Positions 1 to 64,000 of a stretch of DNA of 64,000 nt are shown here, one piece after another. Made by a program: the position numbers and the translations under genes. This stretch comes from Thermoplasmata archaeon (GTDB taxonomy: Archaea > Thermoplasmatota > Thermoplasmata > Halarchaeoplasmatales > Halarchaeoplasmataceae). The stretch is taken from NCBI GenBank assembly GCA_003554965.1, contig PWHR01000020.1, positions 70,202 to 134,201 on the forward strand, given 5' to 3'. Within the stretch, counting starts at the first letter, position 1; every line of letters starts with the position of its first letter. The notes below the pieces were generated by a model. That model saw only the letters and a program-made list of their open reading frames with translations. It had not been told where the DNA came from and did not search any database.

Positions 1-479
1 ATATCGCATAATTTCATAAGCGGATTAGTAGGAGATTCTAACCATATCATCTCTACCGATTCGTCTAAGCTGTCCTCTACTCTTTCTAGATTTGATGCAT
101 CCACGTATTCAAATTCCAATCCGAAGTCGACCATCACCTGGTTGAACAATCTTTTAGTACCTCCGTAAAGATCGTCGAAAGCCAAGACCCTGTCTCCTTT
201 TTCCAAAAGGGACATCAAGACCGCGGTCTCGGCCGCCATGCCGGAGGCGAATGTTAATCCTCCAAACCCTTTTTCCAACGAGGCCAATTTTCTTTCTAAC
301 TTGCATCTTGTAGGATTACTTGTTCTCGAATAAACATGCCCTTTTTCTATATCGTCGATACTCTCTTTCGCAAAAGTCGTTGTCAGGTGGATAGGAGCTA
401 TCACATCACCGTCTCTAGTCTCTTCAGGCTCTTCCGCTTCATGTATGCTTCGTGTAGAGAAACCTTTTTCTTCTTTCAT
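1..479 (-). CDS. Cystathionine gamma-synthase/gamma-lyase family PLP enzyme (MetB/MetC/CGL-like), N-terminal part; gene continues beyond the window start
   Basis: Own translation of the minus strand from ATG at 479..477 gives MKEEKGFSTRSIHEAEEPEETRDGDVIAPIHLTTTFAKES...YSRTSNPTRCKLERKLASLEKGFGGLTFASGMAAE...WLESPTNPLMKL. This is the typical Cys/Met-metabolism PLP family N-terminus. The ATG overlaps the TGA stop of the upstream cysteine synthase gene (ATGA). Confidence 0.75.
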   Translation of the reverse strand, partial: MKEEKGFSTRSIHEAEEPEETRDGDVIAPIHLTTTFAKESIDDIEKGHVYSRTSNPTRCKLERKLASLEKGFGGLTFASGMAAETAVLMSLLEKGDRVLAFDDLYGGTKRLFNQVMVDFGLEFEYVDASNLERVEDSLDESVEMIWLESPTNPLMKLCD

Positions 480-1639
480 TTTATAACCTCCAATACTTCT
501 TCATCGTTGATCATCAATCCATGCTTTTTCATCCATTCGTCATCAAAGACTCTAGTGAGATAATTCCTCCCAGTATCGGGTATTAGCACGAGAGCTTTTC
601 CTTCCCGTATATCATTATCTTTAATATATTTTATCGCCCCGTAAACAGCACTGCCGGCAGACCCACCGGCAAATATGCTTTCCTCTCTAGCTAAAAACCT
701 TGCCATCGAAAAAGATTTTTGGTCTTCGCTTTTGACTATCTCGTCTATGAGATCTAGATCTAAAGTTTCTGGTATCAGATCTTCTCCGATGCCTTCGGTC
801 AGATAGGATTCTGCTTCATCCTTCACCTCTTCTTCCGATTTTCCTTTCTTGACCTTGCTTATTATAGATCCTTTTGGATCTATTCCTATAACCTTCAATG
901 AGATCTTATCTTTCAAATATCGTGACACCCCTGAGATGGTGCCGCCTGTTCCGACACCCGCGAAGAAGTAATCCAAGCCATCTCCTATCTGATCCATTAT
1001 CTCCGGTCCGGTGGTATTTTCGTGAGCCAATGGATTGTACTTGTTCTCGTACTGGTTTGGCAGGTAAGCTTTTGGAGAAGGTTCCACATCCCTGCTCAGT
1101 ATCTCTTCCAGCTTTTCTTTTTTTTCTTCACGATACAATCTTCGAACCCTCTCAACGATTTCATCTATGTCACTTCTCTCTACCTCCTCCAACTCCCAAA
1201 AAAGTTTTTTCAACACTTCTGCCGCACTGTAATAGGACAAAGGATCTTCGGGCTTGACTTCCGTAGGTGTCCTCACCACTTCAGCACCCATCGCTTCAAG
1301 AAGAAGCTCTTTCTCCTGGCTCATCTTATCCGGCATGGTGAAAACGGTGAATATATTTTGGAGATTAGCGGCTATAGCGAGGCCCATTCCTGTGTTGCCC
1401 GAGGTGGGTTCCACTATAACTCCGCCTTCCTCTATCTTCCCCTCATTTATCGCGCCCTCTAGCATCTCAAGGCCAACTCTATCTTTAACGCTGCCACCTG
1501 GATTCATGTATTCAAGCTTGGCATAAAGATCCACTTCCAGTGAAAAGTGATCTTCAAGCCGTGCTAATCTAACTATTGGAGTGTTTCCAACGATCTCTGA
1601 TACGTTGTCTTTTACATTATGATCATCATTCCGGTTCAT
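476..1639 (-). CDS. Cysteine synthase / cystathionine beta-synthase family PLP enzyme, with a ~60-aa acidic insertion
   Basis: Motifs GNTPIVRL, KLEYMNPGGSVKDR, EPTSGNTGMGLA and ENTTGPEIM match the PALP fold-II family. The track ORF starts at 1714, but an SD-like aggtg precedes the internal ATG at 1639 (MNRNDDH...), which is the more plausible start. The product is 387-412 aa against ~305 for CysK, because of an EVERSDIDEIVERVRRLYREEKKEKLEEILSRD insert. Confidence 0.8.
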   Translation of the reverse strand: MNRNDDHNVKDNVSEIVGNTPIVRLARLEDHFSLEVDLYAKLEYMNPGGSVKDRVGLEMLEGAINEGKIEEGGVIVEPTSGNTGMGLAIAANLQNIFTVFTMPDKMSQEKELLLEAMGAEVVRTPTEVKPEDPLSYYSAAEVLKKLFWELEEVERSDIDEIVERVRRLYREEKKEKLEEILSRDVEPSPKAYLPNQYENKYNPLAHENTTGPEIMDQIGDGLDYFFAGVGTGGTISGVSRYLKDKISLKVIGIDPKGSIISKVKKGKSEEEVKDEAESYLTEGIGEDLIPETLDLDLIDEIVKSEDQKSFSMARFLAREESIFAGGSAGSAVYGAIKYIKDNDIREGKALVLIPDTGRNYLTRVFDDEWMKKHGLMINDEEVLEVIK

Positions 1640-1741
1640 TTTACACCTGTCACTTGTATTATAACGGTGTTTTATTTGGATTTTTCCGTTATAACACCGT
1701 ATTATTTTTAACATACCAGTCGTATGGTCGTGTAAGAGGAG

Positions 1742-2134
1742 ATGGATAAAATGAAAACCAAGCCTCCCTGTGAATTCATAGTTAATAAAGTTCTACCGGC
1801 GATCAGATCAACTTTGGTGCTTGAACTCAGCGAAAGATATGGACTGACCCAAACCAAAATATCTGAATTACTAGGGCTAACCCAACCAGCGGTCAGTCAG
1901 TATCTCAGTAAAACGAGGGGGAAACACGAAGAGATCGTAGAGAATTTTCCCCAGATAAAGGAATTCGCAGAGGAACAAGCTAAAGCACTGATCGAGGGGG
2001 ACATCGAACCTTCTCAGATATACGTCTGTGAGCCCTGCAGAGAATTGAGAGCGCTCGATCAGTTCTGCGAGCATCATCAGGTTTTCTCTAAAGTTCCGGA
2101 GAACTGTCAACTCTGCCTTGGAGATAAGAAATGA
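1742..2134 (+). CDS. Putative HTH transcription regulator with C-terminal Cys4 (zinc-ribbon-like) motif
   Basis: A central helix-turn-helix-like segment LTQTKISELLGLTQPAVSQYLSK is followed by CEPCRELRALDQFCEHH...CQLC. GGAG lies upstream; an alternative start is ATG at 1751. Confidence 0.5.
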   Translation: MDKMKTKPPCEFIVNKVLPAIRSTLVLELSERYGLTQTKISELLGLTQPAVSQYLSKTRGKHEEIVENFPQIKEFAEEQAKALIEGDIEPSQIYVCEPCRELRALDQFCEHHQVFSKVPENCQLCLGDKK

Positions 2135-2194
2135 ACGGGGACGAGGTGATCTTCATCTCTAAAAAAGGCCGTTAAAGATATAACTTCCCATTCG

Positions 2195-3421
2195 ATGATA
2201 AAATCGATGGACACCCTTGTTAAATCTACCCACAACATAGATCTTCACATCCACGGGAAATATTCCAAAGGCGTCTCTAAAAAGATGGAATTCAGTGTTC
2301 TCGCTAGAGAGAGCGATAAAAAAGGTATAGATGTTCTAGGCACCGGAGACTGCTTGAATCCTAGGTGGCGGAAAGAGATCAGCAAGATGAACAAAGAAAG
2401 AGAATCCGTCTACTCTAAACAGGGAATGGAATTCTTTTTGACAGGAGAAGTTGAGACAGATGATAGAGTCCATCACTTATTGATATTTCCTTCACTATCT
2501 AAGGCAGAAGAACTATATGAGAGGCTTAAGCGCTTTTCTTCAGATATAGATTCCAACGGCAGACCGAAAGTAGGATTATCCGGTGAAGAACTGGCTCTTA
2601 TGGCATCAGAGAGCGGATGTTTGTACGGTCCGGCCCACGCCTTCACTCCCTATACAGGTCTTTACGGCAATCATGATTCTTTAGAATCAGCCTACGGGAA
2701 ATTCAGCGACGAGATCGATTTTTTAGAGTTGGGGTTGAGCGCTGATAGCAGTTATGCCGGAAAATTATCAGAACTCCAAGATATCATATATCTATCAAAT
2801 TCTGACGCCCATTCGCCTTTTCCACATCGGCTCGCTAGAGAATTCAACACTATCGAACTTCCAGAGGTGAGCTTTGAAGCTTTAAAAGATCTATTCAAAG
2901 GTAAAAGAGGAAAGGTAGTAAGGAATGTAGGTCTACCTCCGGAAGAGGGAAAGTACAATGAAAGTGCCTGCAACAAATGCTATACTCATTACTCCTTCGA
3001 GGAATCAGTTTCTAGGAATTGGAAGTGCAAGTGTGGTGGAAGTATAAAGAAAGGCGTTAAAGACCGAGTTGGAGAACTCGCAGATCGTGAAGCTCCTAAG
3101 AACTTACCTCCATACTTAGCCATGATACCTCTGCAGGAGATAATAGCTAAGGGTGTAGGCCATTCCAGTCCTACGACGAAAAAAGTGAACGAGATATGGC
3201 AAGATATGATAGAAAAGATAGGGGATGAGGTTGAGATACTCTGTGAAGAAACATCAGAGAGGATCAGAAATGTAGCGGGCGAAGAAATAGCAGAACTCAT
3301 CAAAGACTTCAGAGAGGACGAAATAGAGATAGAATCTGGAGGAGGGGGAAAATACGGCAAGATCGTTAACTCCAAGGGCATTGGAAAGCAGGATAAGCAG
3401 AGATCTTTGACTGATTTTTGA
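2195..3421 (+). CDS. PHP-domain metal-dependent phosphoesterase family protein with internal Cys4 zinc ribbon
   Basis: The N-terminal DLHIHGKYS is the PHP His motif. A CNKCYTHY...CKCGG Cys4 cluster follows. Size and organisation match archaeal COG1379-type proteins. Confidence 0.6.
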   Translation: MIKSMDTLVKSTHNIDLHIHGKYSKGVSKKMEFSVLARESDKKGIDVLGTGDCLNPRWRKEISKMNKERESVYSKQGMEFFLTGEVETDDRVHHLLIFPSLSKAEELYERLKRFSSDIDSNGRPKVGLSGEELALMASESGCLYGPAHAFTPYTGLYGNHDSLESAYGKFSDEIDFLELGLSADSSYAGKLSELQDIIYLSNSDAHSPFPHRLAREFNTIELPEVSFEALKDLFKGKRGKVVRNVGLPPEEGKYNESACNKCYTHYSFEESVSRNWKCKCGGSIKKGVKDRVGELADREAPKNLPPYLAMIPLQEIIAKGVGHSSPTTKKVNEIWQDMIEKIGDEVEILCEETSERIRNVAGEEIAELIKDFREDEIEIESGGGGKYGKIVNSKGIGKQDKQRSLTDF

Positions 3422-3471
3422 GCCCTTCACTAACAAAAGATTTATCAAAGAATTGTTAATCACTTAACCCG

Positions 3472-4530
3472 ATGACTAAAACTGTTATATTGACCGACGG
3501 ATTCCTTGACGAAGGTACCGCAAAAACAGCTCATGGTCTGTTGAGACACTCAGAGAAATACGATATCGTTGGTGTGATAGATTCAGATTTTGAAGGAAAA
3601 ACGACAGATGAGATCATCAGACGGAGTAAATCCGTTAAGATCTATCCTGATGTTGATTCAGTGTTGAAAGAAGAAGAAGTAGAAAAGCTGATAGTTGGAG
3701 TGGCCACGATCGGAGGATATCTGCCGGAAAACTTTAGAAGGCACATCAAGACAGCTATAGAAAATGGTATAGACATAATCGCTGGATTACACCATTACAT
3801 GAATGAAGACGATGAGTTGAGCGCGTTGGCAGAAGAGCACAGTGTCGATCTGAAGGACATCAGGAAACCACCACCATTAGATGAACTACACTACTTCCAG
3901 GATAGAAAAAAAGAGATCGATGCTTTAACGATACCTTTTCTTGGAACGGATAGTTCGGTTGGTAAAAGAACAGCTCTGCTGGAAGTATTGGAATGTTTGG
4001 AAGAGAGAGGAAACGATGTTGAATGGGTAGCGACCGGACAGACCGGATTACTTCAGGGTCCCGATTATGGCCTCCCTCTGGATTCGATAAAAGGAGACTA
4101 TATGGTCGGTGAACTTGAACATCAGATATGGAGAGCCTGGAAAGAGAACGAACCGGATTTCATACTGGTAGAAGGACAGGGGAGCATATCCCATCCAGCC
4201 TACGTCTGTGGGTCCAGAGCTATCTTGGCAGGGAGTCAGCCTGACGGAGTGGTACTCCAACACGATCCAGCTAGAAAATACAGGCATTATCAGGAAGATG
4301 AGATCCAGTGGCCGATGCCTGAAGTAGGGGAAGAGATAGAGCTGATCAGAAAATTCTCTGGGGCGGATGTGATAGCGATCACGCTGAACACTAAGGACAT
4401 CACAGAAGAGAAAACGGAAAAATACAAGATAAAGTACGAACAAAGATATAATCTGCCTACAGCTGATGCTTTGGGGGATGTGGAAAAGATAGCTAAAAGG
4501 ATCGAGGTTCAGAAAGAACTTTCAGAGTGA
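3472..4530 (+). CDS. DUF1611-family protein (DgcN-like predicted N-acetyltransferase/P-loop-like)
   Basis: ~350 aa with TAHGLLRHS near the N-terminus and a GTDSSVGKRT P-loop-like segment, which is the DUF1611_N + DUF1611 architecture. The assignment is from memory of the family, not a search. Confidence 0.5.
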   Translation: MTKTVILTDGFLDEGTAKTAHGLLRHSEKYDIVGVIDSDFEGKTTDEIIRRSKSVKIYPDVDSVLKEEEVEKLIVGVATIGGYLPENFRRHIKTAIENGIDIIAGLHHYMNEDDELSALAEEHSVDLKDIRKPPPLDELHYFQDRKKEIDALTIPFLGTDSSVGKRTALLEVLECLEERGNDVEWVATGQTGLLQGPDYGLPLDSIKGDYMVGELEHQIWRAWKENEPDFILVEGQGSISHPAYVCGSRAILAGSQPDGVVLQHDPARKYRHYQEDEIQWPMPEVGEEIELIRKFSGADVIAITLNTKDITEEKTEKYKIKYEQRYNLPTADALGDVEKIAKRIEVQKELSE

Positions 4531-4534
4531 TAGA

Positions 4535-5461
4535 TCAATCGATCTTGACTCCTTCGTTGTTCGGTTCACCAACCCAAACTCTATGATCTTTACCATCGTT
4601 CGGCAGAACCTTCTTTTTTACCTTCTTCAACTCATCCTCTTTAACAAGGCCGTAAGCAGTAGGTCCCCACGAACTCTGACCCGCTCCATAGGTCTCTTCT
4701 TTCAAGGATTCTACGATCTCCGAAACAGCTGGATTGTAAGTACCTTCTTGATAGCCAGAGAAAGACCTTCCAACAAGTTCCTGTATCCTGGTAAGATGTT
4801 TGCCGAAAGCTCTAATATCTTCGTCCACTAACGCGGGTAACATACCCATCAATATGTTGTGAGATATTTTTTCGGGATACTTTTTTTCAACTTTTAGTTC
4901 ATCCATTATCGGTCTTTCCTCTTTTTCGTCATATCCCTTATTGCTTTTAGGACATATTATCAAAAATCTCCAGTCTTCAGGCACTTCGCTTCTAAAAAGC
5001 AGAGGAGAGAGTTTCTGTTCTTTAGTTTTTCCACCCTCCAATATAAATCCTCCTGATCTAAATCCATATGTGCCTATCGCGGAGTAGCGTGCCCTGTCCA
5101 ACATCGAAGCTAGTTTTGGCACTTTTATCTCTTTACCGGCAGCTTTCAACATCCCGTATCCAGCTCCAAGAGTGATCTGGGTTGTAGAACCGAGGCCGAC
5201 ATGACTTGGAACGCTCTCAATTATATTCACTTCAAATCCACAAGATAGGTCGTAATTCTCTGCCAGGGTAGAATAAACATCTCTAACTATACTTTTTTCT
5301 TTTTCATCCCCTACCACTTTTATATCTTTTTCACCGATAGATTCTATCTCTATCTTATAGCCACCTTTCAAACTCACACCTAAAGCACCATATTCCCGTT
5401 GGTAGGTCCTGCTGAGATCGATTATCCCAAAATGAAGCCTGCTTGGAGTTTTTATTATCAT
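4535..5461 (-). CDS. GHMP-kinase superfamily protein, beta-ribofuranosylaminobenzene-5'-phosphate synthase-like (COG1907 archaeal sugar kinase)
   Basis: The N-terminus IKTPSRLHFGIIDL and the GHMP motif PSHVGLGSTTQ were seen. It overlaps the upstream epimerase gene by 4 nt. Confidence 0.55.
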   Translation of the reverse strand: MIIKTPSRLHFGIIDLSRTYQREYGALGVSLKGGYKIEIESIGEKDIKVVGDEKEKSIVRDVYSTLAENYDLSCGFEVNIIESVPSHVGLGSTTQITLGAGYGMLKAAGKEIKVPKLASMLDRARYSAIGTYGFRSGGFILEGGKTKEQKLSPLLFRSEVPEDWRFLIICPKSNKGYDEKEERPIMDELKVEKKYPEKISHNILMGMLPALVDEDIRAFGKHLTRIQELVGRSFSGYQEGTYNPAVSEIVESLKEETYGAGQSSWGPTAYGLVKEDELKKVKKKVLPNDGKDHRVWVGEPNNEGVKID

Positions 5462-6558
5462 AATTCACCTTCAAGGTCCATAAGATACTTTTTCACCTTA
5501 TCTTCGTGGATCCTCATCCCTAATCCAGGATCATCTGAGATCCACAATTTACCGCATTCAAAATCCAAGCCGCTGGCTATGTTATCAGAGAGCATGAAGT
5601 GACTGTCTAGATCTGCAAATTTAAGTTTGCTCGTACTGTTGAAAAGGTGAGCTCCCGCACCTATAGAAACGCTGGTTTCTCCCATGCAACCGACCATCCC
5701 GTCAACACCGTACCTTTCCATCACATCAACGATCTTTCTGCCGCCGGTGATACCGCCGCATTTTGCTAATTTTATATTGATCATGTCCGCTATCTCTTCC
5801 GTACATATCTTTTCTGCCATCTTCGGCCCTTTTACGGTTTCATCAGCCATTATGGGCATATCGGTCTCTTCCGTCACCTTTTTTAGACCTGCTATATCAT
5901 CTACATCAACAGGCTGCTCAACGAATTTTACGTTCAAATCGGCTATCCTCTGGCATAGAGTTATAGATTCCTCAGGAGTAAAGGCTTGATTCGCATCCAC
6001 CCAGATATCTAAATCGGGACCTCCTTCTTCTCTCACTGCTTTTATTCTCCTGATGTCTTCCATCAAACCCATGCCGATCTTTATCTTGATAGCTTTGAAA
6101 CCGCGTCTCATGAATTCCCTCGCGTGTTCTCTAGTTTCACTCTCTGTCATCAGGCCTATAGTTCTGTCAGTCAATATTCCTTCATTAACCCCGTTGATTA
6201 TCTCGTAAACTCTTTTTCCGCTCAACTTCCCAGCAAGATCATAGAGTGCTATGTCAACACCGGCTAAAGCAGCTGGATCGTCTGGTAGTTTTTCCCTCAT
6301 ATCCTGCCAGTTCTTTTCAACATCTATACGTTCATCTTTCATGTTTGAACTCATCACCTTGACAGCTTTCAGTATCGATTCTACGCTTTCATCGGTGACG
6401 CTGTTTGCGCTTGAATTGCCCCATCCGTCTTCAGTCTTAGATTTTATCCTTACCAGGACATTTTCCGCTGTCAGGGAAGAACCGGTTGATATCCTAAATA
6501 CTTCGTCTCGATCGATCCCTATAGGAAAGCTCTCCACATCTTCTACTTCAATCTCCAT
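5458..6558 (-). CDS. Enolase-superfamily racemase/epimerase (dipeptide epimerase / N-acylamino acid racemase, DgcA-like)
   Basis: KIKIG (KxK), DANQAF and EQP metal-ligand motifs and a C-terminal MR_MLE barrel were seen. Overlaps nth by 11 nt and the GHMP gene by 4 nt. Confidence 0.75.
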   Translation of the reverse strand: MEIEVEDVESFPIGIDRDEVFRISTGSSLTAENVLVRIKSKTEDGWGNSSANSVTDESVESILKAVKVMSSNMKDERIDVEKNWQDMREKLPDDPAALAGVDIALYDLAGKLSGKRVYEIINGVNEGILTDRTIGLMTESETREHAREFMRRGFKAIKIKIGMGLMEDIRRIKAVREEGGPDLDIWVDANQAFTPEESITLCQRIADLNVKFVEQPVDVDDIAGLKKVTEETDMPIMADETVKGPKMAEKICTEEIADMINIKLAKCGGITGGRKIVDVMERYGVDGMVGCMGETSVSIGAGAHLFNSTSKLKFADLDSHFMLSDNIASGLDFECGKLWISDDPGLGMRIHEDKVKKYLMDLEGEL

Positions 6559-7219
6559 CTAGATACACCTCTTCATAATATATGCACATATGAGTCAAAG
6601 GACATTCATCACACCTAGGATTTCTCGGTCTACATATTTCTTTACCGAATTGGACCATCAATCTATTAATCTCTATCCAATATTTCTTTGGGATCTTCTT
6701 TTCTAGGACTCTTTCAGTCTCTTCCGGGTCATTAGTTTCAGCTATACCCAACCTGTTACTTATCCTGTGGACATGAGTATCTACAGGAACTGCGGGCTCC
6801 CCGAAACCGTATACCAGTACACAGTTAGCAGTCTTTCTTCCCACACCTCTGAAATCTAAAAGATCATTTAAATCATCAGGGACTTCATCATCGAACTCTT
6901 GGTGTATCCTTTCAGCGATCCGTTTTACTCTTTTAGATTTGACGTTATAGAATCCACTCGGCTTGATCAATTCTTTTATCCTATCTAGAGGAGCCTCCGC
7001 TAGGTCTTTAGGAGTCGGATATTCTTCGAAAAGTGCTTCAGAAGCCCTGTGTGTATTCACGTCTTTCGTCCTTTGTGATAGAACTGTAGATATAAGAACT
7101 TCGAAGGGAGTCCTGTTAGGTGTTTCATCTTCATCTGGATCTTTACCTGGAAATGCACCTACTTCGAATTTTTCACGAAGGTACTCCATCATCTCATCAA
7201 AATCATGCTCCTTGGACAT
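6548..7219 (-). CDS. nth: Endonuclease III (HhH-GPD DNA glycosylase/AP lyase with 4Fe-4S cluster)
   Basis: The HhH motif LLDFRGVGRKTANCVL, a catalytic Lys/Asp context and the C-terminal CRPRNPRCDECPLTHMC FeS cluster loop were seen. Confidence 0.85.
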   Translation of the reverse strand: MSKEHDFDEMMEYLREKFEVGAFPGKDPDEDETPNRTPFEVLISTVLSQRTKDVNTHRASEALFEEYPTPKDLAEAPLDRIKELIKPSGFYNVKSKRVKRIAERIHQEFDDEVPDDLNDLLDFRGVGRKTANCVLVYGFGEPAVPVDTHVHRISNRLGIAETNDPEETERVLEKKIPKKYWIEINRLMVQFGKEICRPRNPRCDECPLTHMCIYYEEVYLDGD

Positions 7220-7225
7220 CTTATA

Positions 7226-8572
7226 TCACTTCTCCTCGCTAGTAAGTGTCGGTTTTTCTAGATCGGAAGCTTTTTTCCTGATGTCTCCTAATAGGTAAAG
7301 TGATCCGGTGATCACTATCAGATCACCTTTTCTCCAATCCTCCTCCGCCTTTCTTAACGCTTCTAAACCGTGCTCAAAGTATTCTGCTGAACAGTACTTT
7401 TCAAACTCTTCACCGAGCACTTCACTGCTCAACTTCCTTTCACTTACCGGCTCAGCGGTGTAAACTTTATCGACGATCGGACCCAAGACTTCGACCATAC
7501 TTTTGTAATCCTTATCTTCCAATATACCAACAACGGCCAAAAGTCTGTTGAATTCCAGTCCTTCAAGCCCCTGTTTCAATGCTTCGAACCCTGTGCGGTT
7601 GTGGGCGGAATCCATCATCACTCGCGGCTTTTTCTTCACGATCTCCATCTTTCCAGGGAACACGCTTTTTTCGATACCCCTTTTTATGTCTTCCTCCCGT
7701 ATATCATAACCTTCATCCTGAAGGGTTTCAGCGATCTTCAGACTCATCAATGCATTCTCGGCAAGCCAAGGAACCAGACCGTGAACTTCGATCTCTCCAT
7801 ACGGCTCCGTTTTCAATCTTAAAGGATCGAAAAGGATCTCATAATCTCTATCAAAGGCATAGTTGAAGGCGGCATCTCTCTCTTCACATACGTTTTTGAA
7901 ATATTCCCTTATCTCATCATCCTTCTCTCCCGTCACGAATGAGTTCTTATCAGCTATTATGCCGGCCTTTTCCTTTGCTATCTCCTTTTTAGTTTCACCC
8001 AAATATTCCGAATGATCAAAACCAATGTAAGTCACTGCCGAGACCTTATGAGGAGCAACATTTGTAGCGTCAAGTCTACCTCCCATCCCTACCTCCAACA
8101 CGGCGAAATCAACGTCTTGTTCAGAGAAATATAGAAAGGCAGTCGCGGTCAACACCTCAAAAAAACTCGGCCTTTTTTCAGGATCTTGTTCTTCGATCTT
8201 CTGCAGGATAGGATGGATCTTATCTATCATATTCCAAAGTTCATCTTCTTCGATGTACTTCCCGTTAACCTGTATCCTCTCTTCAAAGTCCATCAAGTGA
8301 GGTGAGAGATAAAGTCCGGTGTTAAAACCTGCTTCATCCAAGATGTTCATCAGAGCCGTACAGACAGAACCCTTAGCATTAGTGCCCCCTACTATTATAG
8401 GCTCAAAATCATTCTGTGGATCATCGAACTTTGAAAGGAAATCTTCGATCTTGTCCAGACAGAGTTTGAGTCCAACCCTTTTCAAAGAATAAAAGTAATC
8501 TTCAGGATGATCGAATTCCTCTCTTGGATCTCCTATTTTTCTCGCCGCTTCTTGGTCGCCTTTCTTTTCCAT
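7226..8572 (-). CDS. folC: Folylpolyglutamate synthase / dihydrofolate synthase (Mur ligase family)
   Basis: The P-loop GTNAKGSVC and Mur-ligase middle and C-terminal domains are present, at 448 aa. Confidence 0.75.
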   Translation of the reverse strand: MEKKGDQEAARKIGDPREEFDHPEDYFYSLKRVGLKLCLDKIEDFLSKFDDPQNDFEPIIVGGTNAKGSVCTALMNILDEAGFNTGLYLSPHLMDFEERIQVNGKYIEEDELWNMIDKIHPILQKIEEQDPEKRPSFFEVLTATAFLYFSEQDVDFAVLEVGMGGRLDATNVAPHKVSAVTYIGFDHSEYLGETKKEIAKEKAGIIADKNSFVTGEKDDEIREYFKNVCEERDAAFNYAFDRDYEILFDPLRLKTEPYGEIEVHGLVPWLAENALMSLKIAETLQDEGYDIREEDIKRGIEKSVFPGKMEIVKKKPRVMMDSAHNRTGFEALKQGLEGLEFNRLLAVVGILEDKDYKSMVEVLGPIVDKVYTAEPVSERKLSSEVLGEEFEKYCSAEYFEHGLEALRKAEEDWRKGDLIVITGSLYLLGDIRKKASDLEKPTLTSEEK

Positions 8573-8600
8573 ATCTACCCTCTGCTGATTACTTCTTTTA

Positions 8601-10139
8601 TCAATGCTTGAATACTCTCTGCCCCGTGAAAGCCATGCTCATTCCATGTTCATCAACAGCTTCTATGACCTCATCATCTCTTATAGAGCCGCCGGGTTGA
8701 ACAACGCTTCTTATTCCCGCTTCAGCCGCCTCATCTATACCGTCTCTGAAGGGGAAGAACGCATCTGAAGCCATGGTTGCGCCTTCAGTATCCAATTTTG
8801 CTTTCATCCGGGCTATCTTGACAGCATCCACTCTACTCATCTGTCCGGCACCTACACCGACAGTATGATCCGACTTGGTGAACAGGATCGCATTGGATTT
8901 GATGTGTTTTACGACCTTCCATCCGAACTCCATCGCTTTCAGTTCATCTTCATCGGGTTCTCTATCGCTTTTTATCTTGAAATCCTCTTTGGTCGCGGTA
9001 TCTACATTCTTTTCCTGAACAAGAAGTCCTTCGGTCACTGGTTGGAAAGTGTAACCTACCTCTCGACTTTCCCACTCAGGCAATTCCATTATCCGGATGT
9101 TCTTCTTGTTTTTCAATACCTCTACAGCCTCATCCTCATATCCTGGAGCGATCACCGCCTCGATGAATATCTTGTCTATCTCTTCAGCCATGCCGACTGG
9201 AACTTCTCGATTAGCGGCGATTATGCCCCCGTAAATTGATTTGGGATCGCAGTCGTGAGCCAGCTTGTAAGCCTCTGTAAGATCTTCTCTTGAAGCTACT
9301 CCTGTCGGATTGGTATGTTTGATGGCAGCGACCGCAGGTTCTTCGAACTCTTTGACTATATCCATCGCGCCCTCTATATCCCGTATATTATTGTAAGAAA
9401 GTTTTTTCCCGTGAAGCTGTTCAGCTTTCAAAACTGAGCTTTCCTCTATCCTTTTAGTTTTGTAAAAAGCCGCCTTCTGATCTGGATTTTCCCCGTACCT
9501 CAGATCTCGAATCTTTTTTCCTACCACATTAAACTGATCAGGCAGGGAGTCCCAGTAGAAAGTTTCATGAAGATAGTTATATATCGCAGCGTCATAACTC
9601 GTAGTCTTTTGGAAAGCTTTCAAAGCTAGTTTTATCTTGGCCTGGAGCTGTACTTCCCCTACCTCCTCTATCTCATCTAATATCCACATGTAATCTTCAG
9701 GATCAGTGACCACTGCTACTCTTTCATGGTTCTTAGCAGCTGCTCTTAAAAGGGCTACGCCCCCTATATCGATATTCTCTATAGCTTCTTCGAGATCATG
9801 TTCCTTCCTTACCACTTCTTCAAAAGGATAGAGATTGACAGCAACAAGATCTATCTCCGGTAAAGCATGCTTCTCTATATCTTCTTCATGCTCTCCACTC
9901 CTGAACAAAATACCGCCGTGTATTTTGGGATGTAATGTCTTTACTCTGCCGTCAAGTATCTCCGGAAACTCAGTGATCTCGCTAACTCTCTGAACCTCCA
10001 ATCCCGCTTCTTCCAAAACCGAAGCGGTCCCTCCAGAAGAGATGATATCATAGCCGTTATCTATCAATCCTTCAGCGAACTCGACCAAACCTTCCTTTTC
10101 GTAAACACTAATGAGCGCTTTTTTCGACAATCGAAACAC
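8601..10139 (-). CDS. purH: Bifunctional AICAR transformylase / IMP cyclohydrolase
   Basis: The MGS-like N-terminus [15 protein letters not shown]...[18 protein letters not shown] and the AICARFT domain were seen, at 512 aa. Confidence 0.9.
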
Positions 10140-10257
10140 CGGACCGGTCTAAGATAAACCTATTTGATAAGTTTTACTCCTAGTAGGAAATTATTCATCT
10201 TAAAGAGAAATAAATGAATCGATAGCATTTTAAATCTCCTCTCATTTAACCGGAAAC

Positions 10258-11937
10258 ATGAAATCCGATGTAGAGATAGCACAGGAGGCTGAATTAGAAA
10301 ATATCAGTGATGTAGCTCAAAAGGTGGGGTTGACAGAAAAGGAGATAGAACCAAGAGGTGATCACAAGGCAAAATTGAGTTTGAAGGCGGTCAAAAAGTA
10401 CAGAGAAGTAGGGGAAGATAACAGCAGCAATCTCGTATTGGTGACGACAATGACCCCAACAAGGGGTGGAGAGGGGAAGACCACTATCACTATCGGTCTA
10501 GCCCAGGCTCTTTGGCAGTTAAATGAAAAGGCGATGCTCGGTATCAGAGAACCCTCGATCGGGCCGACCATGGGGATAAAAGGGGGTGCCGCTGGTGGAG
10601 GCTATTCACAGGTCTTACCGATGGAAGATATAAATCTTCATTTCACCGGTGATCTCCATGCGATAACCATCGCGCATAATCTTGTAGGTGCGGTGATAAA
10701 CAACCATATGCACAGAGGGAACGAGATGAATATAGACCCTCGAAAGATCGTCTGGCCTAGAGTGATGGACATGAACGATCGGGCCCTGAGGAATACTGTT
10801 ATCGGACTAGGTGGGAAAAGCGATGGTATGCCTCACGAGAATTCTTTCGGTATAACCGCATCTTCAGAGGTTATGGCCGTACTTTGCTTGGCCGAGAGTA
10901 TAACCGAACTGAAGGAAAGATTGAGCAACATCGTGGTTGCTTATACTCATGAAAATGAACCCGTCTTCCTGGAAGACTTCGAGTGTGTAGGGGCTATGGC
11001 CTCACTATTGAAGCACGCTATCAAACCTAATCTTGTACAGACGATAGAAGGTGTGCCCGCCTTCGTTCATGGAGGGCCTTTCGCCAATATAGCCCACGGA
11101 ACTAGCAGCCTCATCTCTACAAAGATAGGCATGGGTTTATCTGATTATTTTATAACTGAAGCCGGCTTCGGATCTGATCTAGGAGCGGAAAAATTCTTCA
11201 ACGTTGTCTGCAGAGAAGGTGATCTAAAACCTGATGTCGCGGTGATGGTGGCTACGGTGAGAGCTCTGAAGCGGCAGGGAGGCGTATCTAGAAAGGACCT
11301 AGATGAAGAAAATCTTGAAGCCATGAAAGAGGGGCTGGCCAATCTAGATAAGCACCTGAGAAATATACAGATGTTTGGAGTGCCTGTGGTAGTAGCGATA
11401 AACAGGTTTGAACAGGATACTGAAAAAGAGATCAAATATCTGAAAGAGCTCTGTGAAAATATAGAGGTGCCCCATGCAGTTGTCGAGGTCCATCAGAAAG
11501 GAGGCAAAGGAGGGATAGGATTGGCCGAAGAAGTGATGGAGATATGCGGCGAAAAAAAGAGTGATTTCAGACCTCTCTATTCGCTGAGTGAATCCCCAAA
11601 GGAGAAAATATATGATATAGCAACAAAGATATACGGTGCTAAAGACGTTGTCTACACTCCGGAAGCCGAAAGAGACCTTCGGAGGATCAAAAGGATGGGT
11701 TTCGATGATCTTCCCATATGCGTCTCTAAAACACACTATTCGCTCTCGGACGACAGGTCCCTAAGAGGAAGACCTAAAGGTTTCAAAATAAAGATAAGAA
11801 AGTTAAGATTGAATTCAGGAGCTGGTTTCTTGATCCCGATGGCGGGAGATATAACCACTATGCCCGGTCTGCCTAAGAGACCAGCAGCTATGGATATAGA
11901 TATAGACGAAGATGGTTATATCACCGGGCTTTTCTGA
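10258..11937 (+). CDS. fhs: Formate--tetrahydrofolate ligase
   Basis: The P-loop TPTRGGEGKTTITIGL and an FTHFS-family length of 559 aa were seen. Confidence 0.9.
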   Translation: MKSDVEIAQEAELENISDVAQKVGLTEKEIEPRGDHKAKLSLKAVKKYREVGEDNSSNLVLVTTMTPTRGGEGKTTITIGLAQALWQLNEKAMLGIREPSIGPTMGIKGGAAGGGYSQVLPMEDINLHFTGDLHAITIAHNLVGAVINNHMHRGNEMNIDPRKIVWPRVMDMNDRALRNTVIGLGGKSDGMPHENSFGITASSEVMAVLCLAESITELKERLSNIVVAYTHENEPVFLEDFECVGAMASLLKHAIKPNLVQTIEGVPAFVHGGPFANIAHGTSSLISTKIGMGLSDYFITEAGFGSDLGAEKFFNVVCREGDLKPDVAVMVATVRALKRQGGVSRKDLDEENLEAMKEGLANLDKHLRNIQMFGVPVVVAINRFEQDTEKEIKYLKELCENIEVPHAVVEVHQKGGKGGIGLAEEVMEICGEKKSDFRPLYSLSESPKEKIYDIATKIYGAKDVVYTPEAERDLRRIKRMGFDDLPICVSKTHYSLSDDRSLRGRPKGFKIKIRKLRLNSGAGFLIPMAGDITTMPGLPKRPAAMDIDIDEDGYITGLF

Positions 11938-11950
11938 GAGATGAGATAAT

Positions 11951-12625
11951 ATGAGAGTAGAATTGATCAACTATACCCCCGAACCGGATAGAAGTTCTGC
12001 ACATGCAGCCCTTACCTGCTACAGTGAAGAGGTGCCCAAAAAAGAGGAATTGGGAGAGGAAAAGATAGAAGAGATACTTGATAAGATAAAAGAGAGCGGT
12101 CACCACAGCGTTATCGAGCACGCTTCTTTTACTTTCGCTATCCATGATGTCTCTAGATCGTTGACTCATCAACTGGTCAGACACAGATTGGCCTCATACA
12201 GCCAGCAGAGCCAGCGGTACGTTGACATAGAAGACTTCGATCCTGTCATTCCGGACTCTATAAGAGAAAACGATAGAGCCGAAAAGATATTTCAGGATCT
12301 TATGGAGAACATACAGGAAGCATATATAGATTTGAAGGAAAAAGAGGAGGTGCCTCTAGAAGATGCTAGATATGTTCTCCCCAACGCCACTAGAAGCAAT
12401 ATCATCGTGACGATGAACGCTAGAGAACTATGGCACTTCTTTTCGCTGCGCTGCTGTAAAAGGGCTCAATGGGAGATAAGGGATATGGCGAACATGATGC
12501 TGAAACTGGTGAAGGAAAAAGCACCATTGATATTCGAAGGAGCTGGAGCCCCCTGCGTAAGAGGTCCCTGCCCAGAGAGCGAGGAATTCTTCTGCGGAGA
12601 ACCGATAAGCGCGGATGATAAATAA
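11951..12625 (+). CDS. thyX: Flavin-dependent thymidylate synthase
   Basis: The ThyX signature RHRLASYSQQSQRY (RHRx7S) is present, at 224 aa. Confidence 0.85.
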   Translation: MRVELINYTPEPDRSSAHAALTCYSEEVPKKEELGEEKIEEILDKIKESGHHSVIEHASFTFAIHDVSRSLTHQLVRHRLASYSQQSQRYVDIEDFDPVIPDSIRENDRAEKIFQDLMENIQEAYIDLKEKEEVPLEDARYVLPNATRSNIIVTMNARELWHFFSLRCCKRAQWEIRDMANMMLKLVKEKAPLIFEGAGAPCVRGPCPESEEFFCGEPISADDK

Positions 12626-12677
12626 AAGTCCATCAAGACAAAAATTTTATATCTTACGATGTGCATATTGTAAAACA

Positions 12678-13184
12678 ATGATCGTGGTTAAAGACGCAAT
12701 GGTATTGATCCATCTAGCAAAATTATCTTTACTCCGGACTTCTTGTGAGGCATTAGGGGAAATAGTAATCCCCAAAAAGATTGAAAAAGAAACCGTTGAA
12801 AGAGGTAAACAAAAAAATCATCCTGATGCAATTTTGATCGAAGAACTGATAGAAAATAACACGATAGAGGTCAATAAAGTGAAAAACAAAAAACTTATCA
12901 AGAGAGCAAAGGATTTTAACATCCAGGGAGGGGAGGCCGAGGCTGTTGCCCTCTACTGGGAAAAAAATGCGGACTATCTAGCAACTGACGATGATAATGT
13001 TAGAACCAAAAGAAAACTTTTAGATTTGGATCTCATCAGTACGATTTCCATTCTAATAAATTTATTTAAAGATGAGGAGATTGGTAGGAATAAATTAGAG
13101 GAATCTTTAAAAATGCTGAATGAGATAGGATGGTTCAGTACGGCCGTATTAGATAGAGCAAAAATGGAGGTTGGGTTGATATGA
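12678..13184 (+). CDS. PIN-domain protein, DUF3368/COG2405-type (putative toxin)
   Basis: The N-terminus MIVVKDAMVLIHLAKL and the acidic pattern (D...E...D) of a PIN fold were seen. The track ORF starts at 12615 and overlaps thyX, so the internal ATG at 12678 is preferred. The family call is from memory. Confidence 0.45.
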   Translation: MIVVKDAMVLIHLAKLSLLRTSCEALGEIVIPKKIEKETVERGKQKNHPDAILIEELIENNTIEVNKVKNKKLIKRAKDFNIQGGEAEAVALYWEKNADYLATDDDNVRTKRKLLDLDLISTISILINLFKDEEIGRNKLEESLKMLNEIGWFSTAVLDRAKMEVGLI

Positions 13185-13480
13185 AAACTTCTATAGGTAT
13201 AAGACTTGATGAAGAATTCATAGAAAAACTAGATTCTTTAGGTGAGAAAGAAAAAGTAGATAGATCTACGATGATCAGAAAAATCCTTGAGAGAGGATAC
13301 AAGGAGTACTTAAAGGAAAGATCCTCCGATAAATATCGGAAAGGCGAAGTGACTATCAGTAAGGCGGCTGAACTAGCGGAAACTACGGTGTGGGAGATGG
13401 AAAAATATCTTGTGGAGAGAGGATACGTTTCAGAATACTCGATAAAAGACCTGAAAAGCGAGTTGGAGATGCTGGAATAA
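13181..13480 (+). CDS. UPF0175-family small protein (putative antitoxin partner of DUF3368 PIN)
   Basis: 99 aa, overlapping the PIN gene by 4 nt. It matches the acidic small-helical UPF0175/COG2886-like profile. Family call from memory. Confidence 0.45.
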   Translation: MKTSIGIRLDEEFIEKLDSLGEKEKVDRSTMIRKILERGYKEYLKERSSDKYRKGEVTISKAAELAETTVWEMEKYLVERGYVSEYSIKDLKSELEMLE

Positions 13481-13588
13481 CTTAAAAGCATATTTTTATC
13501 TCAGTTCACAAAAGATTAGAAAAGAAAAACCGGGTAGACAAAATTTATTATCCTACAGTCCTATATGGTCTGTAAAGGAGGTAAGAAT

Positions 13589-13723
13589 ATGCCGCTAGAC
13601 TCGCAGAGATGCCACTTCTGTGGCAATTGGACAAAAAATTATAGAAAAGTAGGGGACAAAAGCTTCTGTAAAGATTGTGTGAACGACCTTATGGAGTTGG
13701 TCCGGGATGAATTAGAAAGCTGA
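13589..13723 (+). CDS. Small zinc-ribbon protein (44 aa), not in ORF track
   Basis: Own translation gives MPLDSQRCHFCGNWTKNYRKVGDKSFCKDCVNDLMELVRDELES*. There are two CxxC pairs and a strong SD aggagg 9 nt upstream of the ATG. Confidence 0.45.
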   Translation: MPLDSQRCHFCGNWTKNYRKVGDKSFCKDCVNDLMELVRDELES

Positions 13724-13744
13724 GATATATCTTTCCCTCACAAA

Positions 13745-14602
13745 TCAAACATCAATCTCCACCCCATAAACCCTTTCAGGATTTTCTTTATGTATCTTCC
13801 AGATGTCTTCCTTACTCAGCACCTCTTTCTCTAAAAGCTGTCTTGTCTTTTTTGGAACGTTCTTGATCCCTAAAACCGCTCCCGGTCTTTTTGGATCATC
13901 CAGATAATCCGTTTCCAGCATGAATCTGGTGCTTTTACCTATTGCCTCTTCTATATTATCCTCGTTGGCAAGTACCGATGGAAACAGTCCTTTGATTTCT
14001 TTTTTCGTGATCAGAGGAGGAGAATAATGCTTCACCACTTTATACCTATCTAATCCTACTTCATCAGCCATCTTTCCGATCTCTTCACAGACCCTTGGAG
14101 TGGTACTTTCTGTATGAAGGACCACCGGACAGTTCAGATCAGATGCGAGTTCCATCCCATACTTCATAACTCTGTTGGAAGCCTCTAGTAGTTCCTTAGA
14201 AACGTCGAAGTGAGGTCTACCTATCTCCCCAAGAGCCACGGCTTTCCCATTCTCAACGTATTCCGCCGCTAGATCCATCCCCTCCTTCAAAATATCTTCC
14301 GCCCTGTCCAAGCCTACTTCATCACTTAGCTGAACCATATCCACGGGATAAGGACCTAAAGTTACGAATACCTCTACAGAAGTCTCTTCCATGCTTTTTT
14401 CCGCCAATTTTAAGGTCCTCTCGTAGATAGGTTCATAACCATTTTTGTTCCACTCTCTGAGATCGTGGTACGGCAGATGTGAAAGTACGAGATGCGTGCC
14501 TCCCGCTCTTTCAAACCTTTTCACCGCTTCAACATTATCTCCCTGTTCCTGTAGATGGATATGGTTGTCCATGATCGGAAAGTTTTCGCCATTCAGTTCC
14601 AT
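13745..14602 (-). CDS. TatD-related metal-dependent hydrolase (TIM-barrel, COG1099-like)
   Basis: The N-terminal DNHIHL metal-binding motif, internal His/Glu ligands (HTES) and a length of 285 aa were seen. Confidence 0.7.
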   Translation of the reverse strand: MELNGENFPIMDNHIHLQEQGDNVEAVKRFERAGGTHLVLSHLPYHDLREWNKNGYEPIYERTLKLAEKSMEETSVEVFVTLGPYPVDMVQLSDEVGLDRAEDILKEGMDLAAEYVENGKAVALGEIGRPHFDVSKELLEASNRVMKYGMELASDLNCPVVLHTESTTPRVCEEIGKMADEVGLDRYKVVKHYSPPLITKKEIKGLFPSVLANEDNIEEAIGKSTRFMLETDYLDDPKRPGAVLGIKNVPKKTRQLLEKEVLSKEDIWKIHKENPERVYGVEIDV

Positions 14603-14694
14603 GGTCTCTCATCACTATCTATCAGTCCTATTAAATTGTTTTACCTCTTGAAAAAACAAAAGCTTAAAAAGCAGAAGTCTGTTCAGGGAAAAAC

Positions 14695-15843
14695 GTGATA
14701 GATGTAGCAGTCGTTGGAGGAGGCCCCGTCGGACTGAGGATTGCAGGAAGAGCCGCTTCGAAGGGTCACGAGGTGACGGTCCTAGAGAAGAATAAAGTGA
14801 TAGGTAAGCCGGTGCAGTGTGCCGGGATAGTAAGCCCAAGAGTTATCTCATTGACCGACACCGATAGTGTTATATCGGAACCTGAAAAAGCCATAGTCCA
14901 TTCTCCTTCTGGAAATGAATTGGCTATCAGGGCAAAAAATGGTCAGGCCGTCATCATAGATAGAGCAAGATTTGATAGGGAACTTGCAGAAAAAGCGGTG
15001 AGAGCCGGAGCAAAAGTAGAACTCAACGCTAATGTGAAAAGAGTAGAAAAGAAAGATAACGGGGAAAGAAAGATTTGCTTCTCAAAAGAAGGTGCTGAAA
15101 AAACATTAACACCTAAGATCGTGATAGGAGCTGATGGACCCGGTTCAATAGTTAGAAAATCGGAAGATTTTCCATCCCCTAAGGAGGTGCTTCCCGCGGT
15201 CCAAGCGATCGTAGGAGAAGAAGAAAAAGAGGTCCATATCCATTTAGGAAACGATCTAGCTCCGGGCTTCTTCTTGTGGGAAGTCCCTTACAGTACCGGC
15301 AAATTGGTCGGTCTCGCCAGTAACGATGGGAAAACGTTTGAACATCTGATGAATTTTTTACGATCAAAAGGTCTTGAAAACAAGATCATGGGTTTTCTCT
15401 CTGGAACTATCCCTCTTGGAGTGATGGTCGAGAGTGTGAAGTCTGGCCTCCTGTTAGTAGGAGACTCGGCCTGCCAGGTAAAACCTATGTCCGGTGGAGG
15501 GATCTATTTTGGTTTGAAAGCTGCCGACATATGTTCTGAAGTGGTGCTAGATGCTCTTGAGAAAGATGATGCATCTAAAAGAAGATTGTCAGAGTACCAT
15601 GAACGGTGGTGGGATGAGATAGGAAAGAACATAAGAAGGGGGATGAGAGCGAGAAAGGTGTTCAAGAAACTTTCTGATAAGGATATAGATACCTTTATAG
15701 AAATACTACAGAAGGACAAAGCTAAACGCGTGATAGAAGAAAAAGGAGATATAGACAATCCTTCAAGGCTTGTCAAACCTCTTCTTAAAACTTCACCTGA
15801 GCTACTTAAACTTACTGGACCACTTATCAAAAGCCTTTTCTAA
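14695..15843 (+). CDS. Geranylgeranyl reductase family (digeranylgeranylglycerophospholipid reductase)
   Basis: GTG start. The FAD fold VAVVGGGPVGL and the archaeal GGR-family C-terminal domain were seen, at 382 aa. Confidence 0.85.
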   Translation: MIDVAVVGGGPVGLRIAGRAASKGHEVTVLEKNKVIGKPVQCAGIVSPRVISLTDTDSVISEPEKAIVHSPSGNELAIRAKNGQAVIIDRARFDRELAEKAVRAGAKVELNANVKRVEKKDNGERKICFSKEGAEKTLTPKIVIGADGPGSIVRKSEDFPSPKEVLPAVQAIVGEEEKEVHIHLGNDLAPGFFLWEVPYSTGKLVGLASNDGKTFEHLMNFLRSKGLENKIMGFLSGTIPLGVMVESVKSGLLLVGDSACQVKPMSGGGIYFGLKAADICSEVVLDALEKDDASKRRLSEYHERWWDEIGKNIRRGMRARKVFKKLSDKDIDTFIEILQKDKAKRVIEEKGDIDNPSRLVKPLLKTSPELLKLTGPLIKSLF

Positions 15844-16572
15844 GCGGGGAAACATATCGTATTTTTCCTGAAGATAGAATATGACCGCTAATGTGCCGAA
15901 TATCACGGAAACGACTCCAAGAAAATATTGGATCCATCCTGGCAGGGTTCTTCGGACCGCAAAGGAACTGTCCGGGAGTAATCCACTGACGTTCAACTGT
16001 TCGATATCTATCCTACCCGTCTCGAACTCCTCATCGGGATCTTCGTCCATTCCAGCATCATCCAACTCCTGATCTGTGAAGTGACCTACCGATTTCATCA
16101 AGTGTTCTTCATCTTCATATTCGAAGTCCAATCTGAATTTTACCAGATAGGTGCCTTCTTCAGTTTCACTAGCGGTCTCTATGTTTAATTCTTCGGATTC
16201 TTTTTCTCCGCTAGAGATGCCCTCATATTGCAGGGTGATATTCACCGTGCCGCTCTCAGTAAAAACAGGCGGGTTTTCAACTTCTGAGATGTTCTTCTCT
16301 ACATCGGTGTACTCTAACCTATAGATGCTCAGGGTGAGATCTACATCTTCCATCGAATCCTCATAGGGGTTATAAAGGCTGAACTGGAAGTAGTCTGACT
16401 CACCAGGATCTATTTTCGGGGTGTCGATATCGTCTTCGTCGATTATCTGATTCACTTTTCCTGGATCCTCTATATAGCGCTCTTCTGCGTTCCCCTGAAA
16501 GGTGAAGGCGCTCATGGACATAAGGATGACCGCTGCGAGCAGGACCAAAACCCAGCTGAGTTGGCTTTTCAT
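15802..16572 (-). CDS. Secreted/membrane-anchored highly acidic protein (signal peptide + C-terminal TM helix)
   Basis: The internal start MKSQLSWVLVLLAAVILMSMSAFTFQG is a signal peptide. The body is Asp/Glu-rich. LPGW is followed by the hydrophobic helix IQYFLGVVSVIFGTLAVIFYL and a basic tail. The upstream part of the track ORF (16573..16692) is probably not coding. Confidence 0.5.
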   Translation of the reverse strand: MKSQLSWVLVLLAAVILMSMSAFTFQGNAEERYIEDPGKVNQIIDEDDIDTPKIDPGESDYFQFSLYNPYEDSMEDVDLTLSIYRLEYTDVEKNISEVENPPVFTESGTVNITLQYEGISSGEKESEELNIETASETEEGTYLVKFRLDFEYEDEEHLMKSVGHFTDQELDDAGMDEDPDEEFETGRIDIEQLNVSGLLPDSSFAVRRTLPGWIQYFLGVVSVIFGTLAVIFYLQEKYDMFPRLEKAFDKWSSKFK

Positions 16573-16635
16573 CAAAACGTGTTTACTCCCTATTGGTATA
16601 AAATACTTATGTGAGGAGCACCGATACAGGAACTG

Positions 16636-17637
16636 ATGGATAGAAAAGAAAGACCAGTGCTGCGGGTGCCCAAAAGGGAGGGACAAGAGCATCTAAAAAG
16701 ATTGAAAGAGGAAAACAGACTGGATCCTGAAAGGAAGATCAGTGAAGAAGGAGATGACCTTCTGATACCAGTGACAGAGGGGGGAAACGAAGAAAGATGT
16801 GACCTGGAAAAGAGAATTCCTTCAAATAAACCCCCTTTTCACCAAATAAAACAAAAGTTGGACTTGCCTGATGAGGAAAAGGAGAAACTACCGGACAGAT
16901 GGGAGATGATAGGTGAAGTACTCCTCATAAAGCTTCCCAAAGAACTACAATACAGAAAAGAAAGGATAGCCGAGGTATATGCTGAAAAGTTAGGTGCCAA
17001 AACAGTCATGCTTCAGGGGAGCATCGAGGGCAGAGTGAGGGAGCCAATTGTGGAGAAGATCTATGGTGAAGAAACAGAGACTGTTCACGTCGAGAACGAT
17101 GTGCTTTACAAGTTGGATACGGCGGAACTGATGTTCTCGAGCGGAAATATAGACGAGCGTATAAGGATAACTGAGAAAGTAAAAAGGAATGAGGTTATAG
17201 TGGACATGTTCGCAGGGATAGGTTATTTTTCTTTGCCGATGGCAGTCCACGGCGATCCAAAAAAGATCCATGCATTGGAGATCAACCCTAAAGCTTTCCG
17301 ATACTTACAGGAAAATATCGAGCTGAACGATGTTCAAGATACTGTGGAACCTGAACTCACGGACAACCGCGACTTTTCCTTCACCGGAGCGGACCGGGTG
17401 ATGATGGGATATCTAGACGAAACATGGAAGTATCTGGATAAAGCCGTCGGGTTCCTAGGTGAAGAAGGCACCATACATTATCACACGACCTGCAAAGATT
17501 CTGAGTATCCCGAGCAGGTAGAAAATGAACTGAAGGAGAATATCGAAGAGGACTTCAGTATCAGGGACCTGAGAGAGATCAAATCCTACGCCCCTCACGT
17601 TTTTCATGTCGTGGCTACGGTCAGAATCGAGAAATGA
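16636..17637 (+). CDS. tRNA (guanine37-N1)-methyltransferase Trm5 / Taw2 family (Met-10+ like)
   Basis: The class-I MTase motif VDMFAGIGYFSLPMA and the archaeal Trm5 architecture were seen. A TATA-like tataaaat lies ~26 nt upstream of the ATG, suggesting a leaderless transcript. Confidence 0.75.
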   Translation: MDRKERPVLRVPKREGQEHLKRLKEENRLDPERKISEEGDDLLIPVTEGGNEERCDLEKRIPSNKPPFHQIKQKLDLPDEEKEKLPDRWEMIGEVLLIKLPKELQYRKERIAEVYAEKLGAKTVMLQGSIEGRVREPIVEKIYGEETETVHVENDVLYKLDTAELMFSSGNIDERIRITEKVKRNEVIVDMFAGIGYFSLPMAVHGDPKKIHALEINPKAFRYLQENIELNDVQDTVEPELTDNRDFSFTGADRVMMGYLDETWKYLDKAVGFLGEEGTIHYHTTCKDSEYPEQVENELKENIEEDFSIRDLREIKSYAPHVFHVVATVRIEK

Positions 17638-17698
17638 AGGTTTAATTCCTGCTTATCGGGAACATAATTTTTAAATACACATACGTACATGTATTATT

Positions 17699-17941
17699 AT
17701 GGCGTCTAAAACTATAACCATCTCCGAGGAAGCTTATGAACGCTTGAAGTCGAGAAAAAAGGAAAATGAAAGTTTCACTAACGTTATCAATAAGCTCACT
17801 AGAGAGAGATCCTTGACCGAAATTGCCGGTATATTGTCTGAAGATGAAGCTGATAGATTGGAAGAAAGGATCAAGGAAAGAAGAGATGAAACAAGAGCTA
17901 GGATGGACGATCTCAAGGAGAGGATGAAAGATGCTGGCTGA
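17699..17941 (+). CDS. vapB: VapB-type antitoxin
   Basis: 80 aa, overlapping the PIN gene by 11 nt, with a small charged DNA-binding fold. Confidence 0.55.
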   Translation: MASKTITISEEAYERLKSRKKENESFTNVINKLTRERSLTEIAGILSEDEADRLEERIKERRDETRARMDDLKERMKDAG

Positions 17942-18326
17942 TACCAGCTTCATCATAGATGTCATGAGAGGGGAAGAAAGCGCTCTTAAAAAGGTGGAAG
18001 AGTTGGAAGAAAAAGACAAGCTTCTGAACATCGCTTCCATCTCCTTTTTTGAGCTTTGCTCGGGTATAGAACAGTCAGATAAGCCGAAAGAAGAAAAGGA
18101 AAAGATCGAAGAAGTCTTGGGTTCTCGAACGGTCTACGATCTTGATCTTGGAGCGGCGGAAATAGGAGGGAGGATAGACGGTAAGCTCTGCAACGAAGGA
18201 AAAAAGGTAGAACCACAGGATTCTATGATCTCTGGCATCGCTATAAGAGAAAACGAAAAGATACTGACCCGGAACCTCGACCACTTCCGCCGGATCTCGG
18301 ATATATCCACACTCCAGATCGAATAG
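17931..18326 (+). CDS. vapC: VapC PIN-domain toxin
   Basis: The N-terminus LADTSFIIDV (Asp), SFFEL (Glu) and C-terminal D/N residues fit the PIN catalytic set. Confidence 0.7.
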   Translation: MLADTSFIIDVMRGEESALKKVEELEEKDKLLNIASISFFELCSGIEQSDKPKEEKEKIEEVLGSRTVYDLDLGAAEIGGRIDGKLCNEGKKVEPQDSMISGIAIRENEKILTRNLDHFRRISDISTLQIE

Positions 18327-18463
18327 ATTGACTCCACTGGATACAGAAATTTACGTTCCTCTCTATCATCCAAGGTAATAACCATTAAAAGAAGTACCAC
18401 ATTACGCTAACTAGATAAACGAAAAGTTATTTGTAGAATATACCACTTTATCACATAGGTAGC

Positions 18464-19459
18464 ATGAAGGAAGCCATGTTTTGGGAGGAAGGTAAAACTG
18501 GTGAAGTCGATTGCCATCTCTGTCCCCACCAATGTTCAATAAAGGAAGGAGAAAGAGGTCTATGCAATGTGAGGGAGAACAAGAAGGGTATTTTGTACTC
18601 GCTTATCTACGGCAAAGTGGCCTCATTAGCTAGGGATCCTATCGAAAAAAAGCCGCTTTATCACTTTCATCCGGGTACGCAGGTTTTATCTTACGGCACC
18701 ATGGGATGTAATTTTAAATGCAGATTCTGCCAGAACCAGTCTCTCTCCTGCGGTGATCCTGAAAGTCCATTCCTTAAAGAGTACTCTGTGAAAGACCTAG
18801 TCAAAGAAACGATGAATTATGAAGGTATCGCCTGGACTTATAACGAGCCCACTATCTCATATGAATTCAGTTACGACGTATTCAGAAGTGTGAAGGAAAA
18901 AGGGGATAGATACACCGTTTACGTCACCAACGGCTACATTGAAGAAAAACCGTTGAAAGAGATCGCACCTTACCTCGATGCGATGAACATTGATATCAAA
19001 GCATTCAACGAAAAGTTCTACAAAAAGATAGTAGGAGGAAGACTGAAACCAGTATTAGAAACGGCAAAAACTGCGGTGGAAATGGATATCCATGTGGAAG
19101 TGACTTATTTGATAGTACCAGAACACAACGATTCTAAAAAGGAACTGCGCCGTTTCTCTGAATGGGTCTTGAACAACCTTGGCGAAGACAACGTGGTTCA
19201 CTTCTCAAGATTCCATCCGGATCATGATATGAGAGATGTTCCCCCTACATCGAAGAAAAAGATGGAAGAAGCAAGAAAGATCGCTCATGATGCAGGATTG
19301 AACTTTGTCTACCTAGGAAATCTGCCGGCCGACAACGACACTAGCTGTCCGAACTGCGGGAAAACCATCCTTCCTAGATCATATTTCTCTTCAGGAAAGA
19401 TCAATCTCGAAGACGGGAAATGCCCCAGCTGTGGTAGAGATATCCCGATAATCACCTGA
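18464..19459 (+). CDS. Radical SAM enzyme, AmmeMemoRadiSam-system AmrS / PFL-activase-like (COG1180)
   Basis: GCNFKCRFCQN is the CxxxCxxC activase motif. The N-terminal CHLCPHQCSIKEGERGLC is an extra Cys cluster typical of AmrS-like proteins. Confidence 0.7.
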   Translation: MKEAMFWEEGKTGEVDCHLCPHQCSIKEGERGLCNVRENKKGILYSLIYGKVASLARDPIEKKPLYHFHPGTQVLSYGTMGCNFKCRFCQNQSLSCGDPESPFLKEYSVKDLVKETMNYEGIAWTYNEPTISYEFSYDVFRSVKEKGDRYTVYVTNGYIEEKPLKEIAPYLDAMNIDIKAFNEKFYKKIVGGRLKPVLETAKTAVEMDIHVEVTYLIVPEHNDSKKELRRFSEWVLNNLGEDNVVHFSRFHPDHDMRDVPPTSKKKMEEARKIAHDAGLNFVYLGNLPADNDTSCPNCGKTILPRSYFSSGKINLEDGKCPSCGRDIPIIT

Positions 19460-19461
19460 AC

Positions 19462-20247
19462 TCAAACTATCTTGTAATCGATACGGTATTCTTCATCAAG
19501 GTCCCTATTTCTGCTGCTCAGTTTTTCGATCACACGATCGAACTGATCCCCCGACAGCATGAAGAGGACATTTAAACCCTTCTCCGCAGCATTTATCGAA
19601 GCTTCTACCGGTGAAAAGATGATGTTGGGTTCGAATCCCATCATCTTGCATAAGCCGTACTGAGTTTCTTCCATGACCCCTACGCGATCATAATCGATCT
19701 CTTCTAACTTCTCTTTCAGCTCTTCAACTTTCTCTCGCATCTCTTCCCCTGTTTCTAGGCCTGAATCTAGAAGATAGATGTCCCCGACTTCCATCTCTGT
19801 GATCCCTCTCAGACCTCCCACTTTCACTGGCTGGCCTTTCTCAGCTTCGTGTAGAGCCGTTCCTTTACTAGCTCTTTCTCTCAATGAGGCTCTCAATATA
19901 CCATCCTCCATGATGAGACCAACTTCGTCACCTCCACTTATATGTTCAGAAGCTATAGCGGTCGTTGTAGAAATGAGATCGATCTTTTCGCTCGCCTCTG
20001 TCAAAAATGAGCTCAGTTCTGATAGAACGTCCCTCACCATCTCCATCCCTTTAGATGTAGCGTGATAAGTGCCGCTGGACCTGTCCATCAGATACTCTTC
20101 CTCCATTTCTGAGATGTAATTCGAAGCGGCCTGCTCGCTGATATCAAGTTCAGAGGCTATATCTGCCAGTCTACCGGGCTTCTGGACTGCAGCGGTGTAC
20201 AGTATCAGGAACTTGGTTAGCCTTTTCTTATCTCTCAATACCTTCAT
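19462..20247 (-). CDS. Putative HTH transcription regulator with uncharacterised C-terminal domain, co-oriented immediately downstream of hoxH
   Basis: An N-terminal wHTH-like segment LADIASELDISEQAASNYISEME is present. It lies 65 nt downstream of the hydrogenase large-subunit gene on the same strand. Confidence 0.4.
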   Translation of the reverse strand: MKVLRDKKRLTKFLILYTAAVQKPGRLADIASELDISEQAASNYISEMEEEYLMDRSSGTYHATSKGMEMVRDVLSELSSFLTEASEKIDLISTTTAIASEHISGGDEVGLIMEDGILRASLRERASKGTALHEAEKGQPVKVGGLRGITEMEVGDIYLLDSGLETGEEMREKVEELKEKLEEIDYDRVGVMEETQYGLCKMMGFEPNIIFSPVEASINAAEKGLNVLFMLSGDQFDRVIEKLSSRNRDLDEEYRIDYKIV

Positions 20248-20312
20248 CTTAACCTTAACCTAGAAAAAAGAAAAGAGAATTTAATATAAGGGGTTTTCGA
20301 AGTTTTAGATGA

Positions 20313-21752
20313 TCAGTATCTCTTTTTACTATCTATCACTTCGCCCTCTTTAGAGACAAGATCCACTTTCAATGGCATCTGTCCCACTGCATGGGTGGAA
20401 CAGGAGAGGCATGGATCGTAGCACCTGACTACACTCTCAAGTCTGTTCAAAATGCCCTCTGGTATCTCCTCTTGGGAGCCGTCGATGTATTCTTCTGCTA
20501 CGCTCTGTATGCTCTTATTGATCCCCATATTGTTGTGCCCAGTAGCTACGATGAAGTTGGCATCTGTGATTATACCGTTTTCGTCCGACATGTATTCATG
20601 TATCAATGTTCCTCTAGGAGCTTCTATAACACCTCTACCTTTTGCTTTCCTAGCTTGAGTCGGTACATTTATCTCTCCAGTATAAACTTCTTCATCCTGG
20701 AGTAACTCTTCGATCTTCTCCACGGTGTGAAGTGTTTCTATCAGTCTCGCATAGTGGTAGAAAAGTGGACCCTCTTTTATCTCTTTACTCCCCATCTCTT
20801 TGTAACGCTTCCATTCTTCGTGAGCCAACTCAGTACTGATACCGTCGATCAGATTCAATCTCGCAAGTGGTCCCACTCTATAGACTCCTTCTTCGAATCC
20901 TTTATCCTTGTAGTACGGGAATTTCATATAGCTCCATTCTAAAGCCCTTTCTCCGATAACGTCATAGTACTTTTTAGGGTCTGTTTCTTCTAAAATTTCA
21001 CCATCAGAGTTCACCAAACGAAGATCACCGTCGTAAAATTCCAATTGTCCATCTTCATCGACCAGTCCCATGTAGGCAGTTTCATATGACGCAAACTCTT
21101 CCAATTGAGTGTCCATATCTTCGTATATTTCTTTCAAAAGCTCTATGGTTTCCTGCAGGTACGATTTCAAGTCATCTGTCTTCTCCAAGAACTCCTCGCC
21201 CTTTTCTCTGATCATGTTCTGATTAACGCCGCCTGCTACGGACAATTCAGGGTGAACTTTTTTGCCGCCTAAAGCTTCGATTATTCCTTGTCCAAAACTC
21301 CGAAGCTCTATACCTCTATCGACAAGCTCTTCATTTTCTCTGAGAAGTCCAAATATATTTCTCTCTTCCGGCGATTCATCAAACCCCATTACCAAGTCCG
21401 GACTTGAAAGGTAGAAAAAACTCAGACTATGTGATTGAAGTATCTGTCCCATGTGAAGGAGCTCCCTTATCTTATGTGCACTCTCAGGAACTTCTGCTCC
21501 TACCAGATCGTCGCATGCTTTTGAAGCGGCTAGTTCGTGACTTACTGGACATATCCCACATATCCTAGACGTCATCTCCGGCATCTCCCATAAAACCCTT
21601 CCCTGTACAAATTTTTCAAAAGCTCTGAATTCGGTCACGTGAAATCTAGCTTCTTCGACTTGTCTTTCATCGTCAAGATGTATGCTTATCTTACCATGGC
21701 CTTCTACCCTTGTTACGGGATTTATTTCTTTTATTTCTCCCATCTTATGCAC
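20313..21752 (-). CDS. hoxH: [NiFe]-hydrogenase large subunit (group 3d-like, HoxH)
   Basis: The N-terminal RICGICPVSH and C-terminal DPCLSCSTHAVG Ni-Fe ligand motifs were seen, at 479 aa. Confidence 0.9.
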   Translation of the reverse strand: MHKMGEIKEINPVTRVEGHGKISIHLDDERQVEEARFHVTEFRAFEKFVQGRVLWEMPEMTSRICGICPVSHELAASKACDDLVGAEVPESAHKIRELLHMGQILQSHSLSFFYLSSPDLVMGFDESPEERNIFGLLRENEELVDRGIELRSFGQGIIEALGGKKVHPELSVAGGVNQNMIREKGEEFLEKTDDLKSYLQETIELLKEIYEDMDTQLEEFASYETAYMGLVDEDGQLEFYDGDLRLVNSDGEILEETDPKKYYDVIGERALEWSYMKFPYYKDKGFEEGVYRVGPLARLNLIDGISTELAHEEWKRYKEMGSKEIKEGPLFYHYARLIETLHTVEKIEELLQDEEVYTGEINVPTQARKAKGRGVIEAPRGTLIHEYMSDENGIITDANFIVATGHNNMGINKSIQSVAEEYIDGSQEEIPEGILNRLESVVRCYDPCLSCSTHAVGQMPLKVDLVSKEGEVIDSKKRY

Positions 21753-21754
21753 CT

Positions 21755-22303
21755 CTAATATCTCAATTTATCTTTATCCAATTTCGGTATCTCTCCTTCA
21801 AGAAGCTTTTCCAGACCATAACGGATTATATCCGCGGATGGAGGACATCCAGGAATATATGCATCGACTTCTATCACTTCATCGAGTCCTCTAGCTTTCT
21901 CAGTTAGAGCAGGTACGTGCTCAGGATCAGGGATCTCACTTTCGTCATCACTTTTCCCTATGTAGCACTCTTCAAGTATATCCTCCACAGGTTCAAAATT
22001 TCTCATAGTCATGATCCCTCCAAAACAAGCACAGTCACCCCAGGCCACAAGTATCTCACAATTATCTCTCATCTCTTTGGCCACTTCGACGTTCTCCTCA
22101 TTAGTTATCGTTCCTTCTAATATTCCTATATCGACTTCTTCGATATCCTTGATATCCATTATCACGTGGCTAGACTGGAACTCGAGGAGTTCTGCAAGCT
22201 CCTTAACAAATTCGTCTACGTCCAAAAACGACATATGACAGCCCGAACATCCGCACATACAGGCCGTAGCTACCGTGGGTTTATCTTCTGCCATCTTTTT
22301 CAC
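21755..22303 (-). CDS. hoxY: [NiFe]-hydrogenase small subunit, proximal-cluster-only type (HoxY-like)
   Basis: 182 aa with ATACMCGCSGCH and a GDCACFGG proximal [4Fe-4S] pattern. There is no medial/distal cluster domain, as in HoxY. Confidence 0.85.
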   Translation of the reverse strand: MKKMAEDKPTVATACMCGCSGCHMSFLDVDEFVKELAELLEFQSSHVIMDIKDIEEVDIGILEGTITNEENVEVAKEMRDNCEILVAWGDCACFGGIMTMRNFEPVEDILEECYIGKSDDESEIPDPEHVPALTEKARGLDEVIEVDAYIPGCPPSADIIRYGLEKLLEGEIPKLDKDKLRY

Positions 22304-24156
22304 CTCTTTTCAGCTAATTCTTCAAAAAACTCTCTCTCCGACTTCAATTCTCCTTTAGGCTCCATAACCCGTTCGACTTCTTTTTCCTCTCCATTTATGT
22401 TGACTGAAGTGCCCTCTCTCTCAAACATAGTAAGAGATGGTATGACGAGATCAGCTTTTTCGGTTAATTCTGATCGTTTCGACGCCTGGACTATGGAAAA
22501 ATCAGCGTTCTCGATAAGTTTCTTCATATCCTCTTGATCATCTTCATCGCCTGCGAGGACATAAGCTACATCGGGCTCTTCGTAAACTCCTTCTGTTTCT
22601 AGACTCCTGATATACTGGTTGGAGGCCTGATTCAAGCTTATCAAGTAGCTACCTTCAAGCTTCGCTAATTCAAATATGTGTCTTATAGACCAACGATCGA
22701 TTATCTCACTACCCAAGATTATTATGTCATAGGTTGATTCTTCTAGATGTTTCACGACCTGCATCACATCTCTTGGATGCACCCTTAGACCACCTAGGAT
22801 CGAGGATACACGAGTAAGATCTTCTATAGATCCTTTACCCTCTCTGACGACTTGATTTATGAGCCTAGTTAACTGCGTCTTAGGAGATTCCACGCTTATA
22901 GAGATATCAGAATGTTCCCAGAACCTGTCTTCATAAGCATCTATGGTTATCAATCTGGTTCCGTTCATTGCTGCTCTTCTGATATACGAGGCTAGAACGG
23001 GATGTGTATCTCGTACAGAAGTATCGTAAAGAAGGATATGATCAGCTTTCATGACTTCTGTGATATCATCGATAAAGTGACCTTCGATCATATTTATCCT
23101 TCTTTTCACTTCTTTTTCGAATCTATGTCTTTTAGCTCCTACCACGTCAAATAAAGCTCCATGTGTTCTCATGGCTTCGGAAAACGAGTCGAGCACTTCA
23201 TTTGTGAGGTTTCCACTAGCCATAGCACTTATCTTGTCACCTTCATCGAGAACCTCTGCTGCCTTTTCGAGACCTTTTGCCAAACTCATCTCTTTCTCTG
23301 TCTCGTTCTCTTTATAGATCACATCATCGATTTTTTCAGTCCTGTCCACGAGAGGTTCAAATCTTCCCATCTCGCATAGCTGTCCTCCTGATTCCATTTC
23401 ACTTTCTGCCCCTTCGATCTCCACAAGATGTCCTGTACGGGTGTATATCTCAGTCTCGCATCCGACGCTGCATCTCAAGCAGGTAGATTCAGTGAGGTCA
23501 CATTCATCTTTGATGCCTTTGAACATACTGTGTTTGTTGAATATAGCTCCAGTGGGACATACTTGTAGGCACATACCACAAGAAACACAAGTAGATTCTT
23601 TCAAAGGTACATCGGCATCTGCAACTATCTCATTCTCGAGACCTCTACCACCAAATGCTAGAGTCTGATTTCCAACTACCTCTTCGCAGGCCCTAACACA
23701 CCTTCCACATCTGATACATCTGTTGTTGTCTATGACGATGTGCTCGTGGGAGGAATCTATAGGCCTATCTGGAAACAATCGAGGATGTTCAAAATAATCT
23801 ATCCCATTTTCCCACATCAGATCCTGTAATTCACAATCACCGTCAGATTCACAGAACATACAATAATGGTTTTCACTGCGGTATATAAGTTCAAGATTCA
23901 TCCTTCTGTATTTTTTGATCTCGTCCGTTTCAGTCTTTATCTCTAAATCTTCTTCCACTTTGAGTCCACAAGCTGGTTGTATTTGCTCTCCGTTCACTTC
24001 TACTATGCAAACCCGACAGGCCATAACGTTCTCCATTGCGTCGTGCTGGCAAAGTTTAGGTATATCTATACCGTGCTTTTTGCAAGCGGACATCACTGTT
24101 TCTCCCTTTTCAGCGGAGATCTTTTCTCCGTCTACAGTAAATTTTACGGTGCTCAT
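22300..24156 (-). CDS. hoxU: NuoG/HoxU-like FeS subunit (2Fe-2S + His-ligated 4Fe-4S + 2x4Fe-4S + degenerate molybdopterin-like domain)
   Basis: CRVCIVEV (2Fe-2S), HYCMFCESDGDC (His-4Fe4S), CIRCGRCVRAC, CVSCGMCLQVCP and CLRCSVGC were seen. 618 aa, a long form compared with ~240-aa cyanobacterial HoxU. Confidence 0.8.
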   Translation of the reverse strand: MSTVKFTVDGEKISAEKGETVMSACKKHGIDIPKLCQHDAMENVMACRVCIVEVNGEQIQPACGLKVEEDLEIKTETDEIKKYRRMNLELIYRSENHYCMFCESDGDCELQDLMWENGIDYFEHPRLFPDRPIDSSHEHIVIDNNRCIRCGRCVRACEEVVGNQTLAFGGRGLENEIVADADVPLKESTCVSCGMCLQVCPTGAIFNKHSMFKGIKDECDLTESTCLRCSVGCETEIYTRTGHLVEIEGAESEMESGGQLCEMGRFEPLVDRTEKIDDVIYKENETEKEMSLAKGLEKAAEVLDEGDKISAMASGNLTNEVLDSFSEAMRTHGALFDVVGAKRHRFEKEVKRRINMIEGHFIDDITEVMKADHILLYDTSVRDTHPVLASYIRRAAMNGTRLITIDAYEDRFWEHSDISISVESPKTQLTRLINQVVREGKGSIEDLTRVSSILGGLRVHPRDVMQVVKHLEESTYDIIILGSEIIDRWSIRHIFELAKLEGSYLISLNQASNQYIRSLETEGVYEEPDVAYVLAGDEDDQEDMKKLIENADFSIVQASKRSELTEKADLVIPSLTMFEREGTSVNINGEEKEVERVMEPKGELKSEREFFEELAEKR

Positions 24157-25952
24157 TCATTATCACCTTCCGATATAGCTTCGACAGGACAAACCTGAGC
24201 ACATTCACCACATGAGATACAGGTATCAGGATCGATGCTGTACGATTCATCTCCACTTGATATAGCGTCTACCGGACAGACTTCAGTACATTTTCCGCAC
24301 GTCACGCAAGCTTCCTCATCGATGTAGAAAGCCTCAACTAGTGCTTTACATGTGCCTGTTGGGCACTCTTTTTCGTTGACATGGGCCTCATATTCTTCCC
24401 TGAAAAATCTCAAAGTACTCAAAACTGGGTTTGGGCTTGCCTGGCCGAGTCCGCAGAAAGATGTATTCTGTACAGTTTCAGCTAGTTCTTCCAATGTCTC
24501 AAGATCCTCGGATTCTCCTTCACCTTTTGTTATCTTATCTAATATGTCCAACATCCTTTTGGTACCTAATCTACAGGGGGGACACTTACCACAGGATTCT
24601 TCCTGAGTGAAGTCTAAAAAGAACTTGGCGACATCGACCATGCATGTGTCTTCATCTAAAACTATGAATCCTCCCGAGCCCATTATAGTTCCAGCTTCCT
24701 CTAGTGAATCATAATCTATAGGTAGATCGATATGTTCTTCAGGTATAGTCCCACCAGCTGGTCCGCCTATCTGTACCGCCTTGAAATCCTTTCCACCGGC
24801 AACACCGCCAGCTATATCTATCATCTCTTCAATAGTGGTACCCATCTCAGCTTCAACAAGACCAGTGTTCCCAACATCTCCGGCTACTGCAAAAACCTTT
24901 GTTCCGGAACTTCCTTCAGTCCCGATATCATCGAACCACTCTGATCCTTTCTCTATAATAATAGGTATGTTCGCAAACGTTTCTACGTTGTTTATAACTG
25001 TAGGTTGATCCCAAAGACCAGATTGCGCGGGATATGGAGGCCTGTATTTTGGTCTTCCCTGTTTTCCCTCTATAGATGAAAGTAAAGCGGTCTCCTCACC
25101 ACAGACGAAAGCTCCTGCACCGACTCTCAACTCTACATTGAAATCAAATTGGGTGTTGAAAAGGTTCTCTCCTAGATAACCCTCGCTTTCGGCATCCCTA
25201 ATGGCTTTTTGTAGATTTCTGATAGCTAATGGATATTCAGCTCTAACATAGATATATCCCTTATTGGCTCCAACTGCGTAACCTGCGATCATCATCCCTT
25301 CGATGATACTATGTGGATCGCCTTCTAAAACACTCCTATCCATAAATGCTCCTGGATCTCCCTCATCTCCGTTACAAACAACATATTTTTCATCTTCGTC
25401 TTCACGGGCGGTAAATTCCCACTTGAGCCCAGTTGGGAATCCAGCACCACCTCTTCCCCGTAGGCCAGATTCTTTTATCTCTTCTATTATCTCCTCTCTT
25501 TCCATATCTGTTATAGCTTTCCTAGCTGCCATGTATCCATCATTTTCAAGATAGTCTTCAAGGCTGCTCGGATCTATATCTCCTGAATTCCTCATGACTA
25601 TCTTTTTTTGACCCTGTATGAAATCAAGTTTTTGAAACTCTTCGACTTTGTGACCATCATCCTCTATGAGTAAATTACGAACTACACGATCTTTCAACAA
25701 GTGTTCTTCAACAATTGTTTCAACATCGGATGGCTCTAGATTTCCATAAAAGGTGTCCTCAGGTCGAATGATTATCATAGGACCGAGATTGCAGGGTCCC
25801 ATACAGCCTGTCCTCTTTATCGCTCTAGTCACTGGATATTTATCCTCCAGTTCGTGTTTCCAGAGTTCGTCCATCAATTTATCTTCAATCTCCTCAGCCC
25901 CGGCTGATAAGCAACCTGTACCGGAACATATCAGGATTTCTCTTCTAGTCAT
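24153..25952 (-). CDS. hoxF: NuoF-like NAD(P)H-binding FMN/FeS subunit (HoxF / 51 kDa-like) with N-terminal Trx-like 2Fe-2S and C-terminal 2x[4Fe-4S]
   Basis: GAGFPTGLKWEF (FMN/NADH), ESCGKCPPCRLGT (N3 cluster), the N-terminal SGTGC...GCMGPC and the C-terminal CVTCGKCTEVCP/CISCGECAQVCP were seen. Confidence 0.9.
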   Translation of the reverse strand: MTRREILICSGTGCLSAGAEEIEDKLMDELWKHELEDKYPVTRAIKRTGCMGPCNLGPMIIIRPEDTFYGNLEPSDVETIVEEHLLKDRVVRNLLIEDDGHKVEEFQKLDFIQGQKKIVMRNSGDIDPSSLEDYLENDGYMAARKAITDMEREEIIEEIKESGLRGRGGAGFPTGLKWEFTAREDEDEKYVVCNGDEGDPGAFMDRSVLEGDPHSIIEGMMIAGYAVGANKGYIYVRAEYPLAIRNLQKAIRDAESEGYLGENLFNTQFDFNVELRVGAGAFVCGEETALLSSIEGKQGRPKYRPPYPAQSGLWDQPTVINNVETFANIPIIIEKGSEWFDDIGTEGSSGTKVFAVAGDVGNTGLVEAEMGTTIEEMIDIAGGVAGGKDFKAVQIGGPAGGTIPEEHIDLPIDYDSLEEAGTIMGSGGFIVLDEDTCMVDVAKFFLDFTQEESCGKCPPCRLGTKRMLDILDKITKGEGESEDLETLEELAETVQNTSFCGLGQASPNPVLSTLRFFREEYEAHVNEKECPTGTCKALVEAFYIDEEACVTCGKCTEVCPVDAISSGDESYSIDPDTCISCGECAQVCPVEAISEGDNE

Positions 25953-25979
25953 TTTATCTATCCTCTTTCTAAACTCTTT

Positions 25980-26438
25980 TTAATATCTATTTAAAATATC
26001 TTCTAGCTCTTCAGTCTGGACTTTACCATAAACATCATCACCGACCATCACTATCGGTGCTTTACTGCAGGCTCCAACACACCTTTTTGTGTTAAATGTG
26101 AATTTTCCGTCATCGGACGTGCCACCTTCTTCTACATTTAATCTGTCTTTCAGTTCTTCAGTTAGTTCGTCAGCTCCTTTCACATGACAAGCAGTTCCCG
26201 TACATACAGATATGGTGTAATCTCCCTTCGGTTCCATAGTAAAAAACGAGTAGAAAGTAACCACTGAATAAACTTGGCTGTATGGGATACCGAGTTCCTC
26301 GGCTATGAACTCCTGAACCTCTTTTGGAAGATAACCCAGTTTTTTCTGAACTTCGTGCAGTATGGGTATCAAACTTCCAGCTTTCTTTTCATATTCCTCT
26401 ATTATGGGCAACATATCCCGCAGATGGTATTTTTCCAT
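25980..26438 (-). CDS. hoxE: NuoE-like thioredoxin-fold [2Fe-2S] subunit (HoxE / 24 kDa-like)
   Basis: CTGTACHVKG...CVGACSKAP matches the NuoE Cys pattern, at 152 aa. Confidence 0.85.
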   Translation of the reverse strand: MEKYHLRDMLPIIEEYEKKAGSLIPILHEVQKKLGYLPKEVQEFIAEELGIPYSQVYSVVTFYSFFTMEPKGDYTISVCTGTACHVKGADELTEELKDRLNVEEGGTSDDGKFTFNTKRCVGACSKAPIVMVGDDVYGKVQTEELEDILNRY

Positions 26439-26766
26439 TATATCTATCCCCTTTTTATTTGCGAATGCGACCTATTCAAACTTTCCCTTTACTAGGCCTA
26501 AATCTTGGGTCAATTTTGCCTAGAAAGCGCCCATATTAAACACTTTCGCTCGCTTATTCATCCATATTTATTGTAAAAAAAGAAAATATAGATATGAGGT
26601 TGTTATTCTGGAAACTCTTATGACTTTTCGATCACAAGGTAGAAAAACACTCTATAATGAGCACAAATCTTTAATAGCAATCGATGTATTGGCGCATCCG
26701 TATTTAACGATATGAGTGAAATCATGGCAGTATTTGGAAAGGAATATAGAACCTGTTCAGGACTGT

Positions 26767-26785
26767 GGATATTGAAAGGATATCC
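26767..26785. promoter_or_regulatory. Candidate operator: GGATAT-N5-GGATATCC (direct repeat, second copy palindromic) ~45 bp upstream of the rightward hydrogenase operon
   Basis: Read directly from the sequence (ggatattgaaaggatatcc) within the 393-bp divergent intergenic region between the two hydrogenase operons. Confidence 0.25.
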
Positions 26786-26831
26786 GAATACCCAAGTTAC
26801 AGATATGTATACTAATAAGGAGGCATAAGCG

Positions 26832-28331
26832 ATGGATAAAAAACCGAAGGTGGCTTTTTTCGATTTCGCAGGATGTGAAGGAGACCAACTGCAAATAGCC
26901 AATTTAGAGGAAAAAATACTGGACCTGTTAGAACTGGTGGAGATAGTGAGTTTTAGGGAGGTCATGAAGGAGCATTCAGATGACTATGAAGTGGCTTTCA
27001 TCGAAGGTTCTATTCAGAGACCTAAAGACGAGGAGAGATTGAAAAAGATAAGATCGAACGCGGATATGTTGATAGCTCTTGGAGACTGTGCAAGCAACGG
27101 CTGTGTGAACAAACTCCAAAAAGATTGGTCTATAGATGAAGTTGAAGAAGAGGTCTATCCTGAAGCAGACGATGAGATAGAAGACAACGAACTCTTCTCT
27201 AATTTTTCAACAAAAGCCGTTGACGAAGTGGTTAATGTGGATTATTATCTGAGAGGTTGTCCTGTAAGAGGAGATCGTGTTCTCAACTTCGTTGAAAAAT
27301 TGGTGAAAAGACCAGTCGATACTAATAAAGATATAGATTTTGGAGTTATGCTGAGAGATAAAGAAGTTGATGAGCGGTCACTCGTCAACTACAATCCAAA
27401 TAAATGTATACTATGTCGACGGTGTGCTAATGTTTGTCAGGACGTCCTTGGAGTAGACGCATTAGGGCCGGTCGAAAGAGGTTGGGAGACGATCATATCA
27501 ACTCCTAAAGATATAGGATTTGACGCCAATGGATGTATTCAATGTGGACAATGTGTCGCGGTGTGTCCTGTAGATTCACTATATACAGATACGCCGGTAG
27601 AAGAGTTGTCTGAAAAGTTGAAAGAAGGAACCCAAGAGTTCGCCATAGCTCTGGACTCCATTGCGGTCGCCTCTTTTATCCAGGAGCATCCCATGCTGTC
27701 TGATATGGAACCAAAACAGGCAGAAAGATACTTTATCGCAAGTCTGAAAAAGATGGGATTCGGAAAAGTCGTTCAATACGAGCACTTTCTAGAGATGTCT
27801 AGAGAAGCAGATGAGGATAACGATGAGCCTGTATTAGCTAGTTGGTGTTTGCCTGCTAGAAATCATTTAGAAGCAGAGGAAATCGATTCTCTAAGTGTAA
27901 AAGACAAAAACGGACCTTGGAATAAGCTTTTAAAAGAAGTAAAAGGAGAGATCTGTTTGATGAGTCCATGCAGTGGTTTAAAAGCAGTTGAAGGGCTAGA
28001 TCATGTGATATCTGCTCCTGAGATGATAGATCTGTTCAACCACTTAGACATTCAAATTGGATTTGTTGAGCCAGCTTCGGGAGATTACGACGGAAAGCTT
28101 GCTTCTGATGATTTCAAGCATCCAGGAATTCCTGATGATAGAGAATATTTTAAGGTCACAGCTGATCTTGAAGATGAATTAGCTGAAGCGGACCTTGAAG
28201 ATGGGGGCGTAGACGTATTTCCCTGTCTGAATGGTTGTTTGAGTGGTGGAGGTAACCATCCAACAGCAGATGAATCCAAGATCAAGAAGAGGATAGAAAT
28301 AGCGATCGAATTGAGAGAGGTGAGATCATGA
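26832..28331 (+). CDS. Hybrid hydrogenase subunit: [NiFe] small-subunit (FrhG/MvhG-like) domain + 2x[4Fe-4S] ferredoxin domain + shortened [FeFe]-hydrogenase H-cluster-like domain
   Basis: The N-terminus FDFAGCEGDQ...GDCASNGC is a NuoB/small-subunit proximal-cluster pattern. CILCRRCANVC and CIQCGQCVAVCP are two 4Fe-4S motifs. The C-terminal 250 aa align by eye to the Clostridium-type HydA H-domain: IALDSIAVAS~VAMAPSVRAS, SLKKMGFGKV~ALRQLGFDKI, ASWCLPA~TSCCPGW (L1), MSPCSGLKAVE~MPCTSKKFEA (L2) and FPCLNGCLSGGGNHP~MACHGGCVNGGGQP (L3). SD aggagg is present. Confidence 0.75.
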   Translation: MDKKPKVAFFDFAGCEGDQLQIANLEEKILDLLELVEIVSFREVMKEHSDDYEVAFIEGSIQRPKDEERLKKIRSNADMLIALGDCASNGCVNKLQKDWSIDEVEEEVYPEADDEIEDNELFSNFSTKAVDEVVNVDYYLRGCPVRGDRVLNFVEKLVKRPVDTNKDIDFGVMLRDKEVDERSLVNYNPNKCILCRRCANVCQDVLGVDALGPVERGWETIISTPKDIGFDANGCIQCGQCVAVCPVDSLYTDTPVEELSEKLKEGTQEFAIALDSIAVASFIQEHPMLSDMEPKQAERYFIASLKKMGFGKVVQYEHFLEMSREADEDNDEPVLASWCLPARNHLEAEEIDSLSVKDKNGPWNKLLKEVKGEICLMSPCSGLKAVEGLDHVISAPEMIDLFNHLDIQIGFVEPASGDYDGKLASDDFKHPGIPDDREYFKVTADLEDELAEADLEDGGVDVFPCLNGCLSGGGNHPTADESKIKKRIEIAIELREVRS

Positions 28332-28819
28332 CTGAAACTCAAGACGAAAAAGAGGAGCTCTCTTGGAAAGAAAAAAAAGAACTTGAAAAGATCATAGATT
28401 CAGTCGAGGACCCCAAATACCAGAAAATCGAGCTGCTTCAAAAAACTCAGGAAAAATACAAGTGGCTGAAAGATGAGCATATGGGATATCTTGCCGAGTC
28501 TACTGGTGTCAGTTACACTGACCTTTACGGCATAGCTACTTTCTATACCCAATTTAAACTTCATCCGCCTGGACGTCATAAGATATCTGTTTGTATGGGT
28601 ACAGGATGTCACGTCAAAGGTGGTAGGGAAATACTTGAAAAATTAAAGGATATATTGGAGATAGACGTCAACGAAACAACAGAGGATAGAAGATTCTCAC
28701 TTGATCAGGTCAGGTGTTTGGGCTGTTGTGGTCTAGCCCCTGTTATTAACGTAGATGGTGAGACCTTTGGAAGAGTGAGTACAAAAGAAATAGAAGGTAT
28801 ATTAAAGGAGTTCAAGTAG
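28328..28819 (+). CDS. NuoE-like thioredoxin-fold [2Fe-2S] subunit
   Basis: CMGTGCHVKG...CLGCCGLAPV. It overlaps the upstream gene by 4 nt. Confidence 0.85.
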   Translation: MTETQDEKEELSWKEKKELEKIIDSVEDPKYQKIELLQKTQEKYKWLKDEHMGYLAESTGVSYTDLYGIATFYTQFKLHPPGRHKISVCMGTGCHVKGGREILEKLKDILEIDVNETTEDRRFSLDQVRCLGCCGLAPVINVDGETFGRVSTKEIEGILKEFK

Positions 28820-31800
28820 GTGAGAATGATGACTATAAAAACCTTAGAAGATTTAGATGAGATGGCGAATATAGGAATAGAAGATCTTGATCCAGATCAC
28901 CCACAGATAATCTTTGGATTCGCCACATGCGGTATAGCCGCTGGTGCTGAAGACGTGGTCGAGTTCACTAAAGAATATTTGGATGAAAAGGACATAAGAG
29001 CGGAACTCGGCGCAGTGGAAGAACCAGAGATCAAATCAGTAGGCTGTATCGGGATGTGTCATGCTGAACCATTGGTAGATGTAAAGATGCCCGACAAACC
29101 AAGGATAACATACTATGATGTAGATGAGACTAAGCTGAAGAGGATCATTGATGAACATGTTATAGGTGGTCGACCGGTCAAAGAATATGCTTTAGGTCAA
29201 TTGAGTGACGAACTATCGGAATGTGAGCACGGAAAGACGAAATTTACCTGGGAATTTGAGGAAATACCCTCCCTCAATGAGATACCTTTCCTATCAAAGC
29301 AGGTCAGAGTGGCTTTGAGAAACTGCGGTATCATCGATCCGGAATCGATAATGGAGTACACGGCTAGAGGGGGTTACAGGTCAGCCTTCAATGCATTGAA
29401 TAACATGAGTCCTCAAGAAGTGATAGAGGAAGTGAAAGAATCAGGACTGCGTGGTAGAGGAGGGGCCGGTTTTCCAACTGGTTTGAAATGGCAGTTCGCA
29501 AGAGACGCCGAAGGCGATCAAAAATATGTGATCTGCAACGCAGACGAAGGTGATCCTGGTGCTTATATGGATAGAGCAGTTTTAGAAGGAGATCCACACA
29601 GCCTCATAGAAGGCATGATCATAGGAGGTTATGCGATAGATGCCTCAGTCGGTTACATATACATCAGAGCCGAGTATCCTCTAGCCATTGAAAGGTTGAA
29701 AAAGGCCATAAAAGAGGCAGAGGAATACGGAATACTGGGCGAAGATATCTTAGGCAGTGATTTTTCCTTCGAACTAAAGATAATGGAAGGAGCAGGTGCT
29801 TTCGTATGTGGAGAAGAGACGGCATTGATGGGGTCTATAGAAGGTAACCGAGGTGAACCTAGACCTAGACCGCCTTTCCCGGCTAACTCCGGATTATTCG
29901 AAAAGCCGACCAACATCAATAATGTGGAAACCTGGGCGAACCTTCCGTTGATATTCGAAAAGGGCGCTGAGTGGTTCAACAGCATGGGGACCGAGAAAAG
30001 TAAAGGTACCAAAGTTTTCTCGCTTGTCGGCAATATCAAACGAGCTGGGCTGGTAGAGATCCCGATGGGTACGAAGATGAAAGATATAATATATGAGATA
30101 GGAGGAGGGATGCAGAACGAAAGAGATTTCAAAGCCGTCCAGACAGGTGGTCCTTCCGGTGGATGTATACCTCTTGAACATTTAGACGTGGAGGTAGATT
30201 ATGAGAACTTAGATGAACTTGGGTCAATCGTAGGTTCCGGTGGAATGGTGGCGATGGACGAAGATACGTGCATGGTCGATATCGCTCGATACTTCTTAGA
30301 ATTCTGCGTTGACGAGTCCTGCGGAAAGTGTACCCCCTGTAGAGTCGGTACTAGAAGGATGCTTGAAATCTTGGAAAGAATCGTTTTGGGCGAAGCAAAG
30401 ATGAAAGATTTAGAAACCCTAGAACATCTAGCTAAACAAGTCAGGGATGGATCACTTTGTGCCCTAGGAGGTACATCACCCAATCCCGTGCTTACCACAT
30501 TGAAGTACTTTAGAGATGAATACGAGCAGCATATAGAGCATAACAAATGTCCTGCTTCCTCATGTGCAGCTTTATTCCTTTCACCGTGTGAAGATACTTG
30601 TCCTGCCGGAACCGATGTGCCAGGTCAGATGCAACTTATCATCGAGGAGCGTTTCGGGGAAGCTTACGAATTTCAGAGGGAAGACAATCCATTCCCCGGT
30701 GTTTGTGGAAGAGTATGCGACCATCCTTGTGAGGACAGATGTCAGAGGAACCAATTGGATAGAGCAGTTTCTGTGATGTCTCAGCACAGGTTCTGCGCAG
30801 ATAAAGTGTATGAAGGAGAGATCGATTACAGACCTGAAACCTCAACTCTTGAAGATACAGGTAAACATGTTGGTATAGTCGGCGGAGGAGTCACAGGATT
30901 GACGACCGCTTACTTCTTAAAAAGATTGGGTCACGATGTTACGATATACGAAGCGAAGGACGAACTTGGAGGTATGCTGAGATGGGGCATACCAAAATAC
31001 AGGCTGCCTAGAGACGTGTTGGACTGGGAGATACAACAGATTTTGGATCTCAATGTGGATGTAGAGATGAACACATCAGTGGGCAAGGATATCCCGTTTG
31101 ATGATGTGCTTGATGATCATGACGCGGTGTTCCTTGGAGTAGGAGCTCAGAAAGATCGCGCATTGAATATGGAAAACGAAGATAAGCCAGGCATATTGAA
31201 AGGAATGGATATCCTTGAAAAGATGAACAGAGGTGAAGAAGTAGAGTTGGGAGACCGCATCCTGATAGTCGGTGGGGGTAACGTAGCCGTCGATATGGCT
31301 AGGACCGCTAAGAGGATGGGCTGCGAAGAGATAATAATAGCATACAGGAGAGAAGAGGTAGATATGCCGGCTTATCCCGAAGAAGTAGAAGAGGCAAAAA
31401 AAGAAGGTATAGAGTTCAATTTCCTTCTTTCTCCTGAAGAGATAATAGTTGAAGATGGAAAAGCTACCGGCATGGTTTTCACGAAAACTAAGATGGGTGA
31501 ATACACCAAATGGGGTCGTAGGAAACCAGTGCCTGTGGATTACGAGAAAGTCATCTTCAAAGCAGATAATATAATTACGGCGATAGGTCAGGAAATAGAC
31601 ATGAGTTTCGCTGAGGACTTGGCTGATAAGATCACAGATGAAAGGGGAAGAAGACTTAAAGTAAATCCCTATACGATGGAAACAGATCATCCTGATGTAT
31701 TTGCAGGAGGAGACGCCGTTTTAGGACCAGCCACCGTTATAGAGGCCGTAGGCCATGGTAAAAAAGCCGCTAAGGAAATAGACGCCCGATTGATGGGGGA

Positions 31801-32014
31801 AGACAGGTTGGAAGAACTTCAGAGCATAAATACTTATGAATATTCCATGGAACCACCAGATAACGAGCACTACATACCTAGAGCAGAATATCAATCCATC
31901 CCCGTAGAAGAAAGGAGTGGTAACTTCGAGGAAGTCATAGTATGTATGGACAGGGAGTGCGCGGTAAAAGAAGCAAAGCGTTGTCTTAGATGTGATATAT
32001 CAGAGGAGGAATGA
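28820..32014 (+). CDS. Fusion protein: NuoF-like NAD(H)/FMN/FeS module + GltD/NfnB-like FAD-dependent NADPH oxidoreductase module
   Basis: GAGFPTGLKWQF and ESCGKCTPCRVGT (NuoF core), an N-terminal Trx-like ATCG...GCIGMCH, then CEDTCPAGTD...CGRVCDHPCEDRC (GltD-type FeS), VGIVGGGVTGLTTAY (FAD) and IVGGGNVAVDMA (NADPH) folds were seen. 1064 aa. Confidence 0.85.
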   Translation: MRMMTIKTLEDLDEMANIGIEDLDPDHPQIIFGFATCGIAAGAEDVVEFTKEYLDEKDIRAELGAVEEPEIKSVGCIGMCHAEPLVDVKMPDKPRITYYDVDETKLKRIIDEHVIGGRPVKEYALGQLSDELSECEHGKTKFTWEFEEIPSLNEIPFLSKQVRVALRNCGIIDPESIMEYTARGGYRSAFNALNNMSPQEVIEEVKESGLRGRGGAGFPTGLKWQFARDAEGDQKYVICNADEGDPGAYMDRAVLEGDPHSLIEGMIIGGYAIDASVGYIYIRAEYPLAIERLKKAIKEAEEYGILGEDILGSDFSFELKIMEGAGAFVCGEETALMGSIEGNRGEPRPRPPFPANSGLFEKPTNINNVETWANLPLIFEKGAEWFNSMGTEKSKGTKVFSLVGNIKRAGLVEIPMGTKMKDIIYEIGGGMQNERDFKAVQTGGPSGGCIPLEHLDVEVDYENLDELGSIVGSGGMVAMDEDTCMVDIARYFLEFCVDESCGKCTPCRVGTRRMLEILERIVLGEAKMKDLETLEHLAKQVRDGSLCALGGTSPNPVLTTLKYFRDEYEQHIEHNKCPASSCAALFLSPCEDTCPAGTDVPGQMQLIIEERFGEAYEFQREDNPFPGVCGRVCDHPCEDRCQRNQLDRAVSVMSQHRFCADKVYEGEIDYRPETSTLEDTGKHVGIVGGGVTGLTTAYFLKRLGHDVTIYEAKDELGGMLRWGIPKYRLPRDVLDWEIQQILDLNVDVEMNTSVGKDIPFDDVLDDHDAVFLGVGAQKDRALNMENEDKPGILKGMDILEKMNRGEEVELGDRILIVGGGNVAVDMARTAKRMGCEEIIIAYRREEVDMPAYPEEVEEAKKEGIEFNFLLSPEEIIVEDGKATGMVFTKTKMGEYTKWGRRKPVPVDYEKVIFKADNIITAIGQEIDMSFAEDLADKITDERGRRLKVNPYTMETDHPDVFAGGDAVLGPATVIEAVGHGKKAAKEIDARLMGEDRLEELQSINTYEYSMEPPDNEHYIPRAEYQSIPVEERSGNFEEVIVCMDRECAVKEAKRCLRCDISEEE

Positions 32015-32020
32015 TAACCA

Positions 32021-32707
32021 ATGAATATAATAATCGACGGAAAAGAATACGGATTTGAGCCTGGGCAAAAAGTTTACGATGTGGCCGAGGAGAACGGTAT
32101 TGATATACCCACTCTATGCTTCAATGAGTTGAATCCAGACGAAAGACCCGCAGGATGCAGGATGTGTGTGGTAGAAATAATCGATGATGGAAACAACGAA
32201 CCAAATCTAGAGTCCAGTTGTACTTTACCTGCCTCTGATGGTTTAGAGATTTCAACGAAGAATAAAGTAGTATACGATGAAAGAAGAGAAGTTCTTGAGC
32301 TGTTACTATCTGAGCATGAACAGGATTGTCGTAATTGTGGGATAAGCGGCGACTGTCATTTTGCCGATCTTTCCTTAGAATACGATATAGACGGTGTTTC
32401 AGTATGTTCAGAATGTCCCAATCGTAAAGATGGATGTTTTCTGTCCCGAGATGTATTATGTTTAGGGGCGATAACTCATGCAGGTTGTGATGCTTTCTGT
32501 ACTCGCAACGGAGACCCTTGTGAGGGTTGTTTCAGTGTTCTTAGCAACGAAGACGTACTAGTATTTGGACTCGAAGCCTATGATGAGAATGGCTTCAGCA
32601 GAAAAGAAGTGTTGGAATCTGCTAAAGTCTTCTCTTATGAGGATGTTGAGGTACTCAAAAGACTGATGGAAGAAAATGACTTATTGAAAGAGGAGGTGTC
32701 TGAATGA
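32021..32707 (+). CDS. HoxU-like ferredoxin subunit (2Fe-2S + 4Fe-4S clusters)
   Basis: The 2Fe-2S-ferredoxin N-terminus (TLCF...GCRMCVVEI), HEQDCRNCGISGDC and CSECP...CDAFC...CEGC Cys clusters were seen. 228 aa. Confidence 0.7.
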   Translation: MNIIIDGKEYGFEPGQKVYDVAEENGIDIPTLCFNELNPDERPAGCRMCVVEIIDDGNNEPNLESSCTLPASDGLEISTKNKVVYDERREVLELLLSEHEQDCRNCGISGDCHFADLSLEYDIDGVSVCSECPNRKDGCFLSRDVLCLGAITHAGCDAFCTRNGDPCEGCFSVLSNEDVLVFGLEAYDENGFSRKEVLESAKVFSYEDVEVLKRLMEENDLLKEEVSE

Positions 32708-34014
32708 AAGATGTAGACGTCGAAGTAGAACACGTGACCAGAGTAGAAGGTCACGGTAATATAATAGTTGATGCGAAAAAAGGTGAACTAGAGGAAGTCC
32801 TTTGGGAGGTTTCAGAAGCACCAAGGTATTTTGAAGCATTCGTTAAAGAAAAACCATACGATCAATTGGCTCAGATAACATCTAGGATTTGCGGTATCTG
32901 TTCCATCGGCCATGCGTTGACCTCTCTCAAGGCTACTGAAGACGCTATGGGTATAGAGATCTCAAAGCAAGACAAGATGTTGAGAAAGTTAGCTCTTCAT
33001 GGAGAAAACATGCAGAGTCATGTTTTACACATAGGTTATCTAGCTCTTCCCGACTTAGTGGGAAAGGATTCGATAGTTCCTATGACCTCATCTCATCCCG
33101 AGGAACTTAAAACAGTCATCGGCATACACAGTCTTGCTAACGAGATGTCGCGGATCATGTGCGGAAGGACAACTCATCCAAGGCGGTTGATACCTGGTGG
33201 TTTTTCAAAACTGCCTTCTCCTCTGGAACTGGAAGATCTGATGCATAAGCTTGAGAGTTCAGTCACTGATCTGAAAGAGATAGCTTCCTTTGTAAAAGGA
33301 CTCTCTTCAGAACTTCCTGATTTCGAAAGAGAAACAGAGTTCATCTCGCTGACCCATGACGATGAATATCCTTTCTATGAAGGCAAAATAATATCTTCAG
33401 ATGGTGGGAAAACACCCGTTGAAGATTACCTCTCCGTAACAAATGAGTACGTAGTACCACAATCCACTGCCAAGTATACTAAAAATAATCGGGAATCCTA
33501 TATGGTAGGTGCCTTAGCAAGGCTGAACAATAACTATGACAAATTGAGTCCACTCGCAAAAGAGGTTGCAGAAGACTTTGGCCTTTCTCCCGTCTGCCAC
33601 AATCCTTACATGAACACTATAGCCCAGCTAGTCGAAGTCGTTCATAACGTAGAAGATTCAATTCGCATTATTAATGAATTACTCGATAGAGGCATAGATG
33701 AACAGGGATCAACTCACAAACCCGAAATAGAACCGAAGACTGGAAGAGGTATAGGTGCTGTAGAGGTACCAAGAGGCATACTGTTCCACGATTACACTTA
33801 CGATGAAGATGGCAGGTGTACTGATGCGAACTGTATAATACCTACAAATCAGAACCATGGTAATATACAGCACGATATGGAAGACTTGGTCCCGGAGATA
33901 ATAGGAGAAAGAACAGAGGATGAAATAGAATTGACGTTGGAAATGCTAGTACGTGCTTACGACCCGTGTATCTCCTGTTCAACGCACTACGTAGATGTTG
34001 ATTTCGTAGAATAG
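32704..34014 (+). CDS. [NiFe]-hydrogenase large subunit (short group-3-type)
   Basis: RICGICSIGH at the N-terminus and DPCISCSTHYVD at the C-terminus were seen. 436 aa. Confidence 0.9.
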   Translation: MKDVDVEVEHVTRVEGHGNIIVDAKKGELEEVLWEVSEAPRYFEAFVKEKPYDQLAQITSRICGICSIGHALTSLKATEDAMGIEISKQDKMLRKLALHGENMQSHVLHIGYLALPDLVGKDSIVPMTSSHPEELKTVIGIHSLANEMSRIMCGRTTHPRRLIPGGFSKLPSPLELEDLMHKLESSVTDLKEIASFVKGLSSELPDFERETEFISLTHDDEYPFYEGKIISSDGGKTPVEDYLSVTNEYVVPQSTAKYTKNNRESYMVGALARLNNNYDKLSPLAKEVAEDFGLSPVCHNPYMNTIAQLVEVVHNVEDSIRIINELLDRGIDEQGSTHKPEIEPKTGRGIGAVEVPRGILFHDYTYDEDGRCTDANCIIPTNQNHGNIQHDMEDLVPEIIGERTEDEIELTLEMLVRAYDPCISCSTHYVDVDFVE

Positions 34015-34052
34015 AAAACATACATTAATGATACAAAAACCATTTTTATTTT

Positions 34053-34652
34053 TCATTCTTCATCTTCTATTTTGGTAAGGATCTTTTCGAATCTTTCCTC
34101 TAACTCTTTATCTTTTCTCTTCTCAAGGAGATACATCAGGACTTCGAATCTGAGAAGTTGGGGAAAGCTTACCTCGCCGATCTTTTCTTCTTCATCAGAG
34201 ATAGGATCCATAACCCTTTCTTTGAGATCTATAAAGAACTTGGATAGTTCATCGATCAATTCCTCTTTCTCTTCTTCCTTTACTTTGTAGTTCATGATCT
34301 CCAGAAAGTCAACCATCTTTTCTGCATTCTTTTTTTCCCAATCTATCGTTATGTCCGTACGGACTCCGCTTTCCATTGAACTTGGATTGAGTAAAAAAAC
34401 CTTGGCCGTCCTCGAGTAAACTTTTTTCGGTATATGGTGGTCTTTTTGTTCTCCCACCATTTCCAAGTATCCTGCCTTTTCCAACTTTTTCACATGTCTA
34501 TAGATAGTGGAGTGGTCCTTGTCTAGAGTTTCAGACATCTGTGTAAGTGTCATATCATTTACTTTCAGTAGCGAGAGTATATCTCTCCTGGTATCCTCTA
34601 TAGCCAACTTGACATGTTCTGGATCACTCACTACTTTTACTTCCTTTTTCAT
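34053..34652 (-). CDS. ArsR-family HTH transcription regulator with extended acidic C-terminal domain
   Basis: An N-terminal wHTH (RRDILSLLKVNDMTLTQMSETLDKDHSTIYRHVKKLEKAGYL) is present. Confidence 0.6.
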   Translation of the reverse strand: MKKEVKVVSDPEHVKLAIEDTRRDILSLLKVNDMTLTQMSETLDKDHSTIYRHVKKLEKAGYLEMVGEQKDHHIPKKVYSRTAKVFLLNPSSMESGVRTDITIDWEKKNAEKMVDFLEIMNYKVKEEEKEELIDELSKFFIDLKERVMDPISDEEEKIGEVSFPQLLRFEVLMYLLEKRKDKELEERFEKILTKIEDEE

Positions 34653-34816
34653 ATTTCTTTCAATTGATGAGGAGGTTTATAAATAAGTTTTTGGTATGCA
34701 TCTGAGAGCGATGATCGTGAGAGTCATTGATCGCTAAAAATATAATCTATTTACCTACTAAAAATAGTAAAGTATATTAATCCCATGTCATTGAATGGTC
34801 TCGATAAGGTGAAATC

Positions 34817-35155
34817 GTGAAAAACGACGAGAATTGCTGCTCCGATGACAAGAATTGTTTGTGTCCCGTAGAAGGTATCATCGATGTGATCTCTAAAAAG
34901 TGGGCGATATGTATAATAAGTCATCTAGGAATCAAAAAGGAAGGGTACAGGTTCAATGAACTTCAAAGGTCTTTAAAAGGCATAAGTCCAAAATCTCTTT
35001 CAGACCGTCTTAAAGAGCTGAAGGAAGAAGGGCTCATCGATAGAGATGTTGAAGATTCCGTACCTCCAAAAGTTACTTACACACTCACCAAAGACGGCAG
35101 ATCCTTACACGAAAGAATGAAACCTCTAGTAAGGTGGGTAAACGAAAGAGAGTAG
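34817..35155 (+). CDS. HxlR-family HTH regulator with N-terminal Cys-rich segment
   Basis: GTG start. KWAICIISHL...YRFNEL is the HxlR core. The N-terminal CCSDDKNCLCP is a possible redox/metal-sensing Cys cluster. Confidence 0.65.
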   Translation: MKNDENCCSDDKNCLCPVEGIIDVISKKWAICIISHLGIKKEGYRFNELQRSLKGISPKSLSDRLKELKEEGLIDRDVEDSVPPKVTYTLTKDGRSLHERMKPLVRWVNERE

Positions 35156-35192
35156 TCAAATAGAGGATCAACCGTTACATTTAAATAATAAA

Positions 35193-35326
35193 TGCCTGTA
35201 ATAGCCCTTTGCTCTGTCTGTTGACCAGACGTGATGGGGCAATCCAGTTAGGATCCCTGTCTTTACACGTCACGGTCTTCGGACTCCACAAGAGGCATGG
35301 ATTCTGTCTCCATGGCTTTACGCAGA
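35193..35326 (+). ncRNA. Candidate structured 5' leader / small RNA upstream of the L3 ribosomal operon (three hairpins incl. UUCG tetraloop)
   Basis: Found by eye: GACGUG(35228-33)/CACGUC(35266-71), GGUC-UUCG-GACU (35274-85) and CAUGG(35296-300)/CCAUG(35310-14). The region is locally GC-richer, with a TATA-like atttaaataataaat at ~35180 upstream and SD gaggtg before rpl3. Confidence 0.25.
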
Positions 35327-35349
35327 GTTAACCATATCGAGGTGTACAC

Positions 35350-36348
35350 ATGGTAGAAACACATCATCCGAGAAGAGGTTCAATGGGATATTCACCCCGA
35401 AAACGCGCTAAAAGCATCGTGCCCAATATCAGGTCTTGGCCGGAATGGGATGGGGAGCCAAAATTACAGGCCTTCCCTGGTTACAAGGCGGGTATGAGCC
35501 ACGCTTTCGTAGTAGATTACAGAGCTACAAGCACAACGTCAGGACAGGAAGTGAGGGTACCTATCACGATAGTTGAAGTCGCACCTATCAAAGTAGTAGG
35601 CTTACGATTCTACGAAGAAACACATGAAGGATTGAAAACGATGGGAGAAGTATGGACCAGTAAGGTCGACGAAACCCTTAGAAAGAGACTTCCCGTACCT
35701 GATAATTATAATACCGAGAGTATGTGGGATGGGATAGATAGAGAGTTAGTAGACGAAGTCAGAGCGATAATTCATACTCAACCGGATCTAGTTTCTGGCA
35801 TCCCGAAAAAGGTCCCTGAGATCATGGAAGTTAGGATCGGTGGAGGAACTATTCAGGAAAGGATCGATGCCGGAGAAAAAATGCTTGGTGAAGATATTGA
35901 ATACGAGGATTTCTGCGAAGCGGGCAGGATGGTAGATGTTTCAGCTATAACCAAAGGTAAGGGATTTCAAGGACATGTTAAAAGGTGGGGTGTGAAATTA
36001 CTTCAGCATAAAAATAGTAAATCTGTTAGGAATGTTGGAAACACTGGCCCCTTTAGACCAGGTTATACCAGACCCACGGTTCCTCAAGCTGGACAGCAAG
36101 GGTATCATCAAAGGACTGAATTGAATAAACGTGTGCTTAAAATCGGTGAAGACGGTGAGGAAGTCACACCCGATGGAGGCTTTATAAATTACGGAGATAT
36201 AAACAACTCATACGTGGTACTCCACGGTTCTATACCTGGACCAACTAAGAGGTTGACTGTGATGAGAGACGCCGTTAGAGACGAAAAATACGATGTGCAT
36301 GATCCGAACTTAACCTACATATCGACTGAATCTAACCAGGGGGTCTAA
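35350..36348 (+). CDS. rpl3: 50S ribosomal protein L3 (uL3)
   Basis: Archaeal uL3 N-terminus HHPRRGSMGYSPRKRA; its position heads the L3-L4-L23-L2 cluster. Confidence 0.95.
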   Translation: MVETHHPRRGSMGYSPRKRAKSIVPNIRSWPEWDGEPKLQAFPGYKAGMSHAFVVDYRATSTTSGQEVRVPITIVEVAPIKVVGLRFYEETHEGLKTMGEVWTSKVDETLRKRLPVPDNYNTESMWDGIDRELVDEVRAIIHTQPDLVSGIPKKVPEIMEVRIGGGTIQERIDAGEKMLGEDIEYEDFCEAGRMVDVSAITKGKGFQGHVKRWGVKLLQHKNSKSVRNVGNTGPFRPGYTRPTVPQAGQQGYHQRTELNKRVLKIGEDGEEVTPDGGFINYGDINNSYVVLHGSIPGPTKRLTVMRDAVRDEKYDVHDPNLTYISTESNQGV

Positions 36349-36351
36349 TAG

Positions 36352-37119
36352 ATGAAGGCAAAAGTATACAACCTAGACGGTAAATCGAAAACTGAGATCG
36401 ATCTTCCTGCTCCTTTCTCTGAAGAGATAAGGCCAGATATAATCAAAAGAGCGGTAGAGTCATCAGAAGCAAATAAAAAGCAGCCCTATGGTCCTTCAAA
36501 AGAGGCTGGCATGAGACACGCTACGGAGATGCAGGGAAAAGGCCAAGGTATGGCGAGAGTACAGAGATTGACACAGTACGGAGGAAGTAGAGCCGCAGAA
36601 TCACCCCAAACGAGAGGGGGTAGAAGAGCTCATCCTCCGAAAGCGGAAAAAGACATGGGGAAGAAGATAAACAAAAAGGAACGCGCAAAGGCAAGAAGAT
36701 CTGCCTTGGCAGCCACAGCAAAACTTGAACTTATCAAAGAAAGAGGTCATGAGATCGAAGACGACTCTATTGATACGCCGATAGTAGTGGAAAAGAATAT
36801 CGATGAGATAAATAAGACTAAAGAGGCAATAGAATTTTTGAAAGAGATGGGTGTATACTCAGATATAGAGAGAGCCAAGGATGGGAAGAACATAAGAGCA
36901 GGGAAGGGTAAAAGAAGAAATAGAAAGTATAGACGGCCTAAAAGTCTTTTAGTTATTTTGCCGGAAGATTCTAAAGGTTTGAGAGCCTTCGATAATCTGC
37001 CAGGAGTTACTGCGAAAAACCCTCATAATCTGACTATAGAGGACCTATCCCCAGGTGGCCATTTAGGCAGATTGACTATCTTCAGCGTAAGTGCTTTGGA
37101 TAAATTGGAGGATTGGTAA
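36352..37119 (+). CDS. rpl4: 50S ribosomal protein L4 (uL4)
   Basis: Family similarity and conserved operon position. Confidence 0.9.
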   Translation: MKAKVYNLDGKSKTEIDLPAPFSEEIRPDIIKRAVESSEANKKQPYGPSKEAGMRHATEMQGKGQGMARVQRLTQYGGSRAAESPQTRGGRRAHPPKAEKDMGKKINKKERAKARRSALAATAKLELIKERGHEIEDDSIDTPIVVEKNIDEINKTKEAIEFLKEMGVYSDIERAKDGKNIRAGKGKRRNRKYRRPKSLLVILPEDSKGLRAFDNLPGVTAKNPHNLTIEDLSPGGHLGRLTIFSVSALDKLEDW

Positions 37120-37122
37120 TAA

Positions 37123-37392
37123 ATGACTAAATACGACTCAGCTCATAAAATAGTTTACCATCCGTACGTTACGGAGAAAACCATGATGGAAATGGAAGAA
37201 GAGAACAAGCTCGAATTCATATGCGCTATAAAAGCCAACAAACATCAGATTGCAGAGGCTGTAGAAGAACTATTCGATGTCGATGTAGAAAAGGTAAATA
37301 CAAGGATAGATGAAAAAGGGAAAAGAGCGGTGGTCAAATTCACGGATGAACATTCCGCAGAAGAGATAGGAATGAGGATAGGGGTGTTCTAA
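37123..37392 (+). CDS. rpl23: 50S ribosomal protein L23 (uL23)
   Basis: 89 aa; family similarity and position. Confidence 0.9.
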   Translation: MTKYDSAHKIVYHPYVTEKTMMEMEEENKLEFICAIKANKHQIAEAVEELFDVDVEKVNTRIDEKGKRAVVKFTDEHSAEEIGMRIGVF

Positions 37393-37393
37393 G

Positions 37394-38122
37394 ATGGGTA
37401 AAAGGATAATACCTCAAAGAAGAGGAAAAGGCTCACCTACCTATAGATCGCCAAGCCATAGACATCTGGCTAGACCAGGTTATCCTAAGAGTCAGGAAAC
37501 TAAGGGAGAAGTTATAGATATACACCACGCTCCAGGCAGAACAGCCCCTTTAGCCGAAGTCGAGTTCGACAACGGAGAAACCACCTTCTTGATCGCTAAT
37601 CATGGGCTTTGGGTAGGAGAAGAGATCGAAGTCGGGCCCGAAGTGAAGGTTGAGAAGGGCAACGTTTTACCTCTTCGAAGGATACCTGTAGGTATGTTCA
37701 TTTATAATATTGAACTAGAACCGCTAGACGGTGGAAAATTGGTAAAAACTGCAGGAAACTACGCAACGATCATAGCCCAGGAGAGAGAAAAAACCGTAGT
37801 AGAACTACCATCCGACAAGATCAAAAAAATAGATAATCGCTGTAGAGCAACAGTGGGAATAATAGCGGGAGGAGGACATAAAGATCAACCTTTAGTAAAA
37901 GCGGGTAAAAACGTCAAAAGTTTGAGGAGCAGGGCCAAGAGCGCAAGAAAAGTCAGAGGTGTTGCGATGGACTCTGTCGATCATCCCCATGGTGGAGGCG
38001 ATCACCAGCATGTAGGTGTACCTTCGACAGTTTCAGCCAATGCTCCGCCCGGAAGAAAAGTTGGTCGTCTTTCCTCCAAAAAGAAGAAAAAAGGTAAGAA
38101 AAAGAAGAAAAAAGAAAGGTGA
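37394..38122 (+). CDS. rpl2: 50S ribosomal protein L2 (uL2) with unusual C-terminal poly-Lys tail
   Basis: [12 protein letters not shown]...HPHGGG...GRKVG, then [16 protein letters not shown] encoded by an A-rich tract. Confidence 0.9.
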
Positions 38123-38129
38123 TAGATTT

Positions 38130-38534
38130 ATGGCAGATAATGTATCAAGAGATCAAAGAAAGTTCACATATCGTGGTTACGCCTTAAACGAGCTTAAGAA
38201 GATGTCCTTGAATGAACTCAAAGAAGTTCTACCTGCAAGGGCTAGGAGATCGCTGGACAGAGGTTTGAATAAAGGTGAGAAAAAACTGTTAGAAAAAATA
38301 GAGAACAAAGACAAAGACGTTTACAGGACTCATAGAAGAGAGATGATCATCCTTCCTCAGTTCGTCGGAAAAAGGATAGCCATACACAACGGTGAAGAGT
38401 TCAAAACTATCAAGATAGAACCTGAAATGATAGGGCATTATCTAGGAGAATTTGCTATGACAAGGAAAAACGTTGAGCATTCTGGGCCAGGTATAGGAGC
38501 GACACGTTCTTCGAAATACATACCCCTTAAATGA
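38130..38534 (+). CDS. rps19: 30S ribosomal protein S19 (uS19)
   Basis: An internal ATG of the track ORF 38016..38534 gives [17 protein letters not shown]...[14 protein letters not shown]...SGPG. The upstream part of that ORF overlaps rpl2 in another frame and is rejected. Confidence 0.85.
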
Positions 38535-38545
38535 GGTGATGAAGC

Positions 38546-38992
38546 ATGGGATACTCTATGGATCCGGATCCAGAATTTACAGCCAAGGCGTATGGAAGTG
38601 AGTTCCAGATTTCCCCTAAAGAATCCGTCGAAGTCTGTGACATGTTAAGAGGTAAGGACGTGGATAAGGCGATAAATATACTCGACGAAGTTATAGCAGG
38701 GGAGCGAGCCGTACCCTACAAGAAGCACAACAAAAAAATAGCTCATCAAAAAGGGATCGGCTCGGGTGGATATCCTGAGAAAGTCTGTGAAAAGATCAGA
38801 TCACTTATCGAAGAGTGTAAAGCTAACGCTGAAAGTAAAGGATTGGATTCCGAAGCCATGAAGATCAAACATCTTTCAGCCTACAAAGCTAGTCCAATAG
38901 AAGGTTTCCAATCTAGGGCCTTTGGAAGAAGTTCACCGAAAAATACCCAGAGAACCAATATCGAGATAATATTAGAAGAAAAGGAGGAGTAA
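38546..38992 (+). CDS. rpl22: 50S ribosomal protein L22 (uL22)
   Basis: Family similarity and position. Confidence 0.9.
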   Translation: MGYSMDPDPEFTAKAYGSEFQISPKESVEVCDMLRGKDVDKAINILDEVIAGERAVPYKKHNKKIAHQKGIGSGGYPEKVCEKIRSLIEECKANAESKGLDSEAMKIKHLSAYKASPIEGFQSRAFGRSSPKNTQRTNIEIILEEKEE

Positions 38993-38994
38993 CA

Positions 38995-39753
38995 TTGGCG
39001 AGAGAAAGAAAATTTGTAAAAGAAAAGATGCAGCGTGTTCAACTCAAAGAATTCCTTCAAAGAGAAACTGAAAGAGCAGGTTTCGGAGGAGCAGATATCA
39101 AGAGGACTCCTATGGGAACTAGGATAACTCTTTACACCGAAAGACCTGCTTTGGTCATCGGAAGAAAGGGTAAAAGGATTAGTGAGCTCACCGAGCAGAT
39201 TAAGCAAAAATTCAATTTTGACAATCCTCAAATTGAAGTTCAGGAAGTAGAAAGACCTGAATTGAATGCGCAGATAATGGCCGAAAAACTAGCATCTTCT
39301 TTGGAAAAAGGATGGTATTTCAGGAGAGCCGGTCATTCCACGGTCAGAGATATCATAGATGCCGGAGCAAAAGGTTGCCAGATAATATTATCTGGAAAAT
39401 TGACAGGTCCAAGACATAGAGTAGAGAAATTCCAGGATGGGCATATAAAATATTGTGGTGAGGAAAAGAAGAAATGGATAGACGAGGGATTCGCCCAAGC
39501 AAAACTAAAGTTGGGAGTCATAGGAGTGACCGTGAAGATAATGGACCCTGATGCCGTGCTTCCTGATGAGATAGAGATAATCCCTCCAGAACCTGAGACG
39601 GAAGAAGAACAAGAAGAAGCCGATGAAGAAGAGGGGGAAAAGGATGAAGAAACGGATGAGGAAGAAAAAGATAAGCAAGATGAAAGCGAGCCAGAAAAGG
39701 AAGTAGAAGAGATGGATATAGAAGATACTGAAGAAGAGGAGGAGGATGGATAA
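38995..39753 (+). CDS. rps3: 30S ribosomal protein S3 (uS3) with ~60-aa poly-acidic C-terminal tail
   Basis: The KH domain (LVIGRKGKRISEL) and uS3 C-domain are followed by [54 protein letters not shown]. Confidence 0.9.
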   Translation: MARERKFVKEKMQRVQLKEFLQRETERAGFGGADIKRTPMGTRITLYTERPALVIGRKGKRISELTEQIKQKFNFDNPQIEVQEVERPELNAQIMAEKLASSLEKGWYFRRAGHSTVRDIIDAGAKGCQIILSGKLTGPRHRVEKFQDGHIKYCGEEKKKWIDEGFAQAKLKLGVIGVTVKIMDPDAVLPDEIEIIPPEPETEEEQEEADEEEGEKDEETDEEEKDKQDESEPEKEVEEMDIEDTEEEEEDG

Positions 39754-39973
39754 AATGGCTTTGCTCAAAACTGAAGAGATAAGAGAGATGGATGAGTCAG
39801 AAAGAGAAGAAAAGTTAGAGGAACTTAGAGATGAGTTGCTCCACGAGACAGGTGTCGCTGCGATGGGGGGAGCTCCAGAAAGTCCGGGAAGAATAAGTAC
39901 GATCAAAAGGAATATAGCTAGGATTCTCACGATAATGAATGAAGAAAAAAATAAACAAAAAGGAGGAAATTGA
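39746..39973 (+). CDS. rpl29: 50S ribosomal protein L29 (uL29)
   Basis: 75 aa; family similarity and position. Confidence 0.85.
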
Positions 39974-40275
39974 TGGCGGAAGAAGTTTGTCCAACTTGCG
40001 GTTTGCCTAAAGAGATATGCATCTGCGAAGACATAGCACGAGAGCAACAGGAGATCGAGATATATACTGACCAAAGGCGATACGGTAAAACGGTGACTAT
40101 AGTCGATGGAATAGATGAGAGCGATATCGATCTCGAAGATCTAGCCTCGGAATTGAAAACGAAATGTGCTGCAGGAGGTACCACCAAAAAAGGTCGTATC
40201 GAACTTCAGGGCGACCATATAGAAAAAGTCCGGGACTTCCTAGAAGGCAAAGGATTCTCTGTGGAGGTCAGGTAA
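39970..40275 (+). CDS. Translation initiation factor aSUI1 (eIF1 homologue) with N-terminal zinc ribbon
   Basis: [13 protein letters not shown] followed by the SUI1 fold (KTVTIVDGI...[11 protein letters not shown]); canonical position after L29. Confidence 0.85.
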
Positions 40276-40276
40276 C

Positions 40277-40540
40277 ATGCCAAAAAAAGACATGGTAAAA
40301 ACATTCGAATTCATAGGTTCTGAGATCGAAGTATCGGAATCAGAACACGAAGGTTATGAAGGACTGAAAGGTAAAGTGATCGATGAGACAAAAAATACTC
40401 TTATTATAGGAAACGATCGAAAAAAAATTGTTCCAAAAAAAGGGAGCATATTCGAGATCGAAATCAACGGCCGCCGTAAAAATCTGGACGGATCTAATAT
40501 TACGTACAGACCCGAAGATAGGATCAAGAAATTAGGTTGA
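40277..40540 (+). CDS. rnp1: RNase P protein component 1 (Rpp29/Pop4)
   Basis: 87 aa; Rpp29-like barrel sequence and conserved position between SUI1 and S17. Confidence 0.8.
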   Translation: MPKKDMVKTFEFIGSEIEVSESEHEGYEGLKGKVIDETKNTLIIGNDRKKIVPKKGSIFEIEINGRRKNLDGSNITYRPEDRIKKLG

Positions 40541-40547
40541 TGATATC

Positions 40548-40886
40548 ATGGTTGAAAACGAAGTTCGCGATATAGGTGTCGACGTTAAAGCTCCGGAAAA
40601 GAGCTGTGACGATGATAACTGCCCTTTCCACGGTAATCTTCCAGTAAGAGGAAGGATAATAAGGGGTGTAGTAGAATCGGTAGAGATGGATAAATCAGTG
40701 ACTGTAAGGAAAGATCATTTCCAATACATACCAAAATACGAGAGATACGAAAAAAGGAAGAGTCATTACCCGACCCACCATCCCCCATGTATAGATATCG
40801 ATGAAGGTGATGAGGTACAGATAATGGAATGCCGACCGATCAGCAAAAGCAAATCTTACGTCGTTATCTCTAGAGGTGAAGGATGA
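40548..40886 (+). CDS. rps17: 30S ribosomal protein S17 (uS17)
   Basis: Family similarity and position. Confidence 0.9.
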   Translation: MVENEVRDIGVDVKAPEKSCDDDNCPFHGNLPVRGRIIRGVVESVEMDKSVTVRKDHFQYIPKYERYEKRKSHYPTHHPPCIDIDEGDEVQIMECRPISKSKSYVVISRGEG

Positions 40887-41284
40887 TGAAAGGAATAGCT
40901 GGTAGACAAACAAACGGTCTTTCCGTTGGAAGCAAACTCAAATGTATAGATAATACTGGCGCCAAAGAGGTAAGGGTAGTTTCGGTGATAAATTATCATG
41001 GTGTCCACCGGAGATATCCTCAGGCCGGGATTGGAGATCAAATAGTCGCGTCGGTGGTCAAAGGAACTCCAGAGATGAAAAGAGAGTTGACTAGGGCGGT
41101 GATCGTTAGGCAAAAACGCCCCTTTAGAAGAGCCGATGGTGTCATGGTACAGTTCGAAGATAATGCGGTAGTTCTGACACAAGAGGACGGAGAGACTAAA
41201 GGGTCTGAGATCAAAGGCCCCGTGGCTAGAGAAGCCGCGGAGAGATGGCCAAGAGTCGGAGCAGCGGCATCGATGATAATGTGA
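40883..41284 (+). CDS. rpl14: 50S ribosomal protein L14 (uL14)
   Basis: GSKLKCIDNTGAKEV... is the uL14 signature. Confidence 0.95.
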   Translation: MMKGIAGRQTNGLSVGSKLKCIDNTGAKEVRVVSVINYHGVHRRYPQAGIGDQIVASVVKGTPEMKRELTRAVIVRQKRPFRRADGVMVQFEDNAVVLTQEDGETKGSEIKGPVAREAAERWPRVGAAASMIM

Positions 41285-41295
41285 GGTGTTCATAT

Positions 41296-41658
41296 ATGAG
41301 TGAAAAACCAGATAAGCAGAGAAAAAGACAAGAAAATGCGCCCCATCATAAGAAAAGGAAGATCATGTCTTCCCCTTTATCAGACAAACTCAGAGAGAAA
41401 TATGGAACTAGAAGTTTACCGCTCCGTGAAGGAGACGAAGTAGAGGTCATGAGAGGGGCTTTTAAAGGCCATGTTGACAGCGTTGCAGAAGTAGACAGAA
41501 GGAATGAAAAGGTTTACGTGGAAAAAGTGACCGTGGAAAAAGCCGATGAGTCCAAACAGCCATACGGAATACATCCATCGAATTTAAGGATAGTAGATCT
41601 GGATCTTTCAGATCCTTGGAGAAAAGAAAAAGTAGAAAATATTAGTGAGGAGAGATAA
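41296..41658 (+). CDS. rpl24: 50S ribosomal protein L24 (uL24)
   Basis: The internal ATG (MSEKPDKQRKRQ...) was chosen. The track ORF start at 41245 overlaps rpl14. The KOW motif GDEVEVMRGAFKG is present. Confidence 0.85.
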   Translation: MSEKPDKQRKRQENAPHHKKRKIMSSPLSDKLREKYGTRSLPLREGDEVEVMRGAFKGHVDSVAEVDRRNEKVYVEKVTVEKADESKQPYGIHPSNLRIVDLDLSDPWRKEKVENISEER

Positions 41659-41661
41659 ATC

Positions 41662-42378
41662 ATGAGTAAGCACAGCAAAAGATACGACACACCGACGGAA
41701 AAATGGGGAATACCGACTAAGGAGCATCACTGGGCACCAAGATCTAAATCTGGACCTCATCCCAAAGATAGAAGTGTACCTCTAGTGGTGGTCATCAGGG
41801 ACATATTAGAATACACTAACACTTCTCGAGAGGCAAAAAGGCTTCTCGCAGATAGAAAGGTGGAAGTCGATGGGAAGGTTGTTACGGACAGGAATCGACC
41901 TATCGGATTGATGGACGTCATCACCATACCGGAGTTAAAGGAAAATTACAGGGTTTTATTTGATCAGAAAGGTAAGATAAGGTTAAAATCGATCGATGAA
42001 GGCGTCTCAGGATGGAAACTTGTGAAGGTAGAAGATAAAACTACATTGAAGGATGGCATAACCCAGTACAATCTTCACGACGGCAGGAACTTGAAGTTCG
42101 AGAACGCTAACCAACATAGCACCCTTGATGTACTAAAATTAGAGATACCTGAGCAAAAAGTATTGGATACATATGAGTTCAAAGAAGGAATGATGGCTCT
42201 GATCATCGGAGGTAAGCATATAGGTGAGATAGACAGGATCAAAGAACATGAGGTCATAAAAGGGCCACAACCGAACTTCGTCCATTTTGAGTCAGGTATG
42301 ACCACTATCGAAGATTATGTTTTTGTGATAGGAAAAGATACACCGGCCATAGAAGTACCTGAGGTGGGTATAGTATGA
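41662..42378 (+). CDS. rps4e: 30S ribosomal protein S4e (eS4)
   Basis: MSKHSKRYDTP...HWAPRSKSGPHP N-terminus typical of eS4. Confidence 0.9.
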   Translation: MSKHSKRYDTPTEKWGIPTKEHHWAPRSKSGPHPKDRSVPLVVVIRDILEYTNTSREAKRLLADRKVEVDGKVVTDRNRPIGLMDVITIPELKENYRVLFDQKGKIRLKSIDEGVSGWKLVKVEDKTTLKDGITQYNLHDGRNLKFENANQHSTLDVLKLEIPEQKVLDTYEFKEGMMALIIGGKHIGEIDRIKEHEVIKGPQPNFVHFESGMTTIEDYVFVIGKDTPAIEVPEVGIV

Positions 42379-42911
42379 GTTCAGCTATAAGTGACAATTA
42401 CGAAAACTCGATGAGGATTCCAAGATTGGTCAAGTGTGTCGTCAATATAGGCGTAGGAGAAGGTGGAGAAAAACTGAGAAAAGCGTTTGATGTTTTGGAG
42501 ATGCTAACAGGCCAGATCCCCGCTGAAACTAAAGCCGAGACCACGAACGCGGAATTTGGCATAAGAGAGGGACAACCGATAGGTTGTAAAGTCACGCTTA
42601 GGGGCGAACGAGCTTATGATTTCCTTGAAAAAGCTTTTTGGGTCAAAGAAAACAGATTGCCTATAAATTGTTTCGACGATCATGGTAACATCAACTTTGG
42701 TATCGGTGATTACACGGATTTTGAAGAGGCAAGCTATGACCCCAATATAGGCGTATTCGGCATGGATATCTCAATAGTCTTAGGAAGAAAAGGCCTCCGT
42801 GTCAATAAGAGGAAAAATCAGAAAAAGACCATACCAGAAGAACACAAGATGACCAAGGAGGAAGCGATTGAGTTCATGGAGTGCGAATTCGATCTGGAGG
42901 TGTATGAATGA
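42375..42911 (+). CDS. rpl5: 50S ribosomal protein L5 (uL5)
   Basis: Family similarity and position. Confidence 0.9.
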
Positions 42912-43075
42912 TGAGTGAAGAAGAAGGATTGAAGCCCGATAAAGATTTCGGAAGGAAAGAAGGATGTAGACGCTGCGGCAGGAAGAGGGGTATAATCCGA
43001 AGATATGGATTACATGTGTGCAGGCAGTGTTTTAGAGAGATCGCAGAAGATCTAGGATTTGAAAAATATTCATGA
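42908..43075 (+). CDS. rps14: 30S ribosomal protein S14 type Z (uS14, zinc-binding), 55 aa; not in ORF track
   Basis: Own translation gives [55 protein letters not shown]. The CxxC...CxxC zinc knuckle is present, with an ATGA overlap with the rpl5 stop. Confidence 0.85.
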
Positions 43076-43085
43076 GGTGCTAAAA

Positions 43086-43475
43086 ATGAAACACGATCCA
43101 TTGAATGACGCATTATCGAAGATAAAAAACGCAGAAGACAGCGGTAAATTAGAATGTAAAGTAGAACCTGCATCTAAATTGATAGGCCGTGTACTCAGAG
43201 TTATGCAAGAGCAAGGTTACCTTGAAAGATTCGAATATGTTGAAGACGGAAGAGGAGGAGAATACAACGTGATTTTGAATGGGAACATTAACGAGTGCAG
43301 TGTGGTTAAACCTAGATGGTCCGTGACCAACGCTGATATAGAAGATTATGAGTCTAGATATCTTCCGGCTCAAGGTTTCGGATTGCTGGTCATAACCACC
43401 AACGAAGGAGTCATGGCTCATTCTAAAGCAAAACAAAAAGGGATCGGAGGTAAATTGTTAGCATACGTTTATTGA
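43086..43475 (+). CDS. rps8: 30S ribosomal protein S8 (uS8)
   Basis: The internal ATG (MKHDPLNDALSKIKNAE...) is preceded by SD gaggtg. The track start at 43059 lies inside rps14. Confidence 0.9.
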   Translation: MKHDPLNDALSKIKNAEDSGKLECKVEPASKLIGRVLRVMQEQGYLERFEYVEDGRGGEYNVILNGNINECSVVKPRWSVTNADIEDYESRYLPAQGFGLLVITTNEGVMAHSKAKQKGIGGKLLAYVY

Positions 43476-43484
43476 GGGATTACT

Positions 43485-44036
43485 ATGCCAGTTGCAGCAA
43501 AAATAGAAGAAAAGATCGAAATTCCAGACGACGTAAATGTCGAGAAAAGAATGGATGATTTAAAGGTCTCTGGTGAGAACGGAGAAGTAGAGAAAAAGTT
43601 CAACCATCCGAGGATAGATATTATAGTTGAAGATGATGAGATACAAGTTATCGTCGAGGAACCTAGTAAGAAAGAAAAGGCTTTAGCAGGGACTTACAGA
43701 TCCCATATAAAAAACATGATAAAGGGTGTTCGGGAAGATTTCGAGTATAAATTGAAGATTATTTATTCCCACTTTCCAATGGAAGTCACTTCTGAAGGTG
43801 AAGAGGTCGTGATCAAAAATTTCGTGGGTGAGAACAAACCTAGGAGAGCTAAGATCGTAGGCTCGACGGAGGTAAAAATCGAAGGTGATCAAGTGGTGGT
43901 CAAAGGACCTGATAAAGAAGCAGTCGCTCAGACCGCCTCCAACATCGAATCCGCGACCAAGATCTCTAAAGTAGACCCAAGAGTCTTCCAAGATGGGATA
44001 TATATAACTGAAAAAGCCGGTAAACCTTTAAGGTAA
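43485..44036 (+). CDS. rpl6: 50S ribosomal protein L6 (uL6)
   Basis: Family similarity and position. Confidence 0.9.
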   Translation: MPVAAKIEEKIEIPDDVNVEKRMDDLKVSGENGEVEKKFNHPRIDIIVEDDEIQVIVEEPSKKEKALAGTYRSHIKNMIKGVREDFEYKLKIIYSHFPMEVTSEGEEVVIKNFVGENKPRRAKIVGSTEVKIEGDQVVVKGPDKEAVAQTASNIESATKISKVDPRVFQDGIYITEKAGKPLR

Positions 44037-44048
44037 TAGAGAAAAGAG

Positions 44049-44483
44049 GTGATTAATATGGATGATGAAGAGGATTACGAAGTTAAGAAAAAACCTGACC
44101 TTGATAATGAGACAGAGGAACTCTTGAAAAAAAGAGAAAAAATAAAATCTCAGAGACCTGATTTCCCTAGACAAGAGTGGTTCAGACGTTCGAAGATCGA
44201 TAGAGATACTTGGAGAAAGCCGAGGGGGATCCATTCTCAGGCTAGACAGAACAAGAAGTACCGTCCAAATAATGTTAATATAGGATATCGTTCTCCAAAA
44301 GAAGTCAGAGGTTTACATCCATCGGGCTTTGAAGAGGTCCTTGTTCACAACTTGGACGACCTTGATGATCTAGATCCTGACAAACAGGCTGTAAGGGTCG
44401 CCCACAGCGTAGGCATGAGAAAGAGGATAAAGATAGAAGAAAAGGCAGAGGAGATGGATCTGAGGATCCTTAATCCATCATGA
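44049..44483 (+). CDS. rpl32e: 50S ribosomal protein L32e (eL32)
   Basis: Family similarity and position; acidic N-terminal extension. Confidence 0.85.
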   Translation: MINMDDEEDYEVKKKPDLDNETEELLKKREKIKSQRPDFPRQEWFRRSKIDRDTWRKPRGIHSQARQNKKYRPNNVNIGYRSPKEVRGLHPSGFEEVLVHNLDDLDDLDPDKQAVRVAHSVGMRKRIKIEEKAEEMDLRILNPS

Positions 44484-44484
44484 G

Positions 44485-44973
44485 GTGATATTCATGGATA
44501 TCAAATATCAAAAAAGGTTGGCTGCAGAAATCTTAGACTGCGGAAAAGAACGCGTTTGGGTAGACGATACGATGTTAGACGAAGTGATAGAAGCCATAAC
44601 TAGAGAAGAAGTGAGAGATTTAATAAACAGAGATATAATAAAAAAACTTCCTAAAGAAGGTAATTCAAGGGGTAGGATAAACTATAAGAAAAAACAGAAA
44701 TCTAAAGGGAGGAGAAAAGGATATGGAAAAAGGAAGGGGACCAAAGGAGCAAGAGAATCTTCAAAGGACAGATGGAAGAAAAGGATCCGCTCCATAAGGA
44801 GTGAATTGAAATACCTGAGAGATGAAGGTTACATCGACTCGTCCACTTACCGAGAGTTCTATAACAAGTCTAAAGGCGGTACTTTCGAGGACAGGGCAGA
44901 CATGCTTTTACATCTAAAGATGGAAGGTTACATCGATGAAGATTATGATCTAGAACAAAAAGGTGGTGATTGA
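44485..44973 (+). CDS. rpl19e: 50S ribosomal protein L19e (eL19)
   Basis: Family similarity and position. Confidence 0.85.
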   Translation: MIFMDIKYQKRLAAEILDCGKERVWVDDTMLDEVIEAITREEVRDLINRDIIKKLPKEGNSRGRINYKKKQKSKGRRKGYGKRKGTKGARESSKDRWKKRIRSIRSELKYLRDEGYIDSSTYREFYNKSKGGTFEDRADMLLHLKMEGYIDEDYDLEQKGGD

Positions 44974-45476
44974 ATATGGCTGAAGGACCACGTTATAAGA
45001 TGCCTCTCAAGAGAAGAAGGAAAGGAAAAACGGATTACCGAGAAAGACTGCGGCTCCTCAAATCTGGTAAAGTCAGAGCTGTAGTAAGATCATCCAATAA
45101 AAAGATCAGAGTACAGTTTATTCGGTACAATCCAGAAGGTGATGTAGTCGATGTTGTGGCTACGAGCGAACACCTAAAGGATATAGGATGGGAGGGATAT
45201 GGAATCAACATACCTTCTTGCTATCTTGTAGGTTATCTCGCTGGTATAAGAGCGATAGAAAAAGGTATCGATGAGGCTGTTCTTGACATAGGTCTGCAAT
45301 ATCCTGAAAATGGTGGAAGATTATTTTCTGCACTGAAAGGTATGGTGGACGCAGGTGTAAACATACCTCACGATCCAGATGTGCTTCCTCCTGATGAACG
45401 AATAACAGGGGAACATATCGACGAAGAAACAAAAGATAATTTTGAAGAAGTCAAAGATAAACTGGAGGAATCATAA
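44970..45476 (+). CDS. rpl18: 50S ribosomal protein L18 (uL18)
   Basis: Family similarity and position. Confidence 0.9.
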
Positions 45477-46153
45477 TGTACAGATGGGAACCAAAAACTA
45501 GGCTCGGGAGAAAAGTTAAAAGAGGCGAAATAGCGAGCATGGAAGCTGCTTTGAATACTCGCTTACCTATCAAAGAGCCCGAGATCATCGATGCACTGCT
45601 TCCAGAGCTGGACGATGAAGTCCTTGACGTTAATATGGTACAGAGGATGACTGATTCGGGTAGAAGGGTGAGATTCACTGTCACCTGTGTTGTAGGAAAC
45701 AGCAATGGGTATGTGGGAGTCGGTACAGCTAAGGGTAAAGAAGTTGGACCGACCATACGAAAATGCATGGATAATGCCAAATTGAACATCATAAGGATAA
45801 GGCGAGGATGCGGCTCATGGGAGTGCGGATGTGGTAATCCTCACACGATACCTTTCGAAGTGAAAGGAAGGGCTGGTTCAGTAAAGATACAGCTTAAACC
45901 CGCACCTAGTGGTATAGGACTCGCTGTAGGTGAGACAGCGAAATCTATCCTTGAACGAGCCGGCATAAAAGATATGTGGGGCTTTTCAAAAGGTAAAACA
46001 AGGACCACCGTCAATTACGCACTAGCCGTTTTCGATGCTCTTAAAGGAACTTCCAAGATGAGAGTAAGGGAAGACCAAGCTGAAGAATTAGGTATCATCT
46101 CCGGAATACATGAAGTTGAAGAAGAAGCTGAAATTTCAGAAAAGGAGGGCTGA
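45476..46153 (+). CDS. rps5: 30S ribosomal protein S5 (uS5)
   Basis: dsRBD plus the S5 C-domain; family similarity and position. Confidence 0.9.
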
Positions 46154-46155
46154 TC

Positions 46156-46650
46156 ATGGCTTTCGCAGTCATCAGATTGAGAAGTTCAAGGAAGAATAAT
46201 AAAAAGATAGATGATACCCTGAATATGCTACGGCTAAACAGGAACAACTACTGTACGGTCATACCTGAAAATACTACCTACAAAGGCATGTTGAACAAAG
46301 TAAAAGACCTGATAACATGGGGAGAACTTGATGAAGATGTCTTACTAGAGATGCTAAAAAATCGGTCAGATATGAGCATTGAAGAGATGGAAAAAGAAAT
46401 AAAGGACCAGACAGAATATGAGAATATCGAAGAATTCGCTGAAGCCGTATCGAAGGATCAAGTCACTATAGATGAAGTGGACGGATTACAGAACATATTT
46501 AGGATGCATCCACCCCAAGGCGGGTACAAAAGTATAAAAAGACCCTATAGGAACAGTGGTTCACTGGGCTATCGCGGGGAAGCAATCAACGACCTGCTGA
46601 TGAGGATGATTGGTCCTGACTACGACGGAGAGATCATTGAAGAAGGATGA
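46156..46650 (+). CDS. rpl30: 50S ribosomal protein L30 (uL30)
   Basis: Family similarity and position. Confidence 0.85.
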   Translation: MAFAVIRLRSSRKNNKKIDDTLNMLRLNRNNYCTVIPENTTYKGMLNKVKDLITWGELDEDVLLEMLKNRSDMSIEEMEKEIKDQTEYENIEEFAEAVSKDQVTIDEVDGLQNIFRMHPPQGGYKSIKRPYRNSGSLGYRGEAINDLLMRMIGPDYDGEIIEEG

Positions 46651-46657
46651 TGATATC

Positions 46658-47089
46658 ATGGGCAAAAAAAAGAAGAAAAAAAATAGAGGTTCTCGCAGTC
46701 ACGGACGAGGTGTCAAAAAAGGTAGAGGAGCTGGAGAAAGAGGGGGAAGAGGAAAAGCAGGCCTAGGAAAGCACAAATGGCCTTCTCTAGCTAAAGAAGA
46801 TCCCGATTATTTCGGTCCGAAAGGATTCAGTCGTCCTCAACAATTGGTAAAGGAAGAAGAGGTCATAAACATCTATCAGATCGAAGAAGCTCTTGATGAT
46901 TTCATAGAGATGGGGTTTGCCGAAAAAGATGGAGGCACCTATGAAGTCGATTTGGATAGAGCCGGATTCGATAAGCTGTTGAGTAAGGGCAACCCTACAA
47001 AAGAGTTAAAGATTAAAGTTTCTAATTCAAGTGAAAAGGCAAAAGAAAAGATCGAAGAAGCTGGAGGAGAATTGATCAGCGAAGAGTAG
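46658..47089 (+). CDS. rpl15: 50S ribosomal protein L15 (uL15)
   Basis: The internal ATG gives MGKKKKKKNRGSRSHGRG..., a typical uL15 Gly/Arg/Lys N-terminus. The track start at 46610 overlaps rpl30. Confidence 0.9.
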   Translation: MGKKKKKKNRGSRSHGRGVKKGRGAGERGGRGKAGLGKHKWPSLAKEDPDYFGPKGFSRPQQLVKEEEVINIYQIEEALDDFIEMGFAEKDGGTYEVDLDRAGFDKLLSKGNPTKELKIKVSNSSEKAKEKIEEAGGELISEE

Positions 47090-47097
47090 TGATCTTT

Positions 47098-48645
47098 ATG
47101 GCTAAGGATGAGGAAAAAAGTCGTTTATATAAGCTAAAACCCTTGATCGATCGGATGCCTGCAGTTAAAGCTCCAGATGGACATGTCCATTTTCGACGCA
47201 AGATGTTTTGGCTTATATTTGTGCTCATCACTTACTTCCTCCTAACTAACGTTTTCGTGTATGGATTAGACCCAGCCGAAGGACTGGACATGTTCGAACA
47301 GTTCAGAGCTATCTTTGCAGGAGAGATGGGATCACTGGTCCATGTAGGTATAATGCCTATAGTCAATGCTTCCATCGTCATGCAGCTGTTCCAGGGAGCA
47401 GACATAATAAATCTAGATATGAAGGACCCAGATGATAAAGCGGTCTTTCAGAATATGCAGAAATTCCTGGTAATCATAATGATCCTTATCCAGGCCATAC
47501 CCCAGGTTTACGGATTCCTAGAGCCCGCCCCAGCTTTCATAGAAAATGTGGGACTTAATTGGGCCCGAGGATTGATAATACTCCAGATATTCATCGGAGG
47601 TTACTTCTTATTCCTTTTAGACGAGGTCGTATCAAAATGGGCCATCGGCAGCGGTATCAGCTTATTTATCGTTGCGGGTGTCGCTCAAGGCCTCTTCACC
47701 GGTCTGTTCAATTGGGCTCCCATCGAAGGTGGGGCTGGTGATACTATGCCTGCTGGAACCATACCTAGGGTGATAGAAGCCATGCGGGAGCAATCCGCTG
47801 CAGAGTTCGCTGGTGGCGGATTAGAAGGTTTATTAGTTTCACCCCCTAATCCAGTTATGGGATTGATTTTCACCATAGTAATTTTATTGATTGTTGCCTA
47901 TATAGAAGGTAGTCGGATAGAACTTCCCCTGGCACACGGCAGAGCTAGAGGTGCTAGAGGTCGCTATCCTATCAAGCTAGCTTACGCATCTGTTATACCT
48001 GTGATACTAGCTGCAGCACTTCTAGCGAACATCAATCTGTTCGCTATGCTCTTCCAAAACCACTTGGAGGGTTTCCCTGTATTAGGAGGTGCCGATTGGC
48101 TCGGTATTTTCCCTGAGGGGGAAACCCAACCAGTAGGAGGTGCAGTATGGTATATATCTCAGGTCGAGGGTCTACACGATTGGTTACTGCCCATCGTTTC
48201 AGAAAGATATGATTATATGCTCTCCCCAACTCCGGAGATAACCCATACTAGAGTCCAGATGGCGATCAGAGTTACCGGTTATTTCTTATTCATGGTGATA
48301 ACTTGTGTCCTTTTCTCAAAATTCTGGGTCAAGACTACCAATATGGATGCTGAATCTGTAGCCGAGCAGATACAGGAGAGCGGTATGCAGATCCCCGGAT
48401 TCAGGCGCGATCCTAGAGTGTTACAAAGGGTACTGAAACGATATATACCTACTATAACCACATTTAGTGGGCTCTTCATTGGAGGCGTTGCTGCTGGTTC
48501 TGATATGTTGGGCTCTGTCGGACACGCCACGGGTATAGCTCTGTTTCTAGCTGTCTCTATACTTACTCAACTGTATGAACAGATAGGAAAAGAACAGATG
48601 ATGGAGATGCATCCTGCATTGAGAGACTTCTTCGGAGAACAATGA
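47098..48645 (+). CDS. secY: Preprotein translocase subunit SecY
   Basis: Ten hydrophobic helices and the conserved position after L15. The ATG at 47098 is preferred over the GTG at 47089, which overlaps the rpl15 stop. Confidence 0.9.
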   Translation: MAKDEEKSRLYKLKPLIDRMPAVKAPDGHVHFRRKMFWLIFVLITYFLLTNVFVYGLDPAEGLDMFEQFRAIFAGEMGSLVHVGIMPIVNASIVMQLFQGADIINLDMKDPDDKAVFQNMQKFLVIIMILIQAIPQVYGFLEPAPAFIENVGLNWARGLIILQIFIGGYFLFLLDEVVSKWAIGSGISLFIVAGVAQGLFTGLFNWAPIEGGAGDTMPAGTIPRVIEAMREQSAAEFAGGGLEGLLVSPPNPVMGLIFTIVILLIVAYIEGSRIELPLAHGRARGARGRYPIKLAYASVIPVILAAALLANINLFAMLFQNHLEGFPVLGGADWLGIFPEGETQPVGGAVWYISQVEGLHDWLLPIVSERYDYMLSPTPEITHTRVQMAIRVTGYFLFMVITCVLFSKFWVKTTNMDAESVAEQIQESGMQIPGFRRDPRVLQRVLKRYIPTITTFSGLFIGGVAAGSDMLGSVGHATGIALFLAVSILTQLYEQIGKEQMMEMHPALRDFFGEQ

Positions 48646-48711
48646 TGTGTAGGTGCATGAAATATAACTCAAGAGGTGTAAACCATCAGTAACAAAGATG
48701 AGGAAGATGAA

Positions 48712-49392
48712 GTGGGAGTGGGCCAAGAGGAGGAGAGGCCTTCTTCTCAGAAACCCATTTTGAGTTTCCGGAGATTCATCTATATATTTCTAGGTTTGTT
48801 GGCATTGATGGTGATGTTCGACGAAAGTACTAGAGATGAGTTCGCTAGAGCCATTGGTATAGTTTTAGAACCTCTTGTTGGTTTTGGGGGAAATTATCCT
48901 ATTCTGACTTTGATGGGTGCGGGGATAATCATGATCACCATATCTACGGTGATCAGAGATCAGTTCATGGATTGGGTGGATATGGCCGAGAATCAAAAGA
49001 TCAGCAGTAAATTTCGAAAAGAACTGATGGAAGCTAAGAGAGCCAATAAGCATACAAAAGTCAAAAAGATGGAGGAGAAACAAGAAGAGATATCGAAGAT
49101 GTCCATGGCCTCGTTCAAACCTCAGCTTAAATCCATGGCTATCACCATGATCATCGTAATCTCTATTTTTGGATGGATCTGGCTTTTCCTAGAGGATATC
49201 CCAAGTGTATCATATTCTGTTCCTTGGGCTCTTAATGCTCAACTTACTAATCAGATAGCAGACTGGTGTTTCGTACCTTTCCCTCAGTGGATCGCTGTGA
49301 AGATGCTCATCAGCCTACCGTTCACTCAAGTCTTGATGGTTGTATTGAAGATGTATGACTTCAATAAACGGCTCAAGGAGGGAGAGACGTAA
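48712..49392 (+). CDS. DUF106-family membrane protein (archaeal YidC/Oxa1/EMC3-like insertase homologue)
   Basis: 3-TM protein with a charged coiled-coil loop (KFRKELMEAKRANKHTKVKKMEEKQEE). Conserved position between secY and cmk. Confidence 0.7.
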   Translation: MGVGQEEERPSSQKPILSFRRFIYIFLGLLALMVMFDESTRDEFARAIGIVLEPLVGFGGNYPILTLMGAGIIMITISTVIRDQFMDWVDMAENQKISSKFRKELMEAKRANKHTKVKKMEEKQEEISKMSMASFKPQLKSMAITMIIVISIFGWIWLFLEDIPSVSYSVPWALNAQLTNQIADWCFVPFPQWIAVKMLISLPFTQVLMVVLKMYDFNKRLKEGET

Positions 49393-49418
49393 CTTCTTTA
49401 AAGGTTTTTAATGAGGCC

Positions 49419-49955
49419 ATTATAACTATCAGTGGTCTTCCCGGCAGTGGAACATCTACGGCTGCGAAAAGATTGGCCGGTACTACAGGCATGGAGATCC
49501 TTTCTTCTGGAGAAGTTTTCAGGGATATGGCAAGAGAAAGTGACATGTCATTGGAGGAGTTTAGTCAACTCGCCGAAAAGGATGATGAGATCGATAAAAA
49601 GCTGGACAAAACCATGATCGATAGAGCTTCAAAAGGTATGATCCTCGAAGGTAGATTGACTGGACACCTACTCCACAGATCAGATAAAAGAGCATACAAG
49701 GTGTGGATAGATGCACCATTGGATGTAAGGGTCAAAAGGATAGCCGATAGAGAAGATCATCAAGACATCGAAAAGTTGAAGGAAAAAGTCATATCGAGGG
49801 AAAAGAGTGAAGCAAAACGGTACAAAGAATATTACGATATAGATATATCAGATACTTCTTTTTATGATATGATCATCGACTCCGTTGAGAACAGTCCAGA
49901 AGAGATAGTAGATAAGATCGTGGAAGGTGTAAGGGATGAAATATGTGAAAGATGA
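49419..49955 (+). CDS. cmk: Cytidylate kinase (archaeal CMP kinase); start codon ambiguous
   Basis: The P-loop ITISGLPGSGTST is encoded at 49422..49460, upstream of the first canonical in-frame start (TTG 49473). An in-frame ATT at 49419 would give MITISGLPGSG. The ATG at 49411 is out of frame. Confidence 0.6.
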   Translation: MITISGLPGSGTSTAAKRLAGTTGMEILSSGEVFRDMARESDMSLEEFSQLAEKDDEIDKKLDKTMIDRASKGMILEGRLTGHLLHRSDKRAYKVWIDAPLDVRVKRIADREDHQDIEKLKEKVISREKSEAKRYKEYYDIDISDTSFYDMIIDSVENSPEEIVDKIVEGVRDEICER

Positions 49956-50880
49956 AACTAACACCATCTCCAAATGGGGGGACTTTCCTTCAGAAAGAGA
50001 TTTGGGAGACGCTATAACCCGTTCTCTTCTGATAATAGATAAGCCAGAAGGGCCTTCAAGTCATCAGGTTTCCGCCTGGATAAAAAAAATATTCGATGAA
50101 AAAGCGGCTCACAGCGGTACACTTGATCCAAATGTTACGGGGGTACTGCCCTGTGGCATAGGTCACAGTGTGAGGATTTTGGATCTTCTTCATTCGGTTC
50201 CAAAGGAATATATCGCTGCGATGAAGTTCCATGGAAACGTAGATCGAAAAGAAGTTGAAGAGTTACTAGAAGAATTTACCGGTGAGATATATCAGACACC
50301 ACCTGTTAGATCAGGCGTGAAGAGAGAAAGGAGATCAAGAGTCATATATGATATAGAGCTGCTTGATTCAAAAAAGAGAGAGTATCTGATGAAAGTAAGA
50401 TGTGAATCTGGTACATACATCAGGACTTTATGCAAGGACATAGGCAAAGCCATGGGTCCAGGAGGCCACATGATGGAGTTGAGAAGGACCGAAGCAGGTG
50501 GTTTCAGAGAGAAGGACTCGGTGTACCTTCAGGATGCGAAGGACGCTTTTGAGTATCACAAAAAGGGAAAAGATGAGAGATTGAAAGATATATTGTTACC
50601 CTATGAAAGAGCTCTCGATATATTTCCCAAGATCAGGGTGAGAGATACCGCGGCTGGATCCATACTGAACGGAGCCGATCTTGCAGTTCCCGGAATATTA
50701 GAGATGGATACATTCAGTGAGCGAGATATGGTAGCTATAATTTCCGCAAAAGGCGAAGGATTAGCAGTCGGAGAAGCTCTAGATAAGGCCGAAAATATCA
50801 TGGAAAAAGAAAAAGGACTCGTCGTCAAGACAGAAAGGGTGTTCTCACCATCGGGAGAATATCCAAAGGCGTGGAAATGA
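49936..50880 (+). CDS. cbf5: H/ACA RNP pseudouridine synthase Cbf5 (TruB family + PUA domain)
   Basis: GTLDPNVTG catalytic Asp motif and a C-terminal PUA domain; 314 aa. Confidence 0.9.
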   Translation: MKYVKDETNTISKWGDFPSERDLGDAITRSLLIIDKPEGPSSHQVSAWIKKIFDEKAAHSGTLDPNVTGVLPCGIGHSVRILDLLHSVPKEYIAAMKFHGNVDRKEVEELLEEFTGEIYQTPPVRSGVKRERRSRVIYDIELLDSKKREYLMKVRCESGTYIRTLCKDIGKAMGPGGHMMELRRTEAGGFREKDSVYLQDAKDAFEYHKKGKDERLKDILLPYERALDIFPKIRVRDTAAGSILNGADLAVPGILEMDTFSERDMVAIISAKGEGLAVGEALDKAENIMEKEKGLVVKTERVFSPSGEYPKAWK

Positions 50881-50919
50881 ATTATATATCTCCTTTCTTT
50901 ACTCTTAGATAATTTATAT

Positions 50920-51004
50920 GCCGAGATAGCCTAGCCCGGCACGGCGCGAGATTGGAGATCTCGTGGTGCTCTGCACCACAGGGGTTCAAATCCCCTTCTC
51001 GGCG
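50920..51004 (+). tRNA. tRNA-Ser (anticodon GGA), class II with long variable arm
   Basis: Folded by hand. Acceptor GCCGAGA/UCUCGGC plus discriminator G, anticodon stem CGAGA/UCUCG with loop UUGGAGA (GGA), variable hairpin GGUGC-UCU-GCACC, and T-arm AGGGG-UUCAAAU-CCCCU. CCA is not encoded. Confidence 0.85.
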
Positions 51005-51016
51005 CTATTTTTTTAT
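51005..51016 (+). terminator. Oligo-T archaeal terminator after tRNA-Ser
   Basis: ctattttttta immediately 3' of the tRNA. Confidence 0.4.
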
Positions 51017-51078
51017 TGATTAAGGAAGAGTAAAAAAGAAAAGAAAAATATGAAATCTGTTCTTTCGTCTACCTCTCG

Positions 51079-52119
51079 TCATTCGGCTTCTTCCATACGC
51101 CTCTCAGCATATATGTCGGCAGCCTTCAGAGGTGTTATGTCTTTCTCTTTCGCTTCCTCGAACATCTGGAATAGCCTGTTCTCTATCTTTTCCGCGTCCT
51201 TTTTCGCCTTTTCAAGTGTATTACCCTGCAGTTCATTGTAGACAGCTAAAAGACCACCAGCATTTATCACATAATCCGGCGCGTAAATTATTCCTTTTTC
51301 TTTCAATTCCTCTGCATGCTCCCTTCTCTCCAATTGATTATTAGCGGCTCCGGCGATGATATCTGCTTTCAATTCATCTATAGTTTCATCGTTTATCACA
51401 CCGCCCAATGCGCATGGAGCGAAAACATCACACTCTTCGGAGTAAACATCTTCTATATCAACGGGTTCAACGCCTTTTTCAACCATCATCTCTAAGGCTT
51501 CTTCGTCAACATCGCTTCCTTTCACGTTTGCTCCGTCCTCTAAGAGCATTTCAGCCAATGTCTGACCAACTTTACCTAATCCTTGAATAAGGACCGTTAG
51601 ACCTTCTAAATTATCAGCGTCATAATCCTCATGCTCCTTCAAAGAAGCAATTATACCATGATATACTCCTTTAGCTGTTATCGGTGAAGGATCACCAAGA
51701 CCTTCCTCAAGACCAACAACGTGGTCGGTGTGCCGGGAAACTATAGCCATGTCTTTAGTTACGGTGTTTACATCTTCAGCCGTTATATATTTCCCGTCAA
51801 GTTCGTCTACCGCCTTTCCATATTCATCGAACAGTTCCTCCCCCTTCTCTTCGGGATCAGCCATTATGACCGCTTTGCCTCCACCTAGCGGGAGGTCTGC
51901 AGCGGCCGCTTTATAGGCCATACCTTTTGCTAGTCTTTTGACGTCCTCGAGTGCATCTTCTTCAGTATCATAATTCCAAAGTCTAGTCCCACCAAGTGCT
52001 GGACCCAAAGAGGTATCGTAGATCGCTATTATAGCGATATTTTCTTTCTCGGGAGATACCTCCAAATGCGCTTTGTACACGGCCTCATAGTCTTCGACAT
52101 CGATTTTTTCGATCCTCAT
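51079..52119 (-). CDS. Glu/Leu/Phe/Val dehydrogenase-family amino-acid dehydrogenase (short LeuDH/ValDH-like form)
   Basis: The catalytic region GGTRLW...LPLGGGKAV and a Rossmann GLGKVGQ were seen; 346 aa. Confidence 0.75.
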   Translation of the reverse strand: MRIEKIDVEDYEAVYKAHLEVSPEKENIAIIAIYDTSLGPALGGTRLWNYDTEEDALEDVKRLAKGMAYKAAAADLPLGGGKAVIMADPEEKGEELFDEYGKAVDELDGKYITAEDVNTVTKDMAIVSRHTDHVVGLEEGLGDPSPITAKGVYHGIIASLKEHEDYDADNLEGLTVLIQGLGKVGQTLAEMLLEDGANVKGSDVDEEALEMMVEKGVEPVDIEDVYSEECDVFAPCALGGVINDETIDELKADIIAGAANNQLERREHAEELKEKGIIYAPDYVINAGGLLAVYNELQGNTLEKAKKDAEKIENRLFQMFEEAKEKDITPLKAADIYAERRMEEAE

Positions 52120-52200
52120 ATTAAAACCTCCATTCAGTCTGCTCCAATTATTGCAAATATTTATATTTTCGGCCTAGTTTTCGTCCCGTGATAAAGCATC

Positions 52201-53703
52201 TCAACCGAAGAATTCTAACTTCTTTTTACTACCTCTTTCATCTTCAACTAGATCTTCGAACAGATCTATTTTTATCGGGACTGCAAATTTCGTGAAAATA
52301 CTGCTGACTATCGCTTCTCCTTTATCTAAACTAGCGATATTTTTACTGTCTTTCGAGAGGTCTTGGGCCGCGCTGCCTATGATAGCGTCTCTTTCACTCT
52401 TCATCTCGTTACCAAGTATGATCTTAGTATTCATATTAGCAAGTATCTCTCTCGGGATCATGCTAGAAAGCTGAGTGATCGCTATCAAACCCACCCTGAA
52501 TTTCCTACCCTCTCTTGCGATCTGGTGGAAAACATTCCTCCCAGCTCTCTCACCAAGAACCCTAGGAGCTTCTTCAATTACTATAGCCGCTGTAGGTTTA
52601 TCCTCTAATTCTCCTTTCTCTTTATAGGACTTATAATTCTTAAAAATCCTATCAGTTATGATGCCCGCTATCAGCAACTCTTTATCTTCTGGTAAAGAAC
52701 TAGTGTCTAGTATCACCTTTTTACCATCTTCGATTGATTTGGCGATGTCCCTTACCAGTGCTTCTGAGCCTTTATTCACGAATATATTGCCGTTAGGTCT
52801 AACTTCTTCATTCTTAACAGAAATATCAAATGCCAATCTCAATTTACGTTTCAGAGCGCTCAAAGTAGTTTCTCTAACTCCGTGAGAATCCGCTTCCTCT
52901 AGTGATGACGTCAAAAGATTTTCCAACCAATTTTTCCCGTATTTTCCATAATACACGTAAAGGGCCTGATTTTGAGCCTCGGTAATATCTACTATGCCTC
53001 TCAAGTCCCAAGGTCTCAAGATAGAAAGGTTGATCCTCAGGTGGTAACCTCCAGACGGAGGATCAGTAGAATAATATTCGATATTTTTTCCGGCTTCAGG
53101 ATGATCTTTTGCTCCCTTTTCATTCCTCCCATAGTATTCATCATGGGGATCTATTATGAGGAGGCCTGCGTAACCCTTTGGTATCAGATTCCAAAGCATC
53201 ACTTTTACTAGATTACTCTTACCTCTTCCCGTGGTTGCGGGGATCAATATGTGATGGGAAAGGGCTTCTTTACCGTTTATATGTATTGGGACCTCCAATA
53301 CTTGGCTTCCGCTTCTAACTTTTCCCAAGTATAGGCTGTCCTGGGGATCGTCCAAAAATTCAAAATCTTCTTTATTTACGCGCTCCAGATTTCCAAAAAA
53401 AGGAGGTAGAATTTTAGGTATACGAGGAGCTCCATCTTTTATCCTCACTAGAGGTTTAGCTTTTGCATAAATGTAATTTCTGATCTCTTCTTCCATCAGA
53501 GCTGTTTCTTCATAGCCCTCTAATTCCATCCCGCTCATCCTCTCTATATCGTTCTTCTCCAACAGAGATCCGTATTCTAAATCCAGTACCTGAAGGATAA
53601 GATCATCTATGGCTAAAAGATCACCTATCTCGATGGTCCTGCCGCTCTTCTGCCGGATAAGAACTTCTCCATATTCTCCACCAACTATCTGACCTATAGG
53701 CAT
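52201..53703 (-). CDS. herA: HerA-type FtsK/HerA-superfamily ATPase/helicase
   Basis: Walker [10 protein letters not shown], Walker [11 protein letters not shown] and a HAS-barrel-like N-terminus were seen; 500 aa. It lies adjacent to nurA. Confidence 0.75.
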
Positions 53704-53720
53704 TTTATCTTCTCCTATTT

Positions 53721-54758
53721 TTATAATTCACTCAATCTTTCATGGGCATTTAGAGAGTTGACTTTGTACTTGAAAGAATCACTCATAACGTTATCCCCCA
53801 TGTTTCTGATATATTCGACCTCTTCGTCCGTGACCCTGGCCTTTTTGTCCGCATCGATCAGACCATAGGGATATCCTAAAAAGACCGGGTCACGGGATTG
53901 GAAAGCAAGATGACCCAAAACTTTCCCTATCTCTTCTTGGCTCATCTGATCATGGTTCTCTCTGTAAAATTCAGTCCTGAATGCATATCCCGATGAAGGA
54001 TGATATCTCACCACGTACATCTCTCCTTTATGGTCTGGATGAGAGTTATCGGCTATCGGATGATAATACCATCGTTCAGAGTTCATATCAGTTCCGTCTA
54101 CCATCGACTGAATAGAGGAGAGCAAGGGATATCCTGTGGTAGTTCTCAGTGAACTCGTTTTGGCCAATCCCATCAATATCACGTCATTTTCTTCTACGGA
54201 TCTGTATGCTCTTTCAGCGAGCTTTCTTTCCCTCTCCACCGAGGTCTGGAGTACACCATCTCTTACGACGATGTCCTCTGGACCTAGAAAATCCTCGGCA
54301 ACGTACTCAAGAGCTTCCCACTCTAGGTATTTCCTGATCGTATGGCCTGAAGTTATCGGATTTTCCTCCAATTCCTCATCTTTAAGAACGTAAGCAGTGC
54401 TTTGGAGCGGTAAAACATCGTTCTGAGGTTTTAATTCGCATTTTACCTCTCCATCTTCATATCTAGATACCAGTATCGTGGTGAAGGGATCGAAATTTTT
54501 CACTCTCTTTTTTCCCGAGAACAGATTGAAATAAACTTTTATCAGATGTATGCTGTCGGTAGGGGTCTCATATATCTTATTGTTCCCTCCATCTATGCAA
54601 CATACGATACTTTCATCCTCGATCATGTCGAAACTTTCTAGATTCTCTTCGGCCAATGGATAAGTTTCATAGTACTGATCCTGGCTGAAAAAAGGTTCAC
54701 CCCATTCTTCTGGAACCTCTGACAGGTCCTCCATGGCTTCGTATAAGTCTTCGAGCAT
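53721..54758 (-). CDS. nurA: NurA 5'-3' nuclease
   Basis: The NurA motifs VCCIDGG and MGLAKTSSL were seen; 345 aa, directly upstream of herA. Confidence 0.7.
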
Positions 54759-54886
54759 CTTTTTTGTGATTTCAGAACCTTTACTTAAAGGTTGAGAACA
54801 GAGACTTAGTTGAAAGTTGTCATATCTCCTACTTTCACCACACCCCTCTCTTTAATTTTATATCGACGAAAACTCCTTGGTAGATA

Positions 54887-55912
54887 ATGGACTCTATCGA
54901 AAATAGATGCCTCATGGATCTATTGAACATCACCCAAAAGCATGATGATTGGTATCTATGGTACGGCATCACCCGAAGAAGAAAAGATAGTTTAGCTAGA
55001 TGTCCTTCACATCCTGGGAGTTTTTTTCACGCTCGAAACGAGTTCCCTCTTACACTTTTTATGCTCGGAAATATCGATCGTTGGAAGCAGGTCGATAATC
55101 TTCCTGAGAAACCTAGGAAAAATGATGACAACTCTTCTTTATCAAGATCTTTTTTCAAAAGAGAACGGAACTATTTTATAGACACTGAAGAGAATAATCT
55201 AGAGACTTCTCTTTGGGCATCTCCTTATATTTCGAAAAAAATAGGTCTGAAAAAAGAACCATCTAAAGAACCTCTACTTCTTTTCGAACTCGAAGGTGCG
55301 AGTCTAGCCCTACATCGAGAGAACAGAGAAAGCAGAAACAGTATCTCCTTTTTAGATGTATCAGATAAAAGAAGATGGGTACGATATGATGCTGTGCTGA
55401 TGTTTCCATCTGAAAAGCTTTTTGTCTTTTTTGAAGCAAAACACAGGGCTGACACGGATATGACTAGAAAAGATCCCGCAAAAGTGGGTCAGATAGTGAA
55501 AGGTTTGGAATCTGCCTACCTTTTGACAGAGCATGAAGATAGTGTGTATTGTGATTGGGATTTTCAGTACGTGGTCATCTTCCCTAAGATCCTAGATGAA
55601 TATGGGTTGACGAGTTATAGAAACGTAGTCGATGATCTAGGTGAACATCTGGTTAGGTACAACGATCTACTGAATAAAGTTTCGAAAGAAGACATCAACG
55701 AAAAAACCTATCCTGATTATTTCGGTAACTTTGTCAAAAAAGCTACAAAAAGAGTTTCTAAACTCTATTGGAATGAGTTAGGAGAGGCTTTAAAGATAGA
55801 AGATGAAAACTTTTTAGAAAGTTACTTTAAAAGATTAGAAAAGCTGAATCTTTCTATCAAAAGAGTGAAAAACATTCAAAGAAAACTTAGAGAAGTAGGG
55901 ATTAAACCTTGA
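54887..55912 (+). CDS. Hypothetical protein with putative PD-(D/E)xK nuclease-like core
   Basis: RYDAVLMFPSEKLFVFFEAKHR fits a D...ExK pattern. No other recognisable domain. It is divergent from nurA-herA with a 128-bp shared upstream region, and a TATA-like ttaattttatat lies ~25 nt upstream of the ATG. Confidence 0.35.
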   Translation: MDSIENRCLMDLLNITQKHDDWYLWYGITRRRKDSLARCPSHPGSFFHARNEFPLTLFMLGNIDRWKQVDNLPEKPRKNDDNSSLSRSFFKRERNYFIDTEENNLETSLWASPYISKKIGLKKEPSKEPLLLFELEGASLALHRENRESRNSISFLDVSDKRRWVRYDAVLMFPSEKLFVFFEAKHRADTDMTRKDPAKVGQIVKGLESAYLLTEHEDSVYCDWDFQYVVIFPKILDEYGLTSYRNVVDDLGEHLVRYNDLLNKVSKEDINEKTYPDYFGNFVKKATKRVSKLYWNELGEALKIEDENFLESYFKRLEKLNLSIKRVKNIQRKLREVGIKP

Positions 55913-55954
55913 AGATATTTGTTAGGGAGATCTCCAATCCATCTTCCTACTCTT

Positions 55955-57274
55955 TCAATCCTTCTTCTCTAATATCTCTATCACTTTCATATCAATAAAA
56001 GCCATCTCGTCTGATATCTTACCTATATTTTCTAGAGTTTCTTCAGCGGTCTTCCCGATTATGCCGTTATCATACGGTACCTTCAAACCCTTCAGTGCCA
56101 TCAGGCTGCTTTCCACGGCTTCACCCGCTGCCGTCGAGATCTTGAGCGCGCAGCCCTCCTTAGCTCCATCACATATCATACCGGTCACGTTCCCCGCAAG
56201 TATATTTATCGAATCTTTGATCTCTTCTGCTTTACCTCCCATCAGATAAGTGATGCCTGCCGCGGTTCCCATTCCGGCTTTTACTGAACAGCCACATAGT
56301 GCCGATAGATAGCTCGATCTTTCAGTTGAGAATTTGGTTACCTGATGTGCCAGCATAGCAGCCTCAGCCATCCTTCTTTTGCTGTACCCTTTTTCTTTAC
56401 CAACAACTCCTATCGGGACAAGGACTGTTATACCTTGATTTCCAGATCCCGATGTACTCATCACTGACTCATCTATCCCACCCATCCTAGCATCGGCAGC
56501 AGCCGCGGTTTTCATCTTAACCTTGTTTATGAGGTCATCAGAGAGTTCCCCGCTATCCATCATCTGTTTAATTTTTTTACCCACCTCGATACCGTATTTC
56601 TCTTGAAGGCCTATATCCGCCAATCTAGTGTTCATCTCTATTCCTTCATACACCCTTTTCTCCACTTTTTCATCTATATTTTTAGCCACCTCAACCATCT
56701 CCTCAATGGTCTCAGGTACTTTTACACCGTCTTCATCTCTCTCCATGGAATCATCTTTATAGAGTATCTTCCCGTTCACCTCTATGGAGTAAATGTGGTC
56801 ATGAAACTTTTTCAGTCTAACATTAGACTTATTAATCTCGTCTTCCTCTTCATACTCTAGTTCCACCTCGATATCGAACTCTGATTTGTCCTTTACTTCA
56901 ACCACGCTTATCTTGTTTGATTCTTTTATCTTTCTTGCATCCTTCAATAATTCATCGTTGACATCTTTGAATAGATCCAGTTCGTTTTCTGGGTCTAGAT
57001 AAACTCCCATCGCCGCCGAGATATCTACTCCCTTCTCTCCATCAGTTCCCGGAACAGGGATAGAGAATGCATTTTTGTAAACACCTTTCCCGATACGGAG
57101 TTTGATCGCCTTCAGAGGATCAGGCCCTGTTCGTGGTACTTCTCCTGTCGATCTATCTGGCAGATTTCCGAAGATAGAATTGTATGCAAGGGATACAGCG
57201 TAACCTATAGCTACAGGTTCCGTACAACCTGTCGCTGGCTTCACGTTCTCATCAAGAAATCTTTCGGTGTTCAT
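55955..57274 (-). CDS. Serine-dehydratase-like / L-cysteine desulfidase family protein (COG3681/UPF0597-like)
   Basis: N-terminal ATGCTEPVAIGYA motif and a Gly-rich C-terminal half (GSGNQGITV, AGMGTAAG). Family recalled, not searched. Confidence 0.45.
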   Translation of the reverse strand: MNTERFLDENVKPATGCTEPVAIGYAVSLAYNSIFGNLPDRSTGEVPRTGPDPLKAIKLRIGKGVYKNAFSIPVPGTDGEKGVDISAAMGVYLDPENELDLFKDVNDELLKDARKIKESNKISVVEVKDKSEFDIEVELEYEEEDEINKSNVRLKKFHDHIYSIEVNGKILYKDDSMERDEDGVKVPETIEEMVEVAKNIDEKVEKRVYEGIEMNTRLADIGLQEKYGIEVGKKIKQMMDSGELSDDLINKVKMKTAAAADARMGGIDESVMSTSGSGNQGITVLVPIGVVGKEKGYSKRRMAEAAMLAHQVTKFSTERSSYLSALCGCSVKAGMGTAAGITYLMGGKAEEIKDSINILAGNVTGMICDGAKEGCALKISTAAGEAVESSLMALKGLKVPYDNGIIGKTAEETLENIGKISDEMAFIDMKVIEILEKKD

Positions 57275-57398
57275 AGGTAGTGGAAAAGAGAGTATTTATA
57301 AATAATTAACTTCATAATTCTATTTACCTCACCGTATCTAAAAGACTTTTTAAACAATGTTTTTAATATACATCATTGAAAGGGAGAAGAAGATAATC

Positions 57399-59030
57399 AT
57401 GGATATGATCTGGTCTATGGAAAAACCAGACAATGAGATCGACAAAATATCAGGATATGAACCTGGATCTGAGGAAAGGAAGGATCTGAAAAAAGAACTT
57501 GAAAAGATAAAGGATGAGACTTTGGAGATCCCTTTGATAATAGATGGAGAAGAAGTGAAGACCGATCGAACTCGAGAGATAGTTTGTCCACATGATCACG
57601 ATAATGTCATCGCAAGGGTTCACCTGGCAGGAGAAGAAGAGTTAAAGAGGGCTAAAGACGCTGCACTGGATGCGCACGAAAGATGGTCAAAACTTAATTG
57701 GTACCACCGTGCTGCAGCCTTCAGAAAGAGCGCAGATCTTTTAGCTGGACCTAGAAGACTCAGAAATATAGCTGTGATAATGATGAACCATTCAAAAAAT
57801 CCCTATGAAGCTGAGATCGATCTTGCTGAGCTCATAGATTTTTGGAGGATCAACGCATATTACATGAAATTCATATACGAACAACAGCCTGAGCAATCTG
57901 AAGGAGAGTTGAATCGACTAGATTGGAGACCCTTAGAGGGATTTGTTCTTGCTATACCTCCTTTCAACTTTTATTCCATCGCGGGAAATCTTCCCACTTC
58001 ACCAGCGATAGTGGGTAATACTGTGCTTTGGAAGCCGTCACTGAACGTTTCCATGTCTAATTATGAAATCATGAAGGTTATGATGGAAGCAGGTCTTATG
58101 GACGGGGCGGTAAATTTCATACCATTCCAGAGTGAAAAATCAGATATTATTCTGGAAGATGAGAGGTTAGCAGGACTGCATTTCACCGGGAGCTATCAAA
58201 CCCTGACTTTATTATGGGAAAAGATCTACTCTAATATCAAAAACTACAATACTTTTCCGAAGATCGTAGGTGAAGCTGGCGGAAAGGACTTCTTGTTCAT
58301 ACACGAGTCCGCCGATATACACAATGCCGCTATAAATATAATAAGAGGGGGTTTCGGGTATCAAGGGCAGAAATGTTCAGCCGCCTCTAGAGTTTACTGT
58401 CCAGAAAATAGATGGGATGACCTCAAAGCTATTTTACTTGAAGAGATAGAAAAAGTCGGTTACGGCCCTGTGGACAAAATGGAAGATTTCATGGGGGCCG
58501 TGATAGATGAACAAGCTTTTGATAAAATCAAAAGCTACATCGAATACGCGGAAAAAAATCCGGAGGAATACGAGATCCTTTACGGTGGTAATTTTGACAA
58601 ATCTGAAGGATGGTTCATACAACCAACCTTGATAAGATCCTCCGAACCGAAGGGAAAGTTGATGTCTGAAGAGATATTTGGACCTGTGATCACCATGTAC
58701 GTTTATGAGCAGGATAGGTATGAAGAGACTTTAGAGCTGTGTGATGAAACATCACCATATGGTCTGACCGGTTCCATATTCGCCAAAGATCAGGAGGCTA
58801 TACATTTAGCGGAAGAAAAATTGAGGTATTCTGCCGGTAATTTCTATATAAACGATAAACCCACTGGTGCTGTGGTCGGCAGACAGCCATTTGGTGGAGG
58901 TAGGGCATCCGGCACCAATGATAAAGCGGGCCACTGGGTGAATCTACTCCAATGGCTGACTCCTCGATCGATTAAAGAGACCATACTTCCCGCAGATGAT
59001 TGGAAAAGGAATTTTATGGAAAAGATATAA
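57399..59030 (+). CDS. rocA: 1-pyrroline-5-carboxylate dehydrogenase (aldehyde dehydrogenase family, RocA-type)
   Basis: Catalytic Cys GQKCSAASR, Glu VGEAGGKD and the RocA-type C-terminus FYINDKPTGAVVGRQPFGG were seen. Start taken at the ATG after SD gggag; the track ORF starts at 57357. Confidence 0.8.
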   Translation: MDMIWSMEKPDNEIDKISGYEPGSEERKDLKKELEKIKDETLEIPLIIDGEEVKTDRTREIVCPHDHDNVIARVHLAGEEELKRAKDAALDAHERWSKLNWYHRAAAFRKSADLLAGPRRLRNIAVIMMNHSKNPYEAEIDLAELIDFWRINAYYMKFIYEQQPEQSEGELNRLDWRPLEGFVLAIPPFNFYSIAGNLPTSPAIVGNTVLWKPSLNVSMSNYEIMKVMMEAGLMDGAVNFIPFQSEKSDIILEDERLAGLHFTGSYQTLTLLWEKIYSNIKNYNTFPKIVGEAGGKDFLFIHESADIHNAAINIIRGGFGYQGQKCSAASRVYCPENRWDDLKAILLEEIEKVGYGPVDKMEDFMGAVIDEQAFDKIKSYIEYAEKNPEEYEILYGGNFDKSEGWFIQPTLIRSSEPKGKLMSEEIFGPVITMYVYEQDRYEETLELCDETSPYGLTGSIFAKDQEAIHLAEEKLRYSAGNFYINDKPTGAVVGRQPFGGGRASGTNDKAGHWVNLLQWLTPRSIKETILPADDWKRNFMEKI

Positions 59031-59131
59031 CTGAATAGTCGAGAAAAGAGTGACATCCCTTCAATTATCTTTCCTCTATTAACATCGTAAACAATAATAG
59101 GTAGAGTTCTATTTCCTTATCCGATGATAAA

Positions 59132-60331
59132 ATGTCAGATTTCCATCTATCTAACGAAGAAGATATCAAATCAGGAAAAATTACAGACATATACTTCAAA
59201 AACACCATGAAGATTTTCGAGGAAAAAGGTGTGGGAGAAGAAGAAGTTGTTGCTGAATTCACTGTCTCTTCGTTTCCCTCGGATTGGAGATGGGGTGTTC
59301 TTTGTGGTTTGGACGAATTCCTATATCTTCTAGAAGGGAAAGATGTTGATGTTTATTCTATGCCTGAAGGTTCAATCTTCCGCACGAAAGGTCGTAATGG
59401 TGTCTTCACTCCTGTTATCTTCATAGAAGGACCTTACAAGGAATTCTGCATACATGAAACAGCTCTACTCGGTTTTATCTGCTATCCCTCCGGAGTAGCC
59501 ACCAAATCAGCTAGAGTGGCCAAAGTTTCGGGAGATTCGTTGGTCATCTCATTCGGTATACGGAGGATGCATCCAGGTATAGCCCCCGTCATCGATAGGG
59601 CCGCTTACATAGGTGGTTGCGATGGAGTTTCCAGTATAGCAGGAGCTGAGGAGATAGGCGTCGAACCACAGGGGACGATGCCGCACGCATTGACCATCAT
59701 GTTCGGTGATCCAAAGGAGGCTTTCAAGGCTTTCGATGAAGCTTTACCTGAGGATGTGAAAAGGATCGCACTCGTTGACACCTACCACGATGAGAAGATG
59801 GAATCCGTTATGGCCGCCGAGGCCATGGGTGAAAACCTTTTCGGAGTCCGGTTGGATACGCCCTCTTCTAGGAGAGGAGACCTGGCAGAGATCGCGGAAG
59901 AAGTTAAGTGGGAATTGGAGCAAAGAGGTGTGGAGTGCACCATAATCGCTTCTGGAGGTATGGATGAGTACAGTATTCCAAAGCTTAAAGAAGCTGGGGC
60001 GGATGCTTTCGGAGTCGGAACTTCTATTTCCAACGCTAGAACGCTGAATTACGCCATGGACATAGTCGAAAAGGAAGGTGAACCCGTTGCAAAAAGGGGC
60101 AAATACAGCGGTAAAAAACAAGTATATCGCTGTCCAGAGTGTTTCATATTTGATATGAAGGCTTGGGATCAAAAAGAAAAACCAATCTGTGACTGCGGCG
60201 CCGAGATGGAACCGATGCTGGAAAAGGTGATGGATAACGGTGAGATCATAATCGACTATCCCTCACCTCAGAAAATCAGAGATAGTGTGATGGAACAGAT
60301 AGAAAAGATCGAAGTAGATTGGCTCGACTGA
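59132..60331 (+). CDS. Nicotinate phosphoribosyltransferase family (archaeal type) with C-terminal zinc ribbon
   Basis: NAPRTase/QPRTase-like barrel and C-terminal CPEC...CDCG; 399 aa. Confidence 0.7.
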   Translation: MSDFHLSNEEDIKSGKITDIYFKNTMKIFEEKGVGEEEVVAEFTVSSFPSDWRWGVLCGLDEFLYLLEGKDVDVYSMPEGSIFRTKGRNGVFTPVIFIEGPYKEFCIHETALLGFICYPSGVATKSARVAKVSGDSLVISFGIRRMHPGIAPVIDRAAYIGGCDGVSSIAGAEEIGVEPQGTMPHALTIMFGDPKEAFKAFDEALPEDVKRIALVDTYHDEKMESVMAAEAMGENLFGVRLDTPSSRRGDLAEIAEEVKWELEQRGVECTIIASGGMDEYSIPKLKEAGADAFGVGTSISNARTLNYAMDIVEKEGEPVAKRGKYSGKKQVYRCPECFIFDMKAWDQKEKPICDCGAEMEPMLEKVMDNGEIIIDYPSPQKIRDSVMEQIEKIEVDWLD

Positions 60332-60340
60332 AGATGAGCC

Positions 60341-60868
60341 CTAATACTCTTTAAACTCCTTTATGGCATTTTTTATGCTTTCTGTTTCTATCTCTTCCTC
60401 TACGATAAACTCAGAGAAATCTTTTTCTAGATAGTTCTCTTGATACTCCAAAGCCTGCAGTATCATCTCCGCTCTATCTATATCTCTCCCCACCCTGGCC
60501 TCTTCGCTCTCTCCTCTCTCAAATTCTTCCCAAAGACCGATAAGATCTTCTTTATCTTGTGATGATAATACCTTCAGTATAGATTCAAGCGCACTCTTTT
60601 CCATATCTCTTTTCACCGTTTCTCTTATCTTTTCTTCTGGAGTTATATCACCTGTTTCGATCTCCGGAAGGTCATGTATCAGAAGCATCATCATCAGTTT
60701 TCGTACATCTAGATCTAAATCCTTCCCGATAAGGGCCCCCATTAAGACACATCTGAAAGTGTGATCAGCTACTGATTCTGGATCATCGATCCCTACTCTC
60801 TTCCAACCCTCTCTATCGATCTCTTTCAACCGGGCTGCGGCTCTAAAAAGCTTGAAAAATTGCTTCAT
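60341..60868 (-). CDS. HD-domain phosphohydrolase (YfbR-like 5'-nucleotidase family)
   Basis: HD motif (H...HDLPE...D); 175 aa. Confidence 0.7.
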   Translation of the reverse strand: MKQFFKLFRAAARLKEIDREGWKRVGIDDPESVADHTFRCVLMGALIGKDLDLDVRKLMMMLLIHDLPEIETGDITPEEKIRETVKRDMEKSALESILKVLSSQDKEDLIGLWEEFERGESEEARVGRDIDRAEMILQALEYQENYLEKDFSEFIVEEEIETESIKNAIKEFKEY

Positions 60869-60888
60869 ATCTCAAAAACTTATGCTGG

Positions 60889-61461
60889 TTATTTATCGAT
60901 ATCGATGGACTCGCCGGGTTCTATCAACTTATTAGGTACGTTTTCTTCATCCATCTTCTTTTTTAGGCCTACTGCATCCTTTAAATCATCTTGAGGATCA
61001 TAATGGAAAGGCACCACTAGTTCTGGCTTCAATCTCTTGAAAGCTGATATGTAATCCCCGTAGTAATCTTCAAAACATGCAGTGAAGATAAGCTTCACTC
61101 CTTCGGGATCGGGGAAGTAGGCAGAATCACCGGAATGAAGAATTCCTCCGTAAAAAAAGCTCACAGATTCTTCTGAACCATAACAATCACATTCTAGAAC
61201 TTGGATACCGTCTATTTTATCCCCGGGTTTTACCTTCTCCCCTTCAACGTCGAATTTTCTCGAAGATGTCTTTGGGGCGTAAAGTTCAGCATCCTCACCG
61301 AAGGAACTATAGTTTTCCTCTTCAAAGTGATCGTCGTGTTCGTGAGTTAAAAGAACGATATCCGCTTCTTTTTCGGGTTCCACCGTGAAATTGGGATCGA
61401 TCAGTATGTGTTTTTCTCCAAATATTTCGACCGCTGCGTTGCCTAACCATCTCACTTTCAT
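60889..61461 (-). CDS. Metallo-beta-lactamase-fold hydrolase (UPF0173-like)
   Basis: THEHDDH metal-binding motif; 190 aa. Confidence 0.7.
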   Translation of the reverse strand: MKVRWLGNAAVEIFGEKHILIDPNFTVEPEKEADIVLLTHEHDDHFEEENYSSFGEDAELYAPKTSSRKFDVEGEKVKPGDKIDGIQVLECDCYGSEESVSFFYGGILHSGDSAYFPDPEGVKLIFTACFEDYYGDYISAFKRLKPELVVPFHYDPQDDLKDAVGLKKKMDEENVPNKLIEPGESIDIDK

Positions 61462-61580
61462 GTTATCCCTCTAAACATTAGTTTGATTGATATAAGAGGA
61501 TAAAAGATTTTTGCAAAACCGCCTTTTTTACCAAAAATATTTAGGTTATCGTAGCGTTCACTAAATTTGATAGTGATAGT

Positions 61581-62495
61581 ATGGACAAAGAGTATGAGGT
61601 CATCATAATAGGAGGAGGGCCTGCGGGACTTTCCGCCGCTATATACACTTCAAGGGCTGAATTGAAAACTCTGATTTTGGACGAACCTGACAAGCTGCTA
61701 GAAAAGGCGGAGAGCATCGATAACTATTTTGGATTCCCGGAAGGTATATCTGGAAAGGAACTCCTTGAAAGAGGAAGAAAGCAGGCGGAAAGATTTGGCA
61801 CAGAAGTTCTTGAAGAGAAAGCACTGCTGACCAAGATAGACCCTGAAGATAGAGGCTACGTAGTTGAAACTGCGGACAGCTCTTTCAATACCGAAGGACT
61901 GATAGTAGCTCCTGGTATACAACATGAAAAGCCACCTATAGAGGGGATAAAAGAGTTTGAAGGAAAGGGTGTAAGCTACTGTGTCGTCTGTGACGCTCCT
62001 CTCTTCAAAAATAAAAAAGTAGGCCTGGTAGGATCAAAAGATCTAGTTGGAAAAGAAGCTTTGGAATTGTACGAATATACCGAAGACATAAAAATTTATA
62101 CGAACGGGAGTGGGCTTGAGATACCTGAAAATCTACTAAAAAAGATAGAAGAAAAGGATATACCCATCGAAAGAGGAAAGATAGAAGAGATAATGGGTGA
62201 TGAACAATTCGAAGGACTGAAAGTAGACGGAAAAAAACAGGAGATGGATGGTCTCATGATCGCAGAAGGTAGCAGTGGTAGCCTTGATTTTGCTAGAAGT
62301 CTAGGTATAACTATCGATGATGGCGTTCTAAAAGTGGATGAAGATATGCATACGGGCTTACCAAAAGTTTACGCTGCAGGAGACTGTGTCGGAGGAGCTC
62401 GACAGATCAGTGCGGCAGTCGGAGAGGGTGCCAAGGCAGCATTGGGCCTTATCACCGAGATCAGAGAAGGGTCATACAAAGATTGGAGTGCGTAA
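61581..62495 (+). CDS. trxB: Thioredoxin-disulfide reductase (low-Mr TrxR)
   Basis: FAD fold IIIGGGPAGLSAAIY, redox-active CVVCD and the NAD(P)H fold GKEALE; 304 aa. Confidence 0.85.
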   Translation: MDKEYEVIIIGGGPAGLSAAIYTSRAELKTLILDEPDKLLEKAESIDNYFGFPEGISGKELLERGRKQAERFGTEVLEEKALLTKIDPEDRGYVVETADSSFNTEGLIVAPGIQHEKPPIEGIKEFEGKGVSYCVVCDAPLFKNKKVGLVGSKDLVGKEALELYEYTEDIKIYTNGSGLEIPENLLKKIEEKDIPIERGKIEEIMGDEQFEGLKVDGKKQEMDGLMIAEGSSGSLDFARSLGITIDDGVLKVDEDMHTGLPKVYAAGDCVGGARQISAAVGEGAKAALGLITEIREGSYKDWSA

Positions 62496-62547
62496 ATAGA
62501 TCATGGTGATGCCCGTTTTTCCTTACACTCGAGCAAAAGGAAATCTA

Positions 62548-64000
62548 TCAATCCCGTATAGTTTTTCTTTTCCATTTTCCGGTCAAAAAGTATAGATATG
62601 AAACACCTGCGGCAATTGGATTGCTAAGAGCCATACCGATCCATACTCCTAGAATTCCCATATCAAATCCAACATTCAATAATGGTAATGAAGGTAGAGC
62701 TAAAAGCGCTGAAAGAAAAAGCCGCAACCCCCATATCCTGAATATCTCGAGGATCATCGCAGGTACGGTATGGCCAGTACCTCTGTAGCTTGAATCGAAT
62801 ATCCGGAATATGCCGAAAAAGGCTATAGATATCGAATAAATAGCCAAGTACCTAGCTCCTTCTATTATAACTGGTACGTCATCAATAAAAGCCTCCATTA
62901 TACTCGTTCTAAAAATTATGATGATCGCAGCAATGGAGAACATTATGGCCGATGAAACTAAGATGGCTTTTTTGATCACGGTCTCAGCTCTTCTTGTTCT
63001 TCCGGCTCCGATATTTTGACCGACCATGGACATCGAAGCATCGGCAAAACCCCAGATAGCTATAGTAATGACGTGTAGTATCCTTCTACCTATACCATAG
63101 GCAGCTACAGGAGTTTCTCCAAATATTGCAACGAGTGAGAAAAGTATCGTGAAAGCAAGCGCGGTCATGACTCTAGCCACGGTTGCTGGAGCCCCTATAC
63201 TTACAATCTGTTTTAACCATCTGAGCTTGAGAAAAAGGTCTTTCAAAGATAGTTTTATTTCAACCTTATCATTGAAAAGAAGGTAGATTCCGACTAGTCC
63301 TGCCGTTACCCTTGAGATGGATGTAGCAGTGGCGGCGCCAGTTACACCCCATTCAGGAAAAAAGCCGATACCAAATATGAGTAAAGGATCAAGGACTAGA
63401 TTTACTCCTACGAATACCACTTTTATCAGTACTGGAGTCACCATGTCTCCCATACCCTTCAGTAAGAAGCGAAAGGCCGTGTAAGAATAAATAAAAGGCA
63501 TGCTAAGAAGAACAATCCTTAGATAGGATAGAGCGAACGGATATACATCAGTAGGTGTTTGTACCCATTTTAAAAACTGTGGAGCGAGTAGGAAACCAAC
63601 TATGGTAAAAACGACACTGATCATTATCAAGAAACCGAATACCTGACCAGCGGCTTCATTAGCTCTCTTTCTGTTTCCGGCGCCCATATGTTGGGCAACA
63701 AGAGCCACACCTGCTGTTGCGAGTCCCATACCTGCGGAAATAAAAACGAAAAGGATCGGCCAAGCCGCAGCAGGAGCCCCAACTTCTGTTTTTCCAAGCT
63801 GGCCAAGAAAAAAAGTGTCTACGATGTTGAAAGAGACATGTAGAGAACTCGAGACCATGACGGGTAATGCAAGGACCAATATCGTCTTGATTATAGGTCC
63901 ATATAAGATGTCTTCTCGTCGTTCCTCAGCAGGTTTTATGAATATTTTCTTTAATTTATTGTAGCTGACCGACGGTATTTTTCCACCTTTAGATATATTT
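62548..64000 (-). CDS. MATE-family efflux transporter; 5' end probably beyond window
   Basis: 12-TM MATE profile. The frame stays open upstream of the track start (a TTG at 63879) to the window edge, encoding ...KIFIKPAEERREDILYGPIIKTILVLALPVMV, which is the typical MATE N-terminus. Confidence 0.75.
   Translation of the reverse strand, partial: NISKGGKIPSVSYNKLKKIFIKPAEERREDILYGPIIKTILVLALPVMVSSSLHVSFNIVDTFFLGQLGKTEVGAPAAAWPILFVFISAGMGLATAGVALVAQHMGAGNRKRANEAAGQVFGFLIMISVVFTIVGFLLAPQFLKWVQTPTDVYPFALSYLRIVLLSMPFIYSYTAFRFLLKGMGDMVTPVLIKVVFVGVNLVLDPLLIFGIGFFPEWGVTGAATATSISRVTAGLVGIYLLFNDKVEIKLSLKDLFLKLRWLKQIVSIGAPATVARVMTALAFTILFSLVAIFGETPVAAYGIGRRILHVITIAIWGFADASMSMVGQNIGAGRTRRAETVIKKAILVSSAIMFSIAAIIIIFRTSIMEAFIDDVPVIIEGARYLAIYSISIAFFGIFRIFDSSYRGTGHTVPAMILEIFRIWGLRLFLSALLALPSLPLLNVGFDMGILGVWIGMALSNPIAAGVSYLYFLTGKWKRKTIRD

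Follow-up and report, generated by a model that had tools for sequence, protein, structure and literature searches.

Hybrid hydrogenases that combine a group F [FeFe] module with a group 3f [NiFe] module were first described in 2024 by Greening et al. in Cell (PMC11216029). The hybrid is made up of a HydA-HyhS fusion protein together with HydB, HydC, HydD and HyhL, and its exemplar is from Thermoplasmatota UBA147. The group F set in that study covers 21 genomes, and the screen relied on the authors' own model with a cut-off of 15.9 bits. The presence of two seemingly redundant modules was noted as a puzzle (PMC11216029).

Among other known complexes, the HydABCSL enzyme from Acetomicrobium mobile (PDB 7T2R/7T30) resembles the system examined here in that a Bfu-type NuoE/NuoF/NuoG-like module is coupled to a group-3 [NiFe] dimer. 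It differs in that its small subunit is a separate chain of 179 aa, that both the H-domain and the GltD module are missing, and that HydA instead contains a molybdopterin-type domain, which is a relic. The Nfn-Bfu transhydrogenase NfnABC (PDB 9N5U/9N5V) is related through its flavin-binding subunits, but has no hydrogenase module.

We analysed a stretch of DNA of 64,000 nucleotides, referred to as the window, whose host is a halophilic soda-lake Thermoplasmata-like archaeon. A first-pass annotation had proposed that one gene in the window fuses a [NiFe] small subunit to an [FeFe] H-cluster-like domain, and the domain architecture of the gene product agrees with this. The features of this gene and of its partners are listed in Table 1.

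Table 1. Positions in the window of the fusion gene, its domains and motifs, and the partner genes.
Feature	Position	Strand	Description and basis
Shine-Dalgarno AAGGAGG	26817..26823	+	8 nt 5' of the fusion-gene ATG; read from sequence
hyhS-hydA fusion gene	26832..28331	+	intact ORF, ATG start, 499 codons/499 aa, pI 4.4
HyhS domain, residues 1-160	26832..27311	+	N-terminal half of group-3 [NiFe] small subunit
F-domain, residues 185-255	27384..27596	+	2x[4Fe-4S]; Fer4 families
Trimmed H-cluster-type domain, residues 256-499 (244 aa)	27597..28328	+	
L1-equivalent ASWCLPA, residues 336-342	27837..27857	+	CpI mapping
L2-equivalent SPCSGLKAVE, residues 378-387	27963..27992	+	CpI mapping
Junction without the long-form segment; short-clade motif xxH430-P-G	28080..28145	+	alignments
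L3-equivalent FPCLNGCLSGGGNHP, residues 463-477	28218..28262	+	CpI mapping
hydC	28328..28819	+	NuoE/HoxE-like thioredoxin-fold [2Fe-2S] subunit; PF01257 E 7e-47; NuoE/HoxE NCBIfam models
hydB, 1064 aa	28820..32014	+	Bfu-type NuoF-like FMN/NADH module (~30-586) and GltD/NfnA-like FAD + 2[4Fe-4S] module (587-1060); Pfam, NCBIfam
hydD, 228 aa, chimeric	32021..32707	+	Pfam Fer2_4, NADH-G_4Fe-4S_3; sulfhyd_HydD 121-210
hyhL, 436 aa, group-3 [NiFe] large subunit	32704..34014	+	PF00374; ShyA/HydA sulfhydrogenase models; PDB SHI alpha 9nez_D E 4e-62

Gene cluster and partner subunits

The fusion gene is followed by four partner genes (28328-34014), resulting in the order fusion, HydC, HydB with its GltA/GltD domain, HydD and HyhL. 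The frames overlap or abut, and the start of hydC overlaps the stop of the fusion gene (ATGA). The same gene order was found in 13 related loci, including that of UBA147 (L013). Upstream of the fusion gene lies an AT-rich, divergent intergenic region of 393 bp (26439-26831), which holds the Shine-Dalgarno sequence. A 69-aa JGI gene call just 5' of the fusion gene was dismissed, as there is no intact ORF at this site in the window. The window also contains a true ortholog of A. mobile HydABCSL, which lies divergently upstream of the fusion gene. Only one of the adjacent genes codes for a regulator; it is of the ArsR type and lies on the other strand.

The primary structures of the partner subunits were then compared with known proteins. 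HydB matched NfnB (9n5u_B, E 2e-206) and A. mobile HydB (7t2r_B, E 5e-206), and its residues 587-1060 matched NfnA (9n5u_A, E 4e-111). Residues 30-586 are closest to NfnB, and in NfnA it is the GltD-like part to which residues 587-1060 correspond most closely. Both parts are fused in one chain here, and probably constitute a flavin/Fe-S bifurcating core of the NfnABC type. HydD corresponds in residues 3-126 to the N-terminus of NuoG/HydA, with a [2Fe-2S] and a His-ligated [4Fe-4S] cluster (closest to A. mobile HydA, PDB 7t2r_A 3-126, E 1e-21), and in residues 122-214 to the ferredoxin half at the C-terminus of group-3b small subunits (closest to SHI delta 9nez_A, aligned to 158-251, E 4e-9). 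The large subunit that had been put forward as the partner of the fusion protein is indeed a group-3 HyhL from the same five-gene cluster. Both Ni-binding motifs, RICGICSIGH and DPCISCSTH, are intact, and the latter is followed by a tail of 8 residues.

Concerning maturation, a sister locus (L004) that encodes a fusion protein of similarly short length goes on with genes for the HycI protease, HypA and HypB, which together with the intact HyhL motifs speaks for a working [NiFe] half. In the window, hydE/F/G, hyp and hycI were absent among the 47 ORFs scanned, with the ribosomal block (~35350-50900) sampled at L3 and L4 only. The only radical-SAM gene in the window (18464-19459) was considered as a HydE/G candidate and rejected, as it encodes an AmmeMemoRadiSam-type enzyme. 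Most archaea with active [FeFe] hydrogenases have no maturases, and the absence is therefore uninformative.

We compared the locus directly with the UBA147 hybrid. Both have the same five genes in the same order, with a GltD-like module in HydB, and both fusion proteins consist of the N-terminal half of HyhS, a 2x[4Fe-4S] region and an H-domain, in this order. The partner subunits share 46-64% identity with those of loci encoding longer fusion proteins (long forms), including UBA147 (HydC, 46-48%; HydB, 59-64%; HydD, ~54%; HyhL, 60-62%). The UBA147 fusion protein contains the motifs SWCP (L1), SPCIVHK (L2) and YPCLGGCLTGGGQ (L3), which are of the same types as those in the window protein. Taking into account that domain architecture, gene cluster and the comparison with UBA147 agree, we placed the protein in the HyhS-HydA family, in line with the first-pass annotation, which had related it to the hybrid hydrogenases reported recently from archaea, either as a member of this class or as a variant. 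The product of the gene is very likely the fusion subunit of a group F/3f hybrid hydrogenase that is cytosolic, of Bfu type and built from five subunits.

Domains of the fusion protein

In the fusion protein, a single polypeptide starts with a small-subunit domain of the group-3 [NiFe] type and ends with an H-domain of the HydA type, and an identical protein (P0001) is encoded on a contig from soda-lake sediment. Of its 17 Cys residues, 15 can be assigned to four Fe-S sites. In the HyhS domain, the proximal-cluster ligands are C15, D18, C86 and C143. Position 18 is Asp in the window protein and in 10 of its 19 closest relatives, and Cys in most relatives. The F-domain harbours two CxxCxxCxxxC motifs (C192/195/198/202 and C235/238/241/245), whose eight Cys residues are invariant among 83 homologs. 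Together with the H-cluster Cys residues, the HyhS and F-domain parts thus retain the sites for three [4Fe-4S] clusters, with Asp18 as the fourth proximal ligand. The two ferredoxin motifs had been recognized previously, but their likeness to FrhG/MvhG was not upheld; the closest counterpart is the F-domain of HydA (8a6t_A residues 120-273). The F-domain and the start of the H-domain align contiguously with HydA (NF040763 181-315, E 5e-28; 8a6t_A 166-322). The fusion chain does not make up a whole small subunit, which would hold the proximal, medial and distal clusters together; it comprises the proximal-cluster half only, and the counterpart of the C-terminal, ferredoxin-bearing half of group-3b small subunits lies in HydD (residues 122-214).

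A match of the C-terminal part to Pfam Fe_hyd_lg_C had been predicted. At significance, this match was absent, as the H-domain scored 13.6 bits with PF02906 (E 0.054), below the gathering score of 22.1. The pairwise identity to HydA structures is also only 16-23%. These two results would be in accordance with an unrelated Fe-S domain whose C-terminal ~250 aa resemble HydA through a chance collinearity of Cys motifs. More sensitive profile and structure comparisons were also made. With the ferredoxin region excluded, an hhalign comparison of the short-form C-domain profile with canonical H-domains gave a probability of 98.5% and an E-value of 2e-15 over 196 columns. A Foldseek search with a predicted model (pLDDT 89.9) matched [FeFe] hydrogenases only (E 6e-17 to 1e-13), and 229 of the 244 residues of the model superposed on CrHydA1 at 2.8 A. 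Homology is also graded, as the short forms are linked to the long forms (E 7.5e-38) and the long forms, which do match PF02906, to canonical H-domains (E 8e-27). By phmmer, a weak direct stretch was detected between residues 455-489 of the window protein and 8a6t_A 486-520. In addition, the motif Cys residues are invariant: homologs conserve them at L1, L2 and L3, so that the collinearity of these motifs is not due to chance. The profile-profile and structural tests are decisive, and the sub-threshold PF02906 score was thus rejected as a refutation. Chance resemblance, refuted by hhalign, Foldseek and the superposition on CrHydA1, retains practically no probability. The C-terminal domain is a genuine H-domain that has been trimmed and remodelled.

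Scores with our own HMM for canonical H-domains were 62 bits (median) for long forms, 3-24 for short forms and 14.4 for the window protein. When the H-domain alone was searched with phmmer against 1.84 billion representatives, 14 matches were obtained, all with the same fusion architecture or fragments; a stand-alone version of the short H-domain, or one in another context, did not occur among these 14.

A clade of short forms with a remodelled pocket

The fused proteins fall into 56 sequence clusters of short forms and 25 of long forms. Members of the short-form branch come from Thermoplasmata of soda lakes and from MAGs labelled as Hadarchaeota or Bathyarchaeota. Loci L004-L008 and L010 stem from MAGs with the labels Balneolales and Gemmatimonadales, and may be archaeal contigs that were mis-binned. 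In an NJ tree of the N-terminal 260 aa, the fused proteins were monophyletic and apart from unfused small subunits. In this crude tree, which did not include UBA147 itself, the window protein was found in the short-form clade, sister to the long-form clade. Three sequences of short length fell outside the main short clade: P0053 and P0054 grouped with the long-form P0081, and P0082 was separate and basal. The short forms lack ~50-70 residues equivalent to CpI ~411-462, which comprise the F417 loop, helix 419-432 and a beta-hairpin. The first-pass annotation had missed that the window copy belongs to a distinct clade without these elements. The window protein is ~75 aa shorter than the UBA147-type long forms, with the equivalent of CpI ~411-462 absent, and its H-domain is ~120 aa shorter than that of CpI. 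Identity between short and long forms is ~24% in the H-domain, 50% in the F-domain and 64% in the HyhS domain, which indicates a functional shift.

We mapped individual residues on CpI, using a CpI sequence 100% identical to 1FEH. The L1, L2 and L3 equivalents were located where they had been placed at first. Of the canonical motifs TSCCPxW, MPCxxKxxE and ExMxCxxGCxxGGGQP, only a skeleton of Cys, Pro and Gly remains. All four H-cluster Cys residues are retained as had been claimed, and are invariant in the 81 fused homologs: C339 (CpI C300, a cubane ligand), C380 (C355), C465 (C499) and C469 (C503, the bridging Cys). C380, C465 and C469 are invariant in 83 of 83 sequences, and C339 and W338 in all 81 typical fused proteins. 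In a related, reduced lineage (P0093/P0094), even the L1 Cys has been lost. Features shared with the canonical H-domains of CpI and CrHydA1 are the four cubane/bridging Cys residues, P324, the GGG turn and a Lys next to L2. Unlike them, the window H-domain lacks the relay Cys, the F417-V423 roof and the small-subunit-like extension at the C-terminus. The subclade of the window protein has retained the bridging Cys, the CxxGC spacing and GGG.

The canonical residues of the [2Fe] pocket (P231, S232, C299, Q325, M353, K358, F417, V423 and M497) and of the proton path (E279, S319, E282 and R286) are not conserved. In L1, C299 at the proton relay position is replaced by W338 and P301 by L340, a position that is invariably Pro in long forms and L/K/R in short forms. 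In L2, M353 corresponds to S378 and K358 to L383, K384 occupies the K359 position, and E361 has no equivalent. In L3, M497 is replaced by F463 and Q509 by N475. Elsewhere in the pocket, P231, S232 and Q325 correspond to S276, I277 and W363. The F417-G422 segment is deleted, and the alignment of V423 with A424, which borders the gap, is only nominal. Along the proton path, E279 is replaced by D327, S319 by K357 and E282 by N330, and R286 falls in a gap.

The replacement of the relay Cys by Trp and a one-residue shift of the L2 Lys/Glu had been pointed out previously. Both the Trp and the shifted Lys are present. However, we rejected the idea that they are specialities of the window gene; all long forms have both, including the exemplar UBA147, and they are therefore traits of the family. 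The shift of Glu did not hold, as E387 is found in 12 of 19 members of the closest clade and is absent in long forms, and only the Lys shift is thus meaningful. UBA147 and the window protein further share Ser/Thr for M353 and Tyr/Phe-Pro for M497-A498, along with Trp-Cys in L1 and the L2 Lys one residue later. Residues lost in the whole family are C299, M353, K358, E361, M497, S319, E282 and R286. The short clade has in addition lost P231 (Ser), P301 (L/K/R), Q325 (Trp) and Q509 (Asn). Compared with the group F exemplar, P231 is thus replaced by Ser in the window protein, P301 by Leu (Lys or Arg in relatives), Q325 by a Trp that is invariant, and Q509 by Asn; the E279 position is taken by Asp rather than Gln, and His430, conserved in 53 of the 56 short forms, is specific to the clade. 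Positions that line the [2Fe] pocket are polar or aromatic and invariant in the short clade: Y316 (I268), D327 (E279), W338 (C299), W363 (Q325) and K384, with H430 counted among these pocket residues as well.

A literature search for later work on group F/3f or short forms provided nothing beyond Greening et al. (Cell, 2024). The window protein is of a known kind, in a variant that is probably undescribed.

Proposed working of the complex and fate of the [2Fe] site

The complex would be a flavin-based electron-bifurcating or confurcating hydrogenase. The HyhS domain supplies the proximal cluster to HyhL and the HydA-type F-domain two [4Fe-4S] clusters, and HydD provides the other half of the small subunit and NuoG-type clusters. 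HydC and HydB contribute the NuoE/NuoF FMN-NAD(H) module and the GltD/NfnA-like FAD module. Electrons from H2 at the Ni-Fe site may pass through the Fe-S chain to the flavins, which would reduce NAD(P)+ and a low-potential acceptor, or the reactions may proceed in the reverse direction.

As all four Cys residues that hold [4Fe-4S]H are kept, the H-domain almost certainly binds this cubane. The domain is shortened and heavily remodelled, and for this reason the iron-iron site of the window protein may no longer work in the usual way. Proteins of the Nar1/NARF (IOP1) type are HydA-like and have kept the cubane Cys residues, but carry no [2Fe] subcluster; they are CIA factors of eukaryotes that occur as separate proteins and have an additional cluster at the N-terminus. 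We liken the H-domain to Nar1 by concept and not by sequence, as it has possibly been kept as a [4Fe-4S] carrier. Unlike Nar1, it is part of a fusion with a [NiFe] small subunit, encoded in a hydrogenase operon. The roles initially considered, a minimal catalytic site, a Nar1-like electron-transfer module or a sensor, remain the right ones.

We lean slightly towards a short-clade H-domain that is devoid of the canonical [2Fe] subcluster and serves as an auxiliary site for electron entry, exit or storage, or for docking, in which case the [NiFe] site would be the working H2 catalyst. The missing CpI ~411-462 segment roofs the [2Fe] site (F417, G418 and V423), and the loss of P231, P301, Q325 and Q509 comes on top of the family-wide losses. 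The short-long identity of 24% in the H-domain, the drop in the canonical HMM score, the loss of the L1 Cys in P0093/P0094 and the absence of hydE/F/G among the ORFs scanned were also counted in this direction. On the contrary, invariant polar and aromatic residues in the pocket would be expected of a site that is active or binds a ligand rather than of a relic whose cavity has been filled, and count against a [4Fe-4S]-only site. Another possibility, doubtful but substantial, is that the 244-aa domain has remained fully functional as an [FeFe] catalytic domain of exceptionally small size, with a complete H-cluster. A new proton relay (e.g. D327, H430 and Y316) would then replace C299/E279/S319, and the complex would work with H2 at two sites, as has been proposed for group F. 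The four Cys residues including the bridging one, the CxxGC spacing, GGG, P362 and K384 are conserved, the pocket positions are invariant and polar within the short clade, and the fold is retained in the model that superposes on CrHydA1. There are also precedents for activity: ultraminimal group E enzymes of ~286 aa with condensed loops are active, and the group F enzyme Th1, with Trp at the relay position, produced H2 after artificial maturation with [2Fe]adt (PMC11216029). On the other hand, Th2, the second group F enzyme tested, displayed low activity in the same assay (PMC11216029). The loss of the F417/V423 roof, the replacement of P231, P301, Q325, M353, M497 and K358, the low identity to long-form H-domains and the lack of maturases in the window also stand against a catalytic domain.

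An H2- or redox-sensing module like group C/D HydS, tuning electron flow or bifurcation rather than performing turnover, seems improbable. In favour of it, sensory HydS-type enzymes likewise have a degenerate proton pathway, such a role would fit the puzzle that the two modules look redundant, and in one homolog (P0030) receiver and histidine-kinase domains are fused in frame to a short-form protein. However, P0030 is a single metagenomic gene call, and PAS or signalling domains are absent from the window protein and the other 80 homologs. The ArsR-type gene, the only adjacent regulator, is on the opposite strand, and a sensor would still require the [2Fe] site, which is doubtful here.

Our results raise the possibility, tentative and falling just short of an even chance, that the ~500-aa short HyhS-HydA proteins are a large, previously unrecognized sister lineage of group F with an H-domain rebuilt around the cubane. 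This domain, of 244 aa, would either be smaller than any other natural H-cluster domain known and work with a proton relay that does not involve Cys, or be the first case in prokaryotes of an H-domain exapted to hold only [4Fe-4S], or another cofactor, within a [NiFe] bifurcating complex. Hybrid hydrogenases, with two apparently redundant H2 sites in one complex, came as a surprise in 2024, and the window presents a second, numerous branch of the hybrid [FeFe]/[NiFe] family. As standard [FeFe]-hydrogenase profiles barely detect this branch, surveys are likely to under-count it. With cubane ligands kept, the [2Fe] roof lost and partner subunits conserved, the branch represents a natural experiment that bears on two questions: what the H-domain requires in order to retain and employ the [2Fe] subcluster, and whether one of the two seemingly 'redundant' catalytic modules is on its way to being lost or given another task. 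Either outcome, if true, would bear on the history of [FeFe]/[NiFe] entanglement and on the minimal scaffold of the H-cluster.

The HyhS-HydA fusion and its operon

The intact fusion ORF (499 aa) opens a plus-strand cluster of closely spaced genes. As the first-pass annotation had predicted from a [NiFe] small-subunit pattern, its N-terminus matches Pfam Oxidored_q6 (residues 15-156, E 8e-23); the same residues match the NCBIfam sulfhydrogenase delta and VhuG families and MvhG in the PDB (5odc_E, E 2e-18). Two CxxCxxCxxxC motifs follow at residues 185-255. The annotation had recognized both but likened them to those of FrhG/MvhG, whereas their closest likeness is to the HydA F-domain. The region aligns in one piece with the F-domain and initial ~65 H-domain residues of bifurcating HydA (NF040763, residues 181-315, E 5e-28), with residues 120-273 of Thermoanaerobacter kivui HydA1 (8a6t_A) corresponding to 166-322 of the window protein. 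A second, individually weak stretch lies over the H-cluster motif L3 (455-489 to 486-520 of 8a6t_A). The ligands of the proximal cluster (C15, D18, C86, C143), of two F-domain cubanes and of an H-domain cubane are complete. At the proximal [4Fe-4S] cluster most relatives have CxxC; in this protein and 10 of its 19 closest relatives the second ligand is Asp, and no clear compensating Cys was found at positions 88/91. An Asp-ligated proximal cluster is known in the F420-reducing hydrogenase FrhG. With a pI of 4.4 and 21% D+E, the protein is strongly acidic.

Features of the fusion operon and its surroundings in the window
Feature	Position	Strand	Remarks
Radical-SAM gene	18464-19459
Large subunit, HydABCSL-type operon	20313-21752	-	7t2r_D, 9e-169
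Small subunit, HydABCSL-type operon	21755-22303	-
NuoG-like, HydABCSL-type operon	22300-24156	-	relic molybdopterin domain; 7t2r_A, 4e-81
NuoF-like, HydABCSL-type operon	24153-25952	-
NuoE-like, HydABCSL-type operon	25980-26438	-
AAGGAGG	26817-26823	+	precedes fusion ORF
HyhS-HydA fusion	26832-28331	+
Asp18 codon	26883-26885	+
Cys375 codon	27954-27956	+
His430 codon	28119-28121	+
HydC	28328-28819	+	NuoE-like
HydB	28820-32014	+	1064 aa; NuoF-like module joined to GltD-like module
HydD	32021-32707	+	NuoG/HydA N-terminus; C-terminal ferredoxin half of group-3b small subunit
HyhL	32704-34014	+	RICGICSIGH and DPCISCSTH
ArsR-family regulator	34053-34652	-
Ribosomal-protein operon	from 35350

HydB and HydC make up a Bfu-type NuoE/NuoF module, the NuoF-like part being fused to a GltD/NfnA-like module; the closest structures to HydB are NfnB (2e-206) and A. 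mobile HydB (5e-206), and to its C-half NfnA (4e-111). HydD is a chimera in which residues 3-126 resemble the NuoG/HydA N-terminus and 122-214 resemble sulfhydrogenase delta 158-251, the medial/distal cluster half. It carries NuoG-type clusters plus the small-subunit half missing from the fusion protein, so that the fusion gene and hydD each encode one half of the [NiFe] small subunit, and HydA and HyhS look as though their N-terminal halves had been swapped. The large subunit noticed in the first pass is the intact HyhL, for which the closest PDB structure is SHI alpha (4e-62).

Judged by sequence, these are exactly the five genes of the group F [FeFe]/group 3f [NiFe] 'hybrid' cluster defined by Greening et al. 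(Cell 2024, PMC11216029), which bears out the earlier suspicion of a member or variant of the reported archaeal hybrids. Architecture, operon and Cys features are all those of the HyhS-HydA hybrid family, gene order is kept in 13 loci, and a [NiFe]-[FeFe] fusion as such is of a kind already known (2024). A genome scan recovered the exemplar, Methanomassiliicoccales/Thermoplasmatota UBA147, whose fusion carries L1 'FASWCPSAS', L2 'ISPCIVHKGN' and L3 'YPCLGGCLTGGGQ'. The Trp that replaces the relay Cys, the Lys displaced by one residue, the Ser/Thr in place of M353 and the Tyr/Phe-Pro ahead of the first L3 Cys thus belong to the family as a whole rather than to this gene alone. In the complex, H2 would be split or made at the Ni-Fe site of HyhL, and electrons would pass from the proximal cluster by way of the clusters of HydD and the F-domain to the flavins of HydB, where flavin-based bifurcation or confurcation would couple NAD(P)(H) with a low-potential carrier, the scheme modelled for UBA147 (PMC11216029).

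The closest genome locus, in a soda-lake Thermoplasmata MAG (L011), has a fusion of 73% identity and partner subunits of 78-91%. In a sediment metagenome from a Kulunda-type soda lake (JGI 3300000557), a 64 kb contig matches the window. A second hydrogenase operon, of the electron-bifurcating [NiFe] HydABCSL type known from Acetomicrobium mobile, diverges from the same 393-bp intergenic region as the fusion operon; L011 has the same back-to-back pair. The radical-SAM gene was rejected as HydE or HydG, being an AmmeMemoRadiSam-system enzyme (TIGR04337, E 5e-99). In a sister locus with a short form of the fusion (L004), a HycI-type maturation protease, HypA and a HypB/CobW-type GTPase lie directly 3' of hyhL (8114-10204); these are solely [NiFe] maturation genes. 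In the window, this place is taken by the ArsR-family regulator on the opposite strand, with the ribosomal-protein operon beyond it. Complete short-form clusters also occur on MAG contigs labelled Balneolales/Balneolaceae and Gemmatimonadales (L004-L008, L010); either these bacterial-labelled contigs are mis-binned or the family extends beyond archaea. L001/L002 carry a Hadarchaeota label, and the flanks of L010 include DUF996 and DUF973.

Homology of the C-terminal domain

The first-pass annotation had aligned the last 250 aa by eye to the [FeFe] catalytic domain and had made a Pfam Fe_hyd_lg_C match its touchstone. That match is sub-threshold (PF02906, E 0.054, 13.6 bits with the cut-off at 22.1), so that the annotation's own condition for refutation, taken at its word, applies. 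The likeness is nonetheless real and not due to chance, as confirmed by profile comparisons with the ferredoxin region excluded and by Foldseek. The profile of 56 short-form C-domains matched the canonical H-domain profile (probability 98.5%, E 2e-15, 196 columns) and that of the long forms (E 7.5e-38), which itself matched the canonical profile with E 8e-27. An AlphaFold model from 83 homologues (pLDDT 89.9; >90 over residues 250-490) found solely [FeFe] hydrogenases among the 50 best PDB matches listed (TmHydA, E 5.6e-17; CpI, about 1e-13).

Residues were mapped by aligning the family with a CpI sequence that agrees with 1FEH at each of 574 residues. All four H-cluster [4Fe-4S] Cys are retained, as had been claimed, C380, C465 and C469 being invariant in 83 sequences and C339, together with W338, in 81 of 81 typical fused proteins. 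Trp in place of the relay Cys and the Lys shifted by one were also read correctly; the shifted Glu is not conserved. In Pfam score, signature motifs and pocket residues, the domain falls outside canonical HydA. Of 16 group-A-type HydA sequences retrieved (P0103-P0119 and A. woodii HydA1, PDB 7q4v_A), 13 carry TSCSPGW, with Ser at the C300 position and a single Cys at the C299 position.

H-domain residues of CpI and their counterparts
CpI	Window protein	Long forms	Short forms
P231	S276	Pro	Ser
E279	D327	Gln	Asp
E282	N330
R286	in gap
C299	W338
C300	C339
P301	L340	Pro	L/K/R
S319	K357
Q325	W363	E/A/S/V	invariant Trp
M353	S378
C355	C380
K358	L383 (K384 at K359 position)
E361	no counterpart
F417-G422	deleted
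V423	A424, nominal, at gap edge
M497	F463
C499	C465
C503	C469
Q509	N475	Gln	Asn/Thr/Cys

Short and long forms and the role of the H-domain

The homologues fall into long forms (554-593 aa, mostly ~570-590, the length class of UBA147's fusion), in which PF02906 is detectable, and short forms (~460-530 aa), mostly PF02906-negative, which include the window protein. In the alignment, the short forms are without ~50-70 residues matching CpI ~411-462, that is the F417 loop, the 419-432 helix with V423 and a hairpin, which roof the [2Fe] subsite. They also depart coherently from the long forms at the pocket positions equivalent to P231, P301, Q325, Q509 and E279. Cys375 and His430 are conserved specifically in the short clade; Cys375, five residues ahead of the L2 Cys, is present in 47 of 56 short forms and is Val/Ile in long forms. 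Gly before the bridging Cys is replaced by Arg in the shortB subclade and retained in the window's own. In a further reduced fused lineage (P0093 and P0094, 463-471 aa), the central deletion is also present and L3 looks canonical (CPHGCIGGGGQP), while L1 reads VPASIAE, with neither Cys nor Trp; in at least one relative, then, a cubane ligand is gone completely.

When an NJ tree was built from the N-terminal 260 aa, with a long-form branch that represents UBA147's length class without UBA147 itself, fused proteins were monophyletic with respect to unfused small subunits, short and long forms were essentially sister clades, and the window protein grouped with the hybrid family outside the long-form branch. 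Averaged over comparisons of short with long forms, identity was 0.64 in the HyhS domain, 0.50 in the F-domain and 0.24 in the H-domain, yet 0.44-0.53 in the H-domain inside each clade. This contrast indicates a burst of H-domain change at the split followed by constraint, the apparent signature of a functional shift.

The H-domain is predicted with high confidence to bind a [4Fe-4S] cubane. Because the roof segment is missing, second-sphere residues are mostly lost and the domain lies far from the long forms, we lean slightly towards the view that it has lost the canonical [2Fe] subcluster and may serve as an auxiliary electron site. The same losses weigh against a site that still works, which we consider a tentative but serious alternative: pocket positions Y316 (invariant among short forms), D327, W338, W363, K384 and H430 (53 of 56 short forms, in the stretch replacing the F417 loop) are invariant and polar or aromatic, resembling a site rather than a scar, and the bridging Cys and CxxGC...GGG geometry are retained. 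Precedents for activity are the strongly condensed enzymes of group E and one group F enzyme that bears the Trp (PMC11216029). A sensory role is a minor possibility, raised by a homologue (P0030, 859 aa, one JGI metagenome sequence) with receiver and histidine-kinase ATPase domains in frame at a short-form N-terminus; the fusion may be genuine and sensory, or an artefact of gene calling or of a frameshift.

Used by itself as a phmmer query against 1.84 billion representatives, the H-domain retrieved only 14 proteins, all of the same architecture or its fragments. With the canonical H-domain HMM, long forms scored a median of 62 bits, short forms 3-24 bits and the window protein 14.4. Greening et al., whose group F set comprises 21 genomes, screened with an HMM of their own at a cut-off of 15.9 bits and filtered for CxxxC (PMC11216029), which places the short forms at the edge of detectability. 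The short clade is therefore likely under-counted by profile-based surveys, and it offers, in effect, an H-domain deletion experiment performed by nature.

Follow-up and report, generated by a model that had tools for sequence, protein, structure and literature searches.

A short-H-domain member of the hybrid group F [FeFe]/group 3f [NiFe] hydrogenases in a salt-in halophilic archaeon

Hybrid hydrogenases that unite group F [FeFe] and group 3f [NiFe] components have been described in uncultivated archaea (Greening et al., Cell 2024; PMC11216029). Their published subunits are a HyhS-HydA fusion, HydC (NuoE-like), HydB (NuoF-like with a glutamate-synthase-type domain), a HydD conduit, and HyhL; Thermoplasmatota UBA147 sp002496385 is the representative, and 21 genomes were reported (PMC11216029). 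Activity was published for two artificially matured HydA-HyhS fusions of unstated length (PMC11216029). Positions 26832-34014 (plus strand) of the DNA studied here (64,000 nucleotides from a Thermoplasmata archaeon, the whole of which is called the window) hold five tightly packed genes that very probably encode a cytosolic hydrogenase of this type in a salt-in halophilic archaeon. The features are as follows (genes from the ORF list):

20313-26438, minus strand: upstream neighbour operon, divergent, of canonical NiFe-HydABCSL type (NAD+ plus ferredoxin)
26439-26831: divergent intergenic region between the two operons, 393 nt, AT-rich (35% GC)
26832-28331, plus strand: ORF 1, hybrid subunit HyhS-HydA (HydA-HyhS in the order of Greening et al.), 499 aa
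27606-28331, plus strand: short-form [FeFe] H-domain of HyhS-HydA, residues 259-499, about 241 aa
28328-28819, plus strand: ORF 2, HydC, 163 aa
28820-32014, plus strand: ORF 3, HydB, 1064 aa, GTG start
28820-30577, plus strand: N-terminal, BfuB/NuoF-like part of HydB, residues 1-586
30578-32014, plus strand: C-terminal, GltD-like part of HydB, residues 587-1064 (Pfam Fer4_20 plus Pyr_redox_2)
32021-32707, plus strand: ORF 4, HydD, 228 aa
32704-34014, plus strand: ORF 5, HyhL, 436 aa
34043-34053, plus strand: TTTTTATTTTT tract (double T5), 29 nt after the HyhL stop codon
34053: beginning of a regulator gene convergent with the hybrid operon

An earlier sequence-only reading had proposed a five-gene operon here, and its ORF limits were exact and its domain make-up agreed with the ORF list and with Pfam, PDB, and fold searches. 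The 4-nt overlaps it described occur as ATGA at two junctions (28328, the HydC start, and 32704, the HyhL start), but its single Shine-Dalgarno-led start does not hold, as a GGAGG-like motif lies upstream of all five starts. The first ATG (26832) has a strong one, AAGGAGG, 7 nt before it. The HydC stop codon (TAG, 28817-28819) directly abuts the HydB GTG at 28820, and a 6-nt spacer separates HydB from HydD. A second gene caller places the HydB start at an ATG 6 nt downstream of the GTG. The intergenic region is presumed to be the promoter region for both divergent operons; a TATA-box pattern search of 26439-26831 found none. The TTTTTATTTTT tract is likely an archaeal oligo-T terminator.

Beyond the window, about 38 loci carry the gene order A-C-B-D-L, either complete or truncated at the end of a contig; UBA147 (L034) is among them. 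The novelty that the sequence-only reading implied for the layout no longer holds, since the exact five-subunit set is already published as the group F/group 3f hybrid (PMC11216029) and the order is recurrent. That reading had named a well-characterised subgroup with the same subunit set as the finding that would overturn it; such a subgroup is described, and falls just short in not being biochemically well characterised. In a neighbor-joining tree, the window protein lies in a clade of fused proteins that stands apart from group A HydA and has the UBA147 clade as its sister. By sequence comparison, then, it is a member of a short-H-domain sister clade to the published representative. The archaeal description of this enzyme type dates from 2024, and the operon adds a new halophile member to it.

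The first subunit joins parts of two hydrogenases. HyhS-HydA residues 1-160 are a [NiFe] small-subunit N-domain with proximal-cluster ligands C15, D18, C86, and C143, residues 184-258 carry two [4Fe-4S] clusters, and the H-domain has the H-cluster cysteines C339, C380, C465, and C469 plus K384 and GGG472-474. Pfam detected Oxidored_q6 at residues 15-156 plus Fer4 motifs, while phmmer against PDB matched residues 4-159 to MvhG and SHI delta and residues 166-322 and 455-489 to [FeFe] HydA. The AlphaFold2 model (pLDDT 90; 92-98 in the H-domain part) had [FeFe] hydrogenases as its best Foldseek matches (prob 1.0), and the N-domain matched SHI delta (rmsd 1.8). A profile of the short-form H-domain matched only [FeFe] hydrogenases in PDB (best E 6e-6). 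The ligands are invariant among 81 homologues, and the halophile subclade has Asp at the second Cys of the proximal-cluster CxxC motif. Sequence and fold thus place a [NiFe] small-subunit proximal-cluster domain, two [4Fe-4S] clusters, and a reduced [FeFe] H-domain with all four H-cluster cysteines in one polypeptide.

Between its 'FxHPG' and L3 motifs the short H-domain lacks about 70-90 residues that long forms and canonical HydA have, and the subunit measures 499 aa against 571-594 aa in long forms. W338 stands in place of the proton-relay Cys, which we take to be CpI C299, and the short form has the signature residues S276, HPG430-432, and N475. The H-domain could therefore be vestigial in the short-form clade, with a [4Fe-4S] cluster only, acting as a relay or sensor and making no H2. 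The complex would then be functionally a single-site [NiFe] hydrogenase, which fits coupling to either NADP(H) or ferredoxin. We regard this as a real but doubtful possibility. The length of the H-domain is below the 286-aa average of 'ultraminimal' group E enzymes, the deletion includes the counterpart of the GGVMEA helix region, the Met residues of the L2 and L3 motifs are Ser and Phe, and position 276 is Pro in long forms. The domain escapes Pfam Fe_hyd_lg_C and is less conserved than any other part of the protein (38-43% identity versus 61% for the small-subunit domain), no hydEFG genes occur within the window, and NiFe-HydABCSL has a plain [4Fe-4S] cluster at the H-cluster position. However, the four H-cluster cysteines, K384, and GGG vary little or not at all across 80 homologues, the confidently modelled domain matches true HydA folds, and hydEFG are absent from most archaea with active [FeFe] enzymes anyway. 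W338 is also universal among long forms, whose clade includes UBA147, and one group F fusion, artificially matured, made H2 (PMC11216029).

The remainder of the [NiFe] small subunit is found in HydD. Residues 1-120 are a HydA/NuoG/HoxU-type N-terminus with a [2Fe-2S] and a His-ligated [4Fe-4S] cluster, and residues 121-210 correspond to the FeS domain at the C-terminus of group-3b small subunits (eight Cys, two clusters). Pfam gave Fer2_4 plus NADH-G_4Fe-4S_3, and NCBIfam gave FeFe_hydrog_A6 (positions 2-125) and sulfhyd_HydD (positions 160-250). In BLASTP, HydD 122-206 aligned with residues 161-244 of an ordinary small subunit (L077) at 37% identity (E 2e-16). By sequence and fold, HydD, the conduit subunit, joins a HydA/NuoG-type N-terminus to the rest of the [NiFe] small subunit. 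The earlier label 'HoxU-like' fits its N-terminal half but not its C-terminal half, which in group-3 [NiFe] small subunits is the medial/distal FeS domain. HydA and HyhS look reciprocally split and cross-fused.

HyhL is a group-3 [NiFe] large subunit (Pfam NiFeSe_Hases; motifs RICGICSIGH and DPCISCSTH) with a complete Ni-Fe site, as its sequence and fold establish; the ligands are C63, C66, C422, and C425. An 8-residue C-terminal tail after His428 is presumably cut off by a maturation protease. Identity is 54-82% to large subunits of other five-gene clusters and 55-62% to those of unfused group-3b-like SL pairs, and PDB matches were SHI alpha (E 4e-62), MvhA (1e-55), A. mobile HydL (1e-48), and Hox (6e-35). 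This closeness to group 3b sulfhydrogenase large subunits would suit a simple bidirectional hydrogenase that brings H2 into equilibrium with NAD(H), NADP(H), or both in the manner of groups 3b and 3d, the two flavin sites being independent exits. It also suits this reading that, under standard conditions, the oxidation of H2 releases energy with NAD+ and with NADP+ alike. Non-bifurcating operation nevertheless appears improbable, as HydB has the B2 His, the GGPSG loop, and AYM (AFM in the reported motif), features reported as specific to the bifurcating members of the Bfu family and as missing from NuoF homologues that do not bifurcate (PMC12018979).

HydC is a NuoE/HoxE-like, thioredoxin-fold [2Fe-2S] subunit with Cys 89, 94, 130, and 134 (Pfam 2Fe-2S_thioredx, E 7e-47; NCBIfam NuoE/HoxE). 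The Bfu family comprises HydABC-related flavin-based bifurcating enzymes. The N-terminal part of HydB has a thioredoxin-like domain, an FMN/NADH site, the B1 [4Fe-4S] cluster, and the B2 His/Cys hinge, and matches T. sibiricus NfnB (9n5u_B) and A. mobile NiFe-HydB (7t2r_B) at E about 1e-206 and about 62% identity. The motifs GDPGAYMDR, FVCGEETAL, GGPSGG, ESCGKCTPCR, and H..KCPASSC are kept in the window protein and likewise across 29 loci. Among them are the Bfu signatures set out in PMC12018979, namely A(Y)M, F/E of FVCGEETAL, GGPSG, the B1 cysteines, and the B2 hinge. Sequence and fold therefore identify HydC plus HydB as a Bfu-type (HydBC-like) flavin core.

Six residues past the B2 hinge, where Bfu enzymes attach a ferredoxin-like B3/B4 domain, HydB continues into a GltD-like module with two [4Fe-4S] clusters, FAD, and a predicted NADPH site. 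PDB matches were NfnA 9n5u_A (E 5e-112) and StnC 8oh5_C (E 4e-100), followed by 9bov_A, NfnL 5jca_L, NfnB 4ylf_B, and GltD 2vdc_G. Identity to the NADPH/FAD module of NfnA and StnC is about 50%. The YRR motif, which presumably has an NADPH role, and the StnC R239 equivalent are kept, and the StnC K170 equivalent is His, a halophile-subclade feature. The NuoF-GltD fusion and every cofactor motif, including the NADPH-type GGGNVAVD and YRR, are kept across 29 loci. By sequence and fold, HydB thus ends in the NADPH/FAD module known from the transhydrogenases Stn and NfnABC. Its closest counterpart is the module of StnC and NfnA, which is NADPH-binding and non-bifurcating (PMC10482914). Homology of both parts of HydB backs the two distinct nicotinamide sites of the sequence-only reading, and flavin-based bifurcation, which it suggested, or confurcation is likewise proposed by the published model (PMC11216029).

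That model, built with AlphaFold2 for the UBA147 complex, has ferredoxin as the second acceptor (PMC11216029). H2 would then reduce NAD+ at FMN and ferredoxin at or near the glutamate-synthase-type domain, as in HydABC or NiFe-HydABCSL, and the FAD/Rossmann module would not act as an NADP(H) site in vivo. The Bfu flavobicluster signatures of HydB are consistent with this, as are NfnSL enzymes, where the path to ferredoxin runs over the two [4Fe-4S] clusters in the GltD-type subunit. We nonetheless consider it rather unlikely here, given that HydB is without the B3/B4 domain, the ferredoxin site of Bfu enzymes, and that its module is closest to the StnC/NfnA type with conserved NADPH-type motifs. 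A canonical, ferredoxin-type NiFe-HydABCSL is also already encoded in the adjoining operon, which argues for a different, non-redundant coupling in the hybrid.

Our best overall explanation, taking identity and mechanism together, is on balance probable; its mechanism, in which H2 is linked with both NAD(H) and NADP(H) by bifurcation or confurcation, is advanced tentatively. The [NiFe] site would split or form H2, and the H-domain site may do so as well. The FeS chain that the hybrid subunit and HydD provide would carry electrons to the B1 cluster and the HydB FMN, where NAD(H) would react. A second branch may run through the HydC [2Fe-2S] cluster and the two GltD-type [4Fe-4S] clusters to FAD, the putative site of the NADP(H) reaction, so that NADP(H) would take the position held by ferredoxin in HydABC/Bfu enzymes. 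Counting against this explanation, Greening et al. favour ferredoxin, not NADP+, as acceptor of the glutamate-synthase-type domain (PMC11216029), H2 does not clearly qualify as a 'mid-potential' donor beside NAD+ and NADP+, so that thermodynamics would not demand bifurcation, the H-domain is without the proton-relay Cys and about 70-90 canonical residues, and no hyp or hydEFG maturation genes were found within the 64-kb window.

Among known systems, HoxEFUYH (group 3d) has in common the NuoE-like, NuoF-like, and HoxU-like diaphorase and a group-3 [NiFe] dimer. However, HoxF lacks a GltD module and HoxU a small-subunit domain, the minimal small subunit HoxY is a separate protein, an H-domain is absent, and the Hox large subunit is a weak match to HyhL (E 6e-35 against 4e-62 for SHI). 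Group 3b sulfhydrogenases were compared using Pyrococcus furiosus SHI (PDB 9NEZ) and Thermoplasmatota HyhBGSL such as locus L077; the SHI large subunit is the closest solved relative of HyhL. An ordinary 3b-type small subunit shares 64% identity with the small-subunit N-domain, and its C-terminal FeS domain can be recognised in HydD. In the present operon the small subunit is divided over two genes, and NuoE, NuoF, and GltD modules and an H-domain occur instead of HydB/HydG (sulfite-reductase/FNR-type) partners.

Acetomicrobium mobile NiFe-HydABCSL (Bfu family; PDB 7T2R; PMC8880783) has in common the HydBC flavin core (HydB residues 39-586 align to 7t2r_B), a group-3 NiFe large subunit, a small-subunit module, and a HydA-derived FeS conduit. 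Its HydS is a free 179-aa subunit, whereas here the small subunit is split and fused. Its HydA is NuoG-like with [4Fe-4S] for the H-cluster, where the hybrid has an H-domain with H-cluster ligands, and its HydB ends in a ferredoxin-binding, ferredoxin-like domain with two [4Fe-4S] clusters in place of the GltD-type FAD/NADPH module. Its true homologue is the neighbouring operon. Stn/Nfn-Bfu enzymes (Sporomusa ovata StnABC, PDB 8OH5; Thermococcus sibiricus NfnABC, PDB 9N5U; 9BOV) share the NuoE-like plus NuoF-like bifurcating core and the GltD-like module, including its C-terminal RCLxC strand, but have no hydrogenase. In them the module lies in the A subunit (StnC/NfnA), before the NuoG-like domain, and feeds the core via B1; here it is at the B-subunit C-terminus, replacing the ferredoxin-like domain.

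The group F/3f hybrid of Greening et al. (PMC11216029) has the same five subunits in the same order, the small-subunit/H-domain fusion, the HydB glutamate-synthase-type domain, HydD with four FeS clusters, a group-3 large subunit, and, in both short and long forms, Trp for the proton-relay Cys. Identity to UBA147 is 41% over hybrid-subunit residues 4-439 and 63% for the HydB part present in that locus. The operon here differs from the UBA147 long form in its short hybrid subunit and H-domain, in S276, HPG430-432, and N475, in its sister-clade position, and in the Asp of the proximal CxxC and the His at the StnC K170 position of the halophile subclade.

Five plus-strand ORFs were found precisely at the limits that a sequence-only reading of the window had given for a hydrogenase gene cluster (26832-34014). 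The genes follow the order A-C-B-D-L, and a second hydrogenase operon lies divergently upstream of them:

20313-26438, minus strand: second hydrogenase operon, NiFe-HydABCSL/Bfu type (Bfu, HydABC-related flavin-based bifurcating enzymes)
upstream of the first hybrid-operon gene: divergent intergenic region, AT-rich, 393 nt
26832-28331, plus strand: hybrid subunit (HyhS-HydA) ORF, 499 aa
28328-28819, plus strand: HydC ORF, 163 aa
28820-32014, plus strand: HydB ORF, 1064 aa
32021-32707, plus strand: HydD ORF, 228 aa
32704-34014, plus strand: HyhL ORF, 436 aa

The junctions consist of two ATGA overlaps, one stop codon abutting the next start, and one spacer of 6 nt. The overlaps that the sequence-only reading described are therefore present at two junctions, but its single Shine-Dalgarno-led start is not borne out, since a GGAGG-like Shine-Dalgarno sequence precedes all five starts. 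The HydB start is ambiguous (28820-28828): GTG 28820 abuts the HydC stop, two ATG codons (28826, 28829) come next, and an independent gene caller took the first of these as the start (1062 aa). A simple archaeal TATA-box pattern search of the 393-nt intergenic region gave no match. A TTTTTATTTTT tract lies 3' of the last stop codon, just ahead of a convergent regulator gene. Synteny searches, which had been proposed as a check, recovered the A-C-B-D-L order, either complete or truncated at the edge of a contig, in about 38 other GTDB species-genome loci. Given this tight packing and shared gene order, a predicted operon is the only reasonable reading of 26832-34014.

The hybrid subunit begins with the N-terminal, proximal-cluster domain of a group-3 [NiFe] small subunit (residues 1-160; Pfam Oxidored_q6 at 15-156). 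This domain matches MvhG and sulfhydrogenase delta in a PDB search and SHI delta also by Foldseek, and an ordinary small subunit of the 3b type shares 64% identity with it. In the window protein, Asp18 (26883-26885) replaces the second Cys of the proximal-cluster CxxC. Asp occupies this position in 10 of 54 other short-form homologues (short and long forms being two length classes of the subunit), whereas all 24 long forms with a residue there have Cys. Asp is known as a cluster ligand in the Frh small subunit, and Asp18 may tune the proximal cluster here. Two CxxCxxCxxxC motifs follow in residues 184-258.

Pfam gave no match in residues 259-499, and Fe_hyd_lg_C was undetected in the window protein, so this part was assigned from PDB phmmer matches, a profile of its clade, and its predicted fold. 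By phmmer, [FeFe] HydA proteins matched residues 166-322 and 455-489. A profile built from short-form C-terminal domains alone matched only [FeFe] hydrogenases in the PDB (best E 6e-6). The AlphaFold2 model has a mean pLDDT of 90 (92-98 over residues 259-499), and its best structural matches by Foldseek were TmHydA, TkHydA, and CpI (probability 1.0). These three lines of evidence mark residues 259-499 as a predicted [FeFe] H-domain. Among 81 homologues, the H-cluster cysteines C339, C380, C465, and C469 are either invariant or conserved in at least 90%, and K384 and GGG472-474 are invariant or nearly so. Within the subunit, conservation is lowest in the H-domain. Its length of about 241 aa falls below the 286-aa mean of the group E "ultraminimal" enzymes (PMC11216029).

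A protein search returned 232 relatives of the hybrid subunit in two length classes, one of about 500 aa, mostly without a precomputed PF02906 match, and one of about 570-590 aa with it. The short forms lack about 70-90 residues between the conserved FxHPG and motif L3. They carry S276 and N475 where the long forms have Pro and Gln, respectively, and in both classes Trp replaces the proton-relay Cys of canonical enzymes. In a neighbor-joining tree (BLOSUM62 distances, no support values, group A as sole outgroup), the fused proteins formed a single clade apart from group A HydA. This clade split, again without support values, into a long-form group with the published representative UBA147 and a short-form sister group with the window protein. 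The short forms are possibly a distinct subgroup of hybrid hydrogenases.

The [NiFe] small subunit is split over two genes in the window (26832-27311 and 32381-32650), compared with one continuous region (9998-10759) in L077, an ordinary group-3b HyhBGSL cluster. The hybrid subunit joins the small-subunit N-domain to the C-part of HydA, and HydD joins the N-part of HydA to the small-subunit C-domain. Positions 135-267 of the HydA model match the hybrid subunit, and the first 125 positions of the same model match HydD. HydD residues 2-131 align with the first 125 positions of the HydA A6, NuoG, and HoxU models, and residues 121-210 align with positions 160-250 of the sulfhydrogenase delta model and with positions 161-244 of the ordinary small subunit of L077 (E 2e-16). 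Because the HydA and small-subunit matches in the two genes are complementary, the hybrid subunit and HydD look as if they arose when an M3-type hydA and hyhS reciprocally exchanged segments. In HydD, 15 Cys and one His make up four cluster motifs. HyhL retains both CxxC pairs and the C-terminal tail, and it is nearest to group-3b large subunits (SHI alpha, E 4e-62), followed by MvhA, Acetomicrobium mobile HydL, and Hox.

HydC is a NuoE-type [2Fe-2S] protein (Pfam 2Fe-2S_thioredx), and HydB carries Complex1_51K, SLBB, and NADH_4Fe-4S domains. Over residues 30-586, HydB is about 62% identical to both Thermococcus sibiricus NfnB (9n5u_B) and A. mobile NiFe-HydB (7t2r_B), with E values of about 1e-206. 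Features specific to bifurcation in Bfu enzymes include AFM, a Phe/Glu loop, GGPSG, and a His plus two Cys after a four-helix bundle (PMC12018979). In the NfnB/HydB alignment, HydB keeps GDPGAYMDR, FVCGEETAL, GGPSGG, the B1 cysteines, and the His/Cys hinge H571...C577...C582; the AFM motif reads AYM (Phe to Tyr). The Bfu residues of HydB are kept in 29 loci. HydB and HydC thus share with Bfu enzymes the FMN-binding NuoF, SLBB, and NuoF 4Fe-4S domains and a NuoE-like partner (Schut et al. 2022; Xiao et al. 2025). However, the C-terminal ferredoxin-type domain of BfuB (two CX2CX2CX3CP motifs, clusters B3/B4, IPR017896) is absent, and the alignment with BfuB ends at residue 586. In its place HydB has Fer4_20 with different Cys spacing, followed by FAD/NADPH domains. 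Since the BfuB-type ferredoxin domain is missing, HydB is predicted to function as Bfu cores do without being a canonical family member.

The GltD-type module of HydB spans residues 587-1064, starting 6 residues past the B2 hinge. Its best PDB matches are NfnA (E 5e-112), 9bov_A, and StnC (E 4e-100), followed by NfnL, NfnB, GltD, and DPD; NfnA and StnC are transhydrogenase subunits. The second Rossmann motif, YRR, and the equivalent of StnC R239 are all kept. In StnC, Lys170 is an unusual ligand of the [4Fe-4S] cluster adjoining FAD (PMC10482914); at the corresponding position, HydB of the window's clade has His (His656, 30785-30787), whereas that of other hybrid clusters has Lys. Twenty-nine complete copies preserve the NuoF::GltD fusion (1049-1066 aa) together with every cofactor motif. 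Overall, the subunit and domain make-up proposed from sequence alone was right, as judged from Pfam, PDB, fold, and family-model matches.

The five products of the second operon are a NuoE-like protein (152 aa), a canonical BfuB (599 aa), a NuoG-like BfuA (618 aa), and small and large subunits of 182 and 479 aa, respectively. This BfuB, a NuoF homologue, carries the canonical N-terminal [2Fe-2S] domain and, unlike HydB, the C-terminal ferredoxin-type domain with 2x[4Fe-4S]. The best PDB matches of the large subunit (7t2r_D, E 9e-169) and the NuoG-like protein (7t2r_A, E 4e-81) are both from A. mobile NiFe-HydABCSL, and the second operon is thus predicted to encode a canonical NAD+/ferredoxin-type bifurcating [NiFe] hydrogenase. 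The ten-gene pairing of hybrid and NiFe-HydABCSL operons is kept in three comparison loci (L002, L003, and L027). The presence of an NAD+/ferredoxin-type operon beside the hybrid operon argues for distinct roles of the two enzymes. No hyp or hydEFG maturation genes were found in the 64-kb window. A gene at 18464-19459 (plus strand) was considered as HydE/HydG and rejected, being a radical SAM protein of the AmmeMemoRadiSam type (TIGR04337, E 5e-99). Winged-helix regulators flank both hydrogenase operons at 19462-20247 (minus), 34053-34652 (minus), and 34817-35155 (plus), with HTH_45/MarR-like, ArsR-type, and HxlR-type matches; it is possible that they are redox- or H2-responsive.

Among GTDB species genomes, A-C-B-D-L loci occur in Thermoplasmata, Hadarchaeota, and Bathyarchaeota MAGs and in Methanomassiliicoccales UBA147, and also on contigs binned as Balneolales, Cyclonatronaceae, Gemmatimonadales, and others. 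The hybrid hydrogenase family was published as archaeal (PMC11216029). Complete five-gene clusters are present in bacterial-labelled MAGs (L008-L018, L015, L023, L002), including at least nine Balneolales/Cyclonatronaceae bins from several studies, and further complete clusters are in MAGs labelled Gemmatimonadales, Gammaproteobacteria, and Nealsonbacteria. The flanks of the Balneolales-labelled contigs hold hypF, hypD, hypE, and housekeeping genes only. These clusters are either on mis-binned contigs or transfers to soda-lake bacteria.

The closest relatives of the hybrid subunit come from soda-lake sediment MAGs (73-77% identity), which have the ten-gene, two-operon arrangement in common with the window. 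Proteins encoded in the window are strongly acidic (pI 4.2-5, D+E about 19-22%), and GC content is 42%. The acidic proteins and the soda-lake Thermoplasmata relatives suggest that the source organism is probably a salt-in halophilic Thermoplasmata relative. Elsewhere in the window, a formate-tetrahydrofolate ligase is encoded at 10258-11937, and a by-eye reading of ORFs at 35350-48645 points to a putative archaeal ribosomal-protein operon starting at 35350.

By homology, the Ni-Fe site of the hybrid complex is complete, a further site has every H-cluster ligand, and about 10 FeS-cluster motifs link the two. HydB contributes an FMN/NADH site with Bfu-specific residues and an FAD/NADPH module of the StnC/NfnA type. 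In Bfu enzymes, the B3/B4 ferredoxin-like domain is where ferredoxin docks and where low-potential electrons arrive from the HydC cluster (PMC12018979). The GltD module is attached at the B2 hinge, where B3/B4 sits in Bfu enzymes, so its two [4Fe-4S] clusters and FAD likely lie on the branch fed by the HydC cluster, and NADP(H) bound at the module would take the place of ferredoxin. Coupling of H2 to both NAD(H) and NADP(H), with NADP(H) in ferredoxin's place, is put forward tentatively on these grounds, at a little under even chances. Such bifurcating coupling is not demanded by thermodynamics. To our knowledge, H2-dependent NAD+/NADP+ bifurcation, or NADH plus NADPH confurcation, has so far been demonstrated for no enzyme. 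The proposed coupling fits the two-nicotinamide idea of the sequence-only reading and departs from the published ferredoxin suggestion (PMC11216029).

A fuller proposal would combine an H2-dependent NAD+/NADP+ bifurcating (or NADH+NADPH confurcating) enzyme, in which GltD-bound NADP(H) replaces ferredoxin, with a short H-domain of about 240 aa that has Trp in the proton-relay position; this domain would be either the smallest functional H-cluster domain known or a relic that has lost the diiron site. Taken together, this combination is unlikely. Hybrid [FeFe]/[NiFe] hydrogenases are a recent discovery, to which the window adds a halophile member with a much reduced H-domain and a clear sequence argument that the second flavin module is a Stn/Nfn NADPH module at the ferredoxin position. 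The adjoining canonical NiFe-HydABCSL operon offers a natural comparison for the hybrid enzyme. What is gained is not a new kind of system but sharper hypotheses on whether coupling involves NADP(H) or ferredoxin and whether the H-domain is catalytic or vestigial; the window is more a lead on NADP(H) coupling and minimal H-domains than a discovery.

Comparison with known hydrogenases places the hybrid cluster in an already described kind that is biochemically almost uncharacterised. HoxEFUYH (group 3d) enzymes have a free HoxY, a HoxF without extra flavin modules, and a large subunit of the HoxH type, whereas the window has a fused and split small subunit and a HydB with a GltD module, and HyhL matches Hox (5xf9_D) far more weakly than SHI; these differences rule out a HoxEFUYH identity. 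Group 3b HyhBGSL sulfhydrogenases, represented by L077, have HyhB and HyhG (FeS/FNR-type) partners and an intact HyhS. The hybrid operon has no HyhB or HyhG genes, and its NCBIfam ShyA and HydA scores are far under the cut-offs, which rules out this identity too.

The sequence-only view that the layout matches no known scheme has been superseded, as the same gene set was published as group F [FeFe] hydrogenases in complex with group 3 [NiFe] hydrogenases (proposed group 3f) from 21 archaeal genomes (Greening et al., Cell 2024, PMC11216029). That study modelled the UBA147 complex in AlphaFold2 as a structure with four arms, and two HydA-HyhS fusions from Thermoplasmata SG8-5 (Th1 and Th2) were artificially matured, one of which produced H2 (PMC11216029). 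No characterisation of the hybrid complex was found in the literature after 2024. With group F/3f, the window shares the small-subunit/H-domain fusion in one polypeptide, the H-cluster cysteines of L1, L2, and the L3 CxxxC, and contiguous genes for HydC, HydB with a glutamate-synthase-type domain, four-cluster HydD, and a group-3 HyhL (PMC11216029). The UBA147 locus (L034) has the same gene order, on a contig that stops within HydB; the hybrid subunits encoded there and in the window share 41% identity.

Follow-up and report, generated by a model that had tools for sequence, protein, structure and literature searches.

Gene content of the locus

The window analyzed comprises 64,000 nucleotides from a Thermoplasmata archaeon (GCA_003554965.1, PWHR01000020.1:70202-134201) and harbors five contiguous genes on one strand (26832-34014), the ends of which abut or overlap. 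The third gene (28820..32014, + strand) encodes the fusion protein HydB::GltD. Its uninterrupted reading frame spans 1064 codons from a GTG start, and public gene calls place the start at the ATG two codons further on (28826), yielding a protein of 1062 aa. A 1062-aa protein of identical sequence is present in NCBI, JGI and Logan assemblies. Furthermore, full-length fusions represented 117 of the best 120 database clusters, and 80 genome loci were retrieved by a junction-profile search.

The first gene (26832..28331, +; Pfam Oxidored_q6 at aa 15-156, and Fer4) encodes a hybrid subunit, HyhS-HydA, in which aa 1-160 form a [NiFe] small-subunit proximal-cluster domain, aa 185-255 a ferredoxin-like domain with 2x[4Fe-4S], and aa 256-499 a reduced [FeFe]-hydrogenase H-domain, which is short (approximately 245 aa). 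Its PDB matches include HydA 8a6t_A (5.9e-23; aa 166-322 and 455-489), MvhG 5odc_E (2e-18) and 7t2r_E. Four H-cluster-type Cys motifs were observed, and the motifs SWC, SPCxxxK and PCLNGCLSGGG are kept in relatives. The following gene (28328..28819, +; Pfam 2Fe-2S_thioredx at aa 20-163, 6.6e-47) encodes HydC/BfuC, a NuoE-like, thioredoxin-like [2Fe-2S] subunit with the C1 gating cluster, and is located directly upstream of the fusion gene at almost every one of the 80 loci. Downstream of the fusion gene, the conduit subunit HydD is encoded (32021..32707, +; Pfam Fer2_4 and NADH-G_4Fe-4S_3). Its N-terminal part is NuoG-like with a [2Fe-2S] and a His-ligated [4Fe-4S] cluster, and its C-terminal part resembles that half of a group 3b small subunit which holds the medial and distal clusters; the NCBIfam model sulfhyd_HydD (positions 160-250) matches aa 121-210 at 1.9e-10. 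The last gene (32704..34014, +; Pfam NiFeSe_Hases) encodes HyhL, a group-3 [NiFe] hydrogenase large subunit of 436 aa featuring the active-site motifs RICGICSIGH and DPCISCSTH. Among solved chains, sulfhydrogenase I alpha (9nez_D, 4e-62) is closest to HyhL, as compared to 6e-35 for the group 3d chain 5xf9_D. The same gene order was found at the loci L005, L006, L007 and L008; at L005, an unrelated canonical NfnSL pair adjoins the operon.

A canonical NiFe-HydABCSL operon, annotated by means of Pfam, is oriented divergently (20313..26438, - strand) and encodes HydC, HydB with the B3/B4 domain, HydA, HydS and HydL. Its HydB matches 7t2r_B over the full length (774 bits) and carries two CX2CX2CX3CP motifs at the C-terminus after the B2 site, and its HydL matches 7t2r_D (565 bits). 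This operon serves as a built-in comparison for the fusion operon. The back-to-back arrangement of a ferredoxin-type operon and the fusion operon implies functional differentiation of the two. An archaeal host is indicated by an L3 protein of archaeal length (332 aa) and an L4-L23-L2-S19 operon directly downstream, and the named relatives of the fusion originate from Thermoplasmata/Thermoplasmatota MAGs.

Domain architecture of HydB::GltD

The domain order claimed in the original prediction was recovered by Pfam, with Complex1_51K (aa 205-376, 6.5e-47), SLBB (400-447), NADH_4Fe-4S (487-571, 1.7e-35), Fer4_20 (575-665, 1.7e-16) and Pyr_redox_2/Pyr_redox (683-980, 7e-31) matching in succession. 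The N-terminal domain (aa ~28-125; 28901..29194, +) received no Pfam match at E<0.01. It was delineated by alignment to 9n5u_B (7-95) and 8oh5_B (4-90), and the AlphaFold model (mean pLDDT 88, pTM 0.84) features a beta-alpha-beta fold in this region. The thioredoxin-like fold proposed earlier thus stands. The accompanying 2Fe-2S label is not established, since the domain contains only three Cys residues (B5 site C37, C76 and C80) and the B5-type site of solved relatives holds either [2Fe-2S] or Zn (PMC12018979). C76 and C80 are conserved in 48/48 homologs and C37 in 45.

The NuoF/BfuB core (aa 160-575; 29297..30544, +) comprises the FMN/NAD(H) site with the motifs GLRGRGGAGFPTGLKW (209-224), NADEGDPGAYMDR (240-252) and GAGAFVCGEETAL (324-336), and the B1 [4Fe-4S] cluster with the N3-type ligands C501, C504, C507 and C547. 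These ligands as well as E332/E333 of the 'CGEE' motif at the FMN site are invariant in 48 homologs. Scores of 690-694 bits were obtained to 9n5u_B and 7t2r_B, and the E-values of the N-terminal half were 1.8e-207 for NfnB (9n5u_B) and 7e-207 for Acetomicrobium mobile HydB. Moreover, Foldseek superimposed the AlphaFold model on chain B of 9bp5, 9bov, 8oh5 and 9n5u with TMt values of 0.87-0.97 and rmsd values of 1.7-2.5 A. In this comparison, which addressed a superposition of the GltD Fe-S domain on B3/B4, the Nfn/Stn chains were aligned over 556-558 columns only; alignments to 9mqx_B, 8a6t_B and 7p92_B extended over 613-617 columns at an rmsd of ~5 A, the targets having longer N-termini. The core is followed by the B2 hinge site H571, C577 and C582 (30527..30565, +), completed by C484 (nt 30269-30271). 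All four ligands are invariant (48/48) and align with H524/C529/C534/C437 of T. sibiricus (Tsi) NfnB (PMC12018979). The position of the fifth B2 ligand, C476 in A. mobile HydB, is occupied by V522, and the B2 site therefore probably contains Zn.

Taking together the NuoF-like FMN/NAD(H) domain, the SLBB domain, the B1 cluster, the B2 site with its conserved His and Cys residues, the thioredoxin-like B5 domain, the adjacent BfuC (HydC) and the A-type clusters on the neighboring HydD and hybrid subunits, the N-terminal half is assigned to the Bfu-type bifurcating subunits B with a His/Cys3 B2 site rather than to plain NuoF or HoxF. The B3/B4 motifs CX2CX2CX3CP are absent from the fusion, where a Fer4_20 domain is located instead, and were retained in 0/117 full-length homologs. 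The last B2 Cys is connected to the first GltD Cys by the linker AALFLSP (30566..30586, +), the length of which is exactly seven residues in 117/117 full-length homologs. Furthermore, the GltD motif 'PC-x3-CP' aligns to the last two Cys residues of the first B3/B4 motif in the paralog encoded within the same window. In the alignment, the GltD module replaces the B3/B4 ferredoxin-like domain, i.e., the low-potential exit, via this invariant linker.

Within the GltD-type half, the Fe-S domain (aa 587-665; 30578..30814, +; Pfam Fer4_20) contains C590, C594, C629, C633, C637, C641 and H656, the latter being the equivalent of Lys170 in StnC/NfnA, and was aligned from residue 104 of NfnA and residue 102 of StnC and 9bov_A onwards. 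The Rossmann domains for FAD and NADP(H) binding (aa 678-995; 30851..31804, +; Pfam Pyr_redox_2 and NfnA/StnC alignment) feature GGGVTG (688-693; FAD GxGxxG), E711, R728, GGGNVAVD (818-825; NADPH) and YRR (842-844), and scored 339-379 bits against the NADPH-dependent NfnA/StnC modules. In the 48 homologs (48-86% identity), the named B1, FAD, NADPH and YRR residues are invariant except for N821 (43/48) and G693 (47/48). The cofactor residues of the protein as a whole show full or almost full conservation in this set. The YRR motif, found in 48/48, is also that of NADPH-dependent StnC and Tsi NfnA, and complete FAD and NADPH motifs were recognized by regular expression in 103/117 homologs. The earlier claim that an NADH-type site (CGEE at FMN) and an NADPH-type site (YRR at FAD) are combined in a single chain beside hydrogenase genes agrees with these results. 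The C-terminal return segment (31817..32014, +) ends in EAKRCLRCD (C1055, C1058) and corresponds to NfnA ~590-596 and to the N-terminus of NfnL (5jca_L, 15-47); RC[LMI]xC occurs within the final 25 aa in 109/117 homologs. Since this segment supplies the CxxC that is N-terminal in ordinary GltD/NfnL, the GltD half is circularly permuted, of the type known from Nfn-Bfu/Stn transhydrogenases. In line with this type, E-values for the C-terminal half were 4.7e-112 (NfnA), 3.6e-111 (9bov_A) and 3.9e-100 (StnC) vs 4e-75 (NfnL) and 8e-55 (GltD).

Related enzymes and spread of the fusion family

As judged by gene content and order, the operon corresponds to the hybrid group F [FeFe]/3f [NiFe] hydrogenases described by Greening et al. 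(Cell 2024; PMC11216029), and the fusion protein is predicted to be the published HydB of these archaeal enzymes, within a widespread fusion family. Shared features are the HyhS-HydA fusion, in which an N-terminal group-3 [NiFe] small-subunit domain is joined to a C-terminal [FeFe] H-cluster domain, HydC, HydB with a glutamate-synthase-type domain, the NuoG-like HydD and the group-3 HyhL, all encoded by five contiguous genes in a Thermoplasmata-type archaeal host, with an operon order that recurs at L005 and L006. The present protein differs in originating from a new soda-lake lineage and in being very acidic (pI 4.6), and the proximal-cluster motif of its operon is CxxD instead of CxxC. The glutamate-synthase domain of HydB was already noted in that study and modeled using 7MFM chain I, a GltD; ferredoxin binding, not NADP(H) binding, was assumed for it, and the physiological role and low-potential partner of hybrid [FeFe]/[NiFe] hydrogenases were explicitly left open (PMC11216029). 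In the non-subscription literature, no functional description of a NuoF/HydB-GltD fusion was found, the fusion being mentioned in PMC11216029 only. This publication of the operon in 2024, the Bfu-type N-terminal half, the B3/B4 replacement and the HyhS-[FeFe] HydA fusion extend beyond the original prediction.

The best sequence and structure matches of both halves were obtained for the Nfn-Bfu/Stn systems, namely T. sibiricus and C. saccharolyticus NfnABC and S. ovata StnABC (PDB 9n5u, 9bov, 8oh5), which combine the same BfuBC core with a permuted GltD-type FAD/NADPH module ending in RCxxC. The 'Nfn-like' resemblance stated previously is therefore apt, the nearest solved structures being NfnB/NfnA (9n5u, 9bov) and StnB/StnC (8oh5). 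In these systems, subunit A/StnC contains the module as an insertion, and B3/B4 is still there for ferredoxin, whereas in the present protein the module is fused to subunit B where B3/B4 would lie, and hydrogenase catalytic subunits (HyhL and the H-domain) are encoded in the operon. The Bfu-type [NiFe] hydrogenase NiFe-HydABCSL of A. mobile (7t2r), the HydB core of which scored 690 bits, has its true ortholog in the divergent operon of the window; its HydB terminates in B3/B4, its HydA is a single long subunit and its HydS is unfused. The NfnSL/NfnAB large subunit, SudA and GltD (5jca_L, 4ylf_B, 2vdc_G) agree with the GltD half in fold, in having two [4Fe-4S] clusters and in the motifs for FAD and NADPH, but are more distant (4e-75 to 8e-55), unpermuted, free-standing and paired with NfnS or GltB. 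Genes for NfnS (PyrK-like, [2Fe-2S] and FAD) and GltB are absent from the five-gene operon; an NfnSL identity was rejected for want of the NfnS partner gene, and a glutamate-synthase beta-subunit identity was rejected based on operon content and defining features. HoxF of group 3d NAD-reducing [NiFe] hydrogenases (5xf9) likewise acts as the NuoF-like diaphorase in a soluble [NiFe] hydrogenase, but homologs of this type lack the B2-B5 sites (PMC11829005). A Hox identity was rejected, with B2 and B5 present in the fusion and HyhL closer to group 3b than to 5xf9_D.

Such fusions had been regarded as uncommon, which is wrong: genomes of at least 75 species, from many phyla, contain the junction intact. 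The search for homologous fusions and their partners, suggested at the same time, returned [FeFe] hydrogenases at 34 loci, formate dehydrogenases at 12, MetFV at 6 and [NiFe] hydrogenases at 7, and the fusion core was also found with a GltB-like enzyme. In a neighbor-joining tree of BfuB cores including three canonical sequences only, canonical-to-fusion distances approximated fusion-to-fusion distances. The definition of Bfu subunit B given by Schut et al. 2022 includes a C-terminal ferredoxin-type 2x[4Fe-4S] domain (IPR017896; B3/B4). This requirement is probably the reason that the 2022 Bfu survey missed the fusions.

Possible electron path and implications

HydB::GltD may represent the flavoprotein subunit of a five-subunit soluble hybrid hydrogenase (HyhS-HydA, HydC, HydB::GltD, HydD and HyhL) in which a Bfu bifurcating core is combined with a GltD module serving NADP(H), a reading to which we assign roughly even chances. 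The N-terminal half together with HydC would constitute the core, with FMN and its NAD(H) site, B1, the mobile C1 cluster and the His/Cys3 hinge. In canonical enzymes, the ferredoxin-like B3/B4 domain after the hinge passes low-potential electrons to ferredoxin; at exactly this place, the fusion carries its GltD-type module with two [4Fe-4S] clusters, an FAD site and a pocket for NADP(H), and NADP(H) would serve the arm otherwise used by ferredoxin. Electrons from H2 would enter via the HyhS/HydA/HydD Fe-S chain, reach B1 and FMN, and be divided between NAD+, reduced by hydride transfer, and a gated C1 branch leading through the two GltD clusters to FAD and NADP+. In the reverse direction, NADH and NADPH would yield 2 H2. 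The two nucleotide reactions would be energetically coupled, with NADP(H) as substrate in the branch of ferredoxin. Transhydrogenation coupled to the hydrogenase, as hinted at in the original prediction, is likewise putative.

Architecture, cofactor motifs, operon and homologies were observed directly. The proposal is preferred because both halves are closest to experimentally characterized NADPH/NAD/Fd Bfu enzymes, because the Bfu hallmarks are conserved (B2 site invariant, B5 Cys residues kept), because 'PC-x3-CP' and the constant linker take the place of the B3/B4 motifs, and because the CGEE motif and the motifs for FAD and NADPH show no or hardly any variation. Moreover, the AlphaFold model that was published for the homologous complex likewise has the glutamate-synthase domain of HydB on the low-potential arm (PMC11216029). 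The calculated H2 limit also favors the proposal, amounting to up to ~150 Pa for NADH plus NADPH vs ~3 Pa for NADH alone. The underlying potentials, ~ -280 mV for NADH and ~ -380 mV for NADPH, are those reportedly given by Buckel and Thauer. The following points argue against it: T. kivui HydABC no longer bifurcates once B3/B4 is deleted (PMC11829005), so a core without B3/B4 may not bifurcate at all; the sole paper on the hybrid complex assumes ferredoxin at the GltD-type domain (PMC11216029); and in Stn/NfnABC the same module is a mid-potential input, not a low-potential exit.

A rather doubtful reading, although the most probable of the alternatives, is that the GltD module acts as a second port at mid potential, through which NADPH, like H2, feeds the FMN core. 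Ferredoxin would be the low-potential acceptor, docking on the GltD Fe-S domain or elsewhere, and the complex would act as an Nfn-type transhydrogenase and a bifurcating hydrogenase. The NfnA/StnC modules, to which the fusion module is most similar and with which it shares the permuted RCxxC, operate in this way (PMC10482914, PMC12018979), and the NfnSL pair next to the orthologous operon in L005 also favors it. However, the Stn/Nfn-Bfu enzymes keep B3/B4 and carry the module in subunit A, and with B3/B4 lost from every one of the 117 homologs, no other ferredoxin-type exit domain is evident on HydB. Uncoupled operation as a non-bifurcating NAD(P)-linked hydrogenase, in which the FMN and FAD sites are independent sinks or sources, appears unlikely. 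The T. kivui deletion and the proximity of HyhL to NADP-linked group 3b enzymes would favor it, but the fusion has kept a conserved B2 His/Cys3 site and B5 domain, and HydC is likewise conserved at full length, mobile domain included; the non-bifurcating HoxF/FdsB/Nqo1 homologs lack these features (PMC11829005). Even more improbable is a role in ferredoxin docking only, given as likely in PMC11216029, whereby the glutamate-synthase-like domain relays electrons to ferredoxin, as NfnL does through its two [4Fe-4S] clusters, and the nucleotide pocket remains unused; an unused pocket would not be expected to stay conserved, yet the complete FAD and NADPH motifs persist in 48 sequences down to 48% identity and in the 103 homologs mentioned above. 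Finally, an assembly or sequencing artefact merging separate nuoF and gltD genes by frameshift or chimera formation has practically no probability: no point in its favor was found, and it is refuted by the independent assemblies, the 80 junction-profile loci and the junction kept in 117/117 full-length orthologs, because of which the frame, described as continuous from the outset with a gene-splitting frameshift named as the decisive counter-evidence, is not a frameshift artefact.

For the preferred reading, in which NADP(H) occupies the ferredoxin branch, the analysis provides a concrete, testable proposal on the low-potential partner of hybrid [FeFe]/[NiFe] hydrogenases, as the arm assumed for ferredoxin has all conserved NADP(H)/FAD-site residues and its ferredoxin-exit domain is replaced. 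If NADP(H) does not substitute for ferredoxin, the protein is simply another member of the published complex. The same fused core serves [FeFe] hydrogenases, formate dehydrogenases, MetFV and a GltB-like enzyme across many phyla, and we tentatively consider that BfuB::GltD might constitute a large overlooked Bfu branch in which NADP(H) replaces ferredoxin as low-potential partner. If so, such enzymes would bifurcate electrons derived from H2, formate or NADH to NAD+ and NADP+ and, in reverse, confurcate NADH and NADPH to H2 or methylene-THF reduction. Both pyridine-nucleotide pools would thereby be coupled to H2, formate and C1 metabolism in a ferredoxin-independent, energy-conserving manner in archaea and more than a dozen bacterial phyla, and models of anaerobes would have to be revised with regard to H2 thresholds, syntrophy and NADPH supply.

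Reading frame and bifurcating-type core of the fusion

The HydB::GltD (BfuB::GltD) fusion is encoded at 28820-32014 (+) by one unbroken frame of 1064 codons, whose GTG start directly adjoins the stop codon of the gene before it; in public annotations the protein begins at an ATG two codons downstream and has 1062 aa. An identical protein is on record in NCBI, JGI and Logan assemblies, and, among the 120 best-matching database clusters, 117 show the same architecture at full length, which rules out a frameshift artefact and bears out the continuity assumed in the original prediction. The NuoF core and GltD-type module claimed for a single chain were confirmed by Pfam domains far above threshold (Complex1_51K 205-376, SLBB, NADH_4Fe-4S 487-571, Fer4_20 575-665, Pyr_redox_2/Pyr_redox 683-980), among them all four families named for this purpose (Complex1_51K, NADH_4Fe-4S, Fer4_20 and Pyr_redox_2). 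The predicted N-terminal thioredoxin-like 2Fe-2S domain held in part: the fold appears when the full-length protein is modelled with AlphaFold (mean pLDDT 88, pTM 0.84), and Pfam reported no thioredoxin-like domain there. The 2Fe-2S label is not established, since only three cysteines are present (C37, C76, C80) and solved relatives carry either [2Fe-2S] or Zn at the B5 site (PMC12018979), so that the cofactor could be either. Between this domain and the NuoF core lies an insert of about 30 residues (QLSDELSECEHGKTKFTWEFEEIPSLNEI, residues 127-155, window 29198-29284 (+)) that is missing in subunit B of A. mobile and S. ovata and represents the lowest-confidence part of the model (pLDDT ~53).

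Residues 30-586 align nearly end to end with subunit B of solved enzymes of the electron-bifurcating Bfu family. T. sibiricus NfnB (1.8e-207) and A. mobile NiFe-HydB (7e-207) were the top matches, S. ovata StnB and C. saccharolyticus NfnB obtained similar scores, and the non-bifurcating FdsB, Nqo1 and NuoF scored about 250 bits below the Bfu matches. This ranking was unchanged in Foldseek with the AlphaFold model (TMt 0.87-0.97, rmsd 1.7-2.5 Å). Furthermore, the NADH-type 'CGEE' motif of the FMN site is invariant and probably has a role in NADH specificity, as reported for E183 of E. coli NuoF. The hallmark of bifurcating BfuB, namely the B2 site formed by a conserved His and three Cys at the hinge that follows the four-helix bundle (PMC12018979, section 6), corresponds to H571, C577, C582 and C484, which are invariant in 48 homologs (48-86% identity). 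In A. mobile HydB a fifth Cys, C476, makes B2 a [2Fe-2S] cluster, whereas the fusion has Val there, which makes Zn more likely at this site.

A GltD-type module at the place of the ferredoxin-exit domain

Canonical BfuB continues past the B2 hinge into a ferredoxin-like domain, whose two CX2CX2CX3CP motifs represent clusters B3 and B4 and which carries low-potential electrons from the mobile cluster C1 of BfuC to ferredoxin (PMC12018979, PMC11829005). These motifs are absent from the fusion and were kept in none of the 117 full-length homologs. BLAST pairs the 'PC-x3-CP' of its GltD part with the last two Cys of the first B3/B4 motif in the window's canonical HydB, and in each of the 117 homologs exactly seven residues separate the first GltD Cys from the last B2 Cys. 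Based on the missing motifs, this pairing and the constant spacer, the GltD Fe-S domain is read as having taken the position of the ferredoxin-exit domain, with its distance to the hinge fixed.

The canonical HydB, with B2 followed by both B3/B4 motifs, belongs to a complete NiFe-HydABCSL operon at 20313-26438 (-), divergent from the hybrid operon and further encoding HydC, a 617-aa NuoG-like HydA, a 182-aa HydS and a 478-aa HydL. Judged by the matches of HydB to A. mobile 7t2r_B (774 bits, full length) and of HydL to 7t2r_D (565 bits), this operon is an ortholog of the bifurcating A. mobile NiFe-HydABCSL. In a survey from 2022, the clade with most NiFe-Bfu enzymes comprised only six BfuB sequences (PMC9304861).

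Residues 587-1060 of the fusion matched the GltD-like FAD/NADPH module of NfnA and StnC (4.7e-112 to 3.9e-100), whereas matches to free-standing NfnL (4e-75) and GltD (8e-55) were much weaker. Moreover, its RCxxC pair is located at the extreme C-terminus (EAKRCLRCD), in line with the circularly permuted modules of NfnA and StnC and in contrast to NfnL and GltD, where the pair lies N-terminal of 'PC-x3-CP'; 109 of 117 homologs have the C-terminal arrangement. All eight cluster Cys of the module, the FAD GxGxxG, E711, R728 (StnC R239), GGGNxAxD and YRR 842-844 show little or no variation among the 48 homologs. Two relatives with experimental NADPH dependence have an identical YRR pattern, which argues strongly for NADP(H) specificity of the C-terminal half.

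Operon context and distribution

The fusion operon (all genes (+)) starts with a 499-aa HyhS-HydA hybrid (26832-28331), in which the proximal domain of a [NiFe] small subunit is joined to a 2x[4Fe-4S] domain and a reduced [FeFe] H-domain. HydC (28328-28819), the fusion, the 228-aa NuoG-like conduit HydD (32021-32707) and the 436-aa HyhL (32704-34014) follow, the latter being a group-3 [NiFe] large subunit with intact active-site motifs and sulfhydrogenase I as nearest match. Relatives at 58-75% identity feature the same five genes in unchanged order, often with a HycI protease next. From its gene content, the operon is identified as the hybrid group F [FeFe]/group 3f [NiFe] hydrogenase described for 21 archaeal genomes, Thermoplasmata included (Greening et al., Cell 2024, PMC11216029), whose physiological role was called unclear by its authors and whose description does not contain the word NADPH in the main text. 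The fusion shows every testable defining feature of this hydrogenase and deviates from one formal BfuB criterion of 2022, the ferredoxin-type C-domain; it therefore belongs to a known, published kind. The window goes back to a metagenome of soda-lake sediment (JGI 3300000557, SRR490134; record SL_8KL_010_SED), presumably of a Kulunda soda lake according to our reading of the record name, and is archaeal by the evidence of its ribosomal operon.

The [NiFe] small subunit appears split, with the proximal-cluster domain on the FeFe-like protein (26832-27310 (+)) and a stretch resembling the medial/distal-cluster half on HydD (32021-32707 (+); NCBIfam sulfhyd_HydD 160-250, 1.9e-10). In the small-subunit domain (26832-26900 (+)), the first Cys motif reads 'AGCEGD' in the window and the related locus L006, and 'SCEGC' in loci L005, L007 and L008; the change of the second Cys to Asp suggests an Asp-ligated or otherwise altered proximal cluster in the window's lineage. 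The [FeFe] H-domain (27597-28331 (+)) is short (~245 aa) and has 'SWC', kept in all five aligned relatives, at the 'SCC' position of clostridial HydA, as judged against a clostridial reference that aligns poorly there; its proton-relay Cys may be replaced by Trp. A scan of ten of the larger ORFs in window 1-16700 revealed no HydE/F/G or Hyp genes. The archaeal contig also encodes a full-length formate-tetrahydrofolate ligase (10258-11937 (+); Pfam FTHFS, 839 bits), adjoining AICARFT/IMPCHase at 8601-10139.

A junction-centred profile searched against species-representative genomes detected the fusion junction in at least 80 loci, fully covered in 77 of the 80 listed and cut by a contig end in the other three. 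Hosts among the loci listed are Asgard archaea and bacteria of the Bacillota, Chloroflexota, Desulfobacterota, Bacteroidota, Spirochaetota, Acidobacteriota, Planctomycetota, Verrucomicrobiota, Omnitrophota, Armatimonadota, Actinomycetota, Proteobacteria and others. Neighbours of the 80 loci listed were classed by tblastn with catalytic-domain probes, the categories overlapping: an [FeFe] H-domain gene was found beside the fusion in 34 loci (e.g., [FeFe] HydA in L003), molybdopterin formate dehydrogenase in 12 (5 also with MetF/MetV), MetF/MetV only in one and [NiFe] subunits in seven, with the hybrid arrangement only in L007 and L008. Nine loci had none of the probed partner types, and 19 were too short or cut for classing. 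In L004, the fusion accompanies FdhA and MetV/MetF within a Wood-Ljungdahl cluster. The search for homologous fusions and their partners, as originally proposed, thus returned [FeFe], formate dehydrogenase, MetF/MetV and [NiFe] neighbours; given these varied partners in many phyla, the fusion is a modular core, and the view that such fusions are uncommon is unsupported. The Bfu survey does not mention BfuB::GltD-type proteins, which would be explained by its definition of BfuB through, among others, the ferredoxin-type domain IPR017896 and its omission of metagenomic sequences (PMC9304861).

In L047 (8044-16714, Promethearchaeota Loki_b31), the genes downstream of BfuC and BfuB::GltD encode a Fer2_4 protein and a 526-aa GltB-like protein with a glutamate-synthase FMN-domain signature, and three glutamate dehydrogenase paralogs flank the cluster, which may represent a Bfu-type glutamate synthase. 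In the [FeFe] hydrogenase clusters L070, L073, L074 and L078, BfuC-BfuB::GltD directly precedes a second NuoE-like and NuoF-like gene, the latter product ending 3-12 residues past the core without a C-terminal domain, which amounts to two flavoprotein pairs per cluster. MetV (PF12225) and MetF follow the fusion in L004 (15822-23084), L023, L027, L036, L038, L059 and L060, all Dehalococcoidia-type Wood-Ljungdahl loci, suggesting a methylene-THF reductase complex that has sites for both NAD(H) and NADP(H). L007 and L008, 'Balneolales' MAGs binned as bacteria (isolates CSSed162cmA_303 and CSSed162cmB_239), are the closest hybrid-operon carriers among the loci listed (73% junction identity; GC 0.55-0.58 vs 0.43 in the window); HypF lies on one side of the L008 operon, HycI and a Hox-type (HoxEF-U-Y-H) hydrogenase on the other. 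Their hybrid operon reflects either interdomain transfer or misbinning.

Proposed electron flow

What is directly seen is that HydC accompanies a Bfu-type FMN/NAD(H) core, that a complete and conserved FAD/NADP(H)-type module is tethered at the B3/B4 place, and that hydrogenase modules with a cluster chain are encoded within the same operon. Electrons derived from H2 would enter at B1/FMN, where NAD+ would be reduced, and a C1-gated branch would lead through the GltD clusters and FAD to NADP+. That NADP(H) stands in for ferredoxin alongside NAD+ reduction at FMN is the best explanation and is given about an even chance.

The homologous Nfn-Bfu/Stn systems, which the fusion would resemble in function, differ in that the fusion carries its GltD module on another subunit, lacks B3/B4 and occurs together with hydrogenase subunits; membership in that family is therefore ruled out. 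A Stn-like wiring with ferredoxin still in use is possible, albeit doubtful. An uncoupled dual-nucleotide diaphorase, favoured by the finding that deletion of B3/B4 from T. kivui HydABC ends bifurcation (PMC11829005), is considered unlikely. Conservation of the FAD/NADPH motifs in 48 homologs makes it highly improbable that the GltD domain only docks ferredoxin and leaves its nucleotide pocket unused.

The NADPH/Nfn-like idea of the original prediction appears reasonable and, as far as the searchable literature goes, is not published. Physiological potentials of about -280 mV for NADH and -380 mV for NADPH are reportedly given by Buckel and Thauer; PMC9304861 cites the same figure for NADH. 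By our own arithmetic from these potentials, NADH and NADPH jointly could drive H2 formation to ~150 Pa, NADH alone to ~3 Pa; in the uptake direction, NADP+ reduction could be pulled by NAD+ reduction at low H2. The proposed exchange of ferredoxin for NADP(H) is thermodynamically sensible.
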